Part shown: positions 1 to 64,000 of the stretch, in pieces | Position numbering within the stretch: position 1 is the first letter of the stretch | How the letters are laid out: each line of letters begins with the position of its first letter | Assembly (NCBI GenBank): GCA_032718475.1 | Contig: JAUCBJ010008295.1 | Span: forward strand, 62,202 to 126,201 | DNA: 64,000 bases | Origin: Nemertoderma westbladi | Taxonomy: Eukaryota; Animalia; Xenacoelomorpha | Direction of reading: 5' to 3' | Program-made: the position numbers and the translations under genes | The notes under the pieces: model-generated | Database searches by the model: none | What the model was told of the DNA's origin: nothing | The model's input: only the letters and a program-made list of their open reading frames with translations

Positions 1-1
1 A

Positions 2-1120
2 ACTACCTCAACCTCGGATCCAAACATAACCCCCCCAGACGATAATACAACTTACCCTATTCCATTCTACAAACGGTTTGTTGACGACAGCTATGGTATA
101 GTACAACGTATATTAAGTGAACAGGACATTCACAACATACAGAAAATCACTAACTCCTCTTGTAACGACTTATTCCAAAACTCTGATATACAATTCACCA
201 TTGAATACTCCCACACATCACTCCCATTCCTTGACGTCTTGACACAGATTAACAACGAAACACTAACAACTACATTATACAAAAAACCAACTAGCAATAA
301 ACTCCCGATTCACTACAATAGCTTCCATGATAAGAAATTACTACTATCCGTAATTCGCAGCCAACTCCTACGCATCCACCGCAGATGTAGCGAGTCTAAC
401 GACTATACCAAACTCAGAGACGAATTCCTTGGCGAATGTCTACTCAGGCAGTACCCCCAGAACCTCCTTAACAAACTTAGACATTGGACTCCCCAAACTA
501 GACCTAAAGACACTAACTCGAAACCCACATTTTACCTATCCACTAACCAACAGATGAAGGGCATATTCCAAAATACTGTACGTAGATACTCCAAAAACTA
601 CGACCTTGACATCAACATTAATGTAGTCACGAAGAATCCCACATCACTAGGACAAATACTAACCAAAAATAAAACTCAATCGCAAACACACACAAATAAC
701 ACCACTAATGAGCCATGTAACTCTAGCCGCTGCCTTACATGCAAAACTATCACTAACATACAACAGACACCATGGGGTGAAAAGATAAAAGGACACTATA
801 CATGTAAGTCCCACACTGTATGTTACTTGGCCTGGTGCCACTGCCACCCTACTCTATACTACATAGGCCAAACGAGACAGAAACTTCACGAACGCTTTAA
901 TGGACACCGCAACAACATACGACACTACCCCTCACGAGCCAATGACGGAAAAACACACGAAGACATACTCCTAGCTAGGCACATATACGGTTGTGGTTTA
1001 GAAAATCTACGCACCGCAACCATAAAACAATTCACAAACATACCCGAACTACTAGCGACGGAAGCTAACCTAATCTATACCTACAACCCCCCACTTAACG
1101 TAGCAAGACCAGCAATCTAA
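2..1120 (+). CDS. Penelope-like element RT-GIY-YIG polyprotein (5'-partial)
   Basis: The frame of ORF 239..1120 is open back to position 2 and contains FYKRFVDD (RT catalytic motif), IQFTIEY..LPFLDV, LYKKPT..HYNSFH, the Cys linker PCNSSRCLTC..HYTC, and GIY-YIG motifs CYLAWC..YYIGQT..RFNGH..EANLI..LN. Confidence 0.92.
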   Translation, partial: TTSTSDPNITPPDDNTTYPIPFYKRFVDDSYGIVQRILSEQDIHNIQKITNSSCNDLFQNSDIQFTIEYSHTSLPFLDVLTQINNETLTTTLYKKPTSNKLPIHYNSFHDKKLLLSVIRSQLLRIHRRCSESNDYTKLRDEFLGECLLRQYPQNLLNKLRHWTPQTRPKDTNSKPTFYLSTNQQMKGIFQNTVRRYSKNYDLDININVVTKNPTSLGQILTKNKTQSQTHTNNTTNEPCNSSRCLTCKTITNIQQTPWGEKIKGHYTCKSHTVCYLAWCHCHPTLYYIGQTRQKLHERFNGHRNNIRHYPSRANDGKTHEDILLARHIYGCGLENLRTATIKQFTNIPELLATEANLIYTYNPPLNVARPAI

Positions 1121-1615
1121 ACCCAACGTTTTATATAATACAACCTATATTCTATATCTTACACAACTACAGTGCCCTTATAGCGAATTTCAGGGGTTTT
1201 TTATGTGCTTTTCCCCTACCTTCATTTTTGTTTTTGTCTTAGTTTTTCTGTTTCTTGTGATTTCTTACTCTGTAAAAATTACAGCTATCACTATGATGCG
1301 TTTTAAGTAGATACCTCATAATCCTATGTAACCTACCTAATCCAATTGTACCATTCAGTATGTAGACACATGACCACTCCTGGGATTTCCCTATCAACTT
1401 CTCCCAACCTTATAACCCAACCTGCAACCCTATATTTGTACTTTAGATTGACAGCTTACAACCAACTCGGTGTACTTTCCCTATCACAATTACCTTACGT
1501 TATATATTACATACATACACGTTAACCTTTCTGGGATTTACCTATCAGGTATTCATTCCCCTTTAAAACTTATATATATATATATAGACCCCCACCTTTT
1601 CCTGTTAGTTGCCAG

Positions 1616-1662
1616 TACATAGTCTGATGCAGACCGGTAGGTCGAAAACGTTTACTATTGTA
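1616..1662 (+). ncRNA. Minimal type I hammerhead-like ribozyme, variant core
   Basis: ATAGT-CTGATGCA-GACC(ggta)GGTC-GAAA-ACGT-TT-ACTAT: stem I ATAGT/ACTAT, stem II GACC/GGTC, palindromic stem III region AAACGTTT; A9 position is C. Confidence 0.7.
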
Positions 1663-1837
1663 TCTTTATCTAATATAATATAACCAGCTAAAGACCCTCT
1701 ATACTTTATTTTTTCTATCATCTTTACACGATTTAAATAACGGCTATAGCGTACAAACCTATGGTATGAAATGGACGTGGTGTCCTGTGTGCTCTGCAGA
1801 CATCCTACAGTGCACATGGAGCATTTACACACACAGG

Positions 1838-1840
1838 GAG

Positions 1841-1878
<38 letters not shown>
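1838..1878. repeat. (GA)n microsatellite
   Basis: Direct inspection. Confidence 0.95.
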
Positions 1879-1880
<2 letters not shown>

Positions 1881-2239
1881 CTGCTTGATTGACACACGGC
1901 TCAGTGGGAATCTAGACTTTGAAGTGCAGCGCCTTTGGTAGAACTCAATGGCAGGATTTATAAGCCTGGTACATTTCAATATTTGATCAAACTTTGATCA
2001 ATGTTTGATCACAGTTTGATCAATGTTTGATCAAAGGAATGCTTTTTCAGAGATTTGTAATAATAGTTCGTTGATTCAATAGAACTCCTGGAGGAGGTAA
2101 TTCTCGTGCATACTGAACACAGTAACAAGCTTTATATATTGTATCATCATTAATTAATACCATGTCTCTTTTGCTCATCTACTAACCAATAAATCATTTG
2201 TATGTTTAAGATTGTATATATTTATAAACCCTTTCGATG

Positions 2240-3910
2240 TAACTCATATTAATTGGTACTTGTTAATTCCTATGTAACTCATTAATTCATATGTAACTCA
2301 TTAACTCCTACGTAAACTAATTAACTCTATATAACTTTACTCATTAATTCATATGTAACTCATTAACTCTGTGTAACTAATTAACTCCTATATAAATAAT
2401 TAACTCCAATATAACTCATTATATCCTATGTACCTGATTAACTCTATGTAACTAATTAACTCAAGTGTAACTCATTACATCCAATGTAACTCATTACATC
2501 CAATGTAACTCATTACATCCAATATAACTCATTAACTTATATGTAACTCATTATCTCCTATGTAACTAATTACCTCCTATGTAACTCATTAACTCCTACG
2601 TAACTAATTAACTCTATGTAACTCGACTCATTAATTCATATGTAACTCATTAACTCTGTGTAACTCTTTACATCCAATATAACTCATTAACTTATATGCA
2701 ACTAATTAACTCCCATATAACTAATTACCTCCTATATAACTCATTATCTCCTATGTACCTGATTACCTCCTATGTAACTCATTAACTCCTATATAACTCA
2801 TTAACTCTATGTAACTAATTAATTCAAATGTAATTCATTAACTTTGTGTAAATCATTACATCCTATGTAACTCATTAACTCATTGACTCCCATGTAACTC
2901 ATTAAATCCTATGTAACTGATTAACTCATTGACTCCCATGTAACTCATTAACTCCTATATAACTGATTAACTCATTGACTCCCATGTAACTCATTAACTC
3001 CTATGTAACTGATTAACTCATTGACTCCCATGTAACTCATTAAATCCTATGTAACTGATTAACTCATTGACTCCCATGTAACTCATTAACTCCTATGTAA
3101 CTGATTAACTCATTGACTCCCATGTAACTCATTAACTCCTATGTAACTGATTAACTCATTGACTCACATGTAACTCATTAACTCCTATGTAACTAATTAC
3201 CTCCTATGTAACTCATTAACTCCTATATAACTCATTAACTCTATGTAACTAATTAATTCAAATGTAATTCATTAACTTTGTGTAACCCATTACATCCTAT
3301 GTAACTCATTAACTCATTGACTCCCATGTAACTCATTAACTCCTATGTAACTGATTAACTCATTGACTCCCATGTAACTCATTAACTCCTATGTAACTGA
3401 TTAACTCATTGACTCACATGTAACTCATAAACTCCTATGTAACTGATTAACTGATTAACTCATTGACTCCCATGTATCTCATTAACTCCTATGTAACTGA
3501 TTAACTCATTAACTCCCATGTAACTCATTAACTCCTATGTAACTGATTAACTCATTGACTCCCATGTAACTCATTAACTCCTATGTAACTGATTAACTCA
3601 TTAACTCCCATGTAACTCATTAACTCCTATGTAACTGATTAACTCATTGACTCCCATGTATCTCATTAACTCCTATGTAACTGATTAACTCATTGACTCC
3701 TATGTAACTGATTAACTCATTGACTCCTATGTAACTCATTAACTCCTATGTAACTGATTAACTCATTGACTCCCATGTATCTCATTAACTCCTATGTAAC
3801 TGATTAACTCATTGACTCACATGTAACTCATTAACTCCTATGTAACTGATTAACTATTGTGTAACTCATTAACTCCTATGTAACTGATTAACTTATTACC
3901 TCCTTTGTAA
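2240..3910. repeat. AT-rich minisatellite, ~19-bp unit TAACTCATTAACTCCTATG, becoming a ~46-bp compound unit in the 3' half
   Basis: Tandem TAACTCATTAACTCCTATG / TAACTGATTAACTCATTGACTCCCATG units. Confidence 0.95.
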
Positions 3911-4436
3911 CTGCACCAAGCTCTCCCGTCCTCCACAATCCCCATTATCGTATATATTCCCTACGAGAGCCGGAGTAATAAACTGGTGTGGTTCAAACTA
4001 TAGGTAGAAACAAACTGCCAAGAGATCCTCCACTGCCTAGGTGTTCCAGTAACTGCACCAATGCAATCATAGCCAAAAATGTTCATTGATTAAAGTTAAA
4101 TTCAAAGCTGAATATAAGGTTCGCCAGAAGTTGAGATAACATACTATACAGTAACCATAATAAACCTATACATTGGTTGCTACAAACACATACCATAATA
4201 TTATTAATAAAAACTGCTCGTTAATTATATTCATTTTCTTTTATGGCTAAGCAGTATGGAATAAAAATGGCGAACGTGTGATTAACGCCAGTCGAAGGCG
4301 AATTTGATTATTCATCGCTAAAATTGGCAGTCTATGTTCCCTTCGGGTCGCCTCGTCTCAGGCTTTGGGCCAATTGTTTGTTTGATTGATTTGCTTGATA
4401 ATATGCCATTCAGCTGCTCATTTAAGCAAAAAGCAA

Positions 4437-4660
4437 ACAGTCGGCCGAAGCCGGAGGTGACCTGAAGGCTCCTCTTTCGATAGCTGCTACCCGAGGGTAG
4501 GGGTCGGCGCTACTCTTATCCCAAGATTTGCTCCCAGTTATTTAACTGGTACTCATTTTATCGACCCCAGTGGATGAAAGGCTGAGTGGACCCTGGCGGG
4601 GCTGAACCTACAACCAACAGATTGCAGGCCCGACGCTCAACCAACTGAGCTACCCCACTG
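4437..4660 (-). mobile_element. tRNA-derived SINE with Meta-like central domain
   Basis: Minus strand: GGGGTAGCTCAGTTGGTTGAGCG (A box)...GTAGGTTCAGCCCC (degenerate B box), then CCACTCAGCCTTTCATCCACTGGGGTCGATAAAATGAGTACC, which resembles the Meta domain of Sauria-SINE/MetaSINEs as I recall it. Confidence 0.7.
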
Positions 4661-4703
4661 CTCATTTAACTTTAAGTAATTCACTCAACACAGGACAGAT
4701 TTA

Positions 4704-5621
4704 TCAAGCAGTTTGTACTGAACCCAAAACTTCGTTGGAACCATTTTCTATAATCTTCTTAACCCGCTGGCGAAATGATTTACTCATGAACACAAAGACT
4801 AGAGGGTTTATACTGAGGTTAATGAGTAGCAATAGGAACATCCAGAATGGTGTAGAGGCGTCTGTGACTACCATCCCGTAAATATTGTCTACCACGTTTG
4901 GTGTCCAACATACGAAGTAAGTAATTCCACACACTATAACTGTGAATACCAAGTTTCGTTCCCTGATGGTGGAGGTGGCGACCCCTAGCGGTGCGACGCG
5001 GTTCCGCAAACGGCGCATCCATCTGTAAATAGCGCCGTAGCAAGCGCACATAATACACAGAGGCACAACCCAGTCATCAGTTATATAAAATATGTTGACT
5101 GCTGTTGTGTAAGAGTAGCTGCTAACATCCAATATGCACTTGTTTTCTTGAGTTACGTTTATAATAGAGTATAGAAATAATTCTTGCGCATTTCCATAAA
5201 TCCAAGCAAACGCTAAAATTGGCACATATACAGCCTTCCCGTTGCTATGGTTACGATGCTTGATAGGATGGCACACGCTAGACCACCTATCCATGTACAA
5301 TAGGTTAAGACTCCAGACAGATGTTTATATGATGCCCCACATTGGAAGACTGCTCCACCACAGCAGGCAGTAGGTGTAGTTACCTGGGTAACCAATGGGT
5401 GTTCGAGTTTTACCTTCTATGCTACTCACTGCAAATATTAATCCGGCCAGCAGGTTTGCCACTGATTGGTTAATCATTATACGATCGGATAACAGATAGG
5501 GAATCTTGGATAGCCAATATATAAATAGGTTAAAACCGTTTATCACCACTGCTAAACAACCAATCAAAGTGTAGATCACAATAATTACAATATTGTCAAA
5601 ATCCATATCGATGAACAACAA
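4704..5621 (-). pseudogene. Intronless class A (rhodopsin-like) GPCR with one in-frame premature TAA in TM3
   Basis: ORFs 5325..5621 and 4704..5300 are in the same frame, separated only by TAA at 5325-5327 (GII*TSVWSLNLLYMDRW). TM1 IGCLAVVING, TM2 NQSVANL, DRW (DRY-like), TM6 YFVCWTP, TM7 NLSINPLVF. Likely ATG at 5606. Confidence 0.85.
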
Positions 5622-6350
5622 TATTGAAATTACGAAACATTGAAATTAAGAAGCATAAAAATGAATAACAATTGCAACTTGAAAATTTAACATTTATTAT
5701 TATATTACTATTACTGTTAGAAGTTCAGTTGAAAGATTGTATATTATTAAGAGAGGATAAGGCCAACACCCACTGTAACATTAACCCGCGGTAGTAGTTG
5801 AGTGTGGCAATAAATAATAAGAAATATTAATAACAACGCATCAGTACCTTGGTTTGGTATGAATTGAGTAGTCCGTTAATACCCACCCGTAATAGCGGGG
5901 GATTTGTTGTTATCACTCCACAACACAAACTTGCAAGGATGTTTTCCCACAAGCTTTATATTAGAGTTGTGTATACTACTTAACTTTAAACCATTTTACT
6001 CGACTTAGCATAGTGTTTTGCTGTTATTTTACCATAGCTTCCGATCTTATACCCATTGGTTTGATTATGGCCTGTTTCTCTTCTATCTTTGTGCAATACA
6101 CAATGAAATGTAATGGAGGTTGCATTTTGTATTCTGCTACTGCTCTGCAGGTGCTGCCGTAGATTTCGCATTGTAACCTCATCAACTTCCTTTAAGAGTT
6201 GCTCCATAAGTGAGTTAGTTAAAATAAATTTAATCACTGAGTTTAATGAACGATTTTAAAGATCATGGGAAGTTAGCTGGATGGCTGATCCTGATAGAGG
6301 CTGTGCACAATTGATTATATACGTAATTGAATGCTCCAGGTGTATATTCA

Positions 6351-6964
6351 ATGCACAATACACGTTGCGGCTAAGTCAACAATGTACAATACATGTTGCG
6401 GCTAAGTCAGCAATCACAATACATGTTACGGCTAAGTCAACAATGCACAATACACGTTACGGCTAAGTCAGCAATGTACAATACACGCTACGGCTAAGTC
6501 AGCAATGCACAATACACGTTACGGCTAAGTCAGAAATACACAATACACGTTACGGCTAAGTCAGCAATCACAATACACGTTACGGCTAAGTCAGCAATGC
6601 ACAATACACGTTACTGCTAAGTCAGCAATCACAATACACGTTACGGCTAAGTCAGCAATGTCCAATACACGTTACGGCTAAGTCAGCAATGTACAATACA
6701 CGTTACGGCTAAGTCAGCAATGCACAATACACGTTACCGATAAGTCAGCAATGCACAATACACGTTACGGCTAAGTCAGCAATGTACAATACACGTTACG
6801 GCTAAGTTAGCAATGCACAATACACGTTACGGATAAGTCAGCAATGCACAATACACGTTACGGCTAAGTCAGCAATGTACAATACACGTTACGGCTAAGT
6901 TAGCAATGCACAATACACGTTACGGATAAGTCAGCAATGCACAATACACGTTACGGATAAGTCA
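6351..6964. repeat. Minisatellite, 30-31-bp unit CAATACACGTTACGGCTAAGTCAGCAATGCA
   Basis: About 20 tandem copies visible. Confidence 0.95.
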
Positions 6965-8213
6965 GGTTTGACATTATGATGAATATTATCATCAATAATG
7001 CGATTGATGCCCATCTATCATCATTGATAAATCATATATAACTTGACATTTAGCCATCGTCGAGAGATCGGTTGTGACTGATCAAACATCGCTAGCGTAT
7101 AATTACTTTACGACTTATAATCTAGAAATAGGTACAACACCTGTAATTGCTATCATCCATACACTATGTAACCGCTGGTGAATGAGAGCCTACCACTTCA
7201 TCCGTTCGTTTCCTATGGATTACAGATGTAAAAGACCTGCCGTATAAAGTTATACATTTTGTACATCCTGTTTTACTTACGTATTTACTTAACATAATAT
7301 TACCATATACGAATAAAAAAAACTACAGCTAAAAGCGATGGAATATTACAAGTATTTCATTGCAGCTAAACTTATAATGCAATACATCATAGCATTGAGA
7401 CATTGTTTTAAAGGCATAGTTTGTTTGTCTCCAGCTGATGTCAGCAATACATACACAAAAAACATGTATAGTGTACACAGATGCCGCTATCCTCAATCAT
7501 GTCAGCTTTGAATCAGGGGGATTATGTTTCAACTATATTAGTTACAGTTTTAAATCATTGTAAAGATCTCGTCTAAAGCTGGTTTTACTTAGCGACTAAA
7601 TTCAGATAGGGGGGAGGGGAAACTGGACGCAATAAAAATTAATCCCTCTCCAGGGGAAATTCGACGCAAATAACAGTTGATTACTCTCAAAAATAAAATT
7701 GTCACCTGTTCTATTGCGTTTAGTTTATTGTTTTGGTTAAAATAACGTGCCACTGTAACCTGCTCCTTTCCCTAAATTGAGAATTTAACATTGAGGCGGG
7801 ATATTAATTCGCCAAGATGGTATTGCCGTCCAGCCCACCCCCCCCCCCCCCCCCCCCCCCTACCCCCCCATGTCTCACTAAATGTCCCCTCTACTGTGAT
7901 ATGTTATCCCTCTGAGTTACAATGTGTTGCTTAACACTAAGGTCGTTAACTACTGTTAAAACTTGGCGATTAAATAGATAGCTACATTACACGCCGTAAA
8001 GTGAATTGCCACACGTTTTATGTTACGCTACCGTAAAGTAACATAAATATTTTATTTTTTGTTTAATTACTTTATTACTTTTGCAGAATATTTCAAAATT
8101 ATTATTCCTTATAATAATTTATTGTAACTTTATCGCTCATACTTTTGTAATTTTAGCTCGATTTCTGACCAACCTGCTTCTTTTACACAATACTTTTCAA
8201 CCAATAAAGAGCG

Positions 8214-8759
8214 TGTGGGAAGGGATTCAAGCAGCCATGAACGTTGGATATTGTGTTGGGTGGGAAGGGATTCAAGCAGCCATGAACGTTGGTTATTGTG
8301 TTGGGTGGGAAAGGATTCAAGCAGCCATGAACGTTGGTTATTGTGATGGGTGGGAAGGGATTCAAGCAGCCATGAACTTTGGTTATTGTGATGGGTGGGA
8401 AAGGATTCAAGCAGCCATGAACGTTGGTTTTTGTGTTGGGTGGGAAGGGATTCAAGCAGCCATTAACGTTGGTTATTGTGATGGGTGGGGAGGGAATTCA
8501 AGCAGCCATGAACGTTGGTTATTGTGTTGAGTGGGGAGGGATTCAAGCAGCCATGAACGTTGGTTATTGTGTTGGGTGGGAAGGGATTCAAGCAGCCATG
8601 AACGTTGGTTATTGTGTTGAGTTGGAAGGGATTCAAGCAGCCATGAACGTTGGTTATTGTGATGGGTGGGAAGGGATTCAAGCAGCCATGAACGGTGGTT
8701 ATTGTGTTGAGTGGGGAGGTATTCAAGCAGCCATGAACGTTGGTTATTGTGTTGAGTTG
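8214..8759. repeat. 45-bp satellite, left arm (interrupted by the LTR element)
   Basis: Unit GGGAAGGGATTCAAGCAGCCATGAACGTTGGTTATTGTGTTGAGT; resumes in register at 36761. Confidence 0.97.
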
Positions 8760-9960
8760 TGTAAAAGCCTTTGCTGAATTGCCCCGTTATTTTTATTATC
8801 TTTTACATTAAAATACTCTGTAGTTGATTTAATAGGTGTAAGAGACCGTATTATTGCTGTATCGGTGTTTTTTAGAGGATCTAAGACCTATTTCCTCTGT
8901 ATGTGTACTGTGAAAGGCATAGTTGATGATTCTATGGCAATTCCATGACGCAAAGGGTGATAGCTACTCTTGAACAGTAGTTACTATGACTACGGTTAAC
9001 AGCTGATATTCATACGTGTTGATTTTCTTTGTTCTACGGCGTCTCTCAGTTCAGTCAGCCAATCAGAGCATTTTTATGGCTCTTGTAGAGAAATTTCCTA
9101 GAAATCACGTAATGCTTTATGTGCAGTGTTTACATTCTGTCCTGAGCCAGGAGAGAGCGGCTTGGAAATATTTTGTGCTGTTCTGTTTTTAGCCTAACAC
9201 TAGTAGGCTTAATTATAAGGACATATATCCGTTATCTCAACTCAAATCATAACATACCATACCTAATCAAACACTGTGCATACTTTATATTGTTATACTG
9301 CTATTTACTGTCGGTCCTTCATAATATGGTTGATGAATTATTATATTTGGAATAACGATAAATAACCCCGAAACCCAATATTCTTGATATACCGAAGGTA
9401 AGAGAGAAAGGTTATATATAACGATTGTGACTTATGTTGAAGTGGTTTGAAGTGAATCTAATGTTATTTGATAGACCCTACATGAGTCGGTCCGTGTTCC
9501 TTTTATATGTGACTAAAATCAGTGAAGATCGGCAGATTAGTCTGCAGTATTGTGCAGCATTGTGTATGAGTGAGACTGATAACGAAGCATTTCCTAAAGA
9601 ATGAGCCATATATGTGAATTATAACTAAGCCATATCGTTGTGAGTAGTTTAAGTCATAACTCTGTTTATATAGATAGAGCGCCACGTCCTAAAGGAACTG
9701 TTAATATTTCCCGAAGGTGAATAATATTGTCAGAGATTATATAATACTGTCAGTCGAATAATACATTAGGCTTACATAGCAATAAGATTAAGCCGTCGAA
9801 CCCAATCTCCCGGGTATATCCAGCGGGTGAATGATCGCGCACAGATTGGTTTCGACTAGTGTAGTGAATCAAATACTTGTCATAGGCTAAAAGTGATTTA
9901 TTATCTAAAAGACATCCTAATTTGGCGGGTTAAACTGCCAAAGGTCTGAAAGCGCGAACA
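8760..9960 (+). repeat. E1 5' LTR (1201 bp)
   Basis: TGTAAAAGCC...GCGCGAACA; near-identical to 23524-23888 + 35925-36760 (about 5 substitutions seen by eye). Confidence 0.97.
9055..9069 (+). promoter_or_regulatory. CCAAT box (NF-Y-type) in the LTR U3
   Basis: AGCCAATCAGAGC is conserved in the otherwise diverged E2 LTR (minus strand near 35593-35605), upstream of the inferred start site. Confidence 0.55.
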
Positions 9961-9972
9961 ATAACGGATATA
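9961..9972 (+). promoter_or_regulatory. Non-tRNA primer-binding site candidate of E1 (self-complementary to LTR 9224-9235)
   Basis: ATAACGGATATA directly after the LTR is the reverse complement of TATATCCGTTAT at 9224-9235; no TGG-initiated PBS follows the LTR. Confidence 0.75.
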
Positions 9973-10027
9973 GCTTCTTTATTGCAGTAAGCAATAAAGT
10001 TGAAAGTACCGGTCAACCGGTAAACCT

Positions 10028-10152
10028 GAACGGTACATCTGTAGGTCAGTAGGCCCAACTGCCAGAACCGGTACTGCCATAGGTCCGTAGGTCCAACTGC
10101 CAGAACCGGTACTTCTGTAGGTCCGTAGGCCCAACTGTCCTAACCGGTACTT
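10028..10152 (+). repeat. ~36-bp tandem repeat in the E1 leader
   Basis: About 3.5 copies of ACCGGTACTTCTGTAGGTCCGTAGGCCCAACTGCCAGA; conserved in E2 at about 34475-34600. Confidence 0.85.
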
Positions 10153-10334
10153 CCAGTATAAGTACATTAGTATTATTCGAATTTGATAATTATATACCGG
10201 TAGGTCTTAGTACTTAATCAGGGAACGGCCGCCCTGGTTTTTTATTGAGATTTTTACTTATTTCTGTCAAGTTTTATTTGTTTGTAGGCCAGTATTGAAC
10301 AGAAGGCGTGTAAGCCTGATCAGATTGTACAGAC

Positions 10335-10905
10335 AATTTGTAGGCTGAGCTGTTGTCTGATTGTTGTTAAGTCTGAACGGATTGCAGTGTGTGTAGATCA
10401 TCTGTCCGATAAAGAACGGTTAGGAAGTAGGGGCAGCCAATGCTGTAAGGTAAACCCCCAACTAAAGAATAAGTCGTACTACTGGGTTAGAACGCATACT
10501 ACCTAATCATTTCGGAGTCTGCATGTCCTGTAGTTTATTTAGGCTTGAGAGTAGTCTGCCATCGTTTAGTCTGTACTTTGTTTGTGTAAGTCTGTACGGG
10601 TAGCGTATAATATTTATTTAGATAATTTGTAGGCTGGATAGTTGTCTGGCTGTTATTAGGTCTGAACGGATTGCAGTGTGTGTAGAGCCTCTGTCCGATA
10701 AAGAACGGTTAGGAAGTAGGGGCAGCCAATGCTGTAAGGTAAACCCCCAACTAAAGAATAAGTCGTACTACTGGGTTAGAACGCATACTACCTAATCATT
10801 TCGGAGTCTGCATGAGCTGTAGTTTATTTAGGCTTGATAGTAGCCTGTCAGTATTTGGTCTGCATTTTGTTTGAGTGGTTTGTACGCGTAGCGTAATATT
10901 TATTA
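10335..10905 (+). repeat. ~290-bp direct duplication in the E1 leader
   Basis: AATTTGTAGGCTG...GTCTGAACGGATTGCAG...CATTTCGGAGTCTGCATG...GTAGCGT occurs twice; E2 has the matching duplication at about 33745-34300. Confidence 0.85.
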
Positions 10906-12215
10906 TTCAGAGTTTATGCGATTATTCGCAACATTCATTCCCCAAGTTTGTTCCTACAATAATTGTGTTTGTTATACATACCGTTATAGTTAAATTAACC
11001 CCGGTACTACACGGGCTGCTTGGCGTAGGTAAAGACTGGTGATTTTGTGCACCGGTCACTCCAGCAGATGCCGTGGTTCTTTTAGCTGTTCAAGTATATT
11101 TAACTACTGATTATATGTTGTACAAGTACTCGTACCTAATTTAGGGTTTAGTATACAGTGCTTTCCGAAAGTAATTAGTGTAGGCATTATATTTGTGTTG
11201 TAAAGTGGTTGATAGGCACGTTCGATTAGCTCTATTAACTTCTAGGTAGGAACACTCCGTGATACATAACGTAGTACCTATAGCGATACGGCTATAGGTC
11301 GTCAGGCGGTGGTATTTTCCTATCTGGACAACGCAGTGTATTTACTACTACGTATTATTTTCAAATACCGCAGTACCCTGTCCGTTGTAATAACCAGAAT
11401 TCTAACCCTTTGTTAGGCTGGTTTGTAGACTTCTTGTAAAATTACCCTGAAAATTCGTATTTTGTGTTTTTGTAAATTTTTGTGTTTATTTAGAGATTGT
11501 AATCTCACCCGAATTGTACGTAATTTGTAGTATTAAGTAACTTAGGTAAATTAGTATTATTTGTTTTAGTGTCTTATAAGTAACACTTCACTGAAAGCGC
11601 ACCGCTTTGTGTAGTGATTACTCCCCATAAATAATAACATTTATTTCAAACATCGACAAAACCCATTAAAACGGGTATATATATATTATAAATCAAATCT
11701 AACGATTTATAAATAGTAGGCCTACCATACAACCATTAGGTCTCAATATCAGTTGGATTACTGCTCAAATAACGGTAATAAAGTAAGTAAAGTAACCAAG
11801 TAACCCTAAAATTCAGAAATTCAATTATTTAAAATAATTGATATACCGGTATTTACGATAGGCCTATTATCTTTATTTCTATAAGTTTCGGCTGAAATTA
11901 TACCGGTACTTGTAATTAATTCTAGTCCAGAATTATATATACTATAAACTGTAAGCTGTATACCGGTATTCCCGATAGGCCTATTATATATTTATATACA
12001 TTTGTGCTAAAATTATACCGGTATTCTGTGATAAACCTAGTCTGTAATAATACTTATATATACAATAAGCATACCGGTATTCTAATATATTATATATATC
12101 ACGCTACACTGAGTAGCAGTATCGGTAATTAATTACTAGGCTAGCAGTTAACACTGAATTACTAGACTTGCTTAGACTGTAATATAGCGGTAGACATTCA
12201 ACTGTGTAAACAAAC

Positions 12216-15200
12216 ATGTCTGATACTAAGCAGAACTTGTCAGACAGTTTATTAGATGTAACTATCTGCGACTCAGATAGAGGTGTAGAACCGTCTAGTC
12301 CTAAGTTCAGTTCACCTCCCACTGTGAGGAAGGTCATCCCTCCTGTAGTAATAACAGAACCTAGTCTGGTCCAACATCGTAGGTCTATCATAGGCACTCG
12401 AGCTCAGGTCAAGCGGGACCAAGAAGCAGCGGAACAGCAACAACCCGCGAGCCAAGAACTTATTTCTCAGCGGCCCGACAGCTCCAGTAGTGAAGATACG
12501 GTAGAACTGATACCCGAACGCGGAGCAAGGATGACGGACGAGGCTTATTCAGATCCCCTTCTCATCCTTCCTGCAGCCGTACTCACTAGGTTATTGATCG
12601 CTGTGGAAGAACACCAGATCGATTGGGCGAGAAGCCAGCGTTCAACTAGAGATAGTTATGCTGGATACACAAGGGAAGAACTGAAGTCCATGGTCGAGTC
12701 GCAATGGAACTTCCCCGGACCCGGACTCCCGTTTGATTTATCAGAAGCTGCCTGGGAAGACATACACCGGATGGGAGTAGCCAAGGAAACCATCGATCCA
12801 GCTGTGTGGAAGAGGTCCGCAGCCGGATACGCACAGGGATTCTTCAACTCTATGGAGAGAGTAGAAAAACAACTGTTACAACAACCTCAAGGACCTCAAG
12901 AGCAGGGACAGCTGCTTTATCAAGTTAGAGAAAGAATTCTGCGAATTAGGCTAATATTATCAGCCTTTGAAGAGGCTTCTAAAAGAAGACAAGACACGTC
13001 GTTGCAAGTTGCCGTAAAGACTTGGTTTCAACGGGTGAGTCGCCAAGTTCAAGGAACAGCTCAGTGGAAAGCTCAGCTGGAGGAGCGCTCAACCCATGGA
13101 GAATCAACAGACGCTACTTTTTCCCAAGTGGAAAGTGAAGCGACGGCAGAGAAGCCGCATAAGAGGGATGCCATTGACATCTATCTGTCAGACTATCAAC
13201 GTTTTTTAGGTGATGACGAGTTGAGGAGAAGGTTAGAGGGACTTAGCCCTAATAGTGAAGGAACCAAGCTTGTGTTGGATGCCATTGATGTGGAAATGAG
13301 GGCTGCGAATCAGGCTAAATTTGATGAACAACTCCGCATCACACGAGTCCAAGAAGAACAAGTAAAGAAAAAACGTATAGAAGACAGAAAGAAAGCAGCA
13401 GTGGTAGCTGCAGAAGCAGAAAGAAAAGCGGCAGCGGCAGAGGCAGCGGCAGAGGCAAAAGTGGCAGAAGCAGAACGGAAAGCGGCTGAAGAAATCACCC
13501 AATTAGAATTGGAAAACATTCAGGAGAATCAAGACTGCATAAATAAACAGTTAACAGCTAGTAATATGCAGATGATGAATCGATCTACTCCCAAAAGGCA
13601 GGGATATACATCATCTGAGGAAGGCGATACCACCGACACTGAAGGCGGAGGAAATCGATCTCGCCTAAGCAGACGTAAAAGAACATTCCACCGTCAGAAA
13701 TTGCCTGATTTGCCTCCAGCTGTTAGAAGGCAACTAAATAACACCAACTTAGCGAGTACAGAACCCACAGACCAAATAATTACAATAGAGAGACTCCCTA
13801 CTATAGTAGATGAGCCTGAAATAATTAGGCCTGTTCCCGAAGCTACCCTTTCGTTCGTAGAGACACCTGTACTCCCTGAACCTACCTCTCAATTCCCGTT
13901 GCACAGCACTAAGCTACCTGTGCCCAGTAGAACAGCCCATGAGACAGTTCATGCTCTGGACTCCGAGCGGAATGTTCATGATTTGTCGCCTGTTGTCCCT
14001 CGTCCGCCCGCTACAACGTTGGCGGATCCCGTTTCGGCGGTTGATTGGGTGGACGAGAGACGGCGGGGGATGGACATTCTCCTCGGAAAGATGGAGGAGA
14101 ATCAAAGGCGCTCCTCCCAACAGGTCCGAGAGTTAGAAGGGACTGTTCAACAGTTAAAGGGAACCGTAAAGGAAAGTAGGTTAGAGTTGCAGGAAGTGCA
14201 GCAAAATATCGCGTTAGAACGTGATAAATTAGTAAATTTACAAAAGGGTATACCACCACCCCTTGTAACAATGTGTCAACCTGTTAGGTCTGAAGTATCT
14301 CATGCGCAAGGTGTGGAGCCTACACGCATCTATACTGCTAGCGAAGTAGAAACTCCTATAGTGAACCCTATTAAGGGTAATTATAGACCTGTTGATAATG
14401 ATATTCCATATAGAACGGATCATAATCCGAGAAATTTATATACCGATAACTCGATATTAAATAACACGATGGCCCAAGAAAGTTTTACGCGTCAAATGGC
14501 TAGAACCGAAGCCCGGCAAGCTGTAAAGGTGGGAGAGATTGTAAAGTTCAATGGAGATGAGATGAAATGGTTACCTTTTAATGAATATTACAAAGATAAC
14601 ATACAGAACTATGTGCTATCTAATGGAGAGAAACTTAGATACCTCATCGAATGCTTGGAAGGATCTCCCAAGTTAATGGCATTAAAGTTTATTGGACATC
14701 CAGACGGATTAAGACAAGTTTGGGATACACTAAACATCAGGTATGGTAATAGGAATAACATAGCTGGGTATTTGTATGCAAAGTTGGTAGCGCCCCGAAA
14801 GTTTATTAGCAGCGGAATTATCGAGTTTTCCGATGAGATTCAGGAGATCTGTAGACAATTAGATTGGCTAGGTAAGTCTCAGGAGTATCAGAATGCTATG
14901 GTTATTAGAGCAGTGGCTTCTACTTTACCGAAGGGTGGAGTAGGTACACGCTGGGATAAGAAAGTGTTATATATGATGGAACAACAACGACGAGACCCTA
15001 CCATGGCTGATCTAATGTCATTCCTAGATGGAGAAGTGAAATTACAGCTCCTGAAACTGTCCAGAGAGAAGACACCGGAAAACAAGGTAAGTGAAAAACC
15101 CGTCTCTAGGAGAAAGGTAACACCAGTGTGTTATACAGACGACGGCGAAAGCCAGACTTCTCAAGGAGAAGATAGCGGAAAAGACACTGATAGATCTTAT

Positions 15201-18200
15201 TACGTAAATAAAATGCCTAAAGATCAGGTAAGTAAATTCAAGTCTCGAACAAATGACAGGAGAGAACAGGTAAGAAAAACTCCTCCTACGTCTCCCAAGA
15301 GAATTCAGGTGAGAAAGCCCGAAGAAAAAGCAAGTGTACACAATGTGACTCAGAGTAAGGTGAGTAACATCAAACCGAAATGTGCGCTGTGTGACGGGAC
15401 CCACCATTTGAATATGTGTGATAAATTCCTGAAGAAGTCATTAACGGAGAGACGTGAAGTCATGTGGGACAAGCGGTTGTGTTATAATTGCCTCAGACAA
15501 GGACATCAACGGCGAACCTGTTACTCAGACATAAGGTGTGCAAAGTGTGGTGCGAAACATCATATCTTGTTGCACGCTGAATTCGATCGAAATAGTCCTA
15601 ATCAGGTAAGTGATTCCGAACTACATGTCCAATTCAGTGATGTGAACGACACTGATCAATCTGAGATGGAAGGATTCTATACGGACGAGTTCTCCGACGA
15701 AAACGAATCCTGTTACATGATAAATACCGCAGTGTATCGAGCACTCACATATGAAAAAGATACAGACAGCGACTTCACTCTAACTACTTCTGAGCGACAA
15801 CCATCGTGGAAAGCACCAACTTCCAATGTAGGAATCCGAGAATTTCCTGTAGTCCAGTTACGGGTCCATGGACCTCAGAAGAGCTATATAGTGAACGCCC
15901 TCCTGGACTCCGGCAGCACAGGAACATTCATTGATAAAGAACTAGCCGAAGACATCTTCGCTGGACAACCTAAGTTCCGAACCAAGCTAAATATGTCAGG
16001 CATTATGCAAGTTTGGAAATCTACAGTAACAGCTGATTATTATGTAGGCGCGTTGTCCACCCCACAAGACGAACTAGGAGAACATAGCATAAGGTCGGTG
16101 AAAATGGTGGCTATAAAGAACTTCGCTACTACTCAAGCAGACCTTTATAATTGGGACGAGGATGAGAGCATCCAACATCTTAAGATACCTCGATTCCAGA
16201 CTGATTATCCTGGAGTGCAAATACTCATCGGCCAAAACGCGCATGAGGCGCTGGAGACATTGGAGAAACGGCCTGCTCAACCGCAGCCACTACAGACCTA
16301 TGCGGTAAGAACTAGAGTAGGTTGGTACTTTACTGGCCCTTCCCGTAGAACACTCAGAGAAAGACTACCGCAAGAGCGCGTCTACCAGGTGAGTGAATGG
16401 GAAGATGATACTAGTGAGGGAGACGATTTAACTGAGGGAACCCCATACTCCTCAGATAACGACGACGTTCACCAGCTTTTTGATGAGGAGAATACCATCG
16501 ATCTCCTTAAGGAAAACGAGGCTTGGCAAAACCAAGTGAACTTATGTCAACTTCTTTATCCAACTGAACGAGAAGCTTATAACGACGAGTTAAATGACGT
16601 CATTGAGCGTTGTAATGCCAAGACTCGAGATGAACATGCCGTAAGATTCTTTACGCAAGAGGCGGTAGAGCCCAATTCCTACGATAAAGCCTTGTCGGTG
16701 GAAGAGGAAAGGGCCAAGCAGATCCAAGAGACAACTACACGTTTCCTCAAAGATCAAGGTAGGTATGAAGTCGGTCTACCTTTCCGCAAGAGAGAACCGA
16801 AGTTCATCAATAACAGACCCTTGGCGGAAAAAAGAATCGCGCAACTCCATCGACGCCTTACGGCTAATTCTTCAGCTAAAGCAATGTATCAAACACAGCT
16901 GGAGAAATTTATTAGTAAGGGATACGCGGAGAGAGTACCGGAAGAAACACCTGTGACTGAAAGAACGTATTACTTAACTCACCATTACGTTCCTAAACCC
17001 GGTAAGCCACATGAAGTGAGAGTAGTGTTTGATGGCTCCGCTCTTTACATGGGTCAATCCCTTAACTCTGAATTGTTACCCGGACCCAACTTACTTCAAT
17101 CTTTGTTGGGAATTCTTTTAAGATTGAGACAATATTCGATTGCTTTCGCCTCCGATATAGAAGGCATGTTCTTACAAGTCAAGGTGTTAGATAGGGATCG
17201 AGATAGTTTACGATTTCTGTGGTGGCCCGAAGGAGACCTCAACATGAAACCGGTGGAGTACTGGATGACCATCCAGGCCTTTGGGATAATCTCAAGCCCT
17301 TCCAACGCCTGTTCGGTAGTGCGTACCACTGCAGAGGACAACCGAGAGGCCTTCTCTAAGGAAGTGATCGACAACATCAAGCGAGACATATACATGGACG
17401 ACAATCTGAAGTCCCTTCCATCAGTTGAGGAAGCCATTGAGGTCGCTAAAGGAACGGTAGAGTGCTTAAAAAGAGGTGGGTTTCGATTAACGAAATTCAC
17501 CAGCAACTCCCGTGAGTTTCTGGAGTCGATCCCTGCGGAAGATCGAGGGGCGAAAGATCTAGATTTGATCAAAGATGATCTGCCAGAAACCAAGACACTC
17601 GGCTTGAAATGGGACACAGAGCGAGATATCCTGTTTTTCCAGCTAAAACAGCGAGATAATCCAGTTCGAACCAAACGGATTTGCTTAAGTATACTGAGCA
17701 CTTATTTCGATCCATTGGGATTTATTAGCCCAGTTATATTGATTGCTCGTAGTTTGGTACAACAAATGTGGCTTGAAAACCACTCATGGGACGATCCACT
17801 TAAGGGAGAATTATTAAAGAAGTGGATGAAATGGGAAGATTCTCTGCCGGCTATCGAGGATTTTATAATTTCCCGTTCATATTTTGGTCATGTTCTCCCT
17901 ACGTATTCCTATCAACTCCATGTGTTTGGAGACGCCAGCGATATGGGAATAGGTATAGTAGCCTATCTAAGAGTGGAAACTCCGGATGGAATCAAAGTCG
18001 CCTTAGTTACTTCTAAGGCATTAATCAACAACAAGTTGAAAGTTCCTCGAGCGGAGTTAAAAGCGGCTCTATACGCTACAGCCATCGGCCGGAATGTAAC
18101 AGAACAGATTGACTATCCATTAGAGAAAACTGTCTATTGGACCGACGCTTTACTCGTGTTAGAGTATATAACCAATGAAGTCTGTCAGTTCAGCGTCTTC

Positions 18201-20276
18201 GTTACCAACAGAGTAGCCATCATACTTAGTCGCACGACGATGGACCAATGGAGACATTGCCCCGGAACGATTAATCCAGCAGACATCGCCTCCCGAGGAG
18301 CGACTCCAAAGGAATTGGTAAATACTCCCGAATGGTTAGGTGGACCCGACTTTCTCTACAGAGAAGAAGAAGAATGGCCTCCCCATCTCACAACAGCAGA
18401 GATCAGACAGGCCAAGGGAGCGGAGAAAGTTAAACCCAAAACTCGAGCGAGTAAATCGAAGTTGTTTAAACCTGCGGTTGATCTATCTGTATTATTTACT
18501 TCCGGAGAGGATGCTTTGGATCAGAAACCCACAGCCACGGATAAAGAAGTCTTAGAAATCCGTGACAAGGATTGGAAATCTGGAATACCAGATATTTCGC
18601 AAGGACTCTCACCTCTCTTGCAGAGAGTGATACGTCATTACAGTTCCTGGAATCGGCTCTGTAAAGCCGTCACCTATTTAAAACGATGTTTTCATCATCG
18701 TTACTCCGGGACAAAGACCAATAGTGATGATGCTCCATCAACATCTGCAAGAGTCCATGTTGTTAAAGATCTTCCTAAATATAAGATATCCGACAGGTTT
18801 CTAAAGGAGAAGATCAGTTACCAGGAGCATGATGAAACCAACAAACAGATGCTGAGACTCCTACAATGCTATGAGGATCCCGATAAGTATTTCCTGTTGT
18901 TAAGAAATCCGCAGATGCGCTTAAGGGATCGCTTCTCTAGTACCATGATAGATGGGTTAATACGTGTTGGAGGCAGGCTCACCAACGCCCCCTTATCCTT
19001 TGACACTAAGTTTCCCATACTCATTAGAAATCTTGACATACAAATCAAGATGATTGTAGATGTTCATAGCAAACTGTATCATGCTGGAAGAGAACGAGTT
19101 CTGAGCGAAATTCGAACTCGCTACTATTTTTATAAACCCCGTAGGGCTCTGAACCAAGTCCTTAGGAACTGCATACCCTGTAGGAAAGCATTCAGTAGGC
19201 CTTTGACACAGCGAGAGGCAGAATTACCTAGGGAAAGAGTAAGCTTCTATGAACCACCCTTTACTAATACCGGTGTGGATTTATTTGGCCCTATTGAAGT
19301 ATATCGTGCCCGGACTATAGTCAAGAGATGGTGTGTCATCTTCGTTTGTATGACTTGTAGAGCTATCCATCTCGATATGGTAAACGATCTATCCACCAAC
19401 AGCTTCGTGTTGAGTTTACGACGACAGATCGCTCGCTTCGGAACCAGTAACACGATGAGATCGGATAAGGGAACGAACTTCATTGGCGCCAACAACGAAA
19501 TTCAAGCTTTCGTAAAGGACTGGAACAAAAGACAGGTGGACGATCAGCTAAGGATAACAGCGTCTAGCTGGACCTTCAACGCCGCCGACGCCCCTTGGTG
19601 GGGAGGAAGTTGGGAGAGATTGATTAGGAGCGTGAAGACTGCGTTCCACTTTATTGTGCCTTGTCGCGCTTATCTCACCGACGAACTATTGCGGACGTTA
19701 ATGGAGGAAATCGCCGCTTATCTCAACGAAAGACCGCTTATGCCAGTCTCTTCAAGTCCTGATTCCCTGGAAGCGCTAACACCCGCGCACTTTCTACTGA
19801 AGAAACCCGTAGCCATGCTCCCACGATCGGAGATCACAGACGGAGACGAGTACTGCCGTCGAACCTGGCAACTTATGCAGTTGCTATCCCGTCGTTTCGC
19901 TGACCATTTCGAGAAACATTACCTGCCCACTCTACAACTTCGAACTAAGTGGTTTGCGCAGCAAGAAAACGTCAGCGCTGGAGACATGGTGCTTATTGTG
20001 GACCCCGATCTCCCACGTAAGCGATGGCAAACAGGACGTATCATCGAGACTCATATCTCGAGCGATGGTTTGGTGCGATCAGTAGAACTCGTCGTCATGC
20101 GGCGTAACTTTAAGAAACCAGGGATAGTCTTTGAGACTCAACAGCTCAACCGCCCAGTGGGTCGTTTATGTTTACTGGAAAGAGACAGAGAGCTCTCCGG
20201 AAACTATGGAAGGCAAGAAACTCTTCCCACGACCACTTCCCTAATCCAACCGACATCTAGGGACTCCCCAACTTAA
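12216..20276 (+). CDS. BEL/Pao Gag-Pol polyprotein (2686 aa)
   Basis: Gag core FNGDEMKWLPF, triple knuckle CALCDGTHHLNMC / CYNCLRQGHQRRTC / CAKCGAKHHILLH, protease ALLDSGST, RT VRVVFDGS..DIEGMFLQ..YMDD, Pao-type RNase H LHVFGDAS..PRAEL..WTDA..NPADIASRG, integrase H..H..CIPC, GVDLFGP, RSDKGTNF, GGSWERLI, C-terminal WQTGRI. Confidence 0.97.
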   Translation: MSDTKQNLSDSLLDVTICDSDRGVEPSSPKFSSPPTVRKVIPPVVITEPSLVQHRRSIIGTRAQVKRDQEAAEQQQPASQELISQRPDSSSSEDTVELIPERGARMTDEAYSDPLLILPAAVLTRLLIAVEEHQIDWARSQRSTRDSYAGYTREELKSMVESQWNFPGPGLPFDLSEAAWEDIHRMGVAKETIDPAVWKRSAAGYAQGFFNSMERVEKQLLQQPQGPQEQGQLLYQVRERILRIRLILSAFEEASKRRQDTSLQVAVKTWFQRVSRQVQGTAQWKAQLEERSTHGESTDATFSQVESEATAEKPHKRDAIDIYLSDYQRFLGDDELRRRLEGLSPNSEGTKLVLDAIDVEMRAANQAKFDEQLRITRVQEEQVKKKRIEDRKKAAVVAAEAERKAAAAEAAAEAKVAEAERKAAEEITQLELENIQENQDCINKQLTASNMQMMNRSTPKRQGYTSSEEGDTTDTEGGGNRSRLSRRKRTFHRQKLPDLPPAVRRQLNNTNLASTEPTDQIITIERLPTIVDEPEIIRPVPEATLSFVETPVLPEPTSQFPLHSTKLPVPSRTAHETVHALDSERNVHDLSPVVPRPPATTLADPVSAVDWVDERRRGMDILLGKMEENQRRSSQQVRELEGTVQQLKGTVKESRLELQEVQQNIALERDKLVNLQKGIPPPLVTMCQPVRSEVSHAQGVEPTRIYTASEVETPIVNPIKGNYRPVDNDIPYRTDHNPRNLYTDNSILNNTMAQESFTRQMARTEARQAVKVGEIVKFNGDEMKWLPFNEYYKDNIQNYVLSNGEKLRYLIECLEGSPKLMALKFIGHPDGLRQVWDTLNIRYGNRNNIAGYLYAKLVAPRKFISSGIIEFSDEIQEICRQLDWLGKSQEYQNAMVIRAVASTLPKGGVGTRWDKKVLYMMEQQRRDPTMADLMSFLDGEVKLQLLKLSREKTPENKVSEKPVSRRKVTPVCYTDDGESQTSQGEDSGKDTDRSYYVNKMPKDQVSKFKSRTNDRREQVRKTPPTSPKRIQVRKPEEKASVHNVTQSKVSNIKPKCALCDGTHHLNMCDKFLKKSLTERREVMWDKRLCYNCLRQGHQRRTCYSDIRCAKCGAKHHILLHAEFDRNSPNQVSDSELHVQFSDVNDTDQSEMEGFYTDEFSDENESCYMINTAVYRALTYEKDTDSDFTLTTSERQPSWKAPTSNVGIREFPVVQLRVHGPQKSYIVNALLDSGSTGTFIDKELAEDIFAGQPKFRTKLNMSGIMQVWKSTVTADYYVGALSTPQDELGEHSIRSVKMVAIKNFATTQADLYNWDEDESIQHLKIPRFQTDYPGVQILIGQNAHEALETLEKRPAQPQPLQTYAVRTRVGWYFTGPSRRTLRERLPQERVYQVSEWEDDTSEGDDLTEGTPYSSDNDDVHQLFDEENTIDLLKENEAWQNQVNLCQLLYPTEREAYNDELNDVIERCNAKTRDEHAVRFFTQEAVEPNSYDKALSVEEERAKQIQETTTRFLKDQGRYEVGLPFRKREPKFINNRPLAEKRIAQLHRRLTANSSAKAMYQTQLEKFISKGYAERVPEETPVTERTYYLTHHYVPKPGKPHEVRVVFDGSALYMGQSLNSELLPGPNLLQSLLGILLRLRQYSIAFASDIEGMFLQVKVLDRDRDSLRFLWWPEGDLNMKPVEYWMTIQAFGIISSPSNACSVVRTTAEDNREAFSKEVIDNIKRDIYMDDNLKSLPSVEEAIEVAKGTVECLKRGGFRLTKFTSNSREFLESIPAEDRGAKDLDLIKDDLPETKTLGLKWDTERDILFFQLKQRDNPVRTKRICLSILSTYFDPLGFISPVILIARSLVQQMWLENHSWDDPLKGELLKKWMKWEDSLPAIEDFIISRSYFGHVLPTYSYQLHVFGDASDMGIGIVAYLRVETPDGIKVALVTSKALINNKLKVPRAELKAALYATAIGRNVTEQIDYPLEKTVYWTDALLVLEYITNEVCQFSVFVTNRVAIILSRTTMDQWRHCPGTINPADIASRGATPKELVNTPEWLGGPDFLYREEEEWPPHLTTAEIRQAKGAEKVKPKTRASKSKLFKPAVDLSVLFTSGEDALDQKPTATDKEVLEIRDKDWKSGIPDISQGLSPLLQRVIRHYSSWNRLCKAVTYLKRCFHHRYSGTKTNSDDAPSTSARVHVVKDLPKYKISDRFLKEKISYQEHDETNKQMLRLLQCYEDPDKYFLLLRNPQMRLRDRFSSTMIDGLIRVGGRLTNAPLSFDTKFPILIRNLDIQIKMIVDVHSKLYHAGRERVLSEIRTRYYFYKPRRALNQVLRNCIPCRKAFSRPLTQREAELPRERVSFYEPPFTNTGVDLFGPIEVYRARTIVKRWCVIFVCMTCRAIHLDMVNDLSTNSFVLSLRRQIARFGTSNTMRSDKGTNFIGANNEIQAFVKDWNKRQVDDQLRITASSWTFNAADAPWWGGSWERLIRSVKTAFHFIVPCRAYLTDELLRTLMEEIAAYLNERPLMPVSSSPDSLEALTPAHFLLKKPVAMLPRSEITDGDEYCRRTWQLMQLLSRRFADHFEKHYLPTLQLRTKWFAQQENVSAGDMVLIVDPDLPRKRWQTGRIIETHISSDGLVRSVELVVMRRNFKKPGIVFETQQLNRPVGRLCLLERDRELSGNYGRQETLPTTTSLIQPTSRDSPT

Positions 20277-20819
20277 TATCGTTCGGAGTGGGCGTGTGAC
20301 TCTATTATTTTATATTATTTTATTATTTTTATATTTAGGTATGTATTACTATGTAATTTTATTATAATCGTTTTATTTAATTTAGTAGAATATTATTTAG
20401 CGATCATTTAGTAGAATAGTGCAATATATTCGTGTTTATTGCGTACGTAATTACTTATATTATATTTAGTGTGACGGCGAGAAACAATTCTTTTTCTCTT
20501 TCCTTACTGTCCGTATTATATTATAAATACGTAACTACAGTAAGATGAAATGTCCGTACTTATTAAAGTACAATAAAGCCACTACTATATTTAAGTATTA
20601 TTGGTAGGCAGAGTATTAGGAATGCAAAGTTCAGATCCTCGTGTCTCGGCTAAACCAAGCTCTGGGTAGACCTTGGAAACGACTTGCCTCTTCACACTGA
20701 CATTGCTTCGTGCGATATTGCTCTCATACCGTATATTAAATAATACATATAGTAGCGTGATGTCCCTTTAACAGTAGCGTATAACGCAAAATAAATCTGT
20801 TAAACCCTTTGACCATCTG

Positions 20820-21110
20820 CAATTCTAGTCGATTAAGATATCGCGGCACCCACCGATATACTTGAAAGACAAATTCTAGAATCAGTGGTTAACGTCCCCA
20901 GACAAGTTCTGGAATAAATCGGTGCCCATCTCAAATATTAATTATTTAATATTTGCAAATCTAATAAATCAAAATCTGTAAAATTCAGATCCTTCAACAA
21001 TTCTAGTCAATTAAGATATCGTAGCATTTACCGATATTCTTAAAAGGACAATTTTCATAGAATTAAGGATCTTGTGTCCCCAGACATGTTCTAGACTCAA
21101 AATATGTCCA
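20820..21110 (+). repeat. ~180-bp-period diverged direct repeat in the E1 3' internal region
   Basis: CAATTCTAGTC(G/A)ATTAAGATATCG...GTCCCCAGACA(A/T)GTTCT occurs twice; also present in E2 at about 27330-27590. Confidence 0.8.
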
Positions 21111-21921
21111 TTTAATTATCAAATAATAAAATTTCAGGGAATAAATTTAAATTCATGCCTTTTAATGAATTTAATAAATTGCCATTTTTACGCAATTTAT
21201 AACATTCCCAAAATTCCATTAATTAATAGATCAAGGGAGCGGAGATTTGTCTTATTATGAGTATGAGTGTGCGAAAGTCTCCCAAACATGGTCAATAGCC
21301 GATAAAATTCATAAAGTCATGTATCAAACAGGACATTGACTATTAAAGAATTACTATTAAATAACATCCCAGATCTGTATGCATGGGAATTACTCTAATT
21401 CTACCGCTAGCTTTGCATAATGTCACCATGGCAACAACCACGCTAGAATTAGAATTGAGTTAAAAGAACAATAGAAAGCTTGTCCCATTGAATAGCATAG
21501 GGAATAAATAGCGCACTGCTAGTATCCAAGGATACATAATAATACAGTGACATTCTGGAAGGCATTGACTAACGGACAAATGGCCCGAATGTGCGTAGTT
21601 GTGACCAGTTGTGTGGTATTTGTGAGTTTATAGGTGAATGTTACTGCTAAAGTGTGTTTACAGTAGCTAGTCGCAATCGTGAAAGTAACCTAACTCTCCA
21701 AGGAAAACCTGAAGTACATCTAAGCCTTTGGGACAGACAGTGGAGTGACTTGTGCCGGTTGTCGTTGTCGTTGTGCGGCTACGTCGTTGGCGAAAGTACG
21801 GCGGCGACGACACATCGGCGCTGAGGATCTCGCACTGTCCGGGGGCTGATTGGGGTAGGCAGCGACGCCCGCTCGCCTAAATATAAACTCATTATAATAT
21901 GGATAAATTTATATAGCAGAT

Positions 21922-23052
21922 ATGATTGAGTTGATAGAAGATGATCTTGGTATCAGGGAGCGATATACTCTACCTTTACAAGCGTTTGTTGATAGCTTGA
22001 TACATGGCGACGCTGGTCCAACTGCTACGGAGGACGATGATCGTTATATCGAACCGCCAATGTCCCAAGAGCAGCTCACGCGTGAGTTGGACTATAAGAA
22101 ATTCACCGCTCGCTATACGCATCGTAATGGTACGTATGTGGACTTCTTAACTACTGGTCATCCTATCGATTTACACGATACGGACAATGTCGACACCAAA
22201 AGGGAAATGGTACGATTGAAATATCCTACCCAGCGGAGGCGGAACGATAAACCGAGAATGGAACACGAGAATTCTATTCGAATCAGACTCGAAAGAGAAG
22301 ACGTTGAGGAGCCGGATAAACGCAGCGACTTCAACGATTATCTGGAATTCCTGATAGAAACATATCTCAATATTGCCAGTCAACAAAATCTAGAAACTCA
22401 ATATCATCAAGGTATACATCATGACCGCATGGTAGAACTCAAATGGCTCGATTCCCCTATGATGTATCTTACCGCCGATCGACCGCTACCTGTTGTACCG
22501 AATAGCTTCGAACGGATGGAGGAATATTGTAAGCTGGAGAAAGATCACTCGCGTTTCCCCTATAAGACGTACGTTTTTGGGTATTATTGCGATGAATGCC
22601 CAAGACCCAACCAACAAACGGAAAGACATAAACATCCGCGGAGACGTTGCTTTAAACACGGTTTTACTCGCTATACTTACAGGAGTTTCGAGCGAAACTT
22701 GTTCAATGTATCACCTACGCTCGTTCGACTCAGACGATCCTTAAATAAACCAATGATCAGAGTTTCGGAATACTCGATCAGAGCTCCTCATTCCCTAGTG
22801 AGACCTCAGACTCTTGATCCTATTAGTATGACGGATCCTCCCGAGCTGTACTCACTGCTCAAAGATCTAGTGTTACCTGAACGATTAGTCGGTGGCACCC
22901 CAGTTGTGGGTTTCTTAGATATTAGCCCATCCTACCTAGCCGGATTGGGACGCGGACATTTAATATCGTCGTTTAACCCTTACCATCGTCCCGGCTTGAC
23001 ACGATATAACCTGTCACCAGAGTGGCGGAGAACGTTGTACCAAACGAGTTAA
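21922..23052 (+). CDS. E1 accessory ORF2, 376 aa, unknown function (no signal peptide or TM segment seen; Cys/His cluster)
   Basis: Long ATG ORF in the env position; first ~120 aa conserved with E2 ORF 26111..26509; YCDEC..HKHPRRRCFKH motif; preceded by TAGCAG|ATATG in both elements. Confidence 0.75.
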   Translation: MIELIEDDLGIRERYTLPLQAFVDSLIHGDAGPTATEDDDRYIEPPMSQEQLTRELDYKKFTARYTHRNGTYVDFLTTGHPIDLHDTDNVDTKREMVRLKYPTQRRRNDKPRMEHENSIRIRLEREDVEEPDKRSDFNDYLEFLIETYLNIASQQNLETQYHQGIHHDRMVELKWLDSPMMYLTADRPLPVVPNSFERMEEYCKLEKDHSRFPYKTYVFGYYCDECPRPNQQTERHKHPRRRCFKHGFTRYTYRSFERNLFNVSPTLVRLRRSLNKPMIRVSEYSIRAPHSLVRPQTLDPISMTDPPELYSLLKDLVLPERLVGGTPVVGFLDISPSYLAGLGRGHLISSFNPYHRPGLTRYNLSPEWRRTLYQTS

Positions 23053-23513
23053 ACGCTATTCTACAAAGATCAGAAAGGAAACCTACGTTTGTTCAGATAA
23101 ACGTAAGTTGTAGCAGCAAGTCCAAGCGATAAACGAATTGTCTTTATCTCAGTTCGATTGTGAAATCCAGAATCTCTAAGAAGATATCGCACTTAGACAA
23201 CCCCATTCTCTGCGAGAGTTTTTGGATGAACGTATCCAGCTACGAGCGGAGGAAAATCAGCTCGAGGAGAAGCATATCGAAACGGCGGATACCCCGACCA
23301 TAATCCTACACCTTCTGATGCAATCATATTGCACCCTTCACCCAGGATTTATAGCCCTCCTAGTAAAGTGGCTCCCCCCAAAGAGAAAGGGACTCTTGCT
23401 AGCCTCAAAAAACTACGTAAACGCCGTCTGCGTAAGAAAGACTAACTGTTTAGAGTATCTTTAGGTTTTAGAAACTGTGATTTTTATATTTTATAGACTG
23501 AAAATCCCATTTT

Positions 23514-23523
23514 CTGGGAGCGG
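23514..23523 (+). promoter_or_regulatory. E1 polypurine tract
   Basis: CTGGGAGCGG immediately before TGTAAAAG of the 3' LTR; identical in E2 (25143-25152, minus). Confidence 0.8.
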
Positions 23524-23888
23524 TGTAAAAGCCTTTGCTGAATTGCCCCGTTATTTTTATTATCTTTTACATTAAAATACTCTGTAGTTGATTTAATAGG
23601 TGTAAGAGACCGTATTATTGCTGTATCGGTGTTTTTTAGAGGATCCAAGACCTATTTCCTCTGTATGTGTACTGTGAAAGGCATAGTTGATGATTCTATG
23701 GCAATTCCATGACGCAAAGGGTGATAGCTACTCTTGAACAGTAGTTACTATGACTACGGTTAACAGCTGATATTCATACGTGTTGATTTTCTTTGTTCTA
23801 CGGCGTCTCTCAGTTCAGTCAGCCAATCAGAGCATTTTTATGGCTCTTGTAGAGAAATTTCCTAGAAATCACGTAATGCTTTATGTGC
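23524..23888 (+). repeat. E1 3' LTR, left fragment
   Basis: Matches 8760-9124; ends at TGTGC (E2 TSD). Confidence 0.96.
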
Positions 23889-25142
23889 TGTACGCGCTTT
23901 TGGAAGACCTTTAGCAGTTTAACCTGCCAAAATTTATATGTCTTTTGGTTTATCAATATACTTTAGAAGATGACAAATATTTAATACCAATAAACACAAC
24001 ATTAGCAGAAGCCAGCCTAGTGCGCGTCCATTCACCCGCTGGATATTCCCGGGAGACTGGATTCTGAGGGCTTAGATTATTATTGCAGTGAAGCTTACTG
24101 TATTATTCGATTGATCGTTAATAAATAATTTCTGACTAATATTATTCACTTTCGGGAAATATTAACAGTTCCTTTAGGACGTGGCGCTCTATCTAAGTAA
24201 ACAGAGATATGACTTATACTAATCACAACGGTAAGTCGGTAAGGCTTATGATTCACGTATGAGGCGCATTCTTTAGGAAATGCTTAGTTATCGGTCACAA
24301 TCATGCACACTACCGGTAACACACAATACTGCTCATTAATTTGCCGCCCGTCAATGTATTTTATCATATATAAAGGGAATAGCAACGGACCAATGTAGTG
24401 CTTATCAAATAGCATTAAATTCACTACAAACCACAACAATATAAGTCGCAATCGCTATATATATAACCCGTCTCTCTAACCTGTAGTGTATCAAGAAAAT
24501 TGGGAAATTTGGGTTCTTTATATATGTTCTCCAAATAATATTCAACCAAACACAACAGTAAATAGCAGTATAATAATGTATGTTGAACAGTAATAACAAC
24601 AAAGTATTGAATTGTGAATGGATTTGACTGATAACAGCCATACGCTCTATAATTTAAGCCTACTAATGTTTCTTCTTAAAGTATGAAAAGAATTAACTCT
24701 AGAGCCGGTGTTTCTGGCTTAGACAGCAATAACAACAAAGTACCAAGTAAAAAACAGTAAGACTGAACACTCTCCTTATGATCGGCCGAAAAGCTACACG
24801 TCGACAGGAAAAATCGCTCTGATTGGCTCAAGCCAAACAAAGAACCATGCGTCCAATGGCTGTTTCCATGTCAGCAACCAGCTGTTAGATGTCGTAATAT
24901 GAATCATCACGGCTAAGCTGTGAAAGGTAGTTGGTGCATTGCAGGCTTTTTGCCTTACCATGTCCGCCAAAACACGTATATAGCAGAATGACTTTTATGT
25001 CCGTTAAAACACCTGTAACGGTACCTTGAGGGCGAGGGGAATATTTATACAGTTAGAGAACCTTTTTAGAGTATTCCAGCGCCTGGGGGGAAACTGGATT
25101 GCGAAGCAAAAGGGCCAGTTATATCCCACAGAAGCTTTTACA
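23889..25142 (-). repeat. E2 3' LTR (1254 bp)
   Basis: Minus strand TGTAAAAGCTTC...GCGCGTACA, preceded by the PPT; about 4 differences from 34666-35919 seen by eye. Confidence 0.96.
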
Positions 25143-25220
25143 CCGCTCCCAGAAAATGGGATTTGAGTCTATACAATATACAAAATCACAGTTTCTAATA
25201 TACGTAAATACTCTAAACAG

Positions 25221-25553
25221 TTAGTCTTTCTTGCGCGGACGGCGTTTACGCAGTTTTTTAAAGCTAGCCAGAGTCCTTTCCTCTTTGGGGCGAGCCACTT
25301 TACAAGGAGGACTATAACTCCTGGGTGAAGGGTGCAATATGATTGCATCAGAGGGTGTAGGATTATGGTCGGTGTATCCGCCAGTCGAAGTACCGGGTTG
25401 ATTGACATCAACGTCAGGTGAGAGGGGTCTAACGGCTTTGAGAGCTCGTTTCAAGACAGCCGCTCTTACGGGTCCTTTACGAGTGGTCTGAACGAGGGCC
25501 GTGGGTGGACCATAGGCAGTTAGAAACCTCCGGGGTTTAATGGTCCTTTCCAA
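25221..25553 (-). CDS. E2 small basic ORF (110 aa) ending in an NLS-like KKLRKRRPRKKD
   Basis: The last ~53 aa match a reading frame in E1 ending at 23445 (GGYPDHNPTPSDAIILHPSPR...KKLRKRRLRKKD); start codon non-ATG, translation unproven. Confidence 0.4.
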   Translation of the reverse strand: MERTIKPRRFLTAYGPPTALVQTTRKGPVRAAVLKRALKAVRPLSPDVDVNQPGTSTGGYTDHNPTPSDAIILHPSPRSYSPPCKVARPKEERTLASFKKLRKRRPRKKD

Positions 25554-26509
25554 CTCGCGTTCGCGGGCTCGGTATTCGTAAGGCCGTCGATATACTTCCT
25601 GTAACTCGATATGCGTGATTTCTGTTCGACAGAAGCGAATAGATAAGGATGGAACGCATAAATTCCTTCGTAAGCGCGTCCAGGATAATAGCGATGGCGC
25701 GAATCACGATGTAAATCAGCGTTCGCTTCCCAAGCTCTAATGTAACGTAGTGTGATCATTTCATCTACGCTTTCCAAATCGCGATTAAAAGGGCAATCGA
25801 AACTGGCGTGTCCCTTTAGTTGACAATGGTGACATTGAGTCATAAATTGAGGGCAAACCGCAAAAATATGCAAATTATTAAATCCGCAATACGCGCAATA
25901 AATTTCCATCGTCGGTTGTTCGTGGAAATAGGAACAGCGGACGTTTGTGTCCATGGGCGTAACATGGTCTCTCGATGCGCATAACCGACAACGTTGCCGA
26001 GAAACATAGTTGGCATGGCGATAATCGTACGCAGTGAGACACTGTGGACCTTGATACCATTCTAGGATGTAATCGTTGTCGCTGTTCCGAGCGCGATAGG
26101 CTGAATCTCCTCAGATTCTAGGCATATTGGTTCGTCTTCCCAGTCTGTTACGAATAGAATTTTCGTGATCTATTCTCGGTTTATCGTTACGACGCCGCTG
26201 GGTATGATATTTAAATAGAACCATTTCCCTTTCGGTGTCTACATCGTCCGTATCATGTAAATCGATAGGATGGCCGGTAGTTAGGAGGTCCATATACGTA
26301 TTATTACGATGCGTATAGCGAGCGGTGAATTTTCGATAGTCCAATTCACGCGTAAGTTGCTCTTGGGACGTCGGCAGTTCGATATAACGACCATCGTCCT
26401 CCGTAATGGTTGGATCGGTTTCACCGCGTATCAAGCTATCCACAAATGCTTGCAAAGGTAGAGTATATCGCTCCTTGATACCAAGATCATCTTCTATCAA
26501 CTCCGTCAT
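25520..26509 (-). pseudogene. E2 accessory ORF2 with tandem zinc knuckles, interrupted by one in-frame TGA
   Basis: ORFs 26111..26509 and 25520..25954 share a frame, which is open between them apart from TGA at 26111-26113; encodes CRLCASRDH, CAYCGFNNLHIFAVC, CHHCQLKGHASFDC. Confidence 0.7.
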
Positions 26510-28137
26510 ATCTGCTATCTGAGTTTGTTAATATCGAAATGAGTTTATGTTTAGGCGAGCGGACGTCTCTGCCCACCTCTCTTTGCCCCCGGACAGTGGG
26601 ATCCTCAGCGCCGATGTACCGTTGTCGCGGTGTTTACGCCAACATGTAGCAACATTACGACAACGATAACCGGCACAAGTCACTCCACTGTCCATCCCAA
26701 AGGCTTGAATCCACTTTAGGTTCTTTCTATATGAGAGTTGGGTTACTTTCACAATTGCGACTAGCTACTGTAAACACACCTTAGCAGTAACATTCACTTA
26801 CAAACGCACAAATTCCACACAACTGTCACCAATTGTACATATACAGGCCATTTGTCCGTTAGTCAGTGCCTTCCAGAATGTCACGTTATTACTGTGTATC
26901 CTTGGATACTAACAGTGTGCTATATTCTCTATGCTATGCAATGGGACAAGCTTTCTATTGTTCTTTTAACTTGTTTCTAATTCTAGCGTGGGTGTTGCTA
27001 TGGTGACATTATGGAATGCTAGCGGTAGAATTAGGGTAATTCTCATGCATACAGATCTGGGATGCTATTTAATAATAATTCTTTAATTGTCAATATCCTC
27101 TTTATGCATGATTTTATTAATTTTATCGGCTATTGACTATATGTTGGAGATTCTCGCACTCTAATACACTCAATAGGATGAATCTCCGCTCCCATGATCT
27201 ATTAATTAATGGAATTTTGGGAATGTTATAAATTGTACAAAATGACAATTTATGCAATTCATTTAAAATATGAATTTGAATTTATTCCCGTGAATTTTAT
27301 TATTTGATGTTAAAATTGACACAATTTGATTCCAGAGCAAGTCTGGGGACATAGGATCCTTAATTCTATAAAATTGTCTTTTAAGAGTATCGGTAAGGGC
27401 TGCGATATCTTAATTGACTAGAAATTTCAAAGGACCTGAATTTTACAGATTTTTACTAAATATTAAATTAATATTTAAGATGGGCACCGATTTATTCCAG
27501 AACTTGTCTGGGGACGTTAACCACTGATTCTAGAATTTGTCTTTCAAGTATATCGGTGGGTGCCGCGATATCTTAATCGACTAGAATTACAGATGGTCAA
27601 AAGGTTTAACAGATTTATTTGCGTTTTACGCTACTGTTATAGGGACATCACGCTACTATAAGTATTATTTAATATAAGGTAGAAGAGCAATATCGCACGA
27701 AGCAATGTCAGTGTGAAGAGGCAAGTCGTTTCCAAGGTCTACCCAGAGCTTGGTTTAGCCGAGGCACGAGGATCTGAACTTTGCATTCCTAATACTCTGC
27801 CTACCAATAATACTTGAATATAGTAGTGGCTTTATTGTACTTTAATAAGTACGGACATTTCATCTTACTGTAGTCACGTATTTATAATATGATACGGACA
27901 GTAAGGAAAGAGAAAAATAATTATTTCTCGCCGTCCCACTAAATATATATTATAAGCAATTACGCACGCAATAAACACTAATATATTGCACTAATCTACT
28001 AAATAATCACTAAAATAACATTCTACTAAATAAAATTAAAGAAAACGATTATAATAAAATTACATAATAATACATACATAAATATAAAATAAAAACAAAT
28101 ATAAAATGATATAGTCACACGCCCACTCCACATGCTA

Positions 28138-29195
28138 TCACGTTATGGAGTCCCTAGATATTTGTCGGATTAGGGAAGTAGTCGTAGGAAGAGTATCTTG
28201 CCTTCCATAGTTTCCGGACAGTTTTCGGTCTCTTTCCAGTAAACATAAACGACTAGCTGGGCGATTGGGTGGTTGTGTTACTTTCTCCGCTCCCTTGGCC
28301 TGTCTAACCTCCGCCGTGGTAAGATGAGGAGGCCATTCTTCTTCTTCTTTACTTAAGAAGTCGGATCCACCTAACCAGCCTGGAGTATCTATCAGTTCTT
28401 GAGGAGTTGCTCCTCTGGAAGCGACGTCGGCTGGATTAATCGTCCCAAGGCAATGTCTCCATTGATCTACATTGGAGTTAATATCGTCATTATCTGAGGA
28501 GTATGGTGTTCCCTCAGTTGGATCGTCCACATCACTGCTCTCCACTTCCCATTCCTTTACTTGGTATACCTGTTGTTGAGGTAATCTCTCTTTGAGAGTT
28601 CTACGGGAAGGGCCAGTGAAGTACCAACCTACTCTAGTTCTTACCGCATAGGTTTGTAGTGGCTGCGGTTGAGCAGGCCGTTTCTCCAATGTCTCGAGCG
28701 CCTCATGCACGTTTTGGCCGATGAGTATTTGCACTCCAGGATAATCTGTCTGGAATCGAGGTATCTTAAGATGTTGGATGCTCTCATCCTCGTCCCAATT
28801 ATAAAGATCTGCTTGAGTAGTAGCGAAGTTCTTTATAGCCACCATTTTTACTGACCTTACACCTTGTGTTCCTAACTTATCCTGGGGGGTGGACAACACA
28901 CCTACATAGTAATCTGCCGTTAGGGTAGATTTCCAAACCTGCATAATTCCTGACATATTCAATTTAGTCCGGAACTTGGGTTGTCCAGCAAAGATATCTT
29001 CGGCTAGTTCTTGATCGATGAATGTTCCTGTGCTGCCGGAGTCAAGGAGGGCGTTCACTATGTAGCTTTTGTTAAGACCGTGAACTCTTACTTGAACTAC
29101 AGGAAATTCTCTGATTCCTACGTTGGAAGCTGGAGCTTTCCAAGATGGTTGTTTGTCAAAGGTGGTTGGGGGGAACTCCGTGTCGGTGTCTTTTC
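28138..29195 (-). pseudogene. E2 protease plus fused RNase H and integrase tail remnants
   Basis: ALLDSGST protease intact; jumps from SSDNDD to DQWRHCLGTINPADVASRG, then from GAEKV to NRPASRLCLLERD; out of frame with gag by a 1-nt deletion near 29191-29195. Confidence 0.88.
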
Positions 29196-32100
29196 GTACG
29201 TAAGTGCTCGATACACTGCGGTATTTATTAGATAACAGGATTCGTTGGCATCGGAGAATTCGTCCGTATAGAATCCTTCCCACTCAGAACTTTGGTCAGT
29301 GTCGTTCACATCACTGAATTGGACATGTGATTTGGGCTCACTTACCTGACTCGGGCTGTTTCGTTCGAATTCCGTGTGCAACAAGCTATGATGTTTCGCG
29401 CCGCACTTAGCACACCTTGCGTCAGAGTAACAGGTTCGCCGCTGGTGTCCGCGTCTGAGACAGTTATAACATAACCGCTTATCCCACAGGACTCCACGTC
29501 TATCTGCCATGGATTTCTTTAGGAATTCTGCACACGCACTCAAACGGTGGGGCCCGTCGCACAGCGCACATTTTGGTTTGATGTTACTCACCTTAACTTG
29601 GTTAACGTTCTGCACTCTCGTTCTTTCTTCGGGCTTTCTTCCGTGAATTCTCTTAGGAGACGTAGGAGGAGTTGTTGTTACCTGTTCTCTCCTGTCACTG
29701 GTTCGAGACTTGTATTTACTTACGTCTTTATAGGTCTTGTTGTCATAGTAAGATTTTGCTGTGTCTTTCCCGCTGTCCTCTTCTTGAGAAGCTTGGCTTT
29801 CGCCGTCGTCAGTATAACACACTGGTATTATCCTTCTCCTAGAAACGGGTTTCTCACTTACCTTATTTTCCGATGTTTTCTCTCTGGACTGCCTTATGAG
29901 TTGTAATTTTACTTCACTATCTAAGAAAGACATGAGATCAGCCATGGTAGGACTTCGTCGTTGTTGTTCATTCATGTACAACACTTTCTTGTCCCAGCGT
30001 GTACATACTCCACCCTTTGGTAAAGTAGAGACTACGGCTCCAATAACCATGGAACTCTGATATTCATGCGACTTACCTAACCAGTCCAGTTGTCTACAGA
30101 TCTCTTGAATTTCATCTGAAAACTCTATAATCCCGCTACTAAGGAAGTGTCTGGGGGCTACTAATTTTGCATACAAATACTTAGCTATGTTATCCTTGTT
30201 ACCATACCTGATGTTTAATGTATCCCAAACTTGTCTTAATCCATCTGGATGTCCAATAAACTTTAACGCCATTAACTTGGGAGGTCCTTCCAAGCACTTG
30301 ATGAGGAACCTAAGTTTCTCTCCGTTAGATAGCACAGAGTTCTGTATGCTGTCTTTGTAATATTCGTTGAAAGGTAACCATTTCATTTCGTCTCCATTGA
30401 ATTTGACGATCTCTCCCACTTTGACCGCTTGGCGGGCTTCTGTTCTAGCCATCTGACGCGTAAAGCTTTCTTGGGCCATCGTGTTATTTAATATCGAATT
30501 ATCGGTATATAAATTTCTCGGATCATTATCAGGTCTATAGGGAATATCATTAATAACAGGTCTATAATCACCCTTAATAGGGTTTGTTATAGGAGTTTCA
30601 ACTTCACTAGCAGTATAGATGCGTGTAGGCTCCACACCTTGCGCATGTAATACTTCAGACCTAACAGGTTGACACAATGTTACAGGGGGTATTGGTATGC
30701 CCCTTTGTATATTGACTAATTTATTGCGTTCTAGTGCGATACTTTGCTGCACTTCTTGCAACTCTGCTCTACCTTCCCTCACTGTTCCCTTAAGTTGGTG
30801 GACAGTCTCCTGCATCTGTCCTAGCAGGAGATTCATCCCCCACCGTCCCTCTTCCACCCACTCAACCGCCGAAGCGGGAGTCGCCAACATAGTAGCGGGC
30901 TGACGCGGGACGACGGGAGACAAATTTTTGATTTCTCTCTCTGCTATCTGGACAGGGATACTTGCATGGACTGTTCCACCGGGTACAGGTAGTGTGGTAC
31001 TATGTAAAGGGAATTTAGAGTTAAGCTCTGGAAGTGCAGGGGTCTCTAGCACAGAAGTGACTTTGGGAACAACAGGCCTAATTATTTCAGGTTCATCGAC
31101 TATAGTAGGGAGTCTTTTGACCTGGATAAATTGTTCTATGGGTTCTGCACTACCTAAGTCTGTGCTAGTTAGCTGTCTTTTAACAGCTGGGGGCAAATCA
31201 GGCAATTTGCGACGGTAAGATGTTTTTCTACGCCTACTTAGATGAGATCTATTTCCTCCGCCTTCAGGATCGGTGGTCTCGCCTTCCTCCGAGGATGTGT
31301 ATCCCTGGCGCTTGGGAGTAGATTTTCTCATCATCTGCATTTGATTAGCAGTAAACTGTTTATTTATACTGTCTTGTGTCTCTTGCAGATTTTCCAACTC
31401 CAGTTGGGTAGTCTGCTCAGAGGCTCTCCGTTCTGCTTCGGCCACTGCCCTTTCCGCCTTTGCTTCTGCCGCCGCTGCCTTTCTTTTTGCTTCTGCTTCT
31501 GCCGCCGCTGCCTTTCTTTTTGCTTCTGCTTCTGCCGCTGCTGCCCTTCCTTTTGCTTCTGCTTCTGCCGCTGCTGCCCTTGCTGCTATTCTTTCTGCTT
31601 CTACTTCTGCCGCCGCTGCCTTTCTTTCTGCTTCTGCTTCTGCCGTAGCCGCCGCCTTTTGTTCCTCTATCCTTCTTTTCTTTATTTGTTCTTCTCGGAC
31701 TCTAGTGAGGCGGAGTTTTTCATCACATTCAGCTTGGTTTGCAGCTAACATTTCGGCATCGATTGCGTCCAACACAAGCTTGGTTCCTTCACTATTAGGG
31801 GAAAGTCCAGACAGCCGTCTCCTCAACTCTTCGTCTCCTAGGAATCGCTGATAGTCGGACAAATAAATGTCGATAGCGTCTCTAGTTCGCGGCTTCTCTG
31901 CTGATGTTAATTCGCTTTCCACTTCGCTTTCCACCTCGCTTTCCACTTCGCTTTCCACCTCACTTTCCACTTCGCTTTCCACCTCACTTTCCACTTGAGA
32001 AGAAGTGGCGTCAGTTGATTCCCCACAGGCTGGCCGCCCATCATAAACCGTATCCGCCATCTTCGCTCCGCGTTCTGGCGTCCGCTCAACAGTATCCGAA

Positions 32101-32408
32101 CTACTGGAGCTATCGGGCCGCTGAGAACCAGGTTCTTGGCTAGGAGGTTGCTGCTGTTTTATAGCTTCTTCTTGATCCCGCTTGACTTGGGCCCGAGTGC
32201 TTATGGCAGACCAACGGCGCTTCGCTAACTTCGCAAATTGCGAAATCTTTTCTACCAACCTAGGTTCTGTCACAACCACTGCAGGGGTTGCCCTTCTTAC
32301 AGTATGAGGGGTTTCAGACCTCGGTCTGGGATTCTCTACACTTTGATCTGAGAAACAGGCTGTTGTTTCTAGGAGACTATCTGACAGAGTTTGCCTTGTG
32401 TCAGCCAT
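29118..32408 (-). CDS. E2 Gag (1096 aa)
   Basis: Colinear with E1 Gag, triple zinc knuckle intact; lacks ~180 aa of the E1 N-terminal region; has EVES (12-bp) and AAAAEAEAKRK (33-bp) repeat expansions. Confidence 0.92.
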   Translation of the reverse strand: MADTRQTLSDSLLETTACFSDQSVENPRPRSETPHTVRRATPAVVVTEPRLVEKISQFAKLAKRRWSAISTRAQVKRDQEEAIKQQQPPSQEPGSQRPDSSSSSDTVERTPERGAKMADTVYDGRPACGESTDATSSQVESEVESEVESEVESEVESEVESEVESELTSAEKPRTRDAIDIYLSDYQRFLGDEELRRRLSGLSPNSEGTKLVLDAIDAEMLAANQAECDEKLRLTRVREEQIKKRRIEEQKAAATAEAEAERKAAAAEVEAERIAARAAAAEAEAKGRAAAAEAEAKRKAAAAEAEAKRKAAAAEAKAERAVAEAERRASEQTTQLELENLQETQDSINKQFTANQMQMMRKSTPKRQGYTSSEEGETTDPEGGGNRSHLSRRRKTSYRRKLPDLPPAVKRQLTSTDLGSAEPIEQFIQVKRLPTIVDEPEIIRPVVPKVTSVLETPALPELNSKFPLHSTTLPVPGGTVHASIPVQIAEREIKNLSPVVPRQPATMLATPASAVEWVEEGRWGMNLLLGQMQETVHQLKGTVREGRAELQEVQQSIALERNKLVNIQRGIPIPPVTLCQPVRSEVLHAQGVEPTRIYTASEVETPITNPIKGDYRPVINDIPYRPDNDPRNLYTDNSILNNTMAQESFTRQMARTEARQAVKVGEIVKFNGDEMKWLPFNEYYKDSIQNSVLSNGEKLRFLIKCLEGPPKLMALKFIGHPDGLRQVWDTLNIRYGNKDNIAKYLYAKLVAPRHFLSSGIIEFSDEIQEICRQLDWLGKSHEYQSSMVIGAVVSTLPKGGVCTRWDKKVLYMNEQQRRSPTMADLMSFLDSEVKLQLIRQSREKTSENKVSEKPVSRRRIIPVCYTDDGESQASQEEDSGKDTAKSYYDNKTYKDVSKYKSRTSDRREQVTTTPPTSPKRIHGRKPEERTRVQNVNQVKVSNIKPKCALCDGPHRLSACAEFLKKSMADRRGVLWDKRLCYNCLRRGHQRRTCYSDARCAKCGAKHHSLLHTEFERNSPSQVSEPKSHVQFSDVNDTDQSSEWEGFYTDEFSDANESCYLINTAVYRALTYEKTPTRSSPQPPLTNNHLGKLQLPT

Positions 32409-34654
32409 GTTTGATTGTACAGTCGAATGCCTACTGCTATATTACAGTTAAAGCAAGTCTAGTAATTCAGTATCACTGTTAGCCTAATAATTAATTACCG
32501 ATACTGCTACTCAGTGTAGCGTGATATATATATAATATATTAGAATACCGGTATGCTTATAATATATATATAAGTATTATTACAGACTAGATTTGTCACA
32601 GAGTACCGGTATATAATTTTAGCACAAATATATAAATATATAATAGGCCTATCTTGAATACCGGTATACAGCTGACACTTATAGTATATATAAGTATAAT
32701 TATTACTAGAATTAATTACAGAATACCGGTATGATTTCAGCTCAAATTTATAGAAATAAATATAATAAGCCTATGGTAAATACTGGTATGTCAATTATTT
32801 TAGAATAATTGAATTTCTGAATATTTTAGGGTTACTTGGTTACTTTAACTTACTTTGTTACAGTTATTTAAGCAGTAGTCCAACTGATATGGAGACCTAG
32901 TTGTTGTATGGCAGGCCTACTATTTATAAATCGTTTGAGTTGATTTATAATATTTATATACCCGTTTAAAAGGGTTTTGTCAATATTTGAAATAAATGTT
33001 ATTATTTCTGGGGGAGTCACTACACAGAAGCTGTGCGCTCTCAGTGAAGTGCTATTTATTTGACACTAAAACTGATAATTCTAATTTACCTAAGTTACTT
33101 AATACTACAAATTACTTACGATACGGGTGAGATTAAATCTCTAATTAAACACAACAAAAATATTACGTACGAATTTTTAGGGTAATTTTACAGGAAGTCT
33201 ACAGACCAGTCTAACAAAGGGTTAGAATTTCTGGTTATTATTACGGACAGGGTACTACGGTATTTGAAAATAATAAGTAGTAGTAAATATATTGCACTGT
33301 CCAGATAGGAAAATACCACCGCCTGACGACCTATAACCGTATCGCTATAGGTACTACGTTATGTATCACGGATTGTTCCTACCTAGAAGTTAATTACCGC
33401 GGACTACCAGATCCAGCGTGCCTATTAACCACTTTACAACACAAATATACTGCCTACACACTAATTACTTTGGAAAGCACTGTACACTAAACCCTAAATT
33501 AGGTACAAGTACTGGTATAACAAATAATCAGCAGTTAAATATACTTGAACAGTTAAAAGAACCACAGCATCTGCTGGAGTGACCGAAGCACAAAGTCACC
33601 AGTCTTTACCTACGCCAAGCAGCCCGTGTAGTACCGGGGTTAATTTAACTATAACGGTATGTGTAACAAACACAATTACTGTAGGAATAAACTTGGGGAC
33701 ATGAATGTTGCGAATAATCGCATAAACTCTGAATAATAAATATTACGCTACCCGTACAGAATACTCAAACAAAATACAAACTGGCAGACTACCACCAAGC
33801 CTAAATAAACTACTGTATGTGCAGATTCCAAAACGGTTAGTTAGTATGCGTTCTAACACGGTAGTACGACTTATTCTTTAAGAGGGGATTGACCTTACAG
33901 TTATGACTACCCCAACTTACTAACTGGCACTTTATCAGACAAACTCTACACAAGCAGCAATCTCTTCAGACCTAATAATAGCTAGACAACAATCCAGCCT
34001 ACAAAATATCTGAGTAATAACTATTACGGTATCTGAACAGACCACACAAACAAACACAAGCCAAAACGCTGGCAGAATACTGTCAAGCCTAAATAAACTA
34101 CAGTATGTGCAGATTCTGAAATAGTTAGTTAGTATGCGTTCTAACACGGTAGTACGACTTATTCTTTAAGAGGGGATTGACCTTGCAGCATATGGCTGCC
34201 CCAACTTACTAACGGCACTCTATCAGACAAACTCTACACACGCCGTAATCTCTCCAAACTCAACAACAATCCGACAACAGTCTGGCCTACAATTATCTGA
34301 ACAATCTGAGCAGACTTACACGTCTTCAGCTCAATATTAACTTACATGTAAATAAAACCAACAGAAATAAGTAAAAATCTCAATAAAAAACCAGGGCTGC
34401 AGTCCCTGATTAAATACTAAGACCTACCGGTATACAATAATCAAAATCGAATAATACTAATATACTTATACTGGAAGTACCGGTTGGGACAGTTGGGCCT
34501 ACGGACCTACAGAAGTACCGGTTCTGGCAGTTGGACCTACGGACCTACAACAGTACCGGTTCTGGCAGTTGGGCCTACTGACCTACAGAAGTACCGGTTC
34601 AGGTTTACCGGTCGACCGGTACTTTCAACTTTATTGCTTACTGCAATAAAGTCA

Positions 34655-34665
34655 ATGACTGTTAT
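34655..34665 (-). promoter_or_regulatory. Non-tRNA primer-binding site candidate of E2 (self-complementary to LTR 35408-35418)
   Basis: Minus strand ATAACAGTCAT directly after the 5' LTR pairs with minus-strand ATGACTGTTAT at 35418-35408. Confidence 0.75.
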
Positions 34666-35919
34666 TGTACGCGCTTTTGGAAGACCTTTAGCAGTTTAAC
34701 CTGCCAAAATTTATATGTCTTTTGGTTTATCAATATACTTTAGAAGATGACAAATATTTAATACCAATAAACACAACATTAGCAGAAGCCAGCCTAGTGC
34801 GCGTCCATTCACCCGCTGGATATTCCCGGGAGACTGGATTCTGAGGGCTTAGATTATTATTGCAGTGAAGCTTACTGTATTATTCGATTGATCGTTAATA
34901 AATAATTTCTGACTAATATTATTCACTTTCGGGAAATATTAACAGTTCCTTTAGGACGTGGCGCTCTATCTAAGTAAACAGAGATATGACTTATACTAAT
35001 CACAACGGTAAGTCGGTAAGGCTTATGATTCACGTATGAGGCGCATTCTTTAGGAAATGCTTAGTTATCGGTCACAATCATGCACACTACCGGTAACACA
35101 CAATACTGCTCATTAATTTGCCGCCCGTCAATTTATTTTATCATATATAAAGGGAATAGCAACGGACCAATGTAGTGCTTATCAAATAGCATTAAATTCA
35201 CTACAAACCACAACAATATAAGTCGCAATCGCTATATATATAACCCGTCTCTCTAACCTGTAGTGTATCAAGAAAATTGGGAAATTTGGGTTCTTTATAT
35301 ATGTTCTCCAAATAATATTCAACCAAACACAACAGTAAATAGCAGTATAATAATGTATGTTGAACAGTAATAACAACAAAGTATTGAATTGTGAATGGAT
35401 TTGACTGATAACAGTCATACGCTCTATAATTTAAGCCTACTAATGTTTCTTCTTAAAGTATGAAAAGAATTAACTCTAGAGCCGGTGTTTCTGACTTAGA
35501 CAGCAATAACAACAAAGTACCAAGTAAAAAACAGTAAGACTGAACACTCTCCTTATGATCGGCCGAAAAGCTACACGTCGACAGGAAAAATCGCTCTGAT
35601 TGGCTCAAGCCAAACAAAGAACCATGTGTCCAATGGCTGTTTCCATGTCAGCAACCAGCTGTTAGATGTCGTAATATGAATCATCACGGCTAAGCTGTGA
35701 AAGGTAGTTGGTGCATTGCAGGCTTTTTGCCTTACCATGTCCGCCAAAACACGTATATAGCAGAATGACTTTTATGTCCGTTAAAACACCTGTAACGGTA
35801 CCTTGAGGGCGAGGGGAATATTTATACAGTTAGAGAACCTTTTTAGAGTATTCCAGCGCCTGGGGGGAAACTGGATTGCGAAGCAAAAGGGCCAGTTATA
35901 TCCCACAGAAGCTTTTACA
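34666..35919 (-). repeat. E2 5' LTR (1254 bp)
   Basis: Direct repeat of 23889-25142. Confidence 0.96.
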
Positions 35920-35924
35920 TGTGC

Positions 35925-36760
35925 AGTGTTTACATTCTGTCCTGAGCCAGGAGAGAGCGGCTTGGAAATATTTTGTGCTGTTCTGTTTTTAGCCTAACAC
36001 TAGTAGGCTTAATTATAAGGACATATATCCGTTATCTCAACTCAAATCATAACATACCATACCTAATCAAACACTGTGCATACTTTATATTGTTATACTG
36101 CTATTTACTGTCGGTCCTTCATAATATGGTTGATGAATTATTATATTTGGAATAACGATAAATAACCCCGAAACCCAATATTCTTGATATACCGAAGGTA
36201 AGAGAGAAAGGTTATATATAACGATTGTGACTTATGTTAAAGTGGTTTGAAGTGAATCTAATGTTATTTGATAGACCCTACATGAGTCGATCCGTGTTCC
36301 TTTTATATGTGACTAAAATCAGTGAAGATCGGCAGATTAGTGTGCAGTATTGTGCAGCATTGTGTATGAGTGAGACTGATAACGAAGCATTTCCTAAAGA
36401 ATGCGCCATATATGTGAATTATAACTAAGCCATATCGTTGTGAGTAGTTTAAGTCATAACTCTGTTTATATAGATAGAGCGCCACGTCCTAAAGGAACTG
36501 TTAATATTTCCCGAAGGTGAATAATATTGTCAGAGATTATATAATACTGTCAGTCGAATAATACATTAGGCTTACATAGCAATAAGATTAAGCCGTCGAA
36601 CCCAATCTCCCGGGTATATCCAGCGGGTGAATGATCGCGCACAGATTGGTTTCGACTAGTGTAGTGAATCAAATACTTGTCATAGGCTAAAAGTGATTTA
36701 TTATCTAAAAGACATCCTAATTTGGCGGGTTAAACTGCCAAAGGTCTGAAAGCGCGAACA
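35925..36760 (+). repeat. E1 3' LTR, right fragment
   Basis: Matches 9125-9960; 365+836 = 1201 bp; followed by TSD AGTTG. Confidence 0.96.
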
Positions 36761-39700
36761 AGTTGGAAGGGATTCAAGCAGCCATGAACGTTGGTTATTG
36801 TGATGGGTGGGGAGGGAATTCAAGCAGCCATGAACGTTGGTTATTGTGTTGAGTGGGAAGGGATTCAAGCAGCCATTAACGTTGGTTATTGTGATGGCTG
36901 GGGAAGGATTCAAGCAGCCATGAACGTTGGTTATTGTGATGGGTTGGAAGGGATTCAAGCAGCCATTAACGTTGGTTATTGTGTTGAGTGGGAAGGGATT
37001 CAAGCAGCCATTAACGTTGGTTATTGTGATGGCTGGGGAAGGATTCAAGCAGCCATGAACGTTGGTTATTGTGATGGGTGGGAAGGGATTCAAGCAGCCA
37101 TGAACGTTGGATATTGTGTTGGGTGGGAAGGGATTCAAGCAGCCATGAACGTTGGTTATTGTGTTGAGTGGGAAGGGATTCAAGCAGCCATTAACGTTGG
37201 TTATTGTGTTGAGTGGGAAGGGATTCAAGCAGCCATGAACGTTGGTTATTGTGATGGGTGGGGAGGGAATTCAAGCAGCCATGAACGTTGGTTATTGTGA
37301 TGGGTGGGGAGGGAATTCAAGCAGCCATGAACGTTGGTTATTGTGTTGAGTGGGAAGGGATTCAAGCAGCCATTAACGTTGGTTATTGTGATGGGTGGGG
37401 AAGGATTCAAGCAGCCATGAACGTTGGTTATTGTGATGGGTGGGAAGGGATTCAAGCAGCCATGAACGTTGGTTATTGTGTTGAGTGGGAAGGGATTCAA
37501 GCAGCCATTAACGTTGGTTATTGTGTTGAGTGGGGAGGGAATTCAAGCAGCCATGAACGTTGGTTATTGTGTTGAGTGAGAAGGAATTCAAGCAGCCATG
37601 AACGTTGGTTATTGTGATGGGTGGGAAGGGATTCAAGCAGCCATGAACGTTGGATATTGTGTTGGGTGGGAAGGGATTCAAGCAGCCATGAACGTTGGTT
37701 ATTGTGTTGAGTGGGAAGGGATTCAAGCAGCCATTAACGTTGGTTATTGTGTTGAGTGGGAAGGGATTCAAGCAGCCATTAACGTTGGTTATTGTGATGG
37801 GTGGGGAGGGAATTCAAGCAGTCATGAACGTTGGTTATTGTGTTGAGTGGGAAGGGATTCAAGCAGCCATGAACGTTGGTTATTGTGATGGGTGGGAAGG
37901 GATTCAAACAGCCATGAACGTTGGTTATTGTGTTGGGTGGGAAGGGATTCAAGCAGCCATGAACGTTGGTTATTGTGTTGAGTGGGAAGGGATTCAAGCA
38001 GCCATTAACGTTGGTTATTGTGATGGGTGGGGAGGGAATTCAAGCAGCCATGAACGTTGGTTATTGTGTTGAGTGAGAAGGGATTCAAGCAGCCATGAAC
38101 GTTGGTTATTGTGATGGGTGGGAAGGGATTCAAACAGCCATGAACGTTGGTTATTGTGATGGGTGGGAAGGGATTCAAGCAGCCATGAGCGTTGTTTATT
38201 GTGTTGGGTGGGAAGGGATTCAAGCAGCCATGAACGTTGGTTATTGTGTTGAGTGGGAAGGGATTCAAGCAGCCATGAACGTTGGTTATTGTGTTGAGCG
38301 GGAAGGGATTCAAGCAGCCATGAACGTTGGTTATTGTGATGGGTGGGAAGGGATTCAAGCAGCCATGAACGTTGGTTATTGTGTTGGGTGGGAAGGGATT
38401 CAAGCAACCATGAACGTTGGTTATTGTGTTGAGTGGGAAGGGATTCAAACAGCCATGAACTTTGGTTATTGTGATGGGTGGGAAGGGATTCAAGCAGCCA
38501 TGAACGTTGGTTATTGTGTTGAGTGGGAAGGGATTCAAGCAGCCATGAACTTTGGTTATTGTGATGGGTGGGAAGGGATTCAAGCAGCCATGAACGTTGG
38601 TTATTGTGTTGGGTGGGAAGGGATTCAAGCAACCATGAACGTTGGTTATTGTGTTGAGTGGGAAGGGATTCAAACAGCCATGAACTTTGGTTATTGTGAT
38701 GGGTGGGAAGGGATTCAAGCAGCCATGAACGTTGGTTATTGTGTTGAGTGGGAAGGGATTCAAGCAGCCATGAACGTTGGTTATTGTGATGGGTGGGAAG
38801 GGATTCAAGCAGCCATGAACGTTGGTTATTGTGTTGAGTGGGAAGGGATTCAAGCATCCATTAACGTTGGTTATTGTGTTGAGTGGGGAGGGAATTCAAG
38901 CAGCCATGAACGTTGGTTATTGTGTTGAGTGAGAAGGAATTCAAGCAGCCATGAACGTTGGTTATTGTGATGGGTGGGAAGGGATTCAAGCAGCCATGAA
39001 CGTTGGATATTGTGTTGGGTGGGAAGGGATTCAAGCAGCCATGAACGTTGGTTATTGTGTTGAGTGGGAAGGGATTCAAGCAGCCATTAACGTTGGTTAT
39101 TGTGTTGAGTGGGAAGGGATTCAAGCAGCCATTAACGTTGGTTATTGTGATGGGTGGGGAGGGAATTCAAGCAGTCATGAACGTTGGTTATTGTGTTGAG
39201 TGGGAAGGGATTCAAGCAGCCATGAACGTTGGTTATTGTGATGGGTGGGAAGGGATTCAAACAGCCATGAACGTTGGTTATTGTGTTGGGTGGGAAGGGA
39301 TTCAAGCAGCCATGAACGTTGGTTATTGTGTTGAGTGGGAAGGGATTCAAGCAGCCATTAACGTTGGTTATTGTGATGGGTGGGGAGGGAATTCAAGCAG
39401 CCATGAACGTTGGTTATTGTGTTGAGTGAGAAGGGATTCAAGCAGCCATGAACGTTGGTTATTGTGATGGGTGGGAAGGGATTCAAACAGCCATGAACGT
39501 TGGTTATTGTGATGGGTGGGAAGGGATTCAAGCAGCCATGAGCGTTGTTTATTGTGTTGGGTGGGAAGGGATTCAAGCAGCCATGAACGTTGGTTATTGT
39601 GTTGAGTGGGAAGGGATTCAAGCAGCCATGAACGTTGGTTATTGTGTTGAGCGGGAAGGGATTCAAGCAGCCATGAACGTTGGTTATTGTGATGGGTGGG

Positions 39701-40600
39701 AAGGGATTCAAGCAGCCATGAACGTTGGTTATTGTGTTGGGTGGGAAGGGATTCAAGCAACCATGAACGTTGGTTATTGTGTTGAGTGGGAAGGGATTCA
39801 AACAGCCATGAACTTTGGTTATTGTGATGGGTGGGAAGGGATTCAAGCAGCCATGAACGTTGGTTATTGTGTTGAGTGGGAAGGGATTCAAGCAGCCATG
39901 AACTTTGGTTATTGTGATGGGTGGGAAGGGATTCAAGCAGCCATGAACGTTGGTTATTGTGTTGGGTGGGAAGGGATTCAAGCAACCATGAACGTTGGTT
40001 ATTGTGTTGAGTGGGAAGGGATTCAAACAGCCATGAACTTTGGTTATTGTGATGGGTGGGAAGGGATTCAAGCAGCCATGAACGTTGGTTATTGTGTTGA
40101 GTGGGAAGGGATTCAAGCAGCCATTAACGTTGGTTATTGTGATGGGTGGGGAGGGAATTCAAGCAGCCATGAACGTTGGTTATTGTGGTGAGTGAGAAGG
40201 GATTCAAGCAGCCATGAACGTTGGTTATTGTGATGGGTGGGAAGGGATTCAAACAGCCATGAACGTTGGTTATTGTGATGGGTGGGAAGGGATTCAAGCA
40301 GCCATGAGCGTTGTTTATTGTGTTGGGTGGGAAGGGATTCAAGCAGCCATGAACGTTGGTTATTGTGTTGAGTGGGAAGAGATTCAAGCAACCATGTACT
40401 TTGGTTATTGTGATGGGTGGGAAGGGATTCAAGCAGCCATGAACGTTGGTTATTGTGTTGAGCGGGAAGGGATTCAAACAGTCATGAACTTTGGTTATTG
40501 TGATGGGTGGGAAGGGATTCAAGCAGCCATGAACGTTGGTTATTGTGTTGAGTGGGAAGGGATTCAAGCGGCCATAAAGAAGCCAATTGGTTATTGTGTT
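36761..40600. repeat. 45-bp satellite, right arm, with a 1353-bp higher-order duplication
   Basis: Same unit as 8214-8759; identical ORF-track entries recur at offset 1353 (37508/38861, 37598/38951, 37695/39048). Confidence 0.97.
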
Positions 40601-41769
40601 GGCTTACGTTGGTTTAATGGAAGTTGTTTCGTTTAGATCAGGGGGATGGGATGGAGTTGGTTAGTTTAGCTGATGCAGAACATCGTATCCTTATGGAGTT
40701 AGCACGTTACACTGAACACGGACGAACGTAGAGACCGAGTCCAAATATGGTCTTCAGAATTGGCAAGAGTTTCAATGTATAACATTTTTGTAGCTAATTT
40801 CTTATTTTAACATCATATGAAGGATATAAGTTATATAACTGTTAATTACCCCACCCTTAATTAATATAATATGTATTGTTGGAATAATATGATGTAATTA
40901 AGTATGTTTATAACATTTAGTTATATATCTTTATTACTTTTTCAACAGCTTCTCAACCAGATGTGTTGATCTTTTGATCTGTTGATCTGTCGTTCTGTTG
41001 TGTCCAATTTTTAACCAAACTTGGTACACATGTAGTCTGGCCAAAGTTTAGAAATTTTCCAAGTTGAATTTCCGTGTGGCTTTCGAGAAGCTAAGATAAT
41101 AGCAGTTAATTTGTTAATTAAGTTGATTAGGGCAAAAACATAAATTTCAACCTGCCTCCTTAAAGGATATTAATTATTTTCTAGTATAAGATTTAAATAA
41201 TTATACTTAAAAGTTATACAGCTGTAATCCCCATACAACATTCCATTATAGTTTTTAATTAGTTCAAGTGATTTGCTTTAAGAAATGTGTTTTTAATGGA
41301 TCTAAACGTAATTAAGTTAAAATGCATTCCATCACTCTATACTTCCAGTCGCATTCTTGATATTGCCTATTAGATGGGAAACACGTTCGTGGGGCCATCG
41401 CGCAGGACGAGGCTCAGTTACCAGATACATATTAAAATTGAGCGACTGTATCACAAAATCAGGTTTTGAGAAATTTACCCACACCACCAAACGTCGTTGT
41501 GCTCGTCCTGTTTTGTATTTAAACATATTTCCTAAACGCAGACTGACGGACGATCTTTATAACTACCGATGTCTTCAATAGGCGAAGCCAGGTATGGTTA
41601 ATAGGAATATAGTCTACGCAGTACTCGTCTTCATTATATGCCTCGTTGCGCTTGTCGCTCGTCCTGTTTTACATTAATATATTTTTCCTAAACCAAGACT
41701 GACGATCTTTATACAATTATAACTATGCGAAGTTTCGAAACTGTGCGAGTAACTGCTGATACATCTATG

Positions 41770-42140
41770 TGGTATGTATGTCTGTCAGTCTGTCTGTCAA
41801 AAAATAAGGTAGCCTATTATGTAATAAAAACATTTACCATGGGGGTTTTCCATGTCTCTGATTTCATATCTGATGACAGTTTTTACGACTGACCACTCTA
41901 GGATGTATGTGTCTGTATGTATGTCTGTTTGTCTGTCAGTCTGTCTGTCAAAAAATAAGGAAGCCTATTATGTAATAAAAACATTTGCCATGGGGGTTTT
42001 CCATGTCTCTGATTTCATTTCTGATGTCAGTTTTACGACTGACCAACTCTAGGCTGTCTGTCTGTATGTCTGTTAGTCTGTCTGTTAAAAAATAAGGAAG
42101 CATATTATGTAATAAAAACATTCGCCATGGGGGTTTTTCA
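41770..42140. repeat. ~150-bp unit in about 2.5 tandem copies with (TCTG)n tracts; probable non-autonomous DNA element remnant
   Basis: TCTGTCAAAAAATAAGG..TATTATGTAATAAAAACATT..CCATGGGGGTTTT occurs three times. Confidence 0.7.
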
Positions 42141-43399
42141 GGTTGCGCAGGTTTTTCGTGCACCAAATTGGGTGCCAAAAAGTTCAATTTCCCACATCTG
42201 GGTAACCCTAAAACATGTTACATTGTAATTAGCACCTCAAAAAACCCCATATGGCATTGAATAGTGATCGAATATCGTATCTGCAAAAAATGTGCAAAAT
42301 TTTGCAGTTTTTTTGTTTGACAACATGAAAACTGATATTTCACAGAAACCGCACATGTTTATTTCAAATTTTAGTGACTTTTAAAAAATCGAAATACATT
42401 ACAAAAATATACCACCTGAAAGAGCGAAAAATTATTTATCAAAATAGGGCAATAAACTTCGATTTTTTGACGAATAACGCCTTTCTATGTATATGCACCG
42501 CCACATATTCACGGACATGGTGCATTAAATTAATAGGCTTGATAATTTAGAATATTTTAAGCTAGTGGTTATGATTACTACTGTACTACGCGAGAGATTC
42601 ACAAAATATTTCTGATTTTAATTTGAGTGGTACATAATGTATAATTATTATTATATTTATAAGTTACGAATGCAGTTGCGATTAAACCGCAGAACACCAC
42701 GTCGAATATGATAATAACTGCGGCAGCAGCGCAGCACTTTGTTAATAACTGGAATACCCACATCCACAACCTCAACGTGCGACATGTAATAAGTGACATG
42801 GAAACTGTGAGCATGGCACAACAGGTGTTTATGCCGAGGCCTACTAACAGTTGAGGCCTACTTACTAGTTCTACAGTAACTGATACCGTTATTTTATAAA
42901 ACTTCTACCTCGTCTACATTTTGTTGAAAGTTTCCGCAAGGTTGTAGACCTAAATAAGCATTATATTCAAATTCGGTGGAAAATAAAATGTTTGGTTATT
43001 TCAGTCACCCTAGACCCTCCCAGTTCACCCTAGACCATCCGAATTCGAATTTCCCATCATCAATAAAAAAAAACTTTTAAGAGTATGATTTTTTTTTGGT
43101 AGTACAGATCGGATAGGCAGAAACTACTAGTTTCTTATGTAGGAATGAAGATGTCAAGAGGTGGATGTCTCCTGGAAAATTGCACGTGTTTGAAAAAAAA
43201 ATCTTTAACTTCTGATCCGTTATCTAAACATTTGGGAAAAGTTGTTAGATCACTCTGGTGAACTCCTAGTAAAGCTGAAAACTTCCACTTTGCAGCTTTA
43301 CTGTCTAATTGTCACAACGCTGCTTAGTAATGAATATCTGAGTAACAATAAACAATTTATTCATTCAACTTAGAATGGGTGATAGCGGTTGTGTCGTTC

Positions 43400-43625
43400 C
43401 TCTTTGGTGTTTGAACAATTGGTTGCATTGAATTCACTTTGAATCTCTCCGGAGGTCGTGGGTTCGATCCCCGCATGGGGACCTGTGCAGTTTTCGTATC
43501 GACACGTATGCTTGAATAATGGGACTAGCCAGGGCACATCTCTGCCTTGCATGCTTAAATGGTAGCTAAATGAGTACTGGAGTTTCCTCTGGGGAGTATA
43601 GTTTTGTGGGGGCCGCATTGGAAAT
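43400..43625 (+). mobile_element. Degenerate tRNA-derived SINE
   Basis: B box GTGGGTTCGATCCCCGC at about 43458; A box degenerate; no complete cloverleaf. Confidence 0.45.
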
Positions 43626-44179
43626 AAGTCGTTAAGATGTTACTTTACCATTTTTTAATTGTATGATAAATATTAGTTGACAGAATGTAACACAATTATG
43701 TGTATATAATATATAATATATATATATATATATTATACACACCATTGTATGAAAAGAGCGCTATTCATCGTTTATGACCATTATCTATCTATTTACGTAA
43801 ACCTCCCTCGCTGCGTTCTTTCGGTACAGACAGATACATAAATACAGTGGGATCAGAGCGCTGAAAAGTGGTACTTTTCACATGATGATGTAAATAGTTA
43901 TAACATAATAAATTATATCTTACCTATTAGGGGCCTATACATATATTATATTACTGTTTTAATGACATAACAAACATCAGTTAATAATTATAAAGGGTGC
44001 AGTTAACTATTACATATAATAATTGGTAAATTTATAAAATGATTTAAATAGGAAACGTGATTTTTTTGGATTAATAACTCAACCAAATTTTCTCACATTA
44101 TTATAATAAACAAATAATACTTTATTCAAATCATACAACGTTCTTTTCTAGAAAATATAAACTTTAAATACTAGACCAA

Positions 44180-44440
44180 GCAGCAGCTTGGTCTAGCGGT
44201 GACATTACTGGGCTTCCAATTAGGGAGCCCTGGTTCGATCCCTAGATGGGGCAGCTCTATTTGGGTACAGTGCTTTAAATGCTGCAGCCCAGCCCAACCC
44301 CGGCTTTCATCCTTCAGTGTTCGATAAATGGGAACCAAAGCAACTTTGTGATCAGAGTGGAAGGGTTTACTGTGGAAGATCACCCATAGTGGTGAACAGG
44401 CATTCCTTGGCTTAATGAGCCTAAAAGAATATCCCATTCC
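44180..44440 (+). mobile_element. tRNA-derived SINE with Meta-like domain
   Basis: A box TGGTCTAGCGG, B box GGTTCGATCC, then CCGGCTTTCATCCTTCAGTGTTCGATAAATGGGAACC, similar to the central domain of the SINE at 4437-4660. Confidence 0.65.
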
Positions 44441-47335
44441 AAATATAAATGAATTCTTACAACTATTTAAAACTTAATTCAAATAATTAAAACTTAAAAT
44501 TTTATACCTTTGAGTTAAGTATCAGAGTTTGTCACAGTATTACACAAACGAAAACTTTACTTTGCAACAAGTATGTATCTAAATTTCCTCCCAAAAATAT
44601 TATAACTTTAAGAAACGATTGCTGATGAAAAACTAACTAAATATAGCGGTGTATTCGGGCTCTGGCTGTCTGGAAATAAATCCGCAGTTAATAATAACCA
44701 CCAGCATTGAACTAAGAGAAAGAAAATAAAAGAGAACCTTACAAGAGAAGTAGATGAATAAAAGTGAAATGACATTACCGGTAGTTATTTATCTAATGGA
44801 ACACATTTAATGTGGTACATATTTATGTTGTTAGAATTGTTACAGTTTTGGAATTGTATTTTCTGCTTTTTTATAAAAAAATATCACAAAATTAAGAAAT
44901 CTCTGGGTCTGTAATGTAAGATATTAAAGTACTTGGACTACATCCATCACTATATCAATCATTTTACTCTGAACTGTGTCTGAACTGTTAGGTAGCGATT
45001 GAACCGTGTAGTATCAGCTGTTGTGTAGCGATTGGACCGTGTAGTATCAGCTGTTCTGTAGCGATGGTTTTATCAATAATTGACGTTGCTTTTTGCGCGA
45101 TCTGTAACGTCTCTGTTTTTCACTGAATTCCCGCAAATGTTTCGAATATTTTTCGGGATCAGTTATTTTTACCAAACGCCATTTACGCGCTTCTCTCGAA
45201 ATACCAGGTTCTCCGGGATCCAAGAAGACGGATAATCTATAATATACAAAAATATGATTTGTAGGGGAAACTTCTTCAGTTCACTTAAATCATACTATGC
45301 CTTATTACAATGGTTAGAATTTTGCAGTACTACTACAGTAGTACAAAACTGTATAGTGCTTATACAGTACATACAGTAGAGCGTGGGTTTAAATTCAAAA
45401 AAATTAATTAGAAGATTGGTATTACGGTAGGCTTGTTGTAGTTTCATACCGTACCGACGCAGTAATGTAATTGATACCCTATACCATTCTCACCTTTCAG
45501 CCCATTTTCCTAACCATTTAAGGAATTAATTAAAGTAATGTTGATTCTGTAAGAAATGCACCTGTTTCATTACTCACAATGTGCAAATATACTTAAAATA
45601 ATGTAAATTGTGATCGACCAATAGTACACTATTATTTACTGCTAATAGCATAATTGAGTTTTACGAGAGCGAATAATTGTTTGAACAACTATGATACAAT
45701 ACATAGGGATAGTTTGTTCTAATTCTAAAGCAGTTAAATTCATATTTTCGATCGAGAGTTTAATTTAGTTGTTACTTTTTCAAAACGTTTCCTCACGGCC
45801 GCTTAATACTGTAACATTTTCGAGGCCCCTAAAATATCCATAATTAGGTGCCCCCCTAGGCAGTATTTTTTTAAATTTATTATAACGAATTTTGCATATG
45901 GTGCAGCTGTCGCGAAACAATTATTTTATGTGGTTTTAGGAACCAACCAATCATCTTTAGAGTTAATTTAGTTTACCTAATTTATAATCTACATAGCCGT
46001 AATTTTACTGGGATTTGGGGTGGCGCCAACATTTTTAGCGTTTCCATCAAAATTTACAATATAATTCGATCGATTTTCTGATATTTTCGATCGATTATCG
46101 ATGATTTTCGATCATTACAGATGTAATGAAAAATTGAAGTGATCACTTGAAGAAACATTAATATAAATTTTTAAAATTATTAAAAATTATTGTTCAAACA
46201 ATTATTATTAAGACCAGTAACTATCCACTGGGAAGCAGCACCACAAACTTGGGCCAATCACGATTCTGCTTGTTGATAATGGGCCGGCGAGTGCGAAAAT
46301 AATACATTTCAAGCTTTTGCAGAACAAGCAATAATGGGCGCCGTGCAATTACTTTGAAATAATTAAAATGCTCGCACCAGTCAGTTAGCCAACGTGTAGG
46401 CCTATTGGGCTCGCCACGGTGTGTCATGATGTGATTGTGTAGAGTGTTGCTTTGTTCACTACCATCCTGATAGCAGCCCCATCCTGGTGCTGCTGTCTAA
46501 CGCATTCAAACAGGCGTGTCCAACATGCTTTTTAGTTTTTTACATACTTTGGTCCTTGCCGGTAAGGGTTTTTACTTAACTTGCTTGACTATTAATAAAT
46601 AATATAGTAATAAAAATATTGGTTAAATGATTAATTGGTTACTTTTTGAAAAATTTTCATCATAAAAAGAAGATACTAAATCTTAATACAGTATTTCGAA
46701 AAGTTGCTGCGAGTAGAGTGGTAACTTCAATGCCTCGCTCATTGGTGGTATTCCAAATGACTTCGTTTATATATTACAGACTAGATCATATCCTCACGCG
46801 CTCCGCTTTTCACAAAACCGACCATAAATTACAGTATTACATTTTTATGTGACACAATTCAGTCATTGTAAAGAATTGCGTTTAGAAAGTGTATGTTTTT
46901 AACACATAGTTGGGTCAATATTCAACAATATTAAATATGTATTGATTAAAAAAAAAGTTGAAAATAGTAAAGGGCGATGCGGTAAGAGGTCCAATTCCAT
47001 ATACAAATTGTCCTCATTAATAAAATAATATTATGTGAATATTAAAAAATAAAAATATTTGGTGTACATCAATATTTTGAAAAAAATTTAAAAAGTATAT
47101 AGTATTGAATCCCAGTCGGTTTTATTATAATTTTCAAGGATTCCGTTTAAACACTGACTACATAGGGTTGTACTGATATACGAGCATGTGAATACTATAA
47201 TATAATTTATATTGTGTATATATATTATTTGATATTGGTTTGAGATCCAGAGATTGTATAAATTATTAAGTAAGGCTAACTTGAAAGGAACTATCGAAGA
47301 ACAACTCTATAAGAAAATTGAGCGAATATTTGAAT

Positions 47336-47410
47336 TCGCCAAGAGCGGGGATCGAACGCGGACTTCCCAACAAACGTTCAGGAATGCTGACCATTACACC
47401 AGGAAGGCTA
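47336..47410 (-). mobile_element. tRNA-like SINE head
   Basis: Minus strand GCCTTCCTGGTGTAATGGTCAGC...CGCGTTCGATCCCCGCTCTTGGCG; A and B boxes present, acceptor stem imperfect. Confidence 0.5.
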
Positions 47411-47695
47411 ACCTGAACGTTTACTGTGGAACACCTTACCGGAGGCCAATTCATTTTTGCTATAGAGTTGTTCATCCAAAGTCTTGTTTAAATTGCTTAA
47501 TAATATACTTTATTATATTTCATATTTAGTATTCGTAACAAAATATTATCTATTTCTGTAAATATAATTATTATCAAAACAATACTAAGAAACAAGCAAT
47601 GGTAATTCCACGTATTGTATATGTTTATTTATGGTTGATCTTTTTTAGCATTATTTCAAACACAAATAGAGCCGGTAAGTTTTAAATCTAGTTAC

Positions 47696-49458
47696 CCAGT
47701 CCAGTCCAGTCCAGCCCAGCCCAGTCCAGTCCAGTCCAGTCCAGTCCAGTCCAGTCCAGTCCAGCCCAGCCCAGCCCAGCCCAGCCCAGTCCAGTCCAGT
47801 CCAGTCCAGTCCAGTCCAGTCCAGTCCAGTCCAGTCCAGTCCAGTCCAGTCCAGTCCAGTCCAGTCCAGTCCAGTCCAGTCCAGTCCAGTCCAGTCCAGT
47901 CCAGCCCAGACCAGACCAGACCAGCCCAGCCCAGCCCAGCCCAGCCCAGCCAAGCCCAGCCCAGCCCAGCCCAGCCCAGCCCAGCCCAGCCCAGCCCAGC
48001 CCAGCCCAGCCCAGCCCAGCCCAGCCCAGCCCAGCCCAGCCCAGCCCAGCCCAGCCCAGCCCAGCCCAGCCCAGCCCAGCCCAGCCCCGTCCAGTCCAGT
48101 CCAGTCCAGTCCAGTCCAGTCCAGTCCAGTCCAGTCCAGCCCAGTCCAGTCCAGTCCAGTCCAGTCCAGTCCAGCCCAGCCCAGTCCAGTCCAGTCCAGT
48201 CCAGTCCAGTCCAGTCCAGTCCAGTCCAGTCCAGTCCAGTCCAGTCCAGTCCAGTCCAGTCCAGTCCAGTCCAGTCCAGTCCAGTCCAGTCCAGTCCAGT
48301 CCAGTCCAGTCCAGTCCAGTCCAGTCCAGTCCAGTCCAGTCCAGTCCAGTCCAGTCCAGTCCAGTCCAGTCCAGTCCAGTCCAGTCCAGTCCAGTCCAGT
48401 CCAGTCCAGTCCAGTCCAGTCCAGTCCAGTCCAGTCCAGTCCAGTCCAGTCCAGTCCAGTCCAGTCCAGTCCAGTCCAGTCCAGTCCAGTCCAGTCCAGT
48501 CCAGTCCAGTCCAGTCCAGTCCAGTCCAGTCCAGTCCAGTCCAGTCCAGTCCAGTCAGTCCAGTCTAGTCCAGTCCAGTCCAGTCCAGTCCAGTCCAGTC
48601 CAGTCCAGTCCAGTCCAGTCCAGTCCAGTCCAGTCCAGTCCAGTCCAGTCCAGTCCAGTCCAGTCCAATCCAGTCCAATCCAGTCCAATCCAGTCCAATC
48701 CAGTCCAATCCAGTCCAATCCAGTCCAATCCAGTCCAATCCAGTCCAATCCAGTCCAATCCAGTCCAATCCAGTCCAATCCAGTCCAATCCAGTCCAATC
48801 CAGTCCAATCCAGTCCAATCCAGTCCAATCCAGTCCAATCCAGTCCAATCCAGTCCAATCCAGTCCAATCCAGTCCAATCCAGTCCAATCCAGTCCAATC
48901 CAGTCCAATCCAGTCCAATCCAATCCAGTCCAATCCAGTCCAATCCAGTCCAATCCAGTCCAATCCAGTCCAATCCAGTCCAATCCAGTCCAATCCAGTC
49001 CAATCCAGTCCAATCCAGTCCAATCCAGTCCAATCCAGTCCAATCCAGTCCAATCCATTCCAATCCAGTCCAATCCAGTCCAATCCAGTCCAATCCAGTC
49101 CAATCCAGTCCAATCCAGTCCAATCCAGTCCAGTCCAGTCCAGTCCAGTCCAATCCAGTCCAGTCCAGTCCAGTCCAGTCCAGTCCAGTCCAGTCCAGTC
49201 CAGTCCAGTCCAGTCCAGTCCAGTCCAGTCCAGTCCAGTCCAGTCCAGTCCAGTCCAGTCCAGTCCAGTCCAGTCTAGTCCAGTCCAGTCCAGTCCAGTC
49301 CAGTCCAGTCCAGTCCAGTCCAGTCCAGTCCAGTCCAGTCCAGTCCAGTCCAGTCCAGTCCAGTCCAGTCCAGTCCAGTCCAGTCCAGTCCAGTCCAGTC
49401 CAGTCCAGTCCAGTCCAGCCCAGCCCAGTCCAGTCCAGTCTAGTCCAATCCAGTCTAG
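47696..49458. repeat. (CCAGT)n pentanucleotide array with CCAGC and alternating CCAGT-CCAAT subdomains
   Basis: Direct inspection. Confidence 0.98.
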
Positions 49459-49492
49459 TGCGAATAATTTTGGATTTGTTAATGTTTTATAG

Positions 49493-49830
49493 GTGGTCGA
49501 CTTATAGAAAACGGAAGTTACGACAATGGATATATAGTGACAATATACAACGATTATATAACACTAACTAATCCAGAGTGCAAAGACCAGCGTCCAACAT
49601 ACTCGAAAACTTGCTCAAATGTCATTATTATTTCTCCAATTTTATCTGACACAATAAGTCTTACGGTATTAGAAAAAGTAATAAGAATATTGGGTGTAAT
49701 TTTTCTCTGCATTGGAATTCCAGCTAATCTTGTTACGGTTTACGCGATGTGTAAAAGCAAAGTGTTCAACCAACATAGCCAGTACGTAATAAGTGCGCTA
49801 GCAACTAGCGATACCTGTCTTCTAGTTGGA
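49493..49830 (+). pseudogene. Class A GPCR exon fragment (N-terminus, TM1, start of TM2) truncated by a repeat insertion
   Basis: Candidate acceptor TTTTATAG at 49485-49492, then an open frame with ILGVIFLCIGIPANLVTVYAM (TM1, GxxxN) and ISALATSD (TM2 LAxxD); the sequence switches to the repeat start GTTGGATATGCGG at 49825. Confidence 0.65.
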
Positions 49831-52800
49831 TATGCGGACTCCAGAAAGTAAAAAAATAAAGAGTAAATTCGTTGGCTTCCGCAGTCAGGAAGCCAACCTT
49901 CCCGTGTACACGTTTCTACATATAGGATATTCCGCGGAGTTCACTGAATCTAGAGATCTACAATAGCTGGCAAGCCGAAACTCGGCACGCGTATAGTACT
50001 CCAGATTCTAAGAATCGCTCAACCCTACGATTTTTGATTTTTGACCTTTAAGGGTCAAAGGTCAAAGGTCAAAGTTGGAAAATTTCCCGAAAATCGCGTT
50101 TTTTTTTATAAATCCAAAATTATCTCGAAAACAAAAAACAAATCTCCAAATGTCCTACGCTGAACTTTTAGCTAGATAAATTATACGTAATCTATCAAAA
50201 TTTCAGATTTCCGAAATTGGCCATTTTGGCCCTGTCTTCGGGGAAGTAAGAAAATTTTCAAAAAACGCTATTTTTCGATATAACGTAGCCTCGCGCTCCT
50301 AGCCCATTAGACCTAGGGGCTTCAAACTTATACCACAAACGCAACTATGGCGTGGGCATGTTCTCTGAAAATTTCAGCCAAAAGGCATTCATTTGTCGGC
50401 TATGGGCAAGACGTAGACATTACGGCGCCAATTTCCGACGATTTGAGCCAATTTTGTAAGCTATGTAGCTCTGTTAGTATATATCGGATCGAGACCGTTC
50501 CACTTTTAATCAATAGAGGGAAGGTGGATCTACCTTCTCAATATTTCAGATCCGGACCTTGGTCAATTTTAGGGGGGGAAAAAGGGTGGACAAAAGGTGG
50601 AAAATTGCAAAATCGGAAAAAACCACTTTGGGGAAAATTAATTTTCTCAAAATTCTCTGCTTATTTTTTTTTTAAACTTTAACATGTTTTAGTACTACTC
50701 AATAGCTACCTTCTGTAGACAGAAAGTTAAGCACAAAAATCTACCGTTTTGGAGTAAATGGACGACGGAAATTTTTGTCCACCAAAAATTCAGTTTTTTT
50801 CAAAAAACGCAAATTTTCGGAAGCCAATATCTCGAGAACCCTTGGTCTAGGGGCTCCAAAAAAAAAATGAAGCCTGTCTGATTTTTTGAGTTCTACAAAT
50901 CCACTATACATTGTTTTATAAAAAAAATTAATCTTCAGGGGCCATAGGGGGGACAAACTTTTTTAAAAAAGGGCCAATTTTTTTTACTAAATTGGCCATA
51001 AATTGGCCAAAAGTGGTTTTTATCGAAAATGGTCCAATATCTTATTATACCTTTTATTCTTGCGCAACTTTTCACCAAATTTCAGCGTTTTTTATTTTTG
51101 GCCAAAAATCACAGTGCTACCCCCCCTTACGAGATTTGTCAATTTTTGACGATTTGCGCAAAAAAAAATTTTTTGCCCGAAAACACTTTTTCTGGGTAAT
51201 ATTGATGCGCTAATTCCAAATTTCGAAACCGTTTTCGATTTCGCCCAACCAAAAAAATTTTAGAGCACTTTAAAAACCGTATTTTTAATGAAAATTCTTT
51301 TTTATATTATTAATCAATTTCCAGCTCGGTTATTCCTTATTTTATCATCTTCTATTTGGTATTATTAGATCCGCGCGTTCAATACGAGTCGTTTGAGCCA
51401 TATAACATCATTGTATCTACTATTCTTCATGAGTTATAAGCGTTTTAATGGGGACGCACATCTAATGTCATTACATGCCTGGTCATTCACCTTACCACAC
51501 AGAAGCCAGGGAAGGGAGGGAGTGGGGTGGGGAACACTGATAGTTCCTGGACATGCTGGTGTTATTGTTGGTTGCTATGGAGATATACTGAATATTATGC
51601 CCTTGGGGTTGTGGTGAAGGCTAAACCAACAACGTACCAACCAACCTTTCCTGACTGCCAGTAGTAGCCCAGCATTCAACCCTGTATAGGCAGAGATACA
51701 TGTAGACATCGGGAGAGTAAGTTGGTGACGAATTTAAATACATTTACTAACTGACTAAGTTAATTAATAATAATATAGGCATAGCCTAATGTATTATCTG
51801 AGCATAAATAATGGCTAATGGATAGGCCTACATACCAGACAGGTAGGCTGAACACTGTATACCCAGCAACCGTATTTGATTCAGGATTTGTTTATATTTA
51901 TTTGGTTTATTTTTTTATTGTGGTCCAGAATCGCCACCATTTCAGCATTTGGTAGTGTGGGTAGATGTTATCATTAAAGCGATTTGGGGTTTGACGAATA
52001 ATGGGTGTACCAAAGCTGTTAGGTATCATTTAGTTAGGTACAAACCGCTGATATTCTGTGTCATGGATTTTGCTTTCGTAAAGTGCCGCGCAGTTCATTC
52101 AACCCATTCAGCCAGTAAGTTTACTTACTGTCACATATGACCGGGTTCGCCTTGATGTTAAAGGGTAGATATATAAATCCTGTAAACCCACATGTTGTTA
52201 CGGCTGTGAGTGGCAAGTCCAGAGCAGTTCATGGTGAGTTAGAGCATGTGCGAGATAAACGGAAAGCTTCCCGTTAGTCTAGAAGAATGGTACCGCAATG
52301 GGATTCATTTAAATTAGTCACCCAGGAACTCAGATGTACCCCGCACTGATTTATGGTTGTATTTTGGTACTCTGCACGCATTTGGTGGGATCCGAGCTTT
52401 GGGGATTTTATTTAATAATAGGCCTCTATTGATTACTTCCATTCCCTGCGTTATTTATTATTTGTTTATAATTATTCAAATATATTGTATTTTTTATTGA
52501 GAATATTCTAGTGTATTTGTTCAGTTAGTTTTGCAAATTTGCAATCGTTGTCATTCTGATAATTTATTACAAAATTGTTACATTATTATGACAACATTAC
52601 ACATTATATACAACGCACCATTTGTATTAACAGCAAGTTGTTAAGTTATCAATATTTCGTAATGTTGAAATTTTGTGATAAACTACAAGGGCAAATACTG
52701 TCAAGTTCTTTTATAATAAAATTAACCGTGTATATTTATTCAATTATGTAAAATAACTATCCCCAACGCTCATCAACACTTGTGTTGATGTGCGTTGGGG

Positions 52801-53545
52801 CGCAAATGACAACTCTTTAGTTGCCCCCCCCCCCCCCCCCCCCCCCCGCAGCCTGGCTGCCTAACATTTTATTGCTGAGAGATCAACTGTGGGTGGCTGG
52901 CTATTTCGTATGCATCAAATACTATTATGTTACAAGGTACTGAAGATAGTATAATTAAACTTTTAATGTTGATAACTTTTTGTTTATATAAAGTGCCTAC
53001 AATATTTGTGGTTAAAATTTATCATTATTTATATTTGAATTGAATTTCGTATCTTGTATTTGATGGGTTGTTCCCTATTTAATACTTTAATTGTTTATAT
53101 TTGAGTTTAATATGCATTGTTCAGTTCATACACTGGTACTTTATTTATATAATTTATTATTTATAAAAACAATTGTCATTTAAATTATTATTTAATCTGC
53201 ATTTGTGTTTGTGCAGAGATAGGGGTTATAATCAATGGGTAATGAATTAGGGTGTTATATAATGTTTTATAATATCATGATATCCTAACTTATTCGGGAG
53301 GGATGGTGGGTTCTCTATGAAGATTTCATAAATTCATCTACTATTTTATTTACTTTATATCCTTGCATTTATATTATATTTGTGCGATAGTATATCTTCA
53401 CACTCCCCATATGTCAGTTAGCATTGATCTCTCAATTCAATCAATCTTTTATTTCTCCCCACTCTTCCCATTGACATTCCACTCCACCCCACCCCCTCCC
53501 ATACTCTCTCTCTCTCTTCTCTCCCCCTCCTAGCATCCGCCCCTT
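49825..53545. mobile_element. Non-autonomous DNA element, copy 1 (long form); Helitron/Helentron-like, class uncertain
   Basis: Starts GTTGGATATGCGGAC with a subterminal hairpin; ~1.4-kb core shared with copies 2-4; ends (CT)n..TAGCATCCGCCCC. Confidence 0.65.
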
Positions 53546-55735
53546 GTTGGATATGCGGACCTCAGAAAGTAAAAAAATAAAGAGTAAACCCGTTGGCTTC
53601 CGCAGTCAGGAAGCCAACCTTCCCGTGTACACGTTTCTACATATAGGATATTCCGCGCAGTTCACTGATTCTGGAGATCTACAATAGCTGGGAAGCTGAA
53701 ATTTGGTACACGTATATTTCGAGGAATTCTAAGATACGCTATTTTTTTATTTTTTTTAATTTCGACCCGGAAGTGTTAAAAATTTAACTCCAAAGTTAAA
53801 AAATTTAACTAAAATCTGGAATTTTTTTATTCGCAGCTAATTATCTCAAAAACCATAGGGAAATTTCAAAATGTCTCTCTATCCGATTTTGCGCAGATAA
53901 TTTATACATAATCTATCAAAATATCAGATTTCCCGAATTGGCCATTTTGGCCACACTTAACTTTTCCCGGTAAAATTTTCAAAAAACGCTATTTTTCGAT
54001 ATAACGTAGCCTCGCGCTCCTAGCCCATTAGGCCTAGGGGCTTCAAACTTATACCACAAACGCGCCAAGAGAGTGGGCATGTTCTCTGAAAATTTCAGCC
54101 AAAAGGCATTCATTTGTCGGCTATGGGCAAGTCGTAGACATTACGGCGCCAATTTCTGACGATTTGAGCCAATTTTGTAAGCGCTCTAGCTCTGTTACTA
54201 TATATCGGATCGAGACCGTTCCACTTTTAATCAATAGAGGGGAGGTGGATCTACCTTCTCAATATTTCAGATCCGGACCTCGGTCAATTTTAGGGGGGGA
54301 AAAAGGGTGGACAAAAGGTGGAAAATTGCAAAATCGGAAAAAACCACTTTGGGGAAAATAAATTTTCTCAAAATTCTCTGCTTATTTTTTTTTTAAACTT
54401 TAACATGTTTTAGTACTACTCAATAGCTACCTTCTGTAGACAGAAAGTTAAGCACAAAAATCTACCGTTTTGGAGTAAATGGACGACGGAAATTGTTGTC
54501 CAACAAAAATTCCGTTTTTTATCAAAAAACGCAAATATTCGGGAGCCAATATCTCGAGAACCCTTGGTCTAGGGGCTCCAAAAAAAAAATGAAGCCTATC
54601 TGATTTTTTGAGTTCTACAAATCCACTATACATTGTTTTATAAAAAAAATTAATCTTCAGGGGCCATAGGGGGGACAAACTTTTTTAAAAAAGGGCCAAT
54701 TTTTTTTACCAAATTGGCCATAAATTGGCCAAAACTGGTTTTTATCGAAAATGGTCCAATAACTTATTATACCATTTATTCTTGCGCAACTTTTCACCAA
54801 ATTTCAGCGTTTTTTATTTTTGGCCAAAAATCACGGTGCGGTCCCCCCTTACGAGATTTGTCAATTTTTGACGATTTGCGCAAAAAAAAATTTTTTGCCC
54901 GAAAACACTTTTTCTGGTAAATATTGATGCGCTGATTCCAAATTTCGAAACCGTTTTCGATTAAAAACAATAGGAAAAAAATTAGAGCATTTTCAATTCT
55001 GGAATTTCAAATATATGATGAAAAAAAATTTTTTTTTTAATTTTTTCAAATATTGTAAATCTTATTGTATCAACTTGAATTTGGTATTAGTAGATGCATA
55101 AACATATTTTAAGATGTTTTAGGTACATTATGATGGAATTGTACCTATTATACATAAGATGTTAGAAGCACCTAATTCCAGGTTGGCTATGAAACTGGAG
55201 GTGGCCACGAAACTGCAAAGTGCAAAGATAAACTATATTTATTCTTATATAGAAAGTGTTTCTCCCCAATCCTCATCAACACTTGTGTTGATGGGATTGG
55301 GGCTATAAATTATAATGTTTATTAACCCCCCCCCCCTTCCCCAGTATGACCATGTCCATTCATGCTTATTATGTGGGTACCCAAATTTCTTACAACAATT
55401 GAATATTATTCATACGATAATTTATAATATGTGGATAAGATAGGGGGTTAACAGGGCTTGTAGTGAATGGGTCAAGGAATAAGACGACAAACAATTATGT
55501 AAAATACAATATATTAATGTAATTTGGGAGGGAAGGCGGGTTTAATATATAGACTTCAGAAGTTCATATCTACACTTAATATTCTATTTACATTCTTGAA
55601 TAATATTACAACACCGTACAGTGTACCTACACACCTGTCAGTGATTTTGTAAAACCTGCATATTCCCTAACACTACCACCCTCTTAAATCCCCTCTCTCT
55701 CTCTCTTCTCTCCCCCTCCTAGCATCCGCCCCCTC
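53546..55735. mobile_element. Same element, copy 2 (2190 bp)
   Basis: Head-to-tail repeat with the same start and end motifs. Confidence 0.75.
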
Positions 55736-57936
55736 GTTGGATATGCGGACTCCAGAAAGTAAAAAAATAAAGAGTAAATTCGTTGGCTTCCGCAGTCAGG
55801 AAGCCAACCTTCCCGTGTACACGTTTCTACATATAGGATATTCCGCGGAGTTCACTGTAGCTGGAGATCTACAATAGCTGGGAAGCTGAAATTTGGTACA
55901 CGTATATTTCGAGGAATTCTAAGATAAGCCATAGTTTTATTTTTTTTAATTTCGACCCGGAAGTGTTAAAAATTTAACTCCAAAGTTAAAAAATTTAACT
56001 AAAATCTGGAATTTTTTTATTCGCGGCTAATTATCTCAAAAACTATAGGGAAATTTCAAAATGTCTCTCTATCCGATTTTGCGCAGATAATTTATACATA
56101 ATCTTTCAAAATTTCAGATTTCCAAAATTGGCCATTTTGGCCCTGTCTTCAGGGGAGTAAGAAAATTTTCAAAAATCGCTATTTTTCGATATAACGTAAC
56201 CTCGCGCTCCTAGCCCATTAGGCCTAGGGGCTTCAAACTTATACCACAAACGCGCCTAGAGAGTGGGCATGTTCTCTGAAAATTTCAGCCAAAAGGCATT
56301 CAATGGTCGGCTATGGGCAAGTCGTAGACATTACGGCGCCAATTTTGGGCAATTTGAGCCAATTTCGTAAGCGCTCTAGCTCTGTTACTATATATCGGAT
56401 CGAGACCGTTCCACTTTTAATCAATAGAGGGAAGGTGAATCTACCTGCTCAATATTTCAGATCCGGACCTCGTTCAATTTTAGGGGGGGAAAAAGGGTGG
56501 ACAAAAGGTGGAAAATTGCAAAATCGGAAAAAACCACTTTGGGGAAAATTAATTTTCTCAAAATTCTCTGCTTATTTTTTTTTTAAACTTTAACATGTTT
56601 TAGTACTACTCAATAGCTACCTTTTGTAGACAGAAAGTTAAGCACAGAAATCTACTTTTGTCGGAGTAAATGGATGACGGAAATTTTTGTCCCTCAAAAA
56701 TTCCGTTTTTTTCAAAAAACGCAAATTTTCGGAAACCAATATCTCGAGAACCCTTGGTCTAGGGGCTCCAAAAAAAAAATGAAGCCTGTCTGATTTTTTG
56801 AGTTCTACAAATCCACTATACATTGTTTTATAAAAAAAATTAATCTTCAGGGGCCATAGGGGGGACAAACTTTTTTAAAAAAGGGCCAATTTTTTTTACT
56901 TAATTGGCCATAAATTGGCCAAAAGTGGTTTTTATCGAAAATGGTCCAATAACTTATTATACCATTTATTCTTGCGCAACTTTTCACCAAATTTCAGCGT
57001 TTTTTATTTTTGGCCAAAAATCACGGTGCTACCCCCCCTTACGAGATTTGTCAATTTTTGACGATTTGCGCAAAAAAAAAATTTTTGCCCGAAAACACTT
57101 TTTCTGGTAAATATTGATGCGCTGATTCCAAATTTCGAAACCGTTTTCGATTAAAATCAATAGAAAAAAAATTAGAGCATTTTCAATTCTGGAATTTGAA
57201 ATATATGATGAAAAAAAAATTTTTTTTTTAATTTTTTCAAATCTCGTAAATCTTATTGTATCAACTTGAATTTGGTATTAGTAGATGCATAAACATATTT
57301 TAAGATGTTTTAGGTACATTATGATGGAATTGTACCTATTATACATAAGATGTTAGAAGCACTTAATTCCAGGTTGGCTATGAAAATGGAGGTGGCCATG
57401 AAACTGCAAAGTGCAAAGATAAACTATATTTATTCTTATATAGAAAGTGTTTTTCCCCAATCCTCATCAACACTTGTGTTGATGGGATTGGGGCTATAAA
57501 ATATAATATGTTTATTACCCCCCCCCCCCCCCCTCCCCTTCCCTGGTATGACCCTGTCCATTCATGCTTATTATGTGGGTACCCAAATTTCTTATAACAA
57601 TTGAATATTATTCATACAATAATTTATTATATGTTGATAAGATAGGGGGTTAACAGGGCTTGTAGTCAATGGGTCAAGGAATAAGACGACAAACAATTTA
57701 TAAAATACAATATATTAATGTAATTTGGGAGGGATGGCGGGTTTACTACTGTATATAGACTTCAGAAGTTCATATCTACACTTAATATTCTATTTACATT
57801 CTTGAATAATATTACAACACCGTACAGTGTACCTACACACCTGTCAGTCATTTTGTAAAACCTTCATATTCCCTAACTCTACCCCCCCTCTTATATCTCC
57901 TCTCTCTTCTCTCCCCCTCCTAGCATCCGCTCCCTC
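55736..57936. mobile_element. Same element, copy 3 (2201 bp)
   Basis: Head-to-tail repeat closely similar to copy 2 over its whole length. Confidence 0.75.
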
Positions 57937-59655
57937 GTTGGATATGCGGACTCTCGAAAAATAGAAAAAAAAAAGTTAAACCCGTTCGCAGCCGCAGTCA
58001 GGCTGCGAACCTTCCCGTGTACACGTTTCTACATATAGGATATTCCGCGGAGTTCACTGTAGCTGGAGATCTACAATAGCTGGGAAGCTGAAATTTGGTA
58101 CACGTATATTTCGAGGAATTCTAAGATATTCCATAGTTTTATTTTTTTTAATTTCGACCCGGAAGTGTTAAAAATTTAACTCCAAAGTTAAAAAATTTAA
58201 CTAAAATCTGGAATTTTTTTATTCGCGGCTAATTATCTCAAAAACTATAGGGAAATTTCAAAATGTCTCTCTATCCGATTTTGCGCAGATAAATTATACA
58301 TAATCTATCAAAATTTCAGATTTCCGAAATTGGCCATTTTGGCCCTGTCTTCGTGGGAGTAAGAAAATTTTCAAAAAACGCTATTTTTCGATATAACGTA
58401 GCCTCGCGCTCCTAGCCCATTAGGCCTAGGGTCTTGAAACTTATACCACAAACGCGCCTATAGCGTGGGCATGTTCTCTGAAAATTTCAACCAAAAGGCA
58501 TTCAGTGGTCGGCTATGGGCAAGTCATAGACATTACTGCGCCAATTTTGGGCCATTTGAGCCAATTTCGTAAGCGCTCTAGCTCTGTTACTATATATCGG
58601 ATCGAGACCGTTCCACTTTTAATCTATAGAGGGAAGGTGGATCTATCTGCTCAATATTTCAGATCCGGACCTTGGTCAATTTTAGGGGTGGAAAAAGGGG
58701 GGACAAAAGGTGGAAAATCGCAAAATCGGAAAAAACCACTTTGGGGAAAATTAATTTTCTCAAAATTGTCTGCTTATTTTTTTTTTAAACTTTAACATGT
58801 TGTAGTACTACTCAATAGCTACCTTCTGTAGACAGAAAGTTAAGCACAAAAATCTACTATTTTCGAGTAAATGGACGACGGAAATTTTTGTCCACCAAAA
58901 AATCCGTTTTTTTCAAAAAACGCAAATTTTCGGGAGCCAATATCTCGAGAACCCTTGGTCTAGGGGCTCCAAAAAAAAAATGAAGCCTGTCTGATTTTTT
59001 GAGTTCTACAAATCCACTATACATTGTTTTATAAAAAAAATTAATCTTCAGGGGCCATAGGGGGGACAAACTTTTTTAAAAAAGGGCCGATTTTTTTTAC
59101 TAAATTAGCCATAAATTGGCCAAAAGTGGTTTTTATCGAAAATGGTCAAATAACTTATTATACCATTTATTCTTGCGCAACTTTTCACCAAATTTCAGCG
59201 TTTTTTATTTTTGACGAAAAATCACGGTGCTACCCCCCCTTATGAGATTTGTCAATTTTTGACGATTTGCGCAAAAAAAAAATTTTTGCCCGAAAACACA
59301 TTTTCTGGGCAATATTGATGCGCTGATTCCAAATTTTGAAACTGTTTTCGATTTTGTTCGACTAAAAATTTTTTAAAGCACTTTAAATACCGTATTTTTA
59401 ATGGAAATTGTTTTTTATAATAATAATAAATTTCCAGATCGGTTTTTCTTTGTCGAATCAACTTCTATTTGGTATTATCAGATGCGCGCGTTCAATACGA
59501 GTCTTTTGAGCTATATACCGCCGTTGTATCTGTTATTCTTCAGGAGTTAGAAGCGTTTTAGTGGGGGCGGACATCAAATCTCATTACTTGCCCAGCCCAC
59601 ATTGCCCGGTCATTCAACTCATTACTCCTAAGCCAGGGAGGGAATGGGGTGGGTT
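57937..59655. mobile_element. Same element, copy 4 (right boundary unresolved)
   Basis: Shared core; its 3' part resembles copy 1 (51240-51530) rather than copies 2 and 3. Confidence 0.7.
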
Positions 59656-62600
59656 ACTTACTCTACAGCAGTGTGCGCATGTGGAATACACTGTGTTTGG
59701 TGCTTGGATTAGAGTTGCATCAGTTGGTTGCTAGGTGATGGTTTGATTGAGATGGCATGGCTCTCTGGCCTTTATAAACTCATCAACTGCCAACTGCTCA
59801 GTAGTTGAAGTCAGCCTGTACAGGTGCTGAGGTGTATGCAGGTATTCTGGTATGTGTAAATCCTTTACTGTACTGCTGTACTGTACAGAAAATGATTTGT
59901 GCTGTATTGGTACTAACACTGCTGCAGTGTTACTGTTACACAGTTCTGCAGTTCACAGTTAGGTGGCCCTGACTGCCTGACATATGCTTACTGACAGACT
60001 GACATACGCTGAAACCGGTAGGGAGAGCCAATTTGTGATTAATTTATTTACAGTTACTACTACTGCAGTACTGTACTGCAGTACTGTACTATATAAATTA
60101 AATAGGCCCCTATAATATAGGCCTACTTATGTATGAATAAATGCAGTGTGGGTAGAACTGTACAGCTGTAGGCCCATGGCCTGGCCAGGCCTACAAGATA
60201 TCAGGATATCCAGATGTCGGCAGTAGTGATGAGCATGCAGGCATGAGCCTAGCCTGCTAAGAGAATACCGTTACCGCAGTACCGGTATATTATTGATGCA
60301 TTCCTACATACAACATACTGACATAGGCCTACGGTAGGCCGCCTACCTGCATATTCATATTTTTAGGTTCGTTATGGTTACAGTCTCGTTGGCTGGTTGG
60401 CGGACTGCCGGATACTGGCAGACTGGGATACTAAACCACCACGTTCACCCACGATACAAAAAGACTGATTTGCAATTGCATTGCACAGCGCTGCTCAGTC
60501 AGTCAGTTTATGCCGTATACACTAAGGAACTCTACACAAACCCTCTGCACACTGCCCATGGAAAACTCTGACAAAAACATATCCACTAAACTACTCGCGA
60601 ATGTAACGAAAGAGATTTATCCCCCTGATAAAATGACTTTAGTAAATCGGATGTAGTGGACAACAGCGAATAGATCCATCCTGCAACACCAAACCAATGA
60701 CAGGTGACAGTCTGGAAGATGGGTACAACTTCGAGATTCTGTTCTGTGCCTCGTACGGGCACTGGGATGTCGGAACTCCAATGCATCACGCGGTAGCTAA
60801 GATGGTGTGTCGTAACGTTGTAACTGTATCCTTTTGTCAGTTTATAACTGCATGGGTGTATGATCTGGGGATAGCTCAGGGTATATTGCAAAAGCAGGTT
60901 AGTTACAACGGGATGACGAGATACGTTCTTGTTGGTCAGGAAGCTGGGTTCTACTTCAGTACTGCAGTATGTGAGGGTATATCGCTCAGAACCAGGGAAC
61001 AACAAGCCGAGTGACAGTTGAGATGTACAGAAGTCCAGTGTTCATAACGTCCTATAAACCGCAGTGACGGACACCATGTACAACGCCATATACCTGTAAA
61101 CGGACTGCAATGTCGGCAATGCGGGCAGAAGGTTGGATCCCAGTAGCTGCGGTTTGGAATTTGTAAATTATTTAATTGCCTGCGTTTTGTATTCTTATAA
61201 ATATCGCTGTTATATTAATAAATAATATTTATAAAGAATTTCCAGTTTTAGAATAAAGAAGTTAAAAAAAGTGATAATTTATTCTGAAGAATTTTCTTAT
61301 TTATTTTTTTCATTTAAAGTTCCTATTCATATTGAGAAGATTTGTGGTCTTAGTAATTCAGGTAATTTTTTACAAAATTGTTAAACAAATTTTACAAGAA
61401 AGTTCGAATTATTTAATGCAACGCCATTTGTTTTATGGAAGATGTTATGTTAATCTCACTTTATTATTTCGTAATGTTGTTGCATTACTTTATAGTGTTT
61501 TAGCCCTGGCGGCTTTATTTCCATTTAGTCATTTCGTTCAATTCTGTGGCATTGTACTGGGATCAGCGTACAAAAATTACTACGGTATTTTACATACAAT
61601 GTAATTTATATGAATATAATAAGCAAGAATTCAGTTCCAATCTTGAATGAATAAATATAATTTGACGTCTCCATTTATTTACCACAATTTATTTTATTAA
61701 TAGTTTGGTATTTTTTAGTTATGACCCGTCCCCTCCATAAATTACGTCACTTGTGTACACTTGAATTTGAACAACCAACCCCCCCCCCCCCCCCCCCCTC
61801 CCCGAACCCACCTTCAGGTCCCGATTAAATGTATAATTAAATAAATTAAATTCTTCTTTCTACATAGTCACATTATTTTTTTCACTGTGAGTGTCCCATA
61901 TTACAGTATGGCGTCATATGTTGTTATACAGAGATATATATACCCCCCCCCCCCCCATCCTGCATTAGTCAAAGGGAGTGGGTGACCTTACGTACATGTG
62001 ACATGGCGAGACCATATCAACGCATTCTTACTACCCTGGGAAAAATTATTATTTCATATTTATTAATGTTGAATTTACACTTCAATCCAAATATTTGAAA
62101 TTTACAATAAAAATTGAAAAAAAATCCCCTCCCCCCTCCCCAACCACTTACACTCATGTCACAGGTTTATCACAATTTGAGATCCCCCCCCCCCCCCCCC
62201 CACCCCTCACTCTTGGCTGCGGCTTCATTTATGAAAGGGTCCATAGTGCATTTCTATTATATATTATATTTTATCTTAATGAAAATATATCTAAAAAGAT
62301 CTCAAATATTTTATCTTAAATATCTAGAAACTTTTTACATTCTTCGTTGAAAATTGATGCTTATTGCGACCCAGATCTAAACATAATATTTGCTTCATCT
62401 TTCAAAATATTATGACATGAGGCATATAACATTTTACCAATATACTCAGTCAGTTTATCAGTTTTAGGCTCGCGCCCTAACTTACTAATTTAGACATTAT
62501 TAGTTATTGTGCTTTTGGCAGTTTTATCACATATGTTTAACCCAGTATCACCCTTCATGACCATCTTTTCTACGCTTGTGGAAATGTAAGCTTATTACTG

Positions 62601-64000
62601 AAACTCTTATTAATTTTATTATAATTTGTATTGGAAATGTATTTGTGAATCAAATAATTTGAATCAACGACATTAAATAGTTAAATTATTATAATACAAA
62701 ATAACTATTTAGTAAAAAAACTATGGCTGAAAGCCTGGCGTCAATGCTCGAGTGACTCCTGTTCTGACCATTTCGGTGTCTCATTACAGAGTTCTAATGG
62801 TTCGGGGACTGGTATTGCCTTGGAGACGTCCACATTTATTCATTACTGAATTGAAATTATATTTTGTTTTTTGTTAAGTAAATCAATTATTACGGTTCAA
62901 GTGGGCATTAGTAACAAACTTAAACAGGCCTGTACAGAAGGGGTCTGAACAGAACGCAAAAATTAATAATACGGCCACCAAGACGGACCTCGGGCTGGGA
63001 AAATTCCACCTCTGTATTTTTAGATATTTTGAACTGCAATATTCTATAATTTATAATTTCCATTAAACTATTGTAGTTAAAAGTACAACAGTACATCACA
63101 TTAACCGTATTTGGCCCGGTTTTTTGTAATTCAACTGTATTTTTGAGACTTGTTTGTCCTGATTTCGTGAAACAGATTTCGTGACTTTCCCTCTACTGCA
63201 AACGGTAATTATGCTATGTTAGTTTTCGTGCGCTGAATTTTAAAAAAATAGTACGGCTCGCTAAATTAAATTAAATTGCGTTACTTATATAGATTTTGGA
63301 TGCTGTGGTCTGATTATGGAACTCAAACATTCGGGAAAAGTTCTGGTAATTTGAATAAAAGGAAATAGTGCAAATATGATGATGAAAAATCACACCCGAA
63401 TCAACATGACTTTAAAACCGTATGGATTTTCTGGGATGCGAATCACGATTATAATAACACCGAAATATATCGTAATTATTGTTTATGGCATTTTGGGATA
63501 TGTGTCAATGTGGAACGAAATATACAATAAGCGCAAACTTAATAATAAAAATTAATTAATAGGCTTCAAATTAACATTTTATAAATTTTAACATCTGTTT
63601 AGCCCGGTTGCCAAGGTAACTGGATTTTCTATTTAGCCTCAATCGGCTCTGCTATGGACCTTATAGTTGTGTTGCAGAAACCCCAAGTTTATATCTATTA
63701 TAGTTTTCCTACAAATAGAGTTATAAATATTGACTTGAAATACATAGACTTTTTTTGAAGTCCGTTGCCATGGAAACCAGATTTTTCCTGGATATGAGAC
63801 CCGGCCCAAAAGATGCGCCTCGCCGAGTAGTATATACATGCAAAATTTCAGGGTACTTTTAAAGGCTAGTTTTTTCACGCTATCAAAAAAAACCAAATCT
63901 GCCTCACACAAGTAAAATAGCCCACTATGAATAGACCATCTCAGCTAAGGAAAATCTTTCTTAGCGAAAGTAGTTGATTTTCCTTAGCTTCGTGGATTTG

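Follow-up and report, generated by a model that had tools for sequence, protein, structure and literature searches.

How does an LTR retrotransposon begin minus-strand DNA synthesis when no site for a tRNA primer follows its 5' long terminal repeat (LTR)? The question is raised by a window of 64,000 nucleotides from Nemertoderma westbladi (the whole stretch of DNA analysed here), which holds two related BEL/Pao-type LTR elements. We call them E1 and E2. E2 lies on the minus strand and is nested in the 3' LTR of E1 (Table 1). The initial annotation had proposed that neither element has a tRNA-type primer-binding site (PBS), and that each primes with a short segment of its own LTR instead.

Results

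Two nested BEL/Pao elements

The single Gag-Pol frame of E1 contains DUF1759, three zinc knuckles, protease, reverse transcriptase (RT), RNase H, integrase and DUF5641. Pfam matches are PF05380 (Peptidase_A17, E 9e-36), PF18701 (DUF5641), PF03564 (DUF1759) and PF17921 (Integrase_H2C2). A protein search returned 770 homologues, the best of them 42-45% identical and with the same domains. The nearest named proteins come from marine invertebrates (echinoderms, corals, a ribbon worm, a mussel and a tunicate). The first assignment to BEL/Pao thus stands, on BEL/Pao-specific Pol domains and on homologues. Motifs within protease, RT, RNase H and integrase were labelled by their usual forms. The RT motif of E1 reads YMDD (17391); among related loci, YVDD makes up 78 of the motif hits.

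E1 shares with the Belpaoviridae the Pfam signature, one Gag-Pol frame with the order PR-RT-RH-IN, and TG...CA LTRs (PMC8742986). It differs in size and in priming. The family profile gives genomes of 4.2-10 kb and an 18-nt PBS for tRNA-Arg or tRNA-Gly (PMC8742986), whereas both elements here are longer (Table 1) and have no tRNA PBS. E1 and E2 are BEL/Pao by Pol and lie outside the priming described for the family. According to the same profile, replication of BEL/Pao elements is poorly understood; tRNA priming is assumed there (PMC8742986).

Table 1. Coordinates of E1, E2 and their features within the window
Feature	Position	Strand	Remarks
E1	8760-36760	+	interrupted by E2; ~16 kb without E2
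E1 5' LTR	8760-9960	+	1201 nt, TG...CA; 5 differences from 3' copy
E1 target-site duplication	8755-8759 (left), 36761-36765 (right)	+	5 bases, within 45-nt tandem array
CCAAT box	9057-9066 (E2: 35605, minus)	+	conserved in E1 and E2
Conserved block upstream of segment	9196-9220	+	76% identity to E2; ends in TATA-like word 9213-9219
E1 candidate self-primer segment	9224-9235	+	3' LTR copy at 36024-36035
44-nt block	9674-9717 (E2: ~34968-34925)	+	98% identical in E2; pyrimidine tract and AG before, GT after
LTR arm of predicted U5-leader helix	9754-9764	+	partner 10170-10180; 13 bp in E2
5' arm of predicted U5-IR-like helix	9832-9840	+	3' arm is last 9 nt of LTR (9952-9960)
Predicted U5 hairpin	9921-9942	+	8 bp; two one-sided changes in E2 keep pairing
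E1 primer-binding position	9961-9972	+	complement of 9224-9235, no TGG
Predicted hairpin just 3' of PBS	9977-9999	+	9 bp, identical in E2
Leader arm of predicted U5-leader helix	10170-10180	+	
E1 single Gag-Pol reading frame	12210-20276	+	2688 codons, first ATG 12216
E1 second reading frame	21907-23052	+	381 codons, before 3' LTR
E1 purine-rich tract	23516-23523	+	abuts 3' LTR; same in E2
E1 3' LTR, first piece	23524-23888	+	interrupted by E2
E1 3' LTR, second piece	35925-36760	+	
E2	35919-23889	-	12 kb
E2 target-site duplication	23884-23888 and 35920-35924		5 bases
E2 3' LTR	23889-25142	-	1254 nt
E2 internal region	25143-34665	-	without equivalents of E1 16466-18242 and 18431-20135
E2 primer-binding position	34655-34665	-	complement of 35418-35408
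E2 5' LTR	34666-35919	-	1254 nt; 4 differences between the two E2 LTRs
E2 candidate self-primer segment	35408-35418	-	

Both are young elements. Long internal stretches of E2 are 82-87% identical to E1, and two stretches of E1 are missing from E2 (Table 1). The first encodes RT and most of RNase H, the second integrase. Deletion joints like those of E2 are present in contigs of run X1; because similar joints recur there, E2 is taken to represent a non-autonomous subfamily. In that run 814 contigs matched, in a pattern like that of multi-copy DNA, and GT..AG was found at 0 of 15 joints among those listed.

The leader is 3 kb long and holds 18 ATGs. Positions 10031-10155 carry repeats of 38-41 nt in which a six-base palindrome is frequent (95% identical in E2), and 10331-10904 is a 289-nt tandem duplication. 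These are possible dimerisation or packaging signals. The second reading frame of E1 gave no Pfam family, no Atlas match and no tblastn match in 93 related loci; its residues 3-130 are retained in E2 at 82% identity.

The sequence after each 5' LTR is complementary to a segment of that LTR

The first TGG after the 5' LTR lies at +275 in E1 and at +273 in E2, which bears out the missing tRNA-type PBS. Instead, the 12 bases that follow the E1 LTR are the exact reverse complement of a segment inside it, and the 11 bases that follow the E2 LTR are the exact reverse complement of the homologous E2 segment, both as first described. In E1 as in E2 the complement begins immediately after the terminal CA, a boundary set independently by LTR ends and target-site duplications. 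Between E1 and E2, 3 of 11 pairs are changed on both sides and 0 of 11 are broken, in agreement with the compensation originally claimed for these homologous sites. The single A>G change reported in the 3' LTR copy of E2 (24641-24631) is also there, and it leaves a G-U pair. Swapping partners shortens the match to 7 bases (E1 LTR with E2 PBS) or 6 (the reverse). The segment is 73% identical between the elements and the surrounding LTR 74-77%. Segment identity is no higher than that of its surroundings, and therefore pairing is what is kept.

Such a match could be a chance product of AT-rich DNA that both elements inherited. GC content is ~37%, and the 9.5-kb interior of E2 holds 5 unrelated 11-base complements to the LTR. 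However, a match this long at offset 0 occurred in only 12 of 20000 Markov-shuffled LTRs for E1 (6e-4) and 16 of 20000 for E2 (8e-4). The covariation count for E1 and E2, with two sequences only, is not significant (35 of 500 shuffles as high). Chance is contradicted by the fixed offset of 0, by the three double-sided changes and by recurrence of the arrangement in 10 of 12 related families, set against swap and shuffle controls (below). We consider it very improbable.

On 9190-10010 there are 58 contigs of run X1, one of which has two PBS changes (9961 and 9965). Depth at the primer segment is only 6-8, with no variant row, and is too thin to judge covariation.

Two further candidates were rejected. 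A tRNA-Asn-like half was considered for the E2 segment, and the E1 variant does not fit it. Extension of the duplex upstream to 9207 was dropped, the partner being in a local 9-bp hairpin with a predicted probability of 0.9-1.0. ARAGORN found 0 tRNA genes within the 64-kb window, and Rfam gave 0 matches in 8700-12300.

In LTRs of this group, part of the PBS is often repeated in direct orientation at a site between primer segment and LTR end (9578-9583 in E1; also in loci L004, L017, L028, L061 and L066). In a consensus fold of E1 and E2 this copy pairs with the 3' half of the segment. The modelled pairing is a possible alternative fold that would hide the segment in the 3' LTR.

Predicted RNA structure and the site of transcription start

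Several helices are predicted around the PBS. The U5-IR-like helix has 8 pairs, with one compensatory change between E1 and E2, and the U5-leader helix measures 11-13 bp across both elements. All told, the helices around the PBS comprise 47 pairs, 100% of them standard in both. Tf1 of fission yeast needs a three-duplex structure around its PBS, according to the available part of the source (PMC10085805). Compared with this "pretzel", the layout from our two sequences has the central duplex and a PBS-adjacent U5 stem; the third helix lies 200 nt downstream and is not adjacent.

Pairing of segment and PBS depends on where the modelled RNA begins. In E1 the predicted probability is 0.82-1.0 for starts at 9212-9226, and in E2 it is 0.20-0.65 for starts at 35431-35417. 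For starts at least 20 bases upstream it is at most 0.11 in both elements. These models favour a start within ~15 bases upstream of 9225. The primer may be longer than 11 bases, a capped fragment of which only the last 11-12 bases would be paired. When the leader is included to 10260, predicted pairing is 0, because the crossing U5-leader helix cannot be co-modelled; long-range folding predictions of this kind are weak evidence.

Promoter motifs were also compared. The CCAAT box that had been described as conserved upstream is indeed present in both elements, at ~165-185 bases from the segment. In both elements a TATA-like word precedes the segment, by 11 bases in E1 and 10 in E2, and it is a poor match to the TATA consensus. 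Were it a working TATA box, transcription would start near 9244, downstream of the segment, and the self-priming model would fail. Among 16 related loci (below) a TATA word is at -31/-29 in one (L001), at -49 to -138 in four and absent in 11, so that a TATA box spaced as a start at the paired segment would require is found in 1 of 16. The start at 9225 that was proposed initially is compatible with the modelled folding and unsupported by promoter motifs.

A 44-nt block in the LTR (Table 1) has ~tenfold higher contig depth in run X1. It could represent a small exon used in a subgenomic RNA, or else an RNA element, for instance for packaging. A donor-like site lies upstream of it, at 9398.

Most related families have the complement across a predicted intron

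An alignment of the E1 RT-RNase H region with 39 homologues was used as query for relatives. We collected 93 loci, 79 from metagenomes (from the best 80 of 537) and 14 from prokaryote assemblies. Of these, 47 have long direct repeats. We kept 16 whose repeat stops at a terminal CA, fixing where the 5' LTR ends; the other 31 were dropped because they are cut by contig ends or degenerate. The 16 loci make up 12 families with 30-44% RT-RNase H identity, and several come from similarly named contig sets, which are not independent host samples. A 26-base conserved LTR word had 0 metagenome matches, and no relatives were found in a viral contig set.

TGG is missing after the LTR in 15 of the 16 loci. 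A self-complement of 10-15 bases, its letters differing each time, starts 0-3 bases after the LTR in 14 loci from 10 of the 12 families. In 13 of these 14 (9 families) it exists only when a GT[AG]AG...YAG intron of 71-451 nt, located in the LTR and with a GTAAG or GTGAG donor and a pyrimidine-rich acceptor, is left out. In L022 the complement is contiguous, as in E1 and E2. L085 has no TGG and a complement of only 8 bases; L088 (30% identical, from a Wolbachia assembly) has TGG and no complement. The paired PBS starts with GT or AT in 16 of 19 related rows, and with AT in E1 and E2. In the related loci of the blind scan (below), segment start and LTR end are 71-509 nt apart, compared with a loop of ~725 nt in E1 and E2.

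Swaps of PBS and LTR between families reached 10 bases in 8 of 294 cases, 6 of them among three related families that share a PBS. Between L080 and L082 the junction pairing is altered on both sides, and swapping drops the match from 11 to 8. A blind scan for splice-junction complements found them in 13 of 72 upstream regions and in 0 of 144 shuffles. Contiguous complements occurred in 21 of 144 shuffles (6 at 11 bases or more). Because of these shuffle hits, and because they have no independent LTR end, L020, L025, L029, L038, L044 and L064 are contiguous candidates only. The same arrangement in relatives, together with the swap and shuffle controls, strengthens the self-priming reading first put forward for E1 and E2.

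A splice-built primer was rejected within E1 and E2 themselves, where the best spliced matches are not longer than the contiguous ones and the acceptors are non-homologous. E1 and E2 are intron-less members of the group. A quick tree of 42 rows (LG+G4, midpoint root) groups E1 with marine-invertebrate rows, separate from the two most distant rows (support 100); its branch is long and its place among the relatives uncertain. Contiguous forms take 4 changes on this tree and occur intermingled with spliced ones; of the eight contiguous labels, six are candidates only. The intron would therefore have been lost or gained more than once.

The offset of the PBS from the LTR and the gap after the purine tract are both zero in E1, E2 and L066, and discordant in L022. 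A correlation between the two is only suggestive.

The pairing could instead be a structural switch, acting in packaging, dimerisation or translation control, with priming left to a split tRNA site, a tRNA half or a protein. The long leader with its many ATGs and the other conserved long-range helices would suit such a role. Some fungal Copia elements do have a hairpin in place of a PBS, with a mechanism given as not known in the available text (PMC5445492). Against this, the edge of the duplex is at most 3 bases from the LTR end in 14 of 14 matching loci and in E1 and E2, and PBS letters vary between families such that no single tRNA explains them. A spliced leader that was copied through would, moreover, lose its intron. 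We regard a switch as unlikely.

Discussion

A model for self-priming

On the sequence evidence above, E1 and E2 probably prime minus-strand DNA with a fragment from the 5' end of their own RNA, which would be released by a cut immediately 3' of the paired segment in the manner of Tf1. Transcription would start at or shortly upstream of 9225 in E1 and 35418 in E2. The segment would then fold onto the PBS, aided by the U5-IR-like stem and the flanking hairpins. The element's RNase H would cut after 9235 (E1) or 35408 (E2). RT would extend the cut end through U5 and R and then jump to the 3' LTR, which would supply everything upstream of the cut. The putative catalytic motifs of both RNase H and RT are present in E1. 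E2, lacking RT and integrase, would have to be copied in trans, using a primer/PBS pair of its own.

In most relatives the paired segment would be formed by removal of the intron from the 5' copy. Since that complement exists only after splicing, it would have to act in RNA. If spliced from the leader and still inherited, the intron should lie outside the stretch copied from the 5' end. It is also present in the 3' LTR copies of relatives. A cut 3' of the junction would explain this, whereas read-through copying of a spliced leader would not. Lying upstream of the cut, the intron would be templated from the unspliced 3' LTR and so survive. Pairing at the junction only, as read from these loci, favours Tf1-like cleavage priming.

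The primer might be the element's own sequence and still come from elsewhere, namely from the 3' LTR copy, a second packaged RNA or a short LTR-derived transcript. The segment is present in both LTRs (Table 1), the cis loop is long, and the TATA-like word would put the segment upstream of the start. In relatives, however, the complement requires splicing and the templating 3' copy must retain the intron, which points to the 5' copy. Cutting the 3' copy would also sever the template. E2 has a substitution in its 3' copy and none in its 5' copy, a weak point that rests on one change. We judge a source other than the 5' copy improbable.

Priming by the spliced or contiguous 5' copy allows a broader reading, towards which we lean slightly. 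A widespread marine-invertebrate BEL/Pao clade would have abandoned tRNA priming altogether, with the spliceosome building the primer in most families and the intron lost, or never gained, in E1, E2 and a few other lineages. Self-priming would then have arisen independently for a third time, and this would be the first case known in which reverse transcription depends on splicing for its initiation. Only the spliced 5' LTR copy would pair with the PBS, marking the correct end for cutting. The 3' copy, needed to template the intron, would be spared.

Comparison with known self-priming elements

As far as the available portions of the sources go, self-priming is proven only in fission-yeast Tf1 and is predicted for Tf1 relatives and one plant Copia lineage. 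RNase H cuts the Tf1 RNA between bases 11 and 12, according to the accessible text (PMC7175516). Self-priming is reported for Tf1/sushi and for plant Tcn1, and predicted for TAR, in the parts seen of PMC6317226 and PMC4600332.

Like E1 and E2, the Tf1/Tf2/Tj1, Tf1/sushi and Tcn1 elements are described in the available sections as having no tRNA PBS and a PBS next to the 5' LTR that complements ~11 bases of their own LTR (PMC10085805, PMC7175516, PMC4600332, PMC6317226). Duplexes between PBS-adjacent and LTR sequence flank the PBS in the Tf1 group as well, in the portions at hand. The Tf1 group are Ty3/gypsy chromoviruses, whereas E1 has a Pol of BEL/Pao type in which Pfam found no chromodomain. 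E1 and E2 further differ in their 1.2-kb LTR and ~725-nt loop. Start site and RNase H cut are proven in Tf1, by the same partial sources, and predicted from sequence in E1 and E2. The relatives of E1 and E2 build the paired segment across an intron, a feature absent from the cited Tf1-group descriptions as far as these were available. E1 and E2 are not members of the Tf1/sushi group.

In the TAR lineage of Ty1/copia (Houba, Osr-1), self-priming is predicted where the LTR complement has 10 or more bases and starts 0-5 bases after the LTR, in the available text of PMC6317226. The complements of E1 and E2 fall within these values. TAR nevertheless belongs to another superfamily and to plant hosts, and in that text its self-priming is a prediction only. 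Fungal GalEa Copia elements resemble E1 and E2 in having no PBS and a conserved hairpin (Conserved Hairpin Site) by the 5' LTR, judging from the portion seen (PMC5445492). The GalEa authors did not find an LTR complement, in that same portion, whereas E1 and E2 have one that covaries.

Searches of the openly available literature turned up no account of self-priming in BEL/Pao elements and none of a primer built by splicing. Within what is openly searchable, the absence of earlier BEL/Pao reports noted initially is therefore upheld. PBS and tRNA have 0 occurrences in the available main text of four BEL/Pao surveys (PMC3118150, PMC554778, PMC6238403 and PMC8556966), whose supplements may bear on the point. 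The accessible parts of PMC8220671, PMC3601003, PMC5445492 and PMC9873768 contain nothing on BEL/Pao priming. What we describe is probably a known mechanism in a new setting, with an independent origin.

If the model is true, self-priming in a large animal BEL/Pao clade would be either a further independent origin or the ancestral state. It would explain why annotation tools that depend on a PBS miss such elements. Through the splice-junction form, initiation of reverse transcription would be linked to splicing. Each related family would serve as a natural compensatory variant.

Other observations

The 14 loci from prokaryote genome assemblies (L080-L093) are animal BEL/Pao elements in 14 contigs and most likely reflect host contamination. 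L088, with paired LTRs and its TGG site, lies within a 1.4-Mb Wolbachia chromosome record.

A 45-nt tandem array (8215-8754 and 36765-40575) forms the insertion site of E1, and L080 likewise lies in a tandem array. The window has further arrays at 2263-3913 (period 19/46), 6349-6965 (31 nt) and 47696-49459 (period 10). An open frame on the minus strand (4704-5324) matches rhodopsin-family 7TM receptors (PF00001).

Follow-up and report, generated by a model that had tools for sequence, protein, structure and literature searches.

Retrotransposons Tf1 and Tf2 of Schizosaccharomyces pombe, which represent the Tf1/sushi group, have no tRNA primer-binding site (PBS), and their PBS has its complement in an LTR segment of about 11 nt. 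In Tf1, an R-U5 duplex is required beside the primer duplex, and a U5-IR-like stem-loop, the subject of work by Lin and Levin in 1998, is reportedly needed as well. The first 11 bases of Tf1 pair with the PBS and are severed from base 12 by RNase H (PMC7175516). Tj1 (PMC4600332), the start sites of Tf2 (PMC5341516) and further background literature (PMC8220671) belong to the same context. In plants, self-primers have been predicted for Tcn1 (gypsy) and TAR/Houba/Osr-1 (copia) with the rule that the 5' LTR holds a complement of at least 10 bp to a site 0-5 bp after the LTR (PMC6317226). Self-priming has thus been described for gypsy chromoviruses and for some plant copia lineages (PMC7175516, PMC6317226). 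In the case of the copia-type, tRNA-primed Ty1 of Saccharomyces cerevisiae, a pseudoknot adjoining the PBS is needed for reverse transcription (PMC3592414).

In BEL/Pao surveys PMC554778, PMC3118150 and PMC6238403, word look-up in the main texts found neither 'PBS' nor 'tRNA', and BEL/Pao is not among the elements modelled in the part of PMC3601003 that presents LTR models. Our literature search, conducted mostly at the level of titles and abstracts, with most subscription journals and Repbase outside its scope, gave no report of self-priming or of splice-made primers in BEL/Pao elements. The element Cer7 reportedly carries its own tRNA-like primer, for which the same search gave no confirmation.

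Two nested BEL/Pao elements

The window, i.e., the whole 64-kb stretch of DNA that was analysed, contains two related LTR retrotransposons, E1 and E2, of which E2 sits within the 3' LTR of E1 (Table 1). Both are BEL/Pao (Belpaoviridae) elements. They have TG...CA LTRs and 5-bp target-site duplications (8755-8759 and 36761-36765 for E1, within a 45-bp satellite; 23884-23888 and 35920-35924 for E2), and the Pfam domains of the single E1 gag-pol, namely, DUF1759, protease, RT, Peptidase_A17 (RNase H region), H2C2 integrase and DUF5641, follow the BEL/Pao order of protease-RT-RNase H-integrase. This domain set is complete in E1 and partly deleted in E2, where most of the RT and integrase sequence is missing. 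At least 120 homologs of E1 have the same domain set and are 37-44% identical to it over the RT/RNase H region; the named nearest ones among the matches listed come from echinoderms, fish, molluscs, a cnidarian and chordates. Descent from Tf1/sushi (Ty3/gypsy chromoviruses) is ruled out by the BEL/Pao-specific Pfam domains, with no chromodomain match. E1 and E2 differ from the named BEL/Pao relatives in their 1.2-kb LTRs, 2.2-kb leader and extra 381-aa ORF. The latter has no match in Pfam or Atlas, and the matching region of E2 is apparently split into shorter frames.

The LTRs of E2 differ at 4 of 1254 nt (99.7% identity), and E2 has its own primer/PBS pair despite the loss of most of its RT and integrase sequence. 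If E2 was mobilised in trans, the enzymes would recognise structure, not primer sequence.

Other repeats of the region include a duplication of 289 nt at 10335-10904, within the E1 leader, the 45-bp satellite that flanks the E1 insertion (8215-8754 and 36765-40575) and tandem arrays of 19-bp (2263-3893), 31-bp (6349-6965) and 10-bp (47696-49455) units. A fragment of a rhodopsin-family GPCR gene (7tm_1, Pfam), which accords with an animal host, lies on the reverse strand at 4704-5324.

Table 1. Features of E1 and E2 in the window; helices, introns and primers are predictions.
Feature	Position	Strand	Remarks
E1	8760-36760	+	LTRs 1201 nt; intact gag-pol
E1 5' LTR	8760-9960	+	1201 nt; TGT...ACA ends
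Conserved U3 block, E1	9196-9219	+	ends in TATA-like hexamer 9214-9219
Putative self-primer, E1	9224-9235	+	12 nt complementary to PBS
Helix iii 5' arm, E1	9246-9250	+	5 bp with 9831-9835; stretch variable among subfamilies
Predicted LTR intron, E1	9398-9673	+	276 nt
Helix v, E1	9796-9808 with 9843-9855 (span 9796-9855)	+	RNAalifold on both U5 regions
Helix i, E1	9832-9840 with LTR end 9952-9960 (span 9832-9960)	+	
Hairpin ii, E1	9921-9942	+	8 bp, 6-nt loop
PBS, E1	9961-9972	+	immediately 3' of LTR; no TGG
Hairpin iv-a, E1	9977-9999	+	9 bp; AATAAA in 3' arm
Hairpin iv-b, E1	10007-10022	+	6 bp and 4-nt loop; two palindromic hexamers
38-nt tandem repeat	10031-10153		E1 leader, after hairpin iv-b
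E1 gag-pol ORF	12210-20276	+	intact; 2688 codons stop to stop
E1 extra ORF after pol	21907-23052	+	381 aa
E1 3' LTR	23524-23888 and 35920-36760 (span 23524-36760)	+	two pieces, E2 between
E2, nested BEL/Pao element	23889-35919	-	LTRs 35919-34666 and 25142-23889, 1254 nt
Putative self-primer, E2	35408-35418	-	11 nt; pairs with PBS
Helix iii 5' arm, E2	35391-35399	-	9 bp with 34812-34804
Predicted LTR intron, E2	35257-34970	-	288 nt
Helix v, E2	34843-34831 with 34795-34783 (span 34783-34843)	-	
Helix i, E2	34807-34799 with 34674-34666 (span 34666-34807)	-	encloses hairpin ii
Hairpin ii, E2	34708-34687	-	inside helix i
PBS, E2	34665-34655	-	within PBS/hairpin iv block 34606-34665
Hairpins iv, E2	iv-a 34651-34629; iv-b 34621-34606	-	

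The primer duplex and the U5 folds

Neither PBS begins with TGG, and ARAGORN found no tRNA in the 64-kb window. Each PBS is perfectly complementary to a segment of its own LTR about 730 nt upstream, over 12 bp in E1 and 11 bp in E2. All 11 aligned pairs are kept in both elements, three of them by compensatory changes on both sides, and the own pairs (-13.3 and -12.4 kcal/mol) are far stronger than the swapped E1/E2 pairs (-2.4 and -5.5 kcal/mol). Contiguous matches as good were rare among 200 shuffled PBSs (p<0.005 for E1, p=0.005 for E2). With an LTR complement of at least 10 bp to a site that follows the LTR by 0-5 nt, and with no tRNA PBS, E1 and E2 conform to the same rule as the plant self-primers, although they belong to another superfamily and kingdom. 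Judged by these comparisons, the self-complement is real and strong, and self-priming appears well supported. One of the four differences between the E2 LTRs (35415) lies in the primer segment, where the 5' copy matches the PBS and the 3' copy would form a wobble pair.

An earlier note on this DNA had described a covarying RNA scaffold around the primer, composed of a pairing of the LTR end with an upstream U5 site (helix i), a U5 hairpin (ii), a pairing of U5 with bases just 3' of the primer (iii) and two hairpins after the PBS (iv-a and iv-b). Every sequence and coordinate quoted there is present in the window. The covariation was overstated, given that helices i, ii and iv together show one compensatory change in 31 pairs, and the set was incomplete, for it overlooked the best-covarying U5 helix (v), which crosses helix i.

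Helix v comprises 12 pairs with three both-side changes, one one-side change and one mismatch exchanged in place, and it closes a conserved loop of 34 nt. Among all helices valid in both E1 and E2 (1024 aligned columns, the covariation being that of two independent sequences), exactly two have at least 11 Watson-Crick pairs and at least three both-side changes, namely, the primer/PBS duplex and helix v, and none of 150 block-shuffled alignments gave any such helix. A third helix with three both-side changes (9221/9615) has 8 pairs, 7 of them Watson-Crick, and overlaps the primer. Results of this comparison indicate that helix v is the covarying part of the U5 scaffold.

Since the 5' arm of helix i, like the U5 arm of helix iii, lies in the loop of helix v, helices i and v cross. 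The H-type pseudoknot is an established topology, and the arm order would fit it, the 5' arm of i being separated from the 3' arm of v by 2-3 nt; the loops predicted for E1 are of 23, 2 and 95 nt. Nested folding, in which pseudoknots cannot be drawn, produces a trade-off in E1, with probabilities of i and v of 0.89/0.11, 0.08/0.92 and 0.38/0.62. In the case of E2 it chooses helix i and leaves v at 0.00-0.03, which counts against v there unless the two helices coexist. A two-state switch between i and v would fit as well as a pseudoknot.

Helix i retains 8 of 9 pairs in both elements, with a single mismatch (A.A or G.A), a duplex energy of -10.3 kcal/mol and shuffle p values of 0.018 (E1) and 0.042 (E2), and the compensatory swap described earlier (9835/9957) is indeed there. 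The covariation that was read from it is nevertheless at chance level when taken alone, because helices of its class (at least 8 Watson-Crick pairs and at least one both-side change) arise in 61% of 150 block-shuffled alignments. Pairing of the LTR end with the upstream U5 site is plausible. Hairpin ii was rightly described as retaining its pairing (median pair probability of 0.95-1.00 in 16 of 16 folds), with two one-side wobble changes and no compensatory one. Hairpins iv-a and iv-b are kept in both elements, iv-b folding as a 6-bp stem with a 4-nt loop. None of their 15 pairs varies between E1 and E2, so that they provide no evidence of covariation. According to the folding models, ii and iv are stable hairpins that are uninformative on covariation. 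The AATAAA in the 3' arm of iv-a is the only one between the start of the E1 LTR and 10100, and the palindromic hexamer of iv-b occurs in six copies in the E1 leader. The segment comprising U5, PBS and leader folds better than 200 shuffles (z of -4.6 and -4.4, values that hold for a segment starting at 9815 or 9826, which leaves the 5' arm of v outside and favours i). A structured U5 adjoining the PBS is likely. A search of 8700-12300 against Rfam gave no matches.

Helix iii, as noted before, is stronger in E2 (9 bp, perfect; shuffle p 0.035) than in E1 (5 bp). Its probability in an E2 RNA starting at the primer is 0.29-0.33 when free and 0.72-0.81 when the primer duplex is forced; in E1 (-3.3 kcal/mol, probability of at most 0.01) it is not predicted to form. 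Two matching changes can be seen by eye between the E1 and E2 5-mers, in 5' arms that lie in a stretch with no in-register alignment, and the arms of the helix are out of register in the E1/E2 alignment. Helix iii also overlaps helix i by 4 nt, including the sole compensatory pair of the latter. In these models helix iii is likely to be an extra specific to E2. It is this R-U5 duplex that would close the loop of about 700 nt proposed earlier; the E1 models do not predict it, and helix i is its competitor. A second helix upstream of the primer, conceivable by eye, was rejected (probability of at most 0.02).

In comparison with Tf1, whose supporting duplexes may have counterparts here in the differently supported U5 helices v, ii and i and in an R-U5 duplex of E2 only, E1 and E2 are BEL/Pao elements with no chromodomain match and with about 730 nt between primer and PBS. 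Their best-supported U5 element is a helix that crosses the LTR-end pairing, and the transcription start and the cleavage are predicted. The likeness to Ty1 is one of position, the pseudoknot of E1 and E2 being a prediction.

Population variants were taken from Logan contigs of four of the seven listed runs, aligned to E1; contig depth is no measure of copy number, and the window itself may derive from the best run. Both partners of one helix v pair vary, 9805 (A>G) at 21-71% of depth in the four runs and 9846 (T>C) at 9-26%. Among the variants listed, those at 9843 and 9855 (v), 9927 (ii) and 9981 (iv-a) preserve pairing by wobble, those at 9834 and 9850 are located at mismatches, the one at 9854 (about 5%, two of four runs) would break one v pair unless its partner changes too, and none reaches 3% in the LTR end of helix i (9952-9960). 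A comparison of stem and loop variant counts (2/34 vs. 19/101, p 0.10) was discarded, the 3' arm of v having been scored as loop. A PBS variant with two changes (9961 and 9965) accounts for 53-74% of contig depth in three of four runs; in run X4 both changes have equal depth and come from one contig. No partnering primer change is present among the primer-region variants listed (40 of 139), which counts against the self-priming account. Since depth at 9237 is far below that of the LTR core, divergent primers may have been clipped. Directly after the primer, at 9237-9284, the collapse of depth and clustered insertions mark a stretch that varies between subfamilies.

Putative primers of BEL/Pao relatives

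Relatives were sought by a profile scan of metagenome contigs, and the best 79 of at least 491 BEL/Pao loci were analysed; they form 56 families at 80% identity, and many of the non-matching ones have no LTR sequence in the contig. For 14 loci the LTR ends were defined by repeats or terminal motifs. Nine of them have a PBS (offset 2-4) that perfectly matches, over 11-15 bp, the junction formed by splicing of a GT-AG intron in the LTR, each with no match as good in 200 shuffles; two have contiguous 10-bp matches and three have none (L038, L065 and L005, the last scored at a misplaced LTR end). L038 and L065 have defined LTR ends and no self-complement was found in either; in L038, TGG stands one base after the LTR, and this element may be tRNA-primed.

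An unsupervised scan, for which 26 of the 79 loci were untestable, found junction matches of 11-15 bp in 19 of 53 testable loci, compared with 19 of 636 cross-locus controls. Pairing was stronger for the spliced form than for each of the two unspliced sides in every one of the 20 cases computed. In the 56 distant families, the PBS is complementary to a splice junction in 17 and has a contiguous complement in 7. This tally includes loci accepted by eye from a relaxed scan that had no null model (junction: L016, which also passed the 14-locus test, L034, L042 and L074; contiguous: L027, L051, L057, L058 and L070). The relaxed-scan hits in L021 (at 684), L028, L037 and L066 were rejected, and L056, with a 3-nt second exon and weak sites, was removed from the junction set as likely false. 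Putative junction primers are exemplified by L015 (1201-1277 and 1394-1408), L022, L033 and L079. L002/L005, L004, L023, L030 and L031, whose introns range from 139 to 371 nt, share an 11-nt PBS that differs among them by no more than one change. A search for contiguous complements of the kind used in plants would miss the splice-junction form of these 17 families.

In a tree of 79 rows, built by a quick method and with E1 as a long branch of unsure place, contiguous and junction forms are neighbours at least twice (L021/L042, support 99; L070/L074, support 86). The LTRs of E1 and E2 also contain predicted introns, whose junctions lack complementarity to the PBS. In both, the predicted intron is followed by the best-conserved block of the LTR. 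Removal of the intron would reduce the distance from primer to LTR end to about 460 nt in both elements, while the genomic RNA must retain it.

With the primer duplex forced in 21 relatives, the enclosed 49-247 nt show no excess of stability over shuffles (z averages -0.36, with 4 of 21 below -2), and pairing of the LTR end is not enriched (10 of 21 above the shuffle mean). Long-range pairing just 3' of the primer exceeds the shuffle mean in 16 of 21, which gives mild support to something like helix iii in general, not to its E1 version. Searches of metagenome and viral contigs with the exact LTR motif gave no matches, nor did scanning of viral contigs at the protein level bring up any relatives. 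From the sequences of these loci, self-priming looks lineage-wide in BEL/Pao, with no shared scaffold found in the 21 relatives. The intron-free primer is likely to be one state of a lineage-wide mechanism, the commoner state being a primer built by splicing of an LTR intron. A broader proposition, which we advance tentatively and would not yet favour over its opposite, is that much of BEL/Pao dispenses with tRNA priming, most members splicing an LTR intron into the primer, some having lost the intron, and the E1/E2 family using an H-type pseudoknot that ends at the PBS.

Proposed mechanism and its alternatives

The account that we consider probable, taken as a whole, is that of self-primed BEL/Pao elements with an 11-12-nt LTR primer, a U5 fold of helices v and i and the following course of events. 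Transcripts would start at the primer or shortly before it. U5 would fold into helix v and hairpin ii, and the loop of v would capture the last LTR bases as helix i, either together with v in an H-type pseudoknot or as two alternating folds. Such a fold would anchor the RNA at the starting point of DNA synthesis and keep the PBS accessible to the primer, with hairpins iv-a and iv-b flanking the PBS on its 3' side. The two ends would be joined by the 12-bp primer duplex itself, more than by helix iii, and the LTR segment would probably become the primer after an RNase H cut at its 3' end. The primer would remain attached and serve as the template of the next PBS, so that the joint change of primer and PBS would be explained.

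The position of the transcription start bears on the first alternative, which we regard as unlikely. According to it, transcription starts just past the segment, so that the segment belongs to U3, and the primer comes in trans or from the 3' end, its source being either the 3' LTR in a second packaged RNA or a short LTR transcript; there would be no 700-nt loop to close, and the U5 folds would merely present the PBS. The U3 regions of E1 and E2 are barely alignable except for the LTR start, an E-box-like site, a CCAAT box and the block at about 9196-9219, which from its sequence is likely to be the core promoter. In E1, the TATA-like hexamer of this block is followed at a spacing of 30 nt (9214 to 9244) by an Inr-like match at 9242-9248, a combination that would place the start 3' of the primer, as this alternative requires, whereas no TATA match was found in E2 with the pattern used for E1. 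An Inr-like match also lies 25 nt before the primer in both elements. The motifs thus permit a start on either side of the putative primer. As Inr-like motifs are not enriched before the primers of the relatives (8 vs. 9 of 24), start sites are not inferable from them. Supply in trans gains from the weakness of helix iii in E1 and from the junction-type primers, since the template must keep the LTR intron while the primer needs it removed, a conflict that a separate primer RNA would solve. Against it, an E1 RNA that starts at the primer is predicted to form the free primer duplex in cis with a probability of 1.00, and Tf1 acts in cis (PMC7175516). The fall of this probability to 0.02 when 25 or 84 unspliced upstream bases are added counts against the account preferred here, and cleavage after nt 11 is an assumption.

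We find it improbable that the scaffold of the earlier note exists exactly as drawn, with i, ii, iii and iv together around a primer of the first 11 nt in the manner of Tf1. When the primer duplex is forced in E2, the core of i (0.95-0.98), ii and iii do form jointly, and the pairing 3' of the primer in the relatives points the same way, but intact E1 gives at most 0.01 for iii and 0.06-0.38 for i, besides which i and iii share nucleotides, v is omitted and compensatory change is nearly absent. Very improbable is priming by a host RNA, with the LTR/PBS complement as a long-range contact and the U5 and leader folds serving 3'-end processing, packaging or dimerisation via the palindromic repeats, or integrase end recognition: hairpin iv-a masks AATAAA, the iv-b palindrome is repeated and LTR ends are conserved for integration anyway (PMC3601003), yet TGG is absent from E1 and E2 and lies within 3 nt of the LTR end in one of 13 relatives, and the PBSs, diverse as they are, each match the LTR of the same element, in many cases only once an intron is spliced out.

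Self-priming within the LTR, as preferred here, would extend this mode of replication to a third superfamily, the priming of which is left undiscussed in the literature that we found. The window offers a natural pair of young elements in which primer and PBS bases are swapped and for which a specific U5 fold is predicted. Self-priming would also explain why a PBS is missing in tRNA-based annotation of such elements, and it provides a simple rule to find them. The relatives link primer formation to host splicing, which would offer the host or the element a switch of replication.
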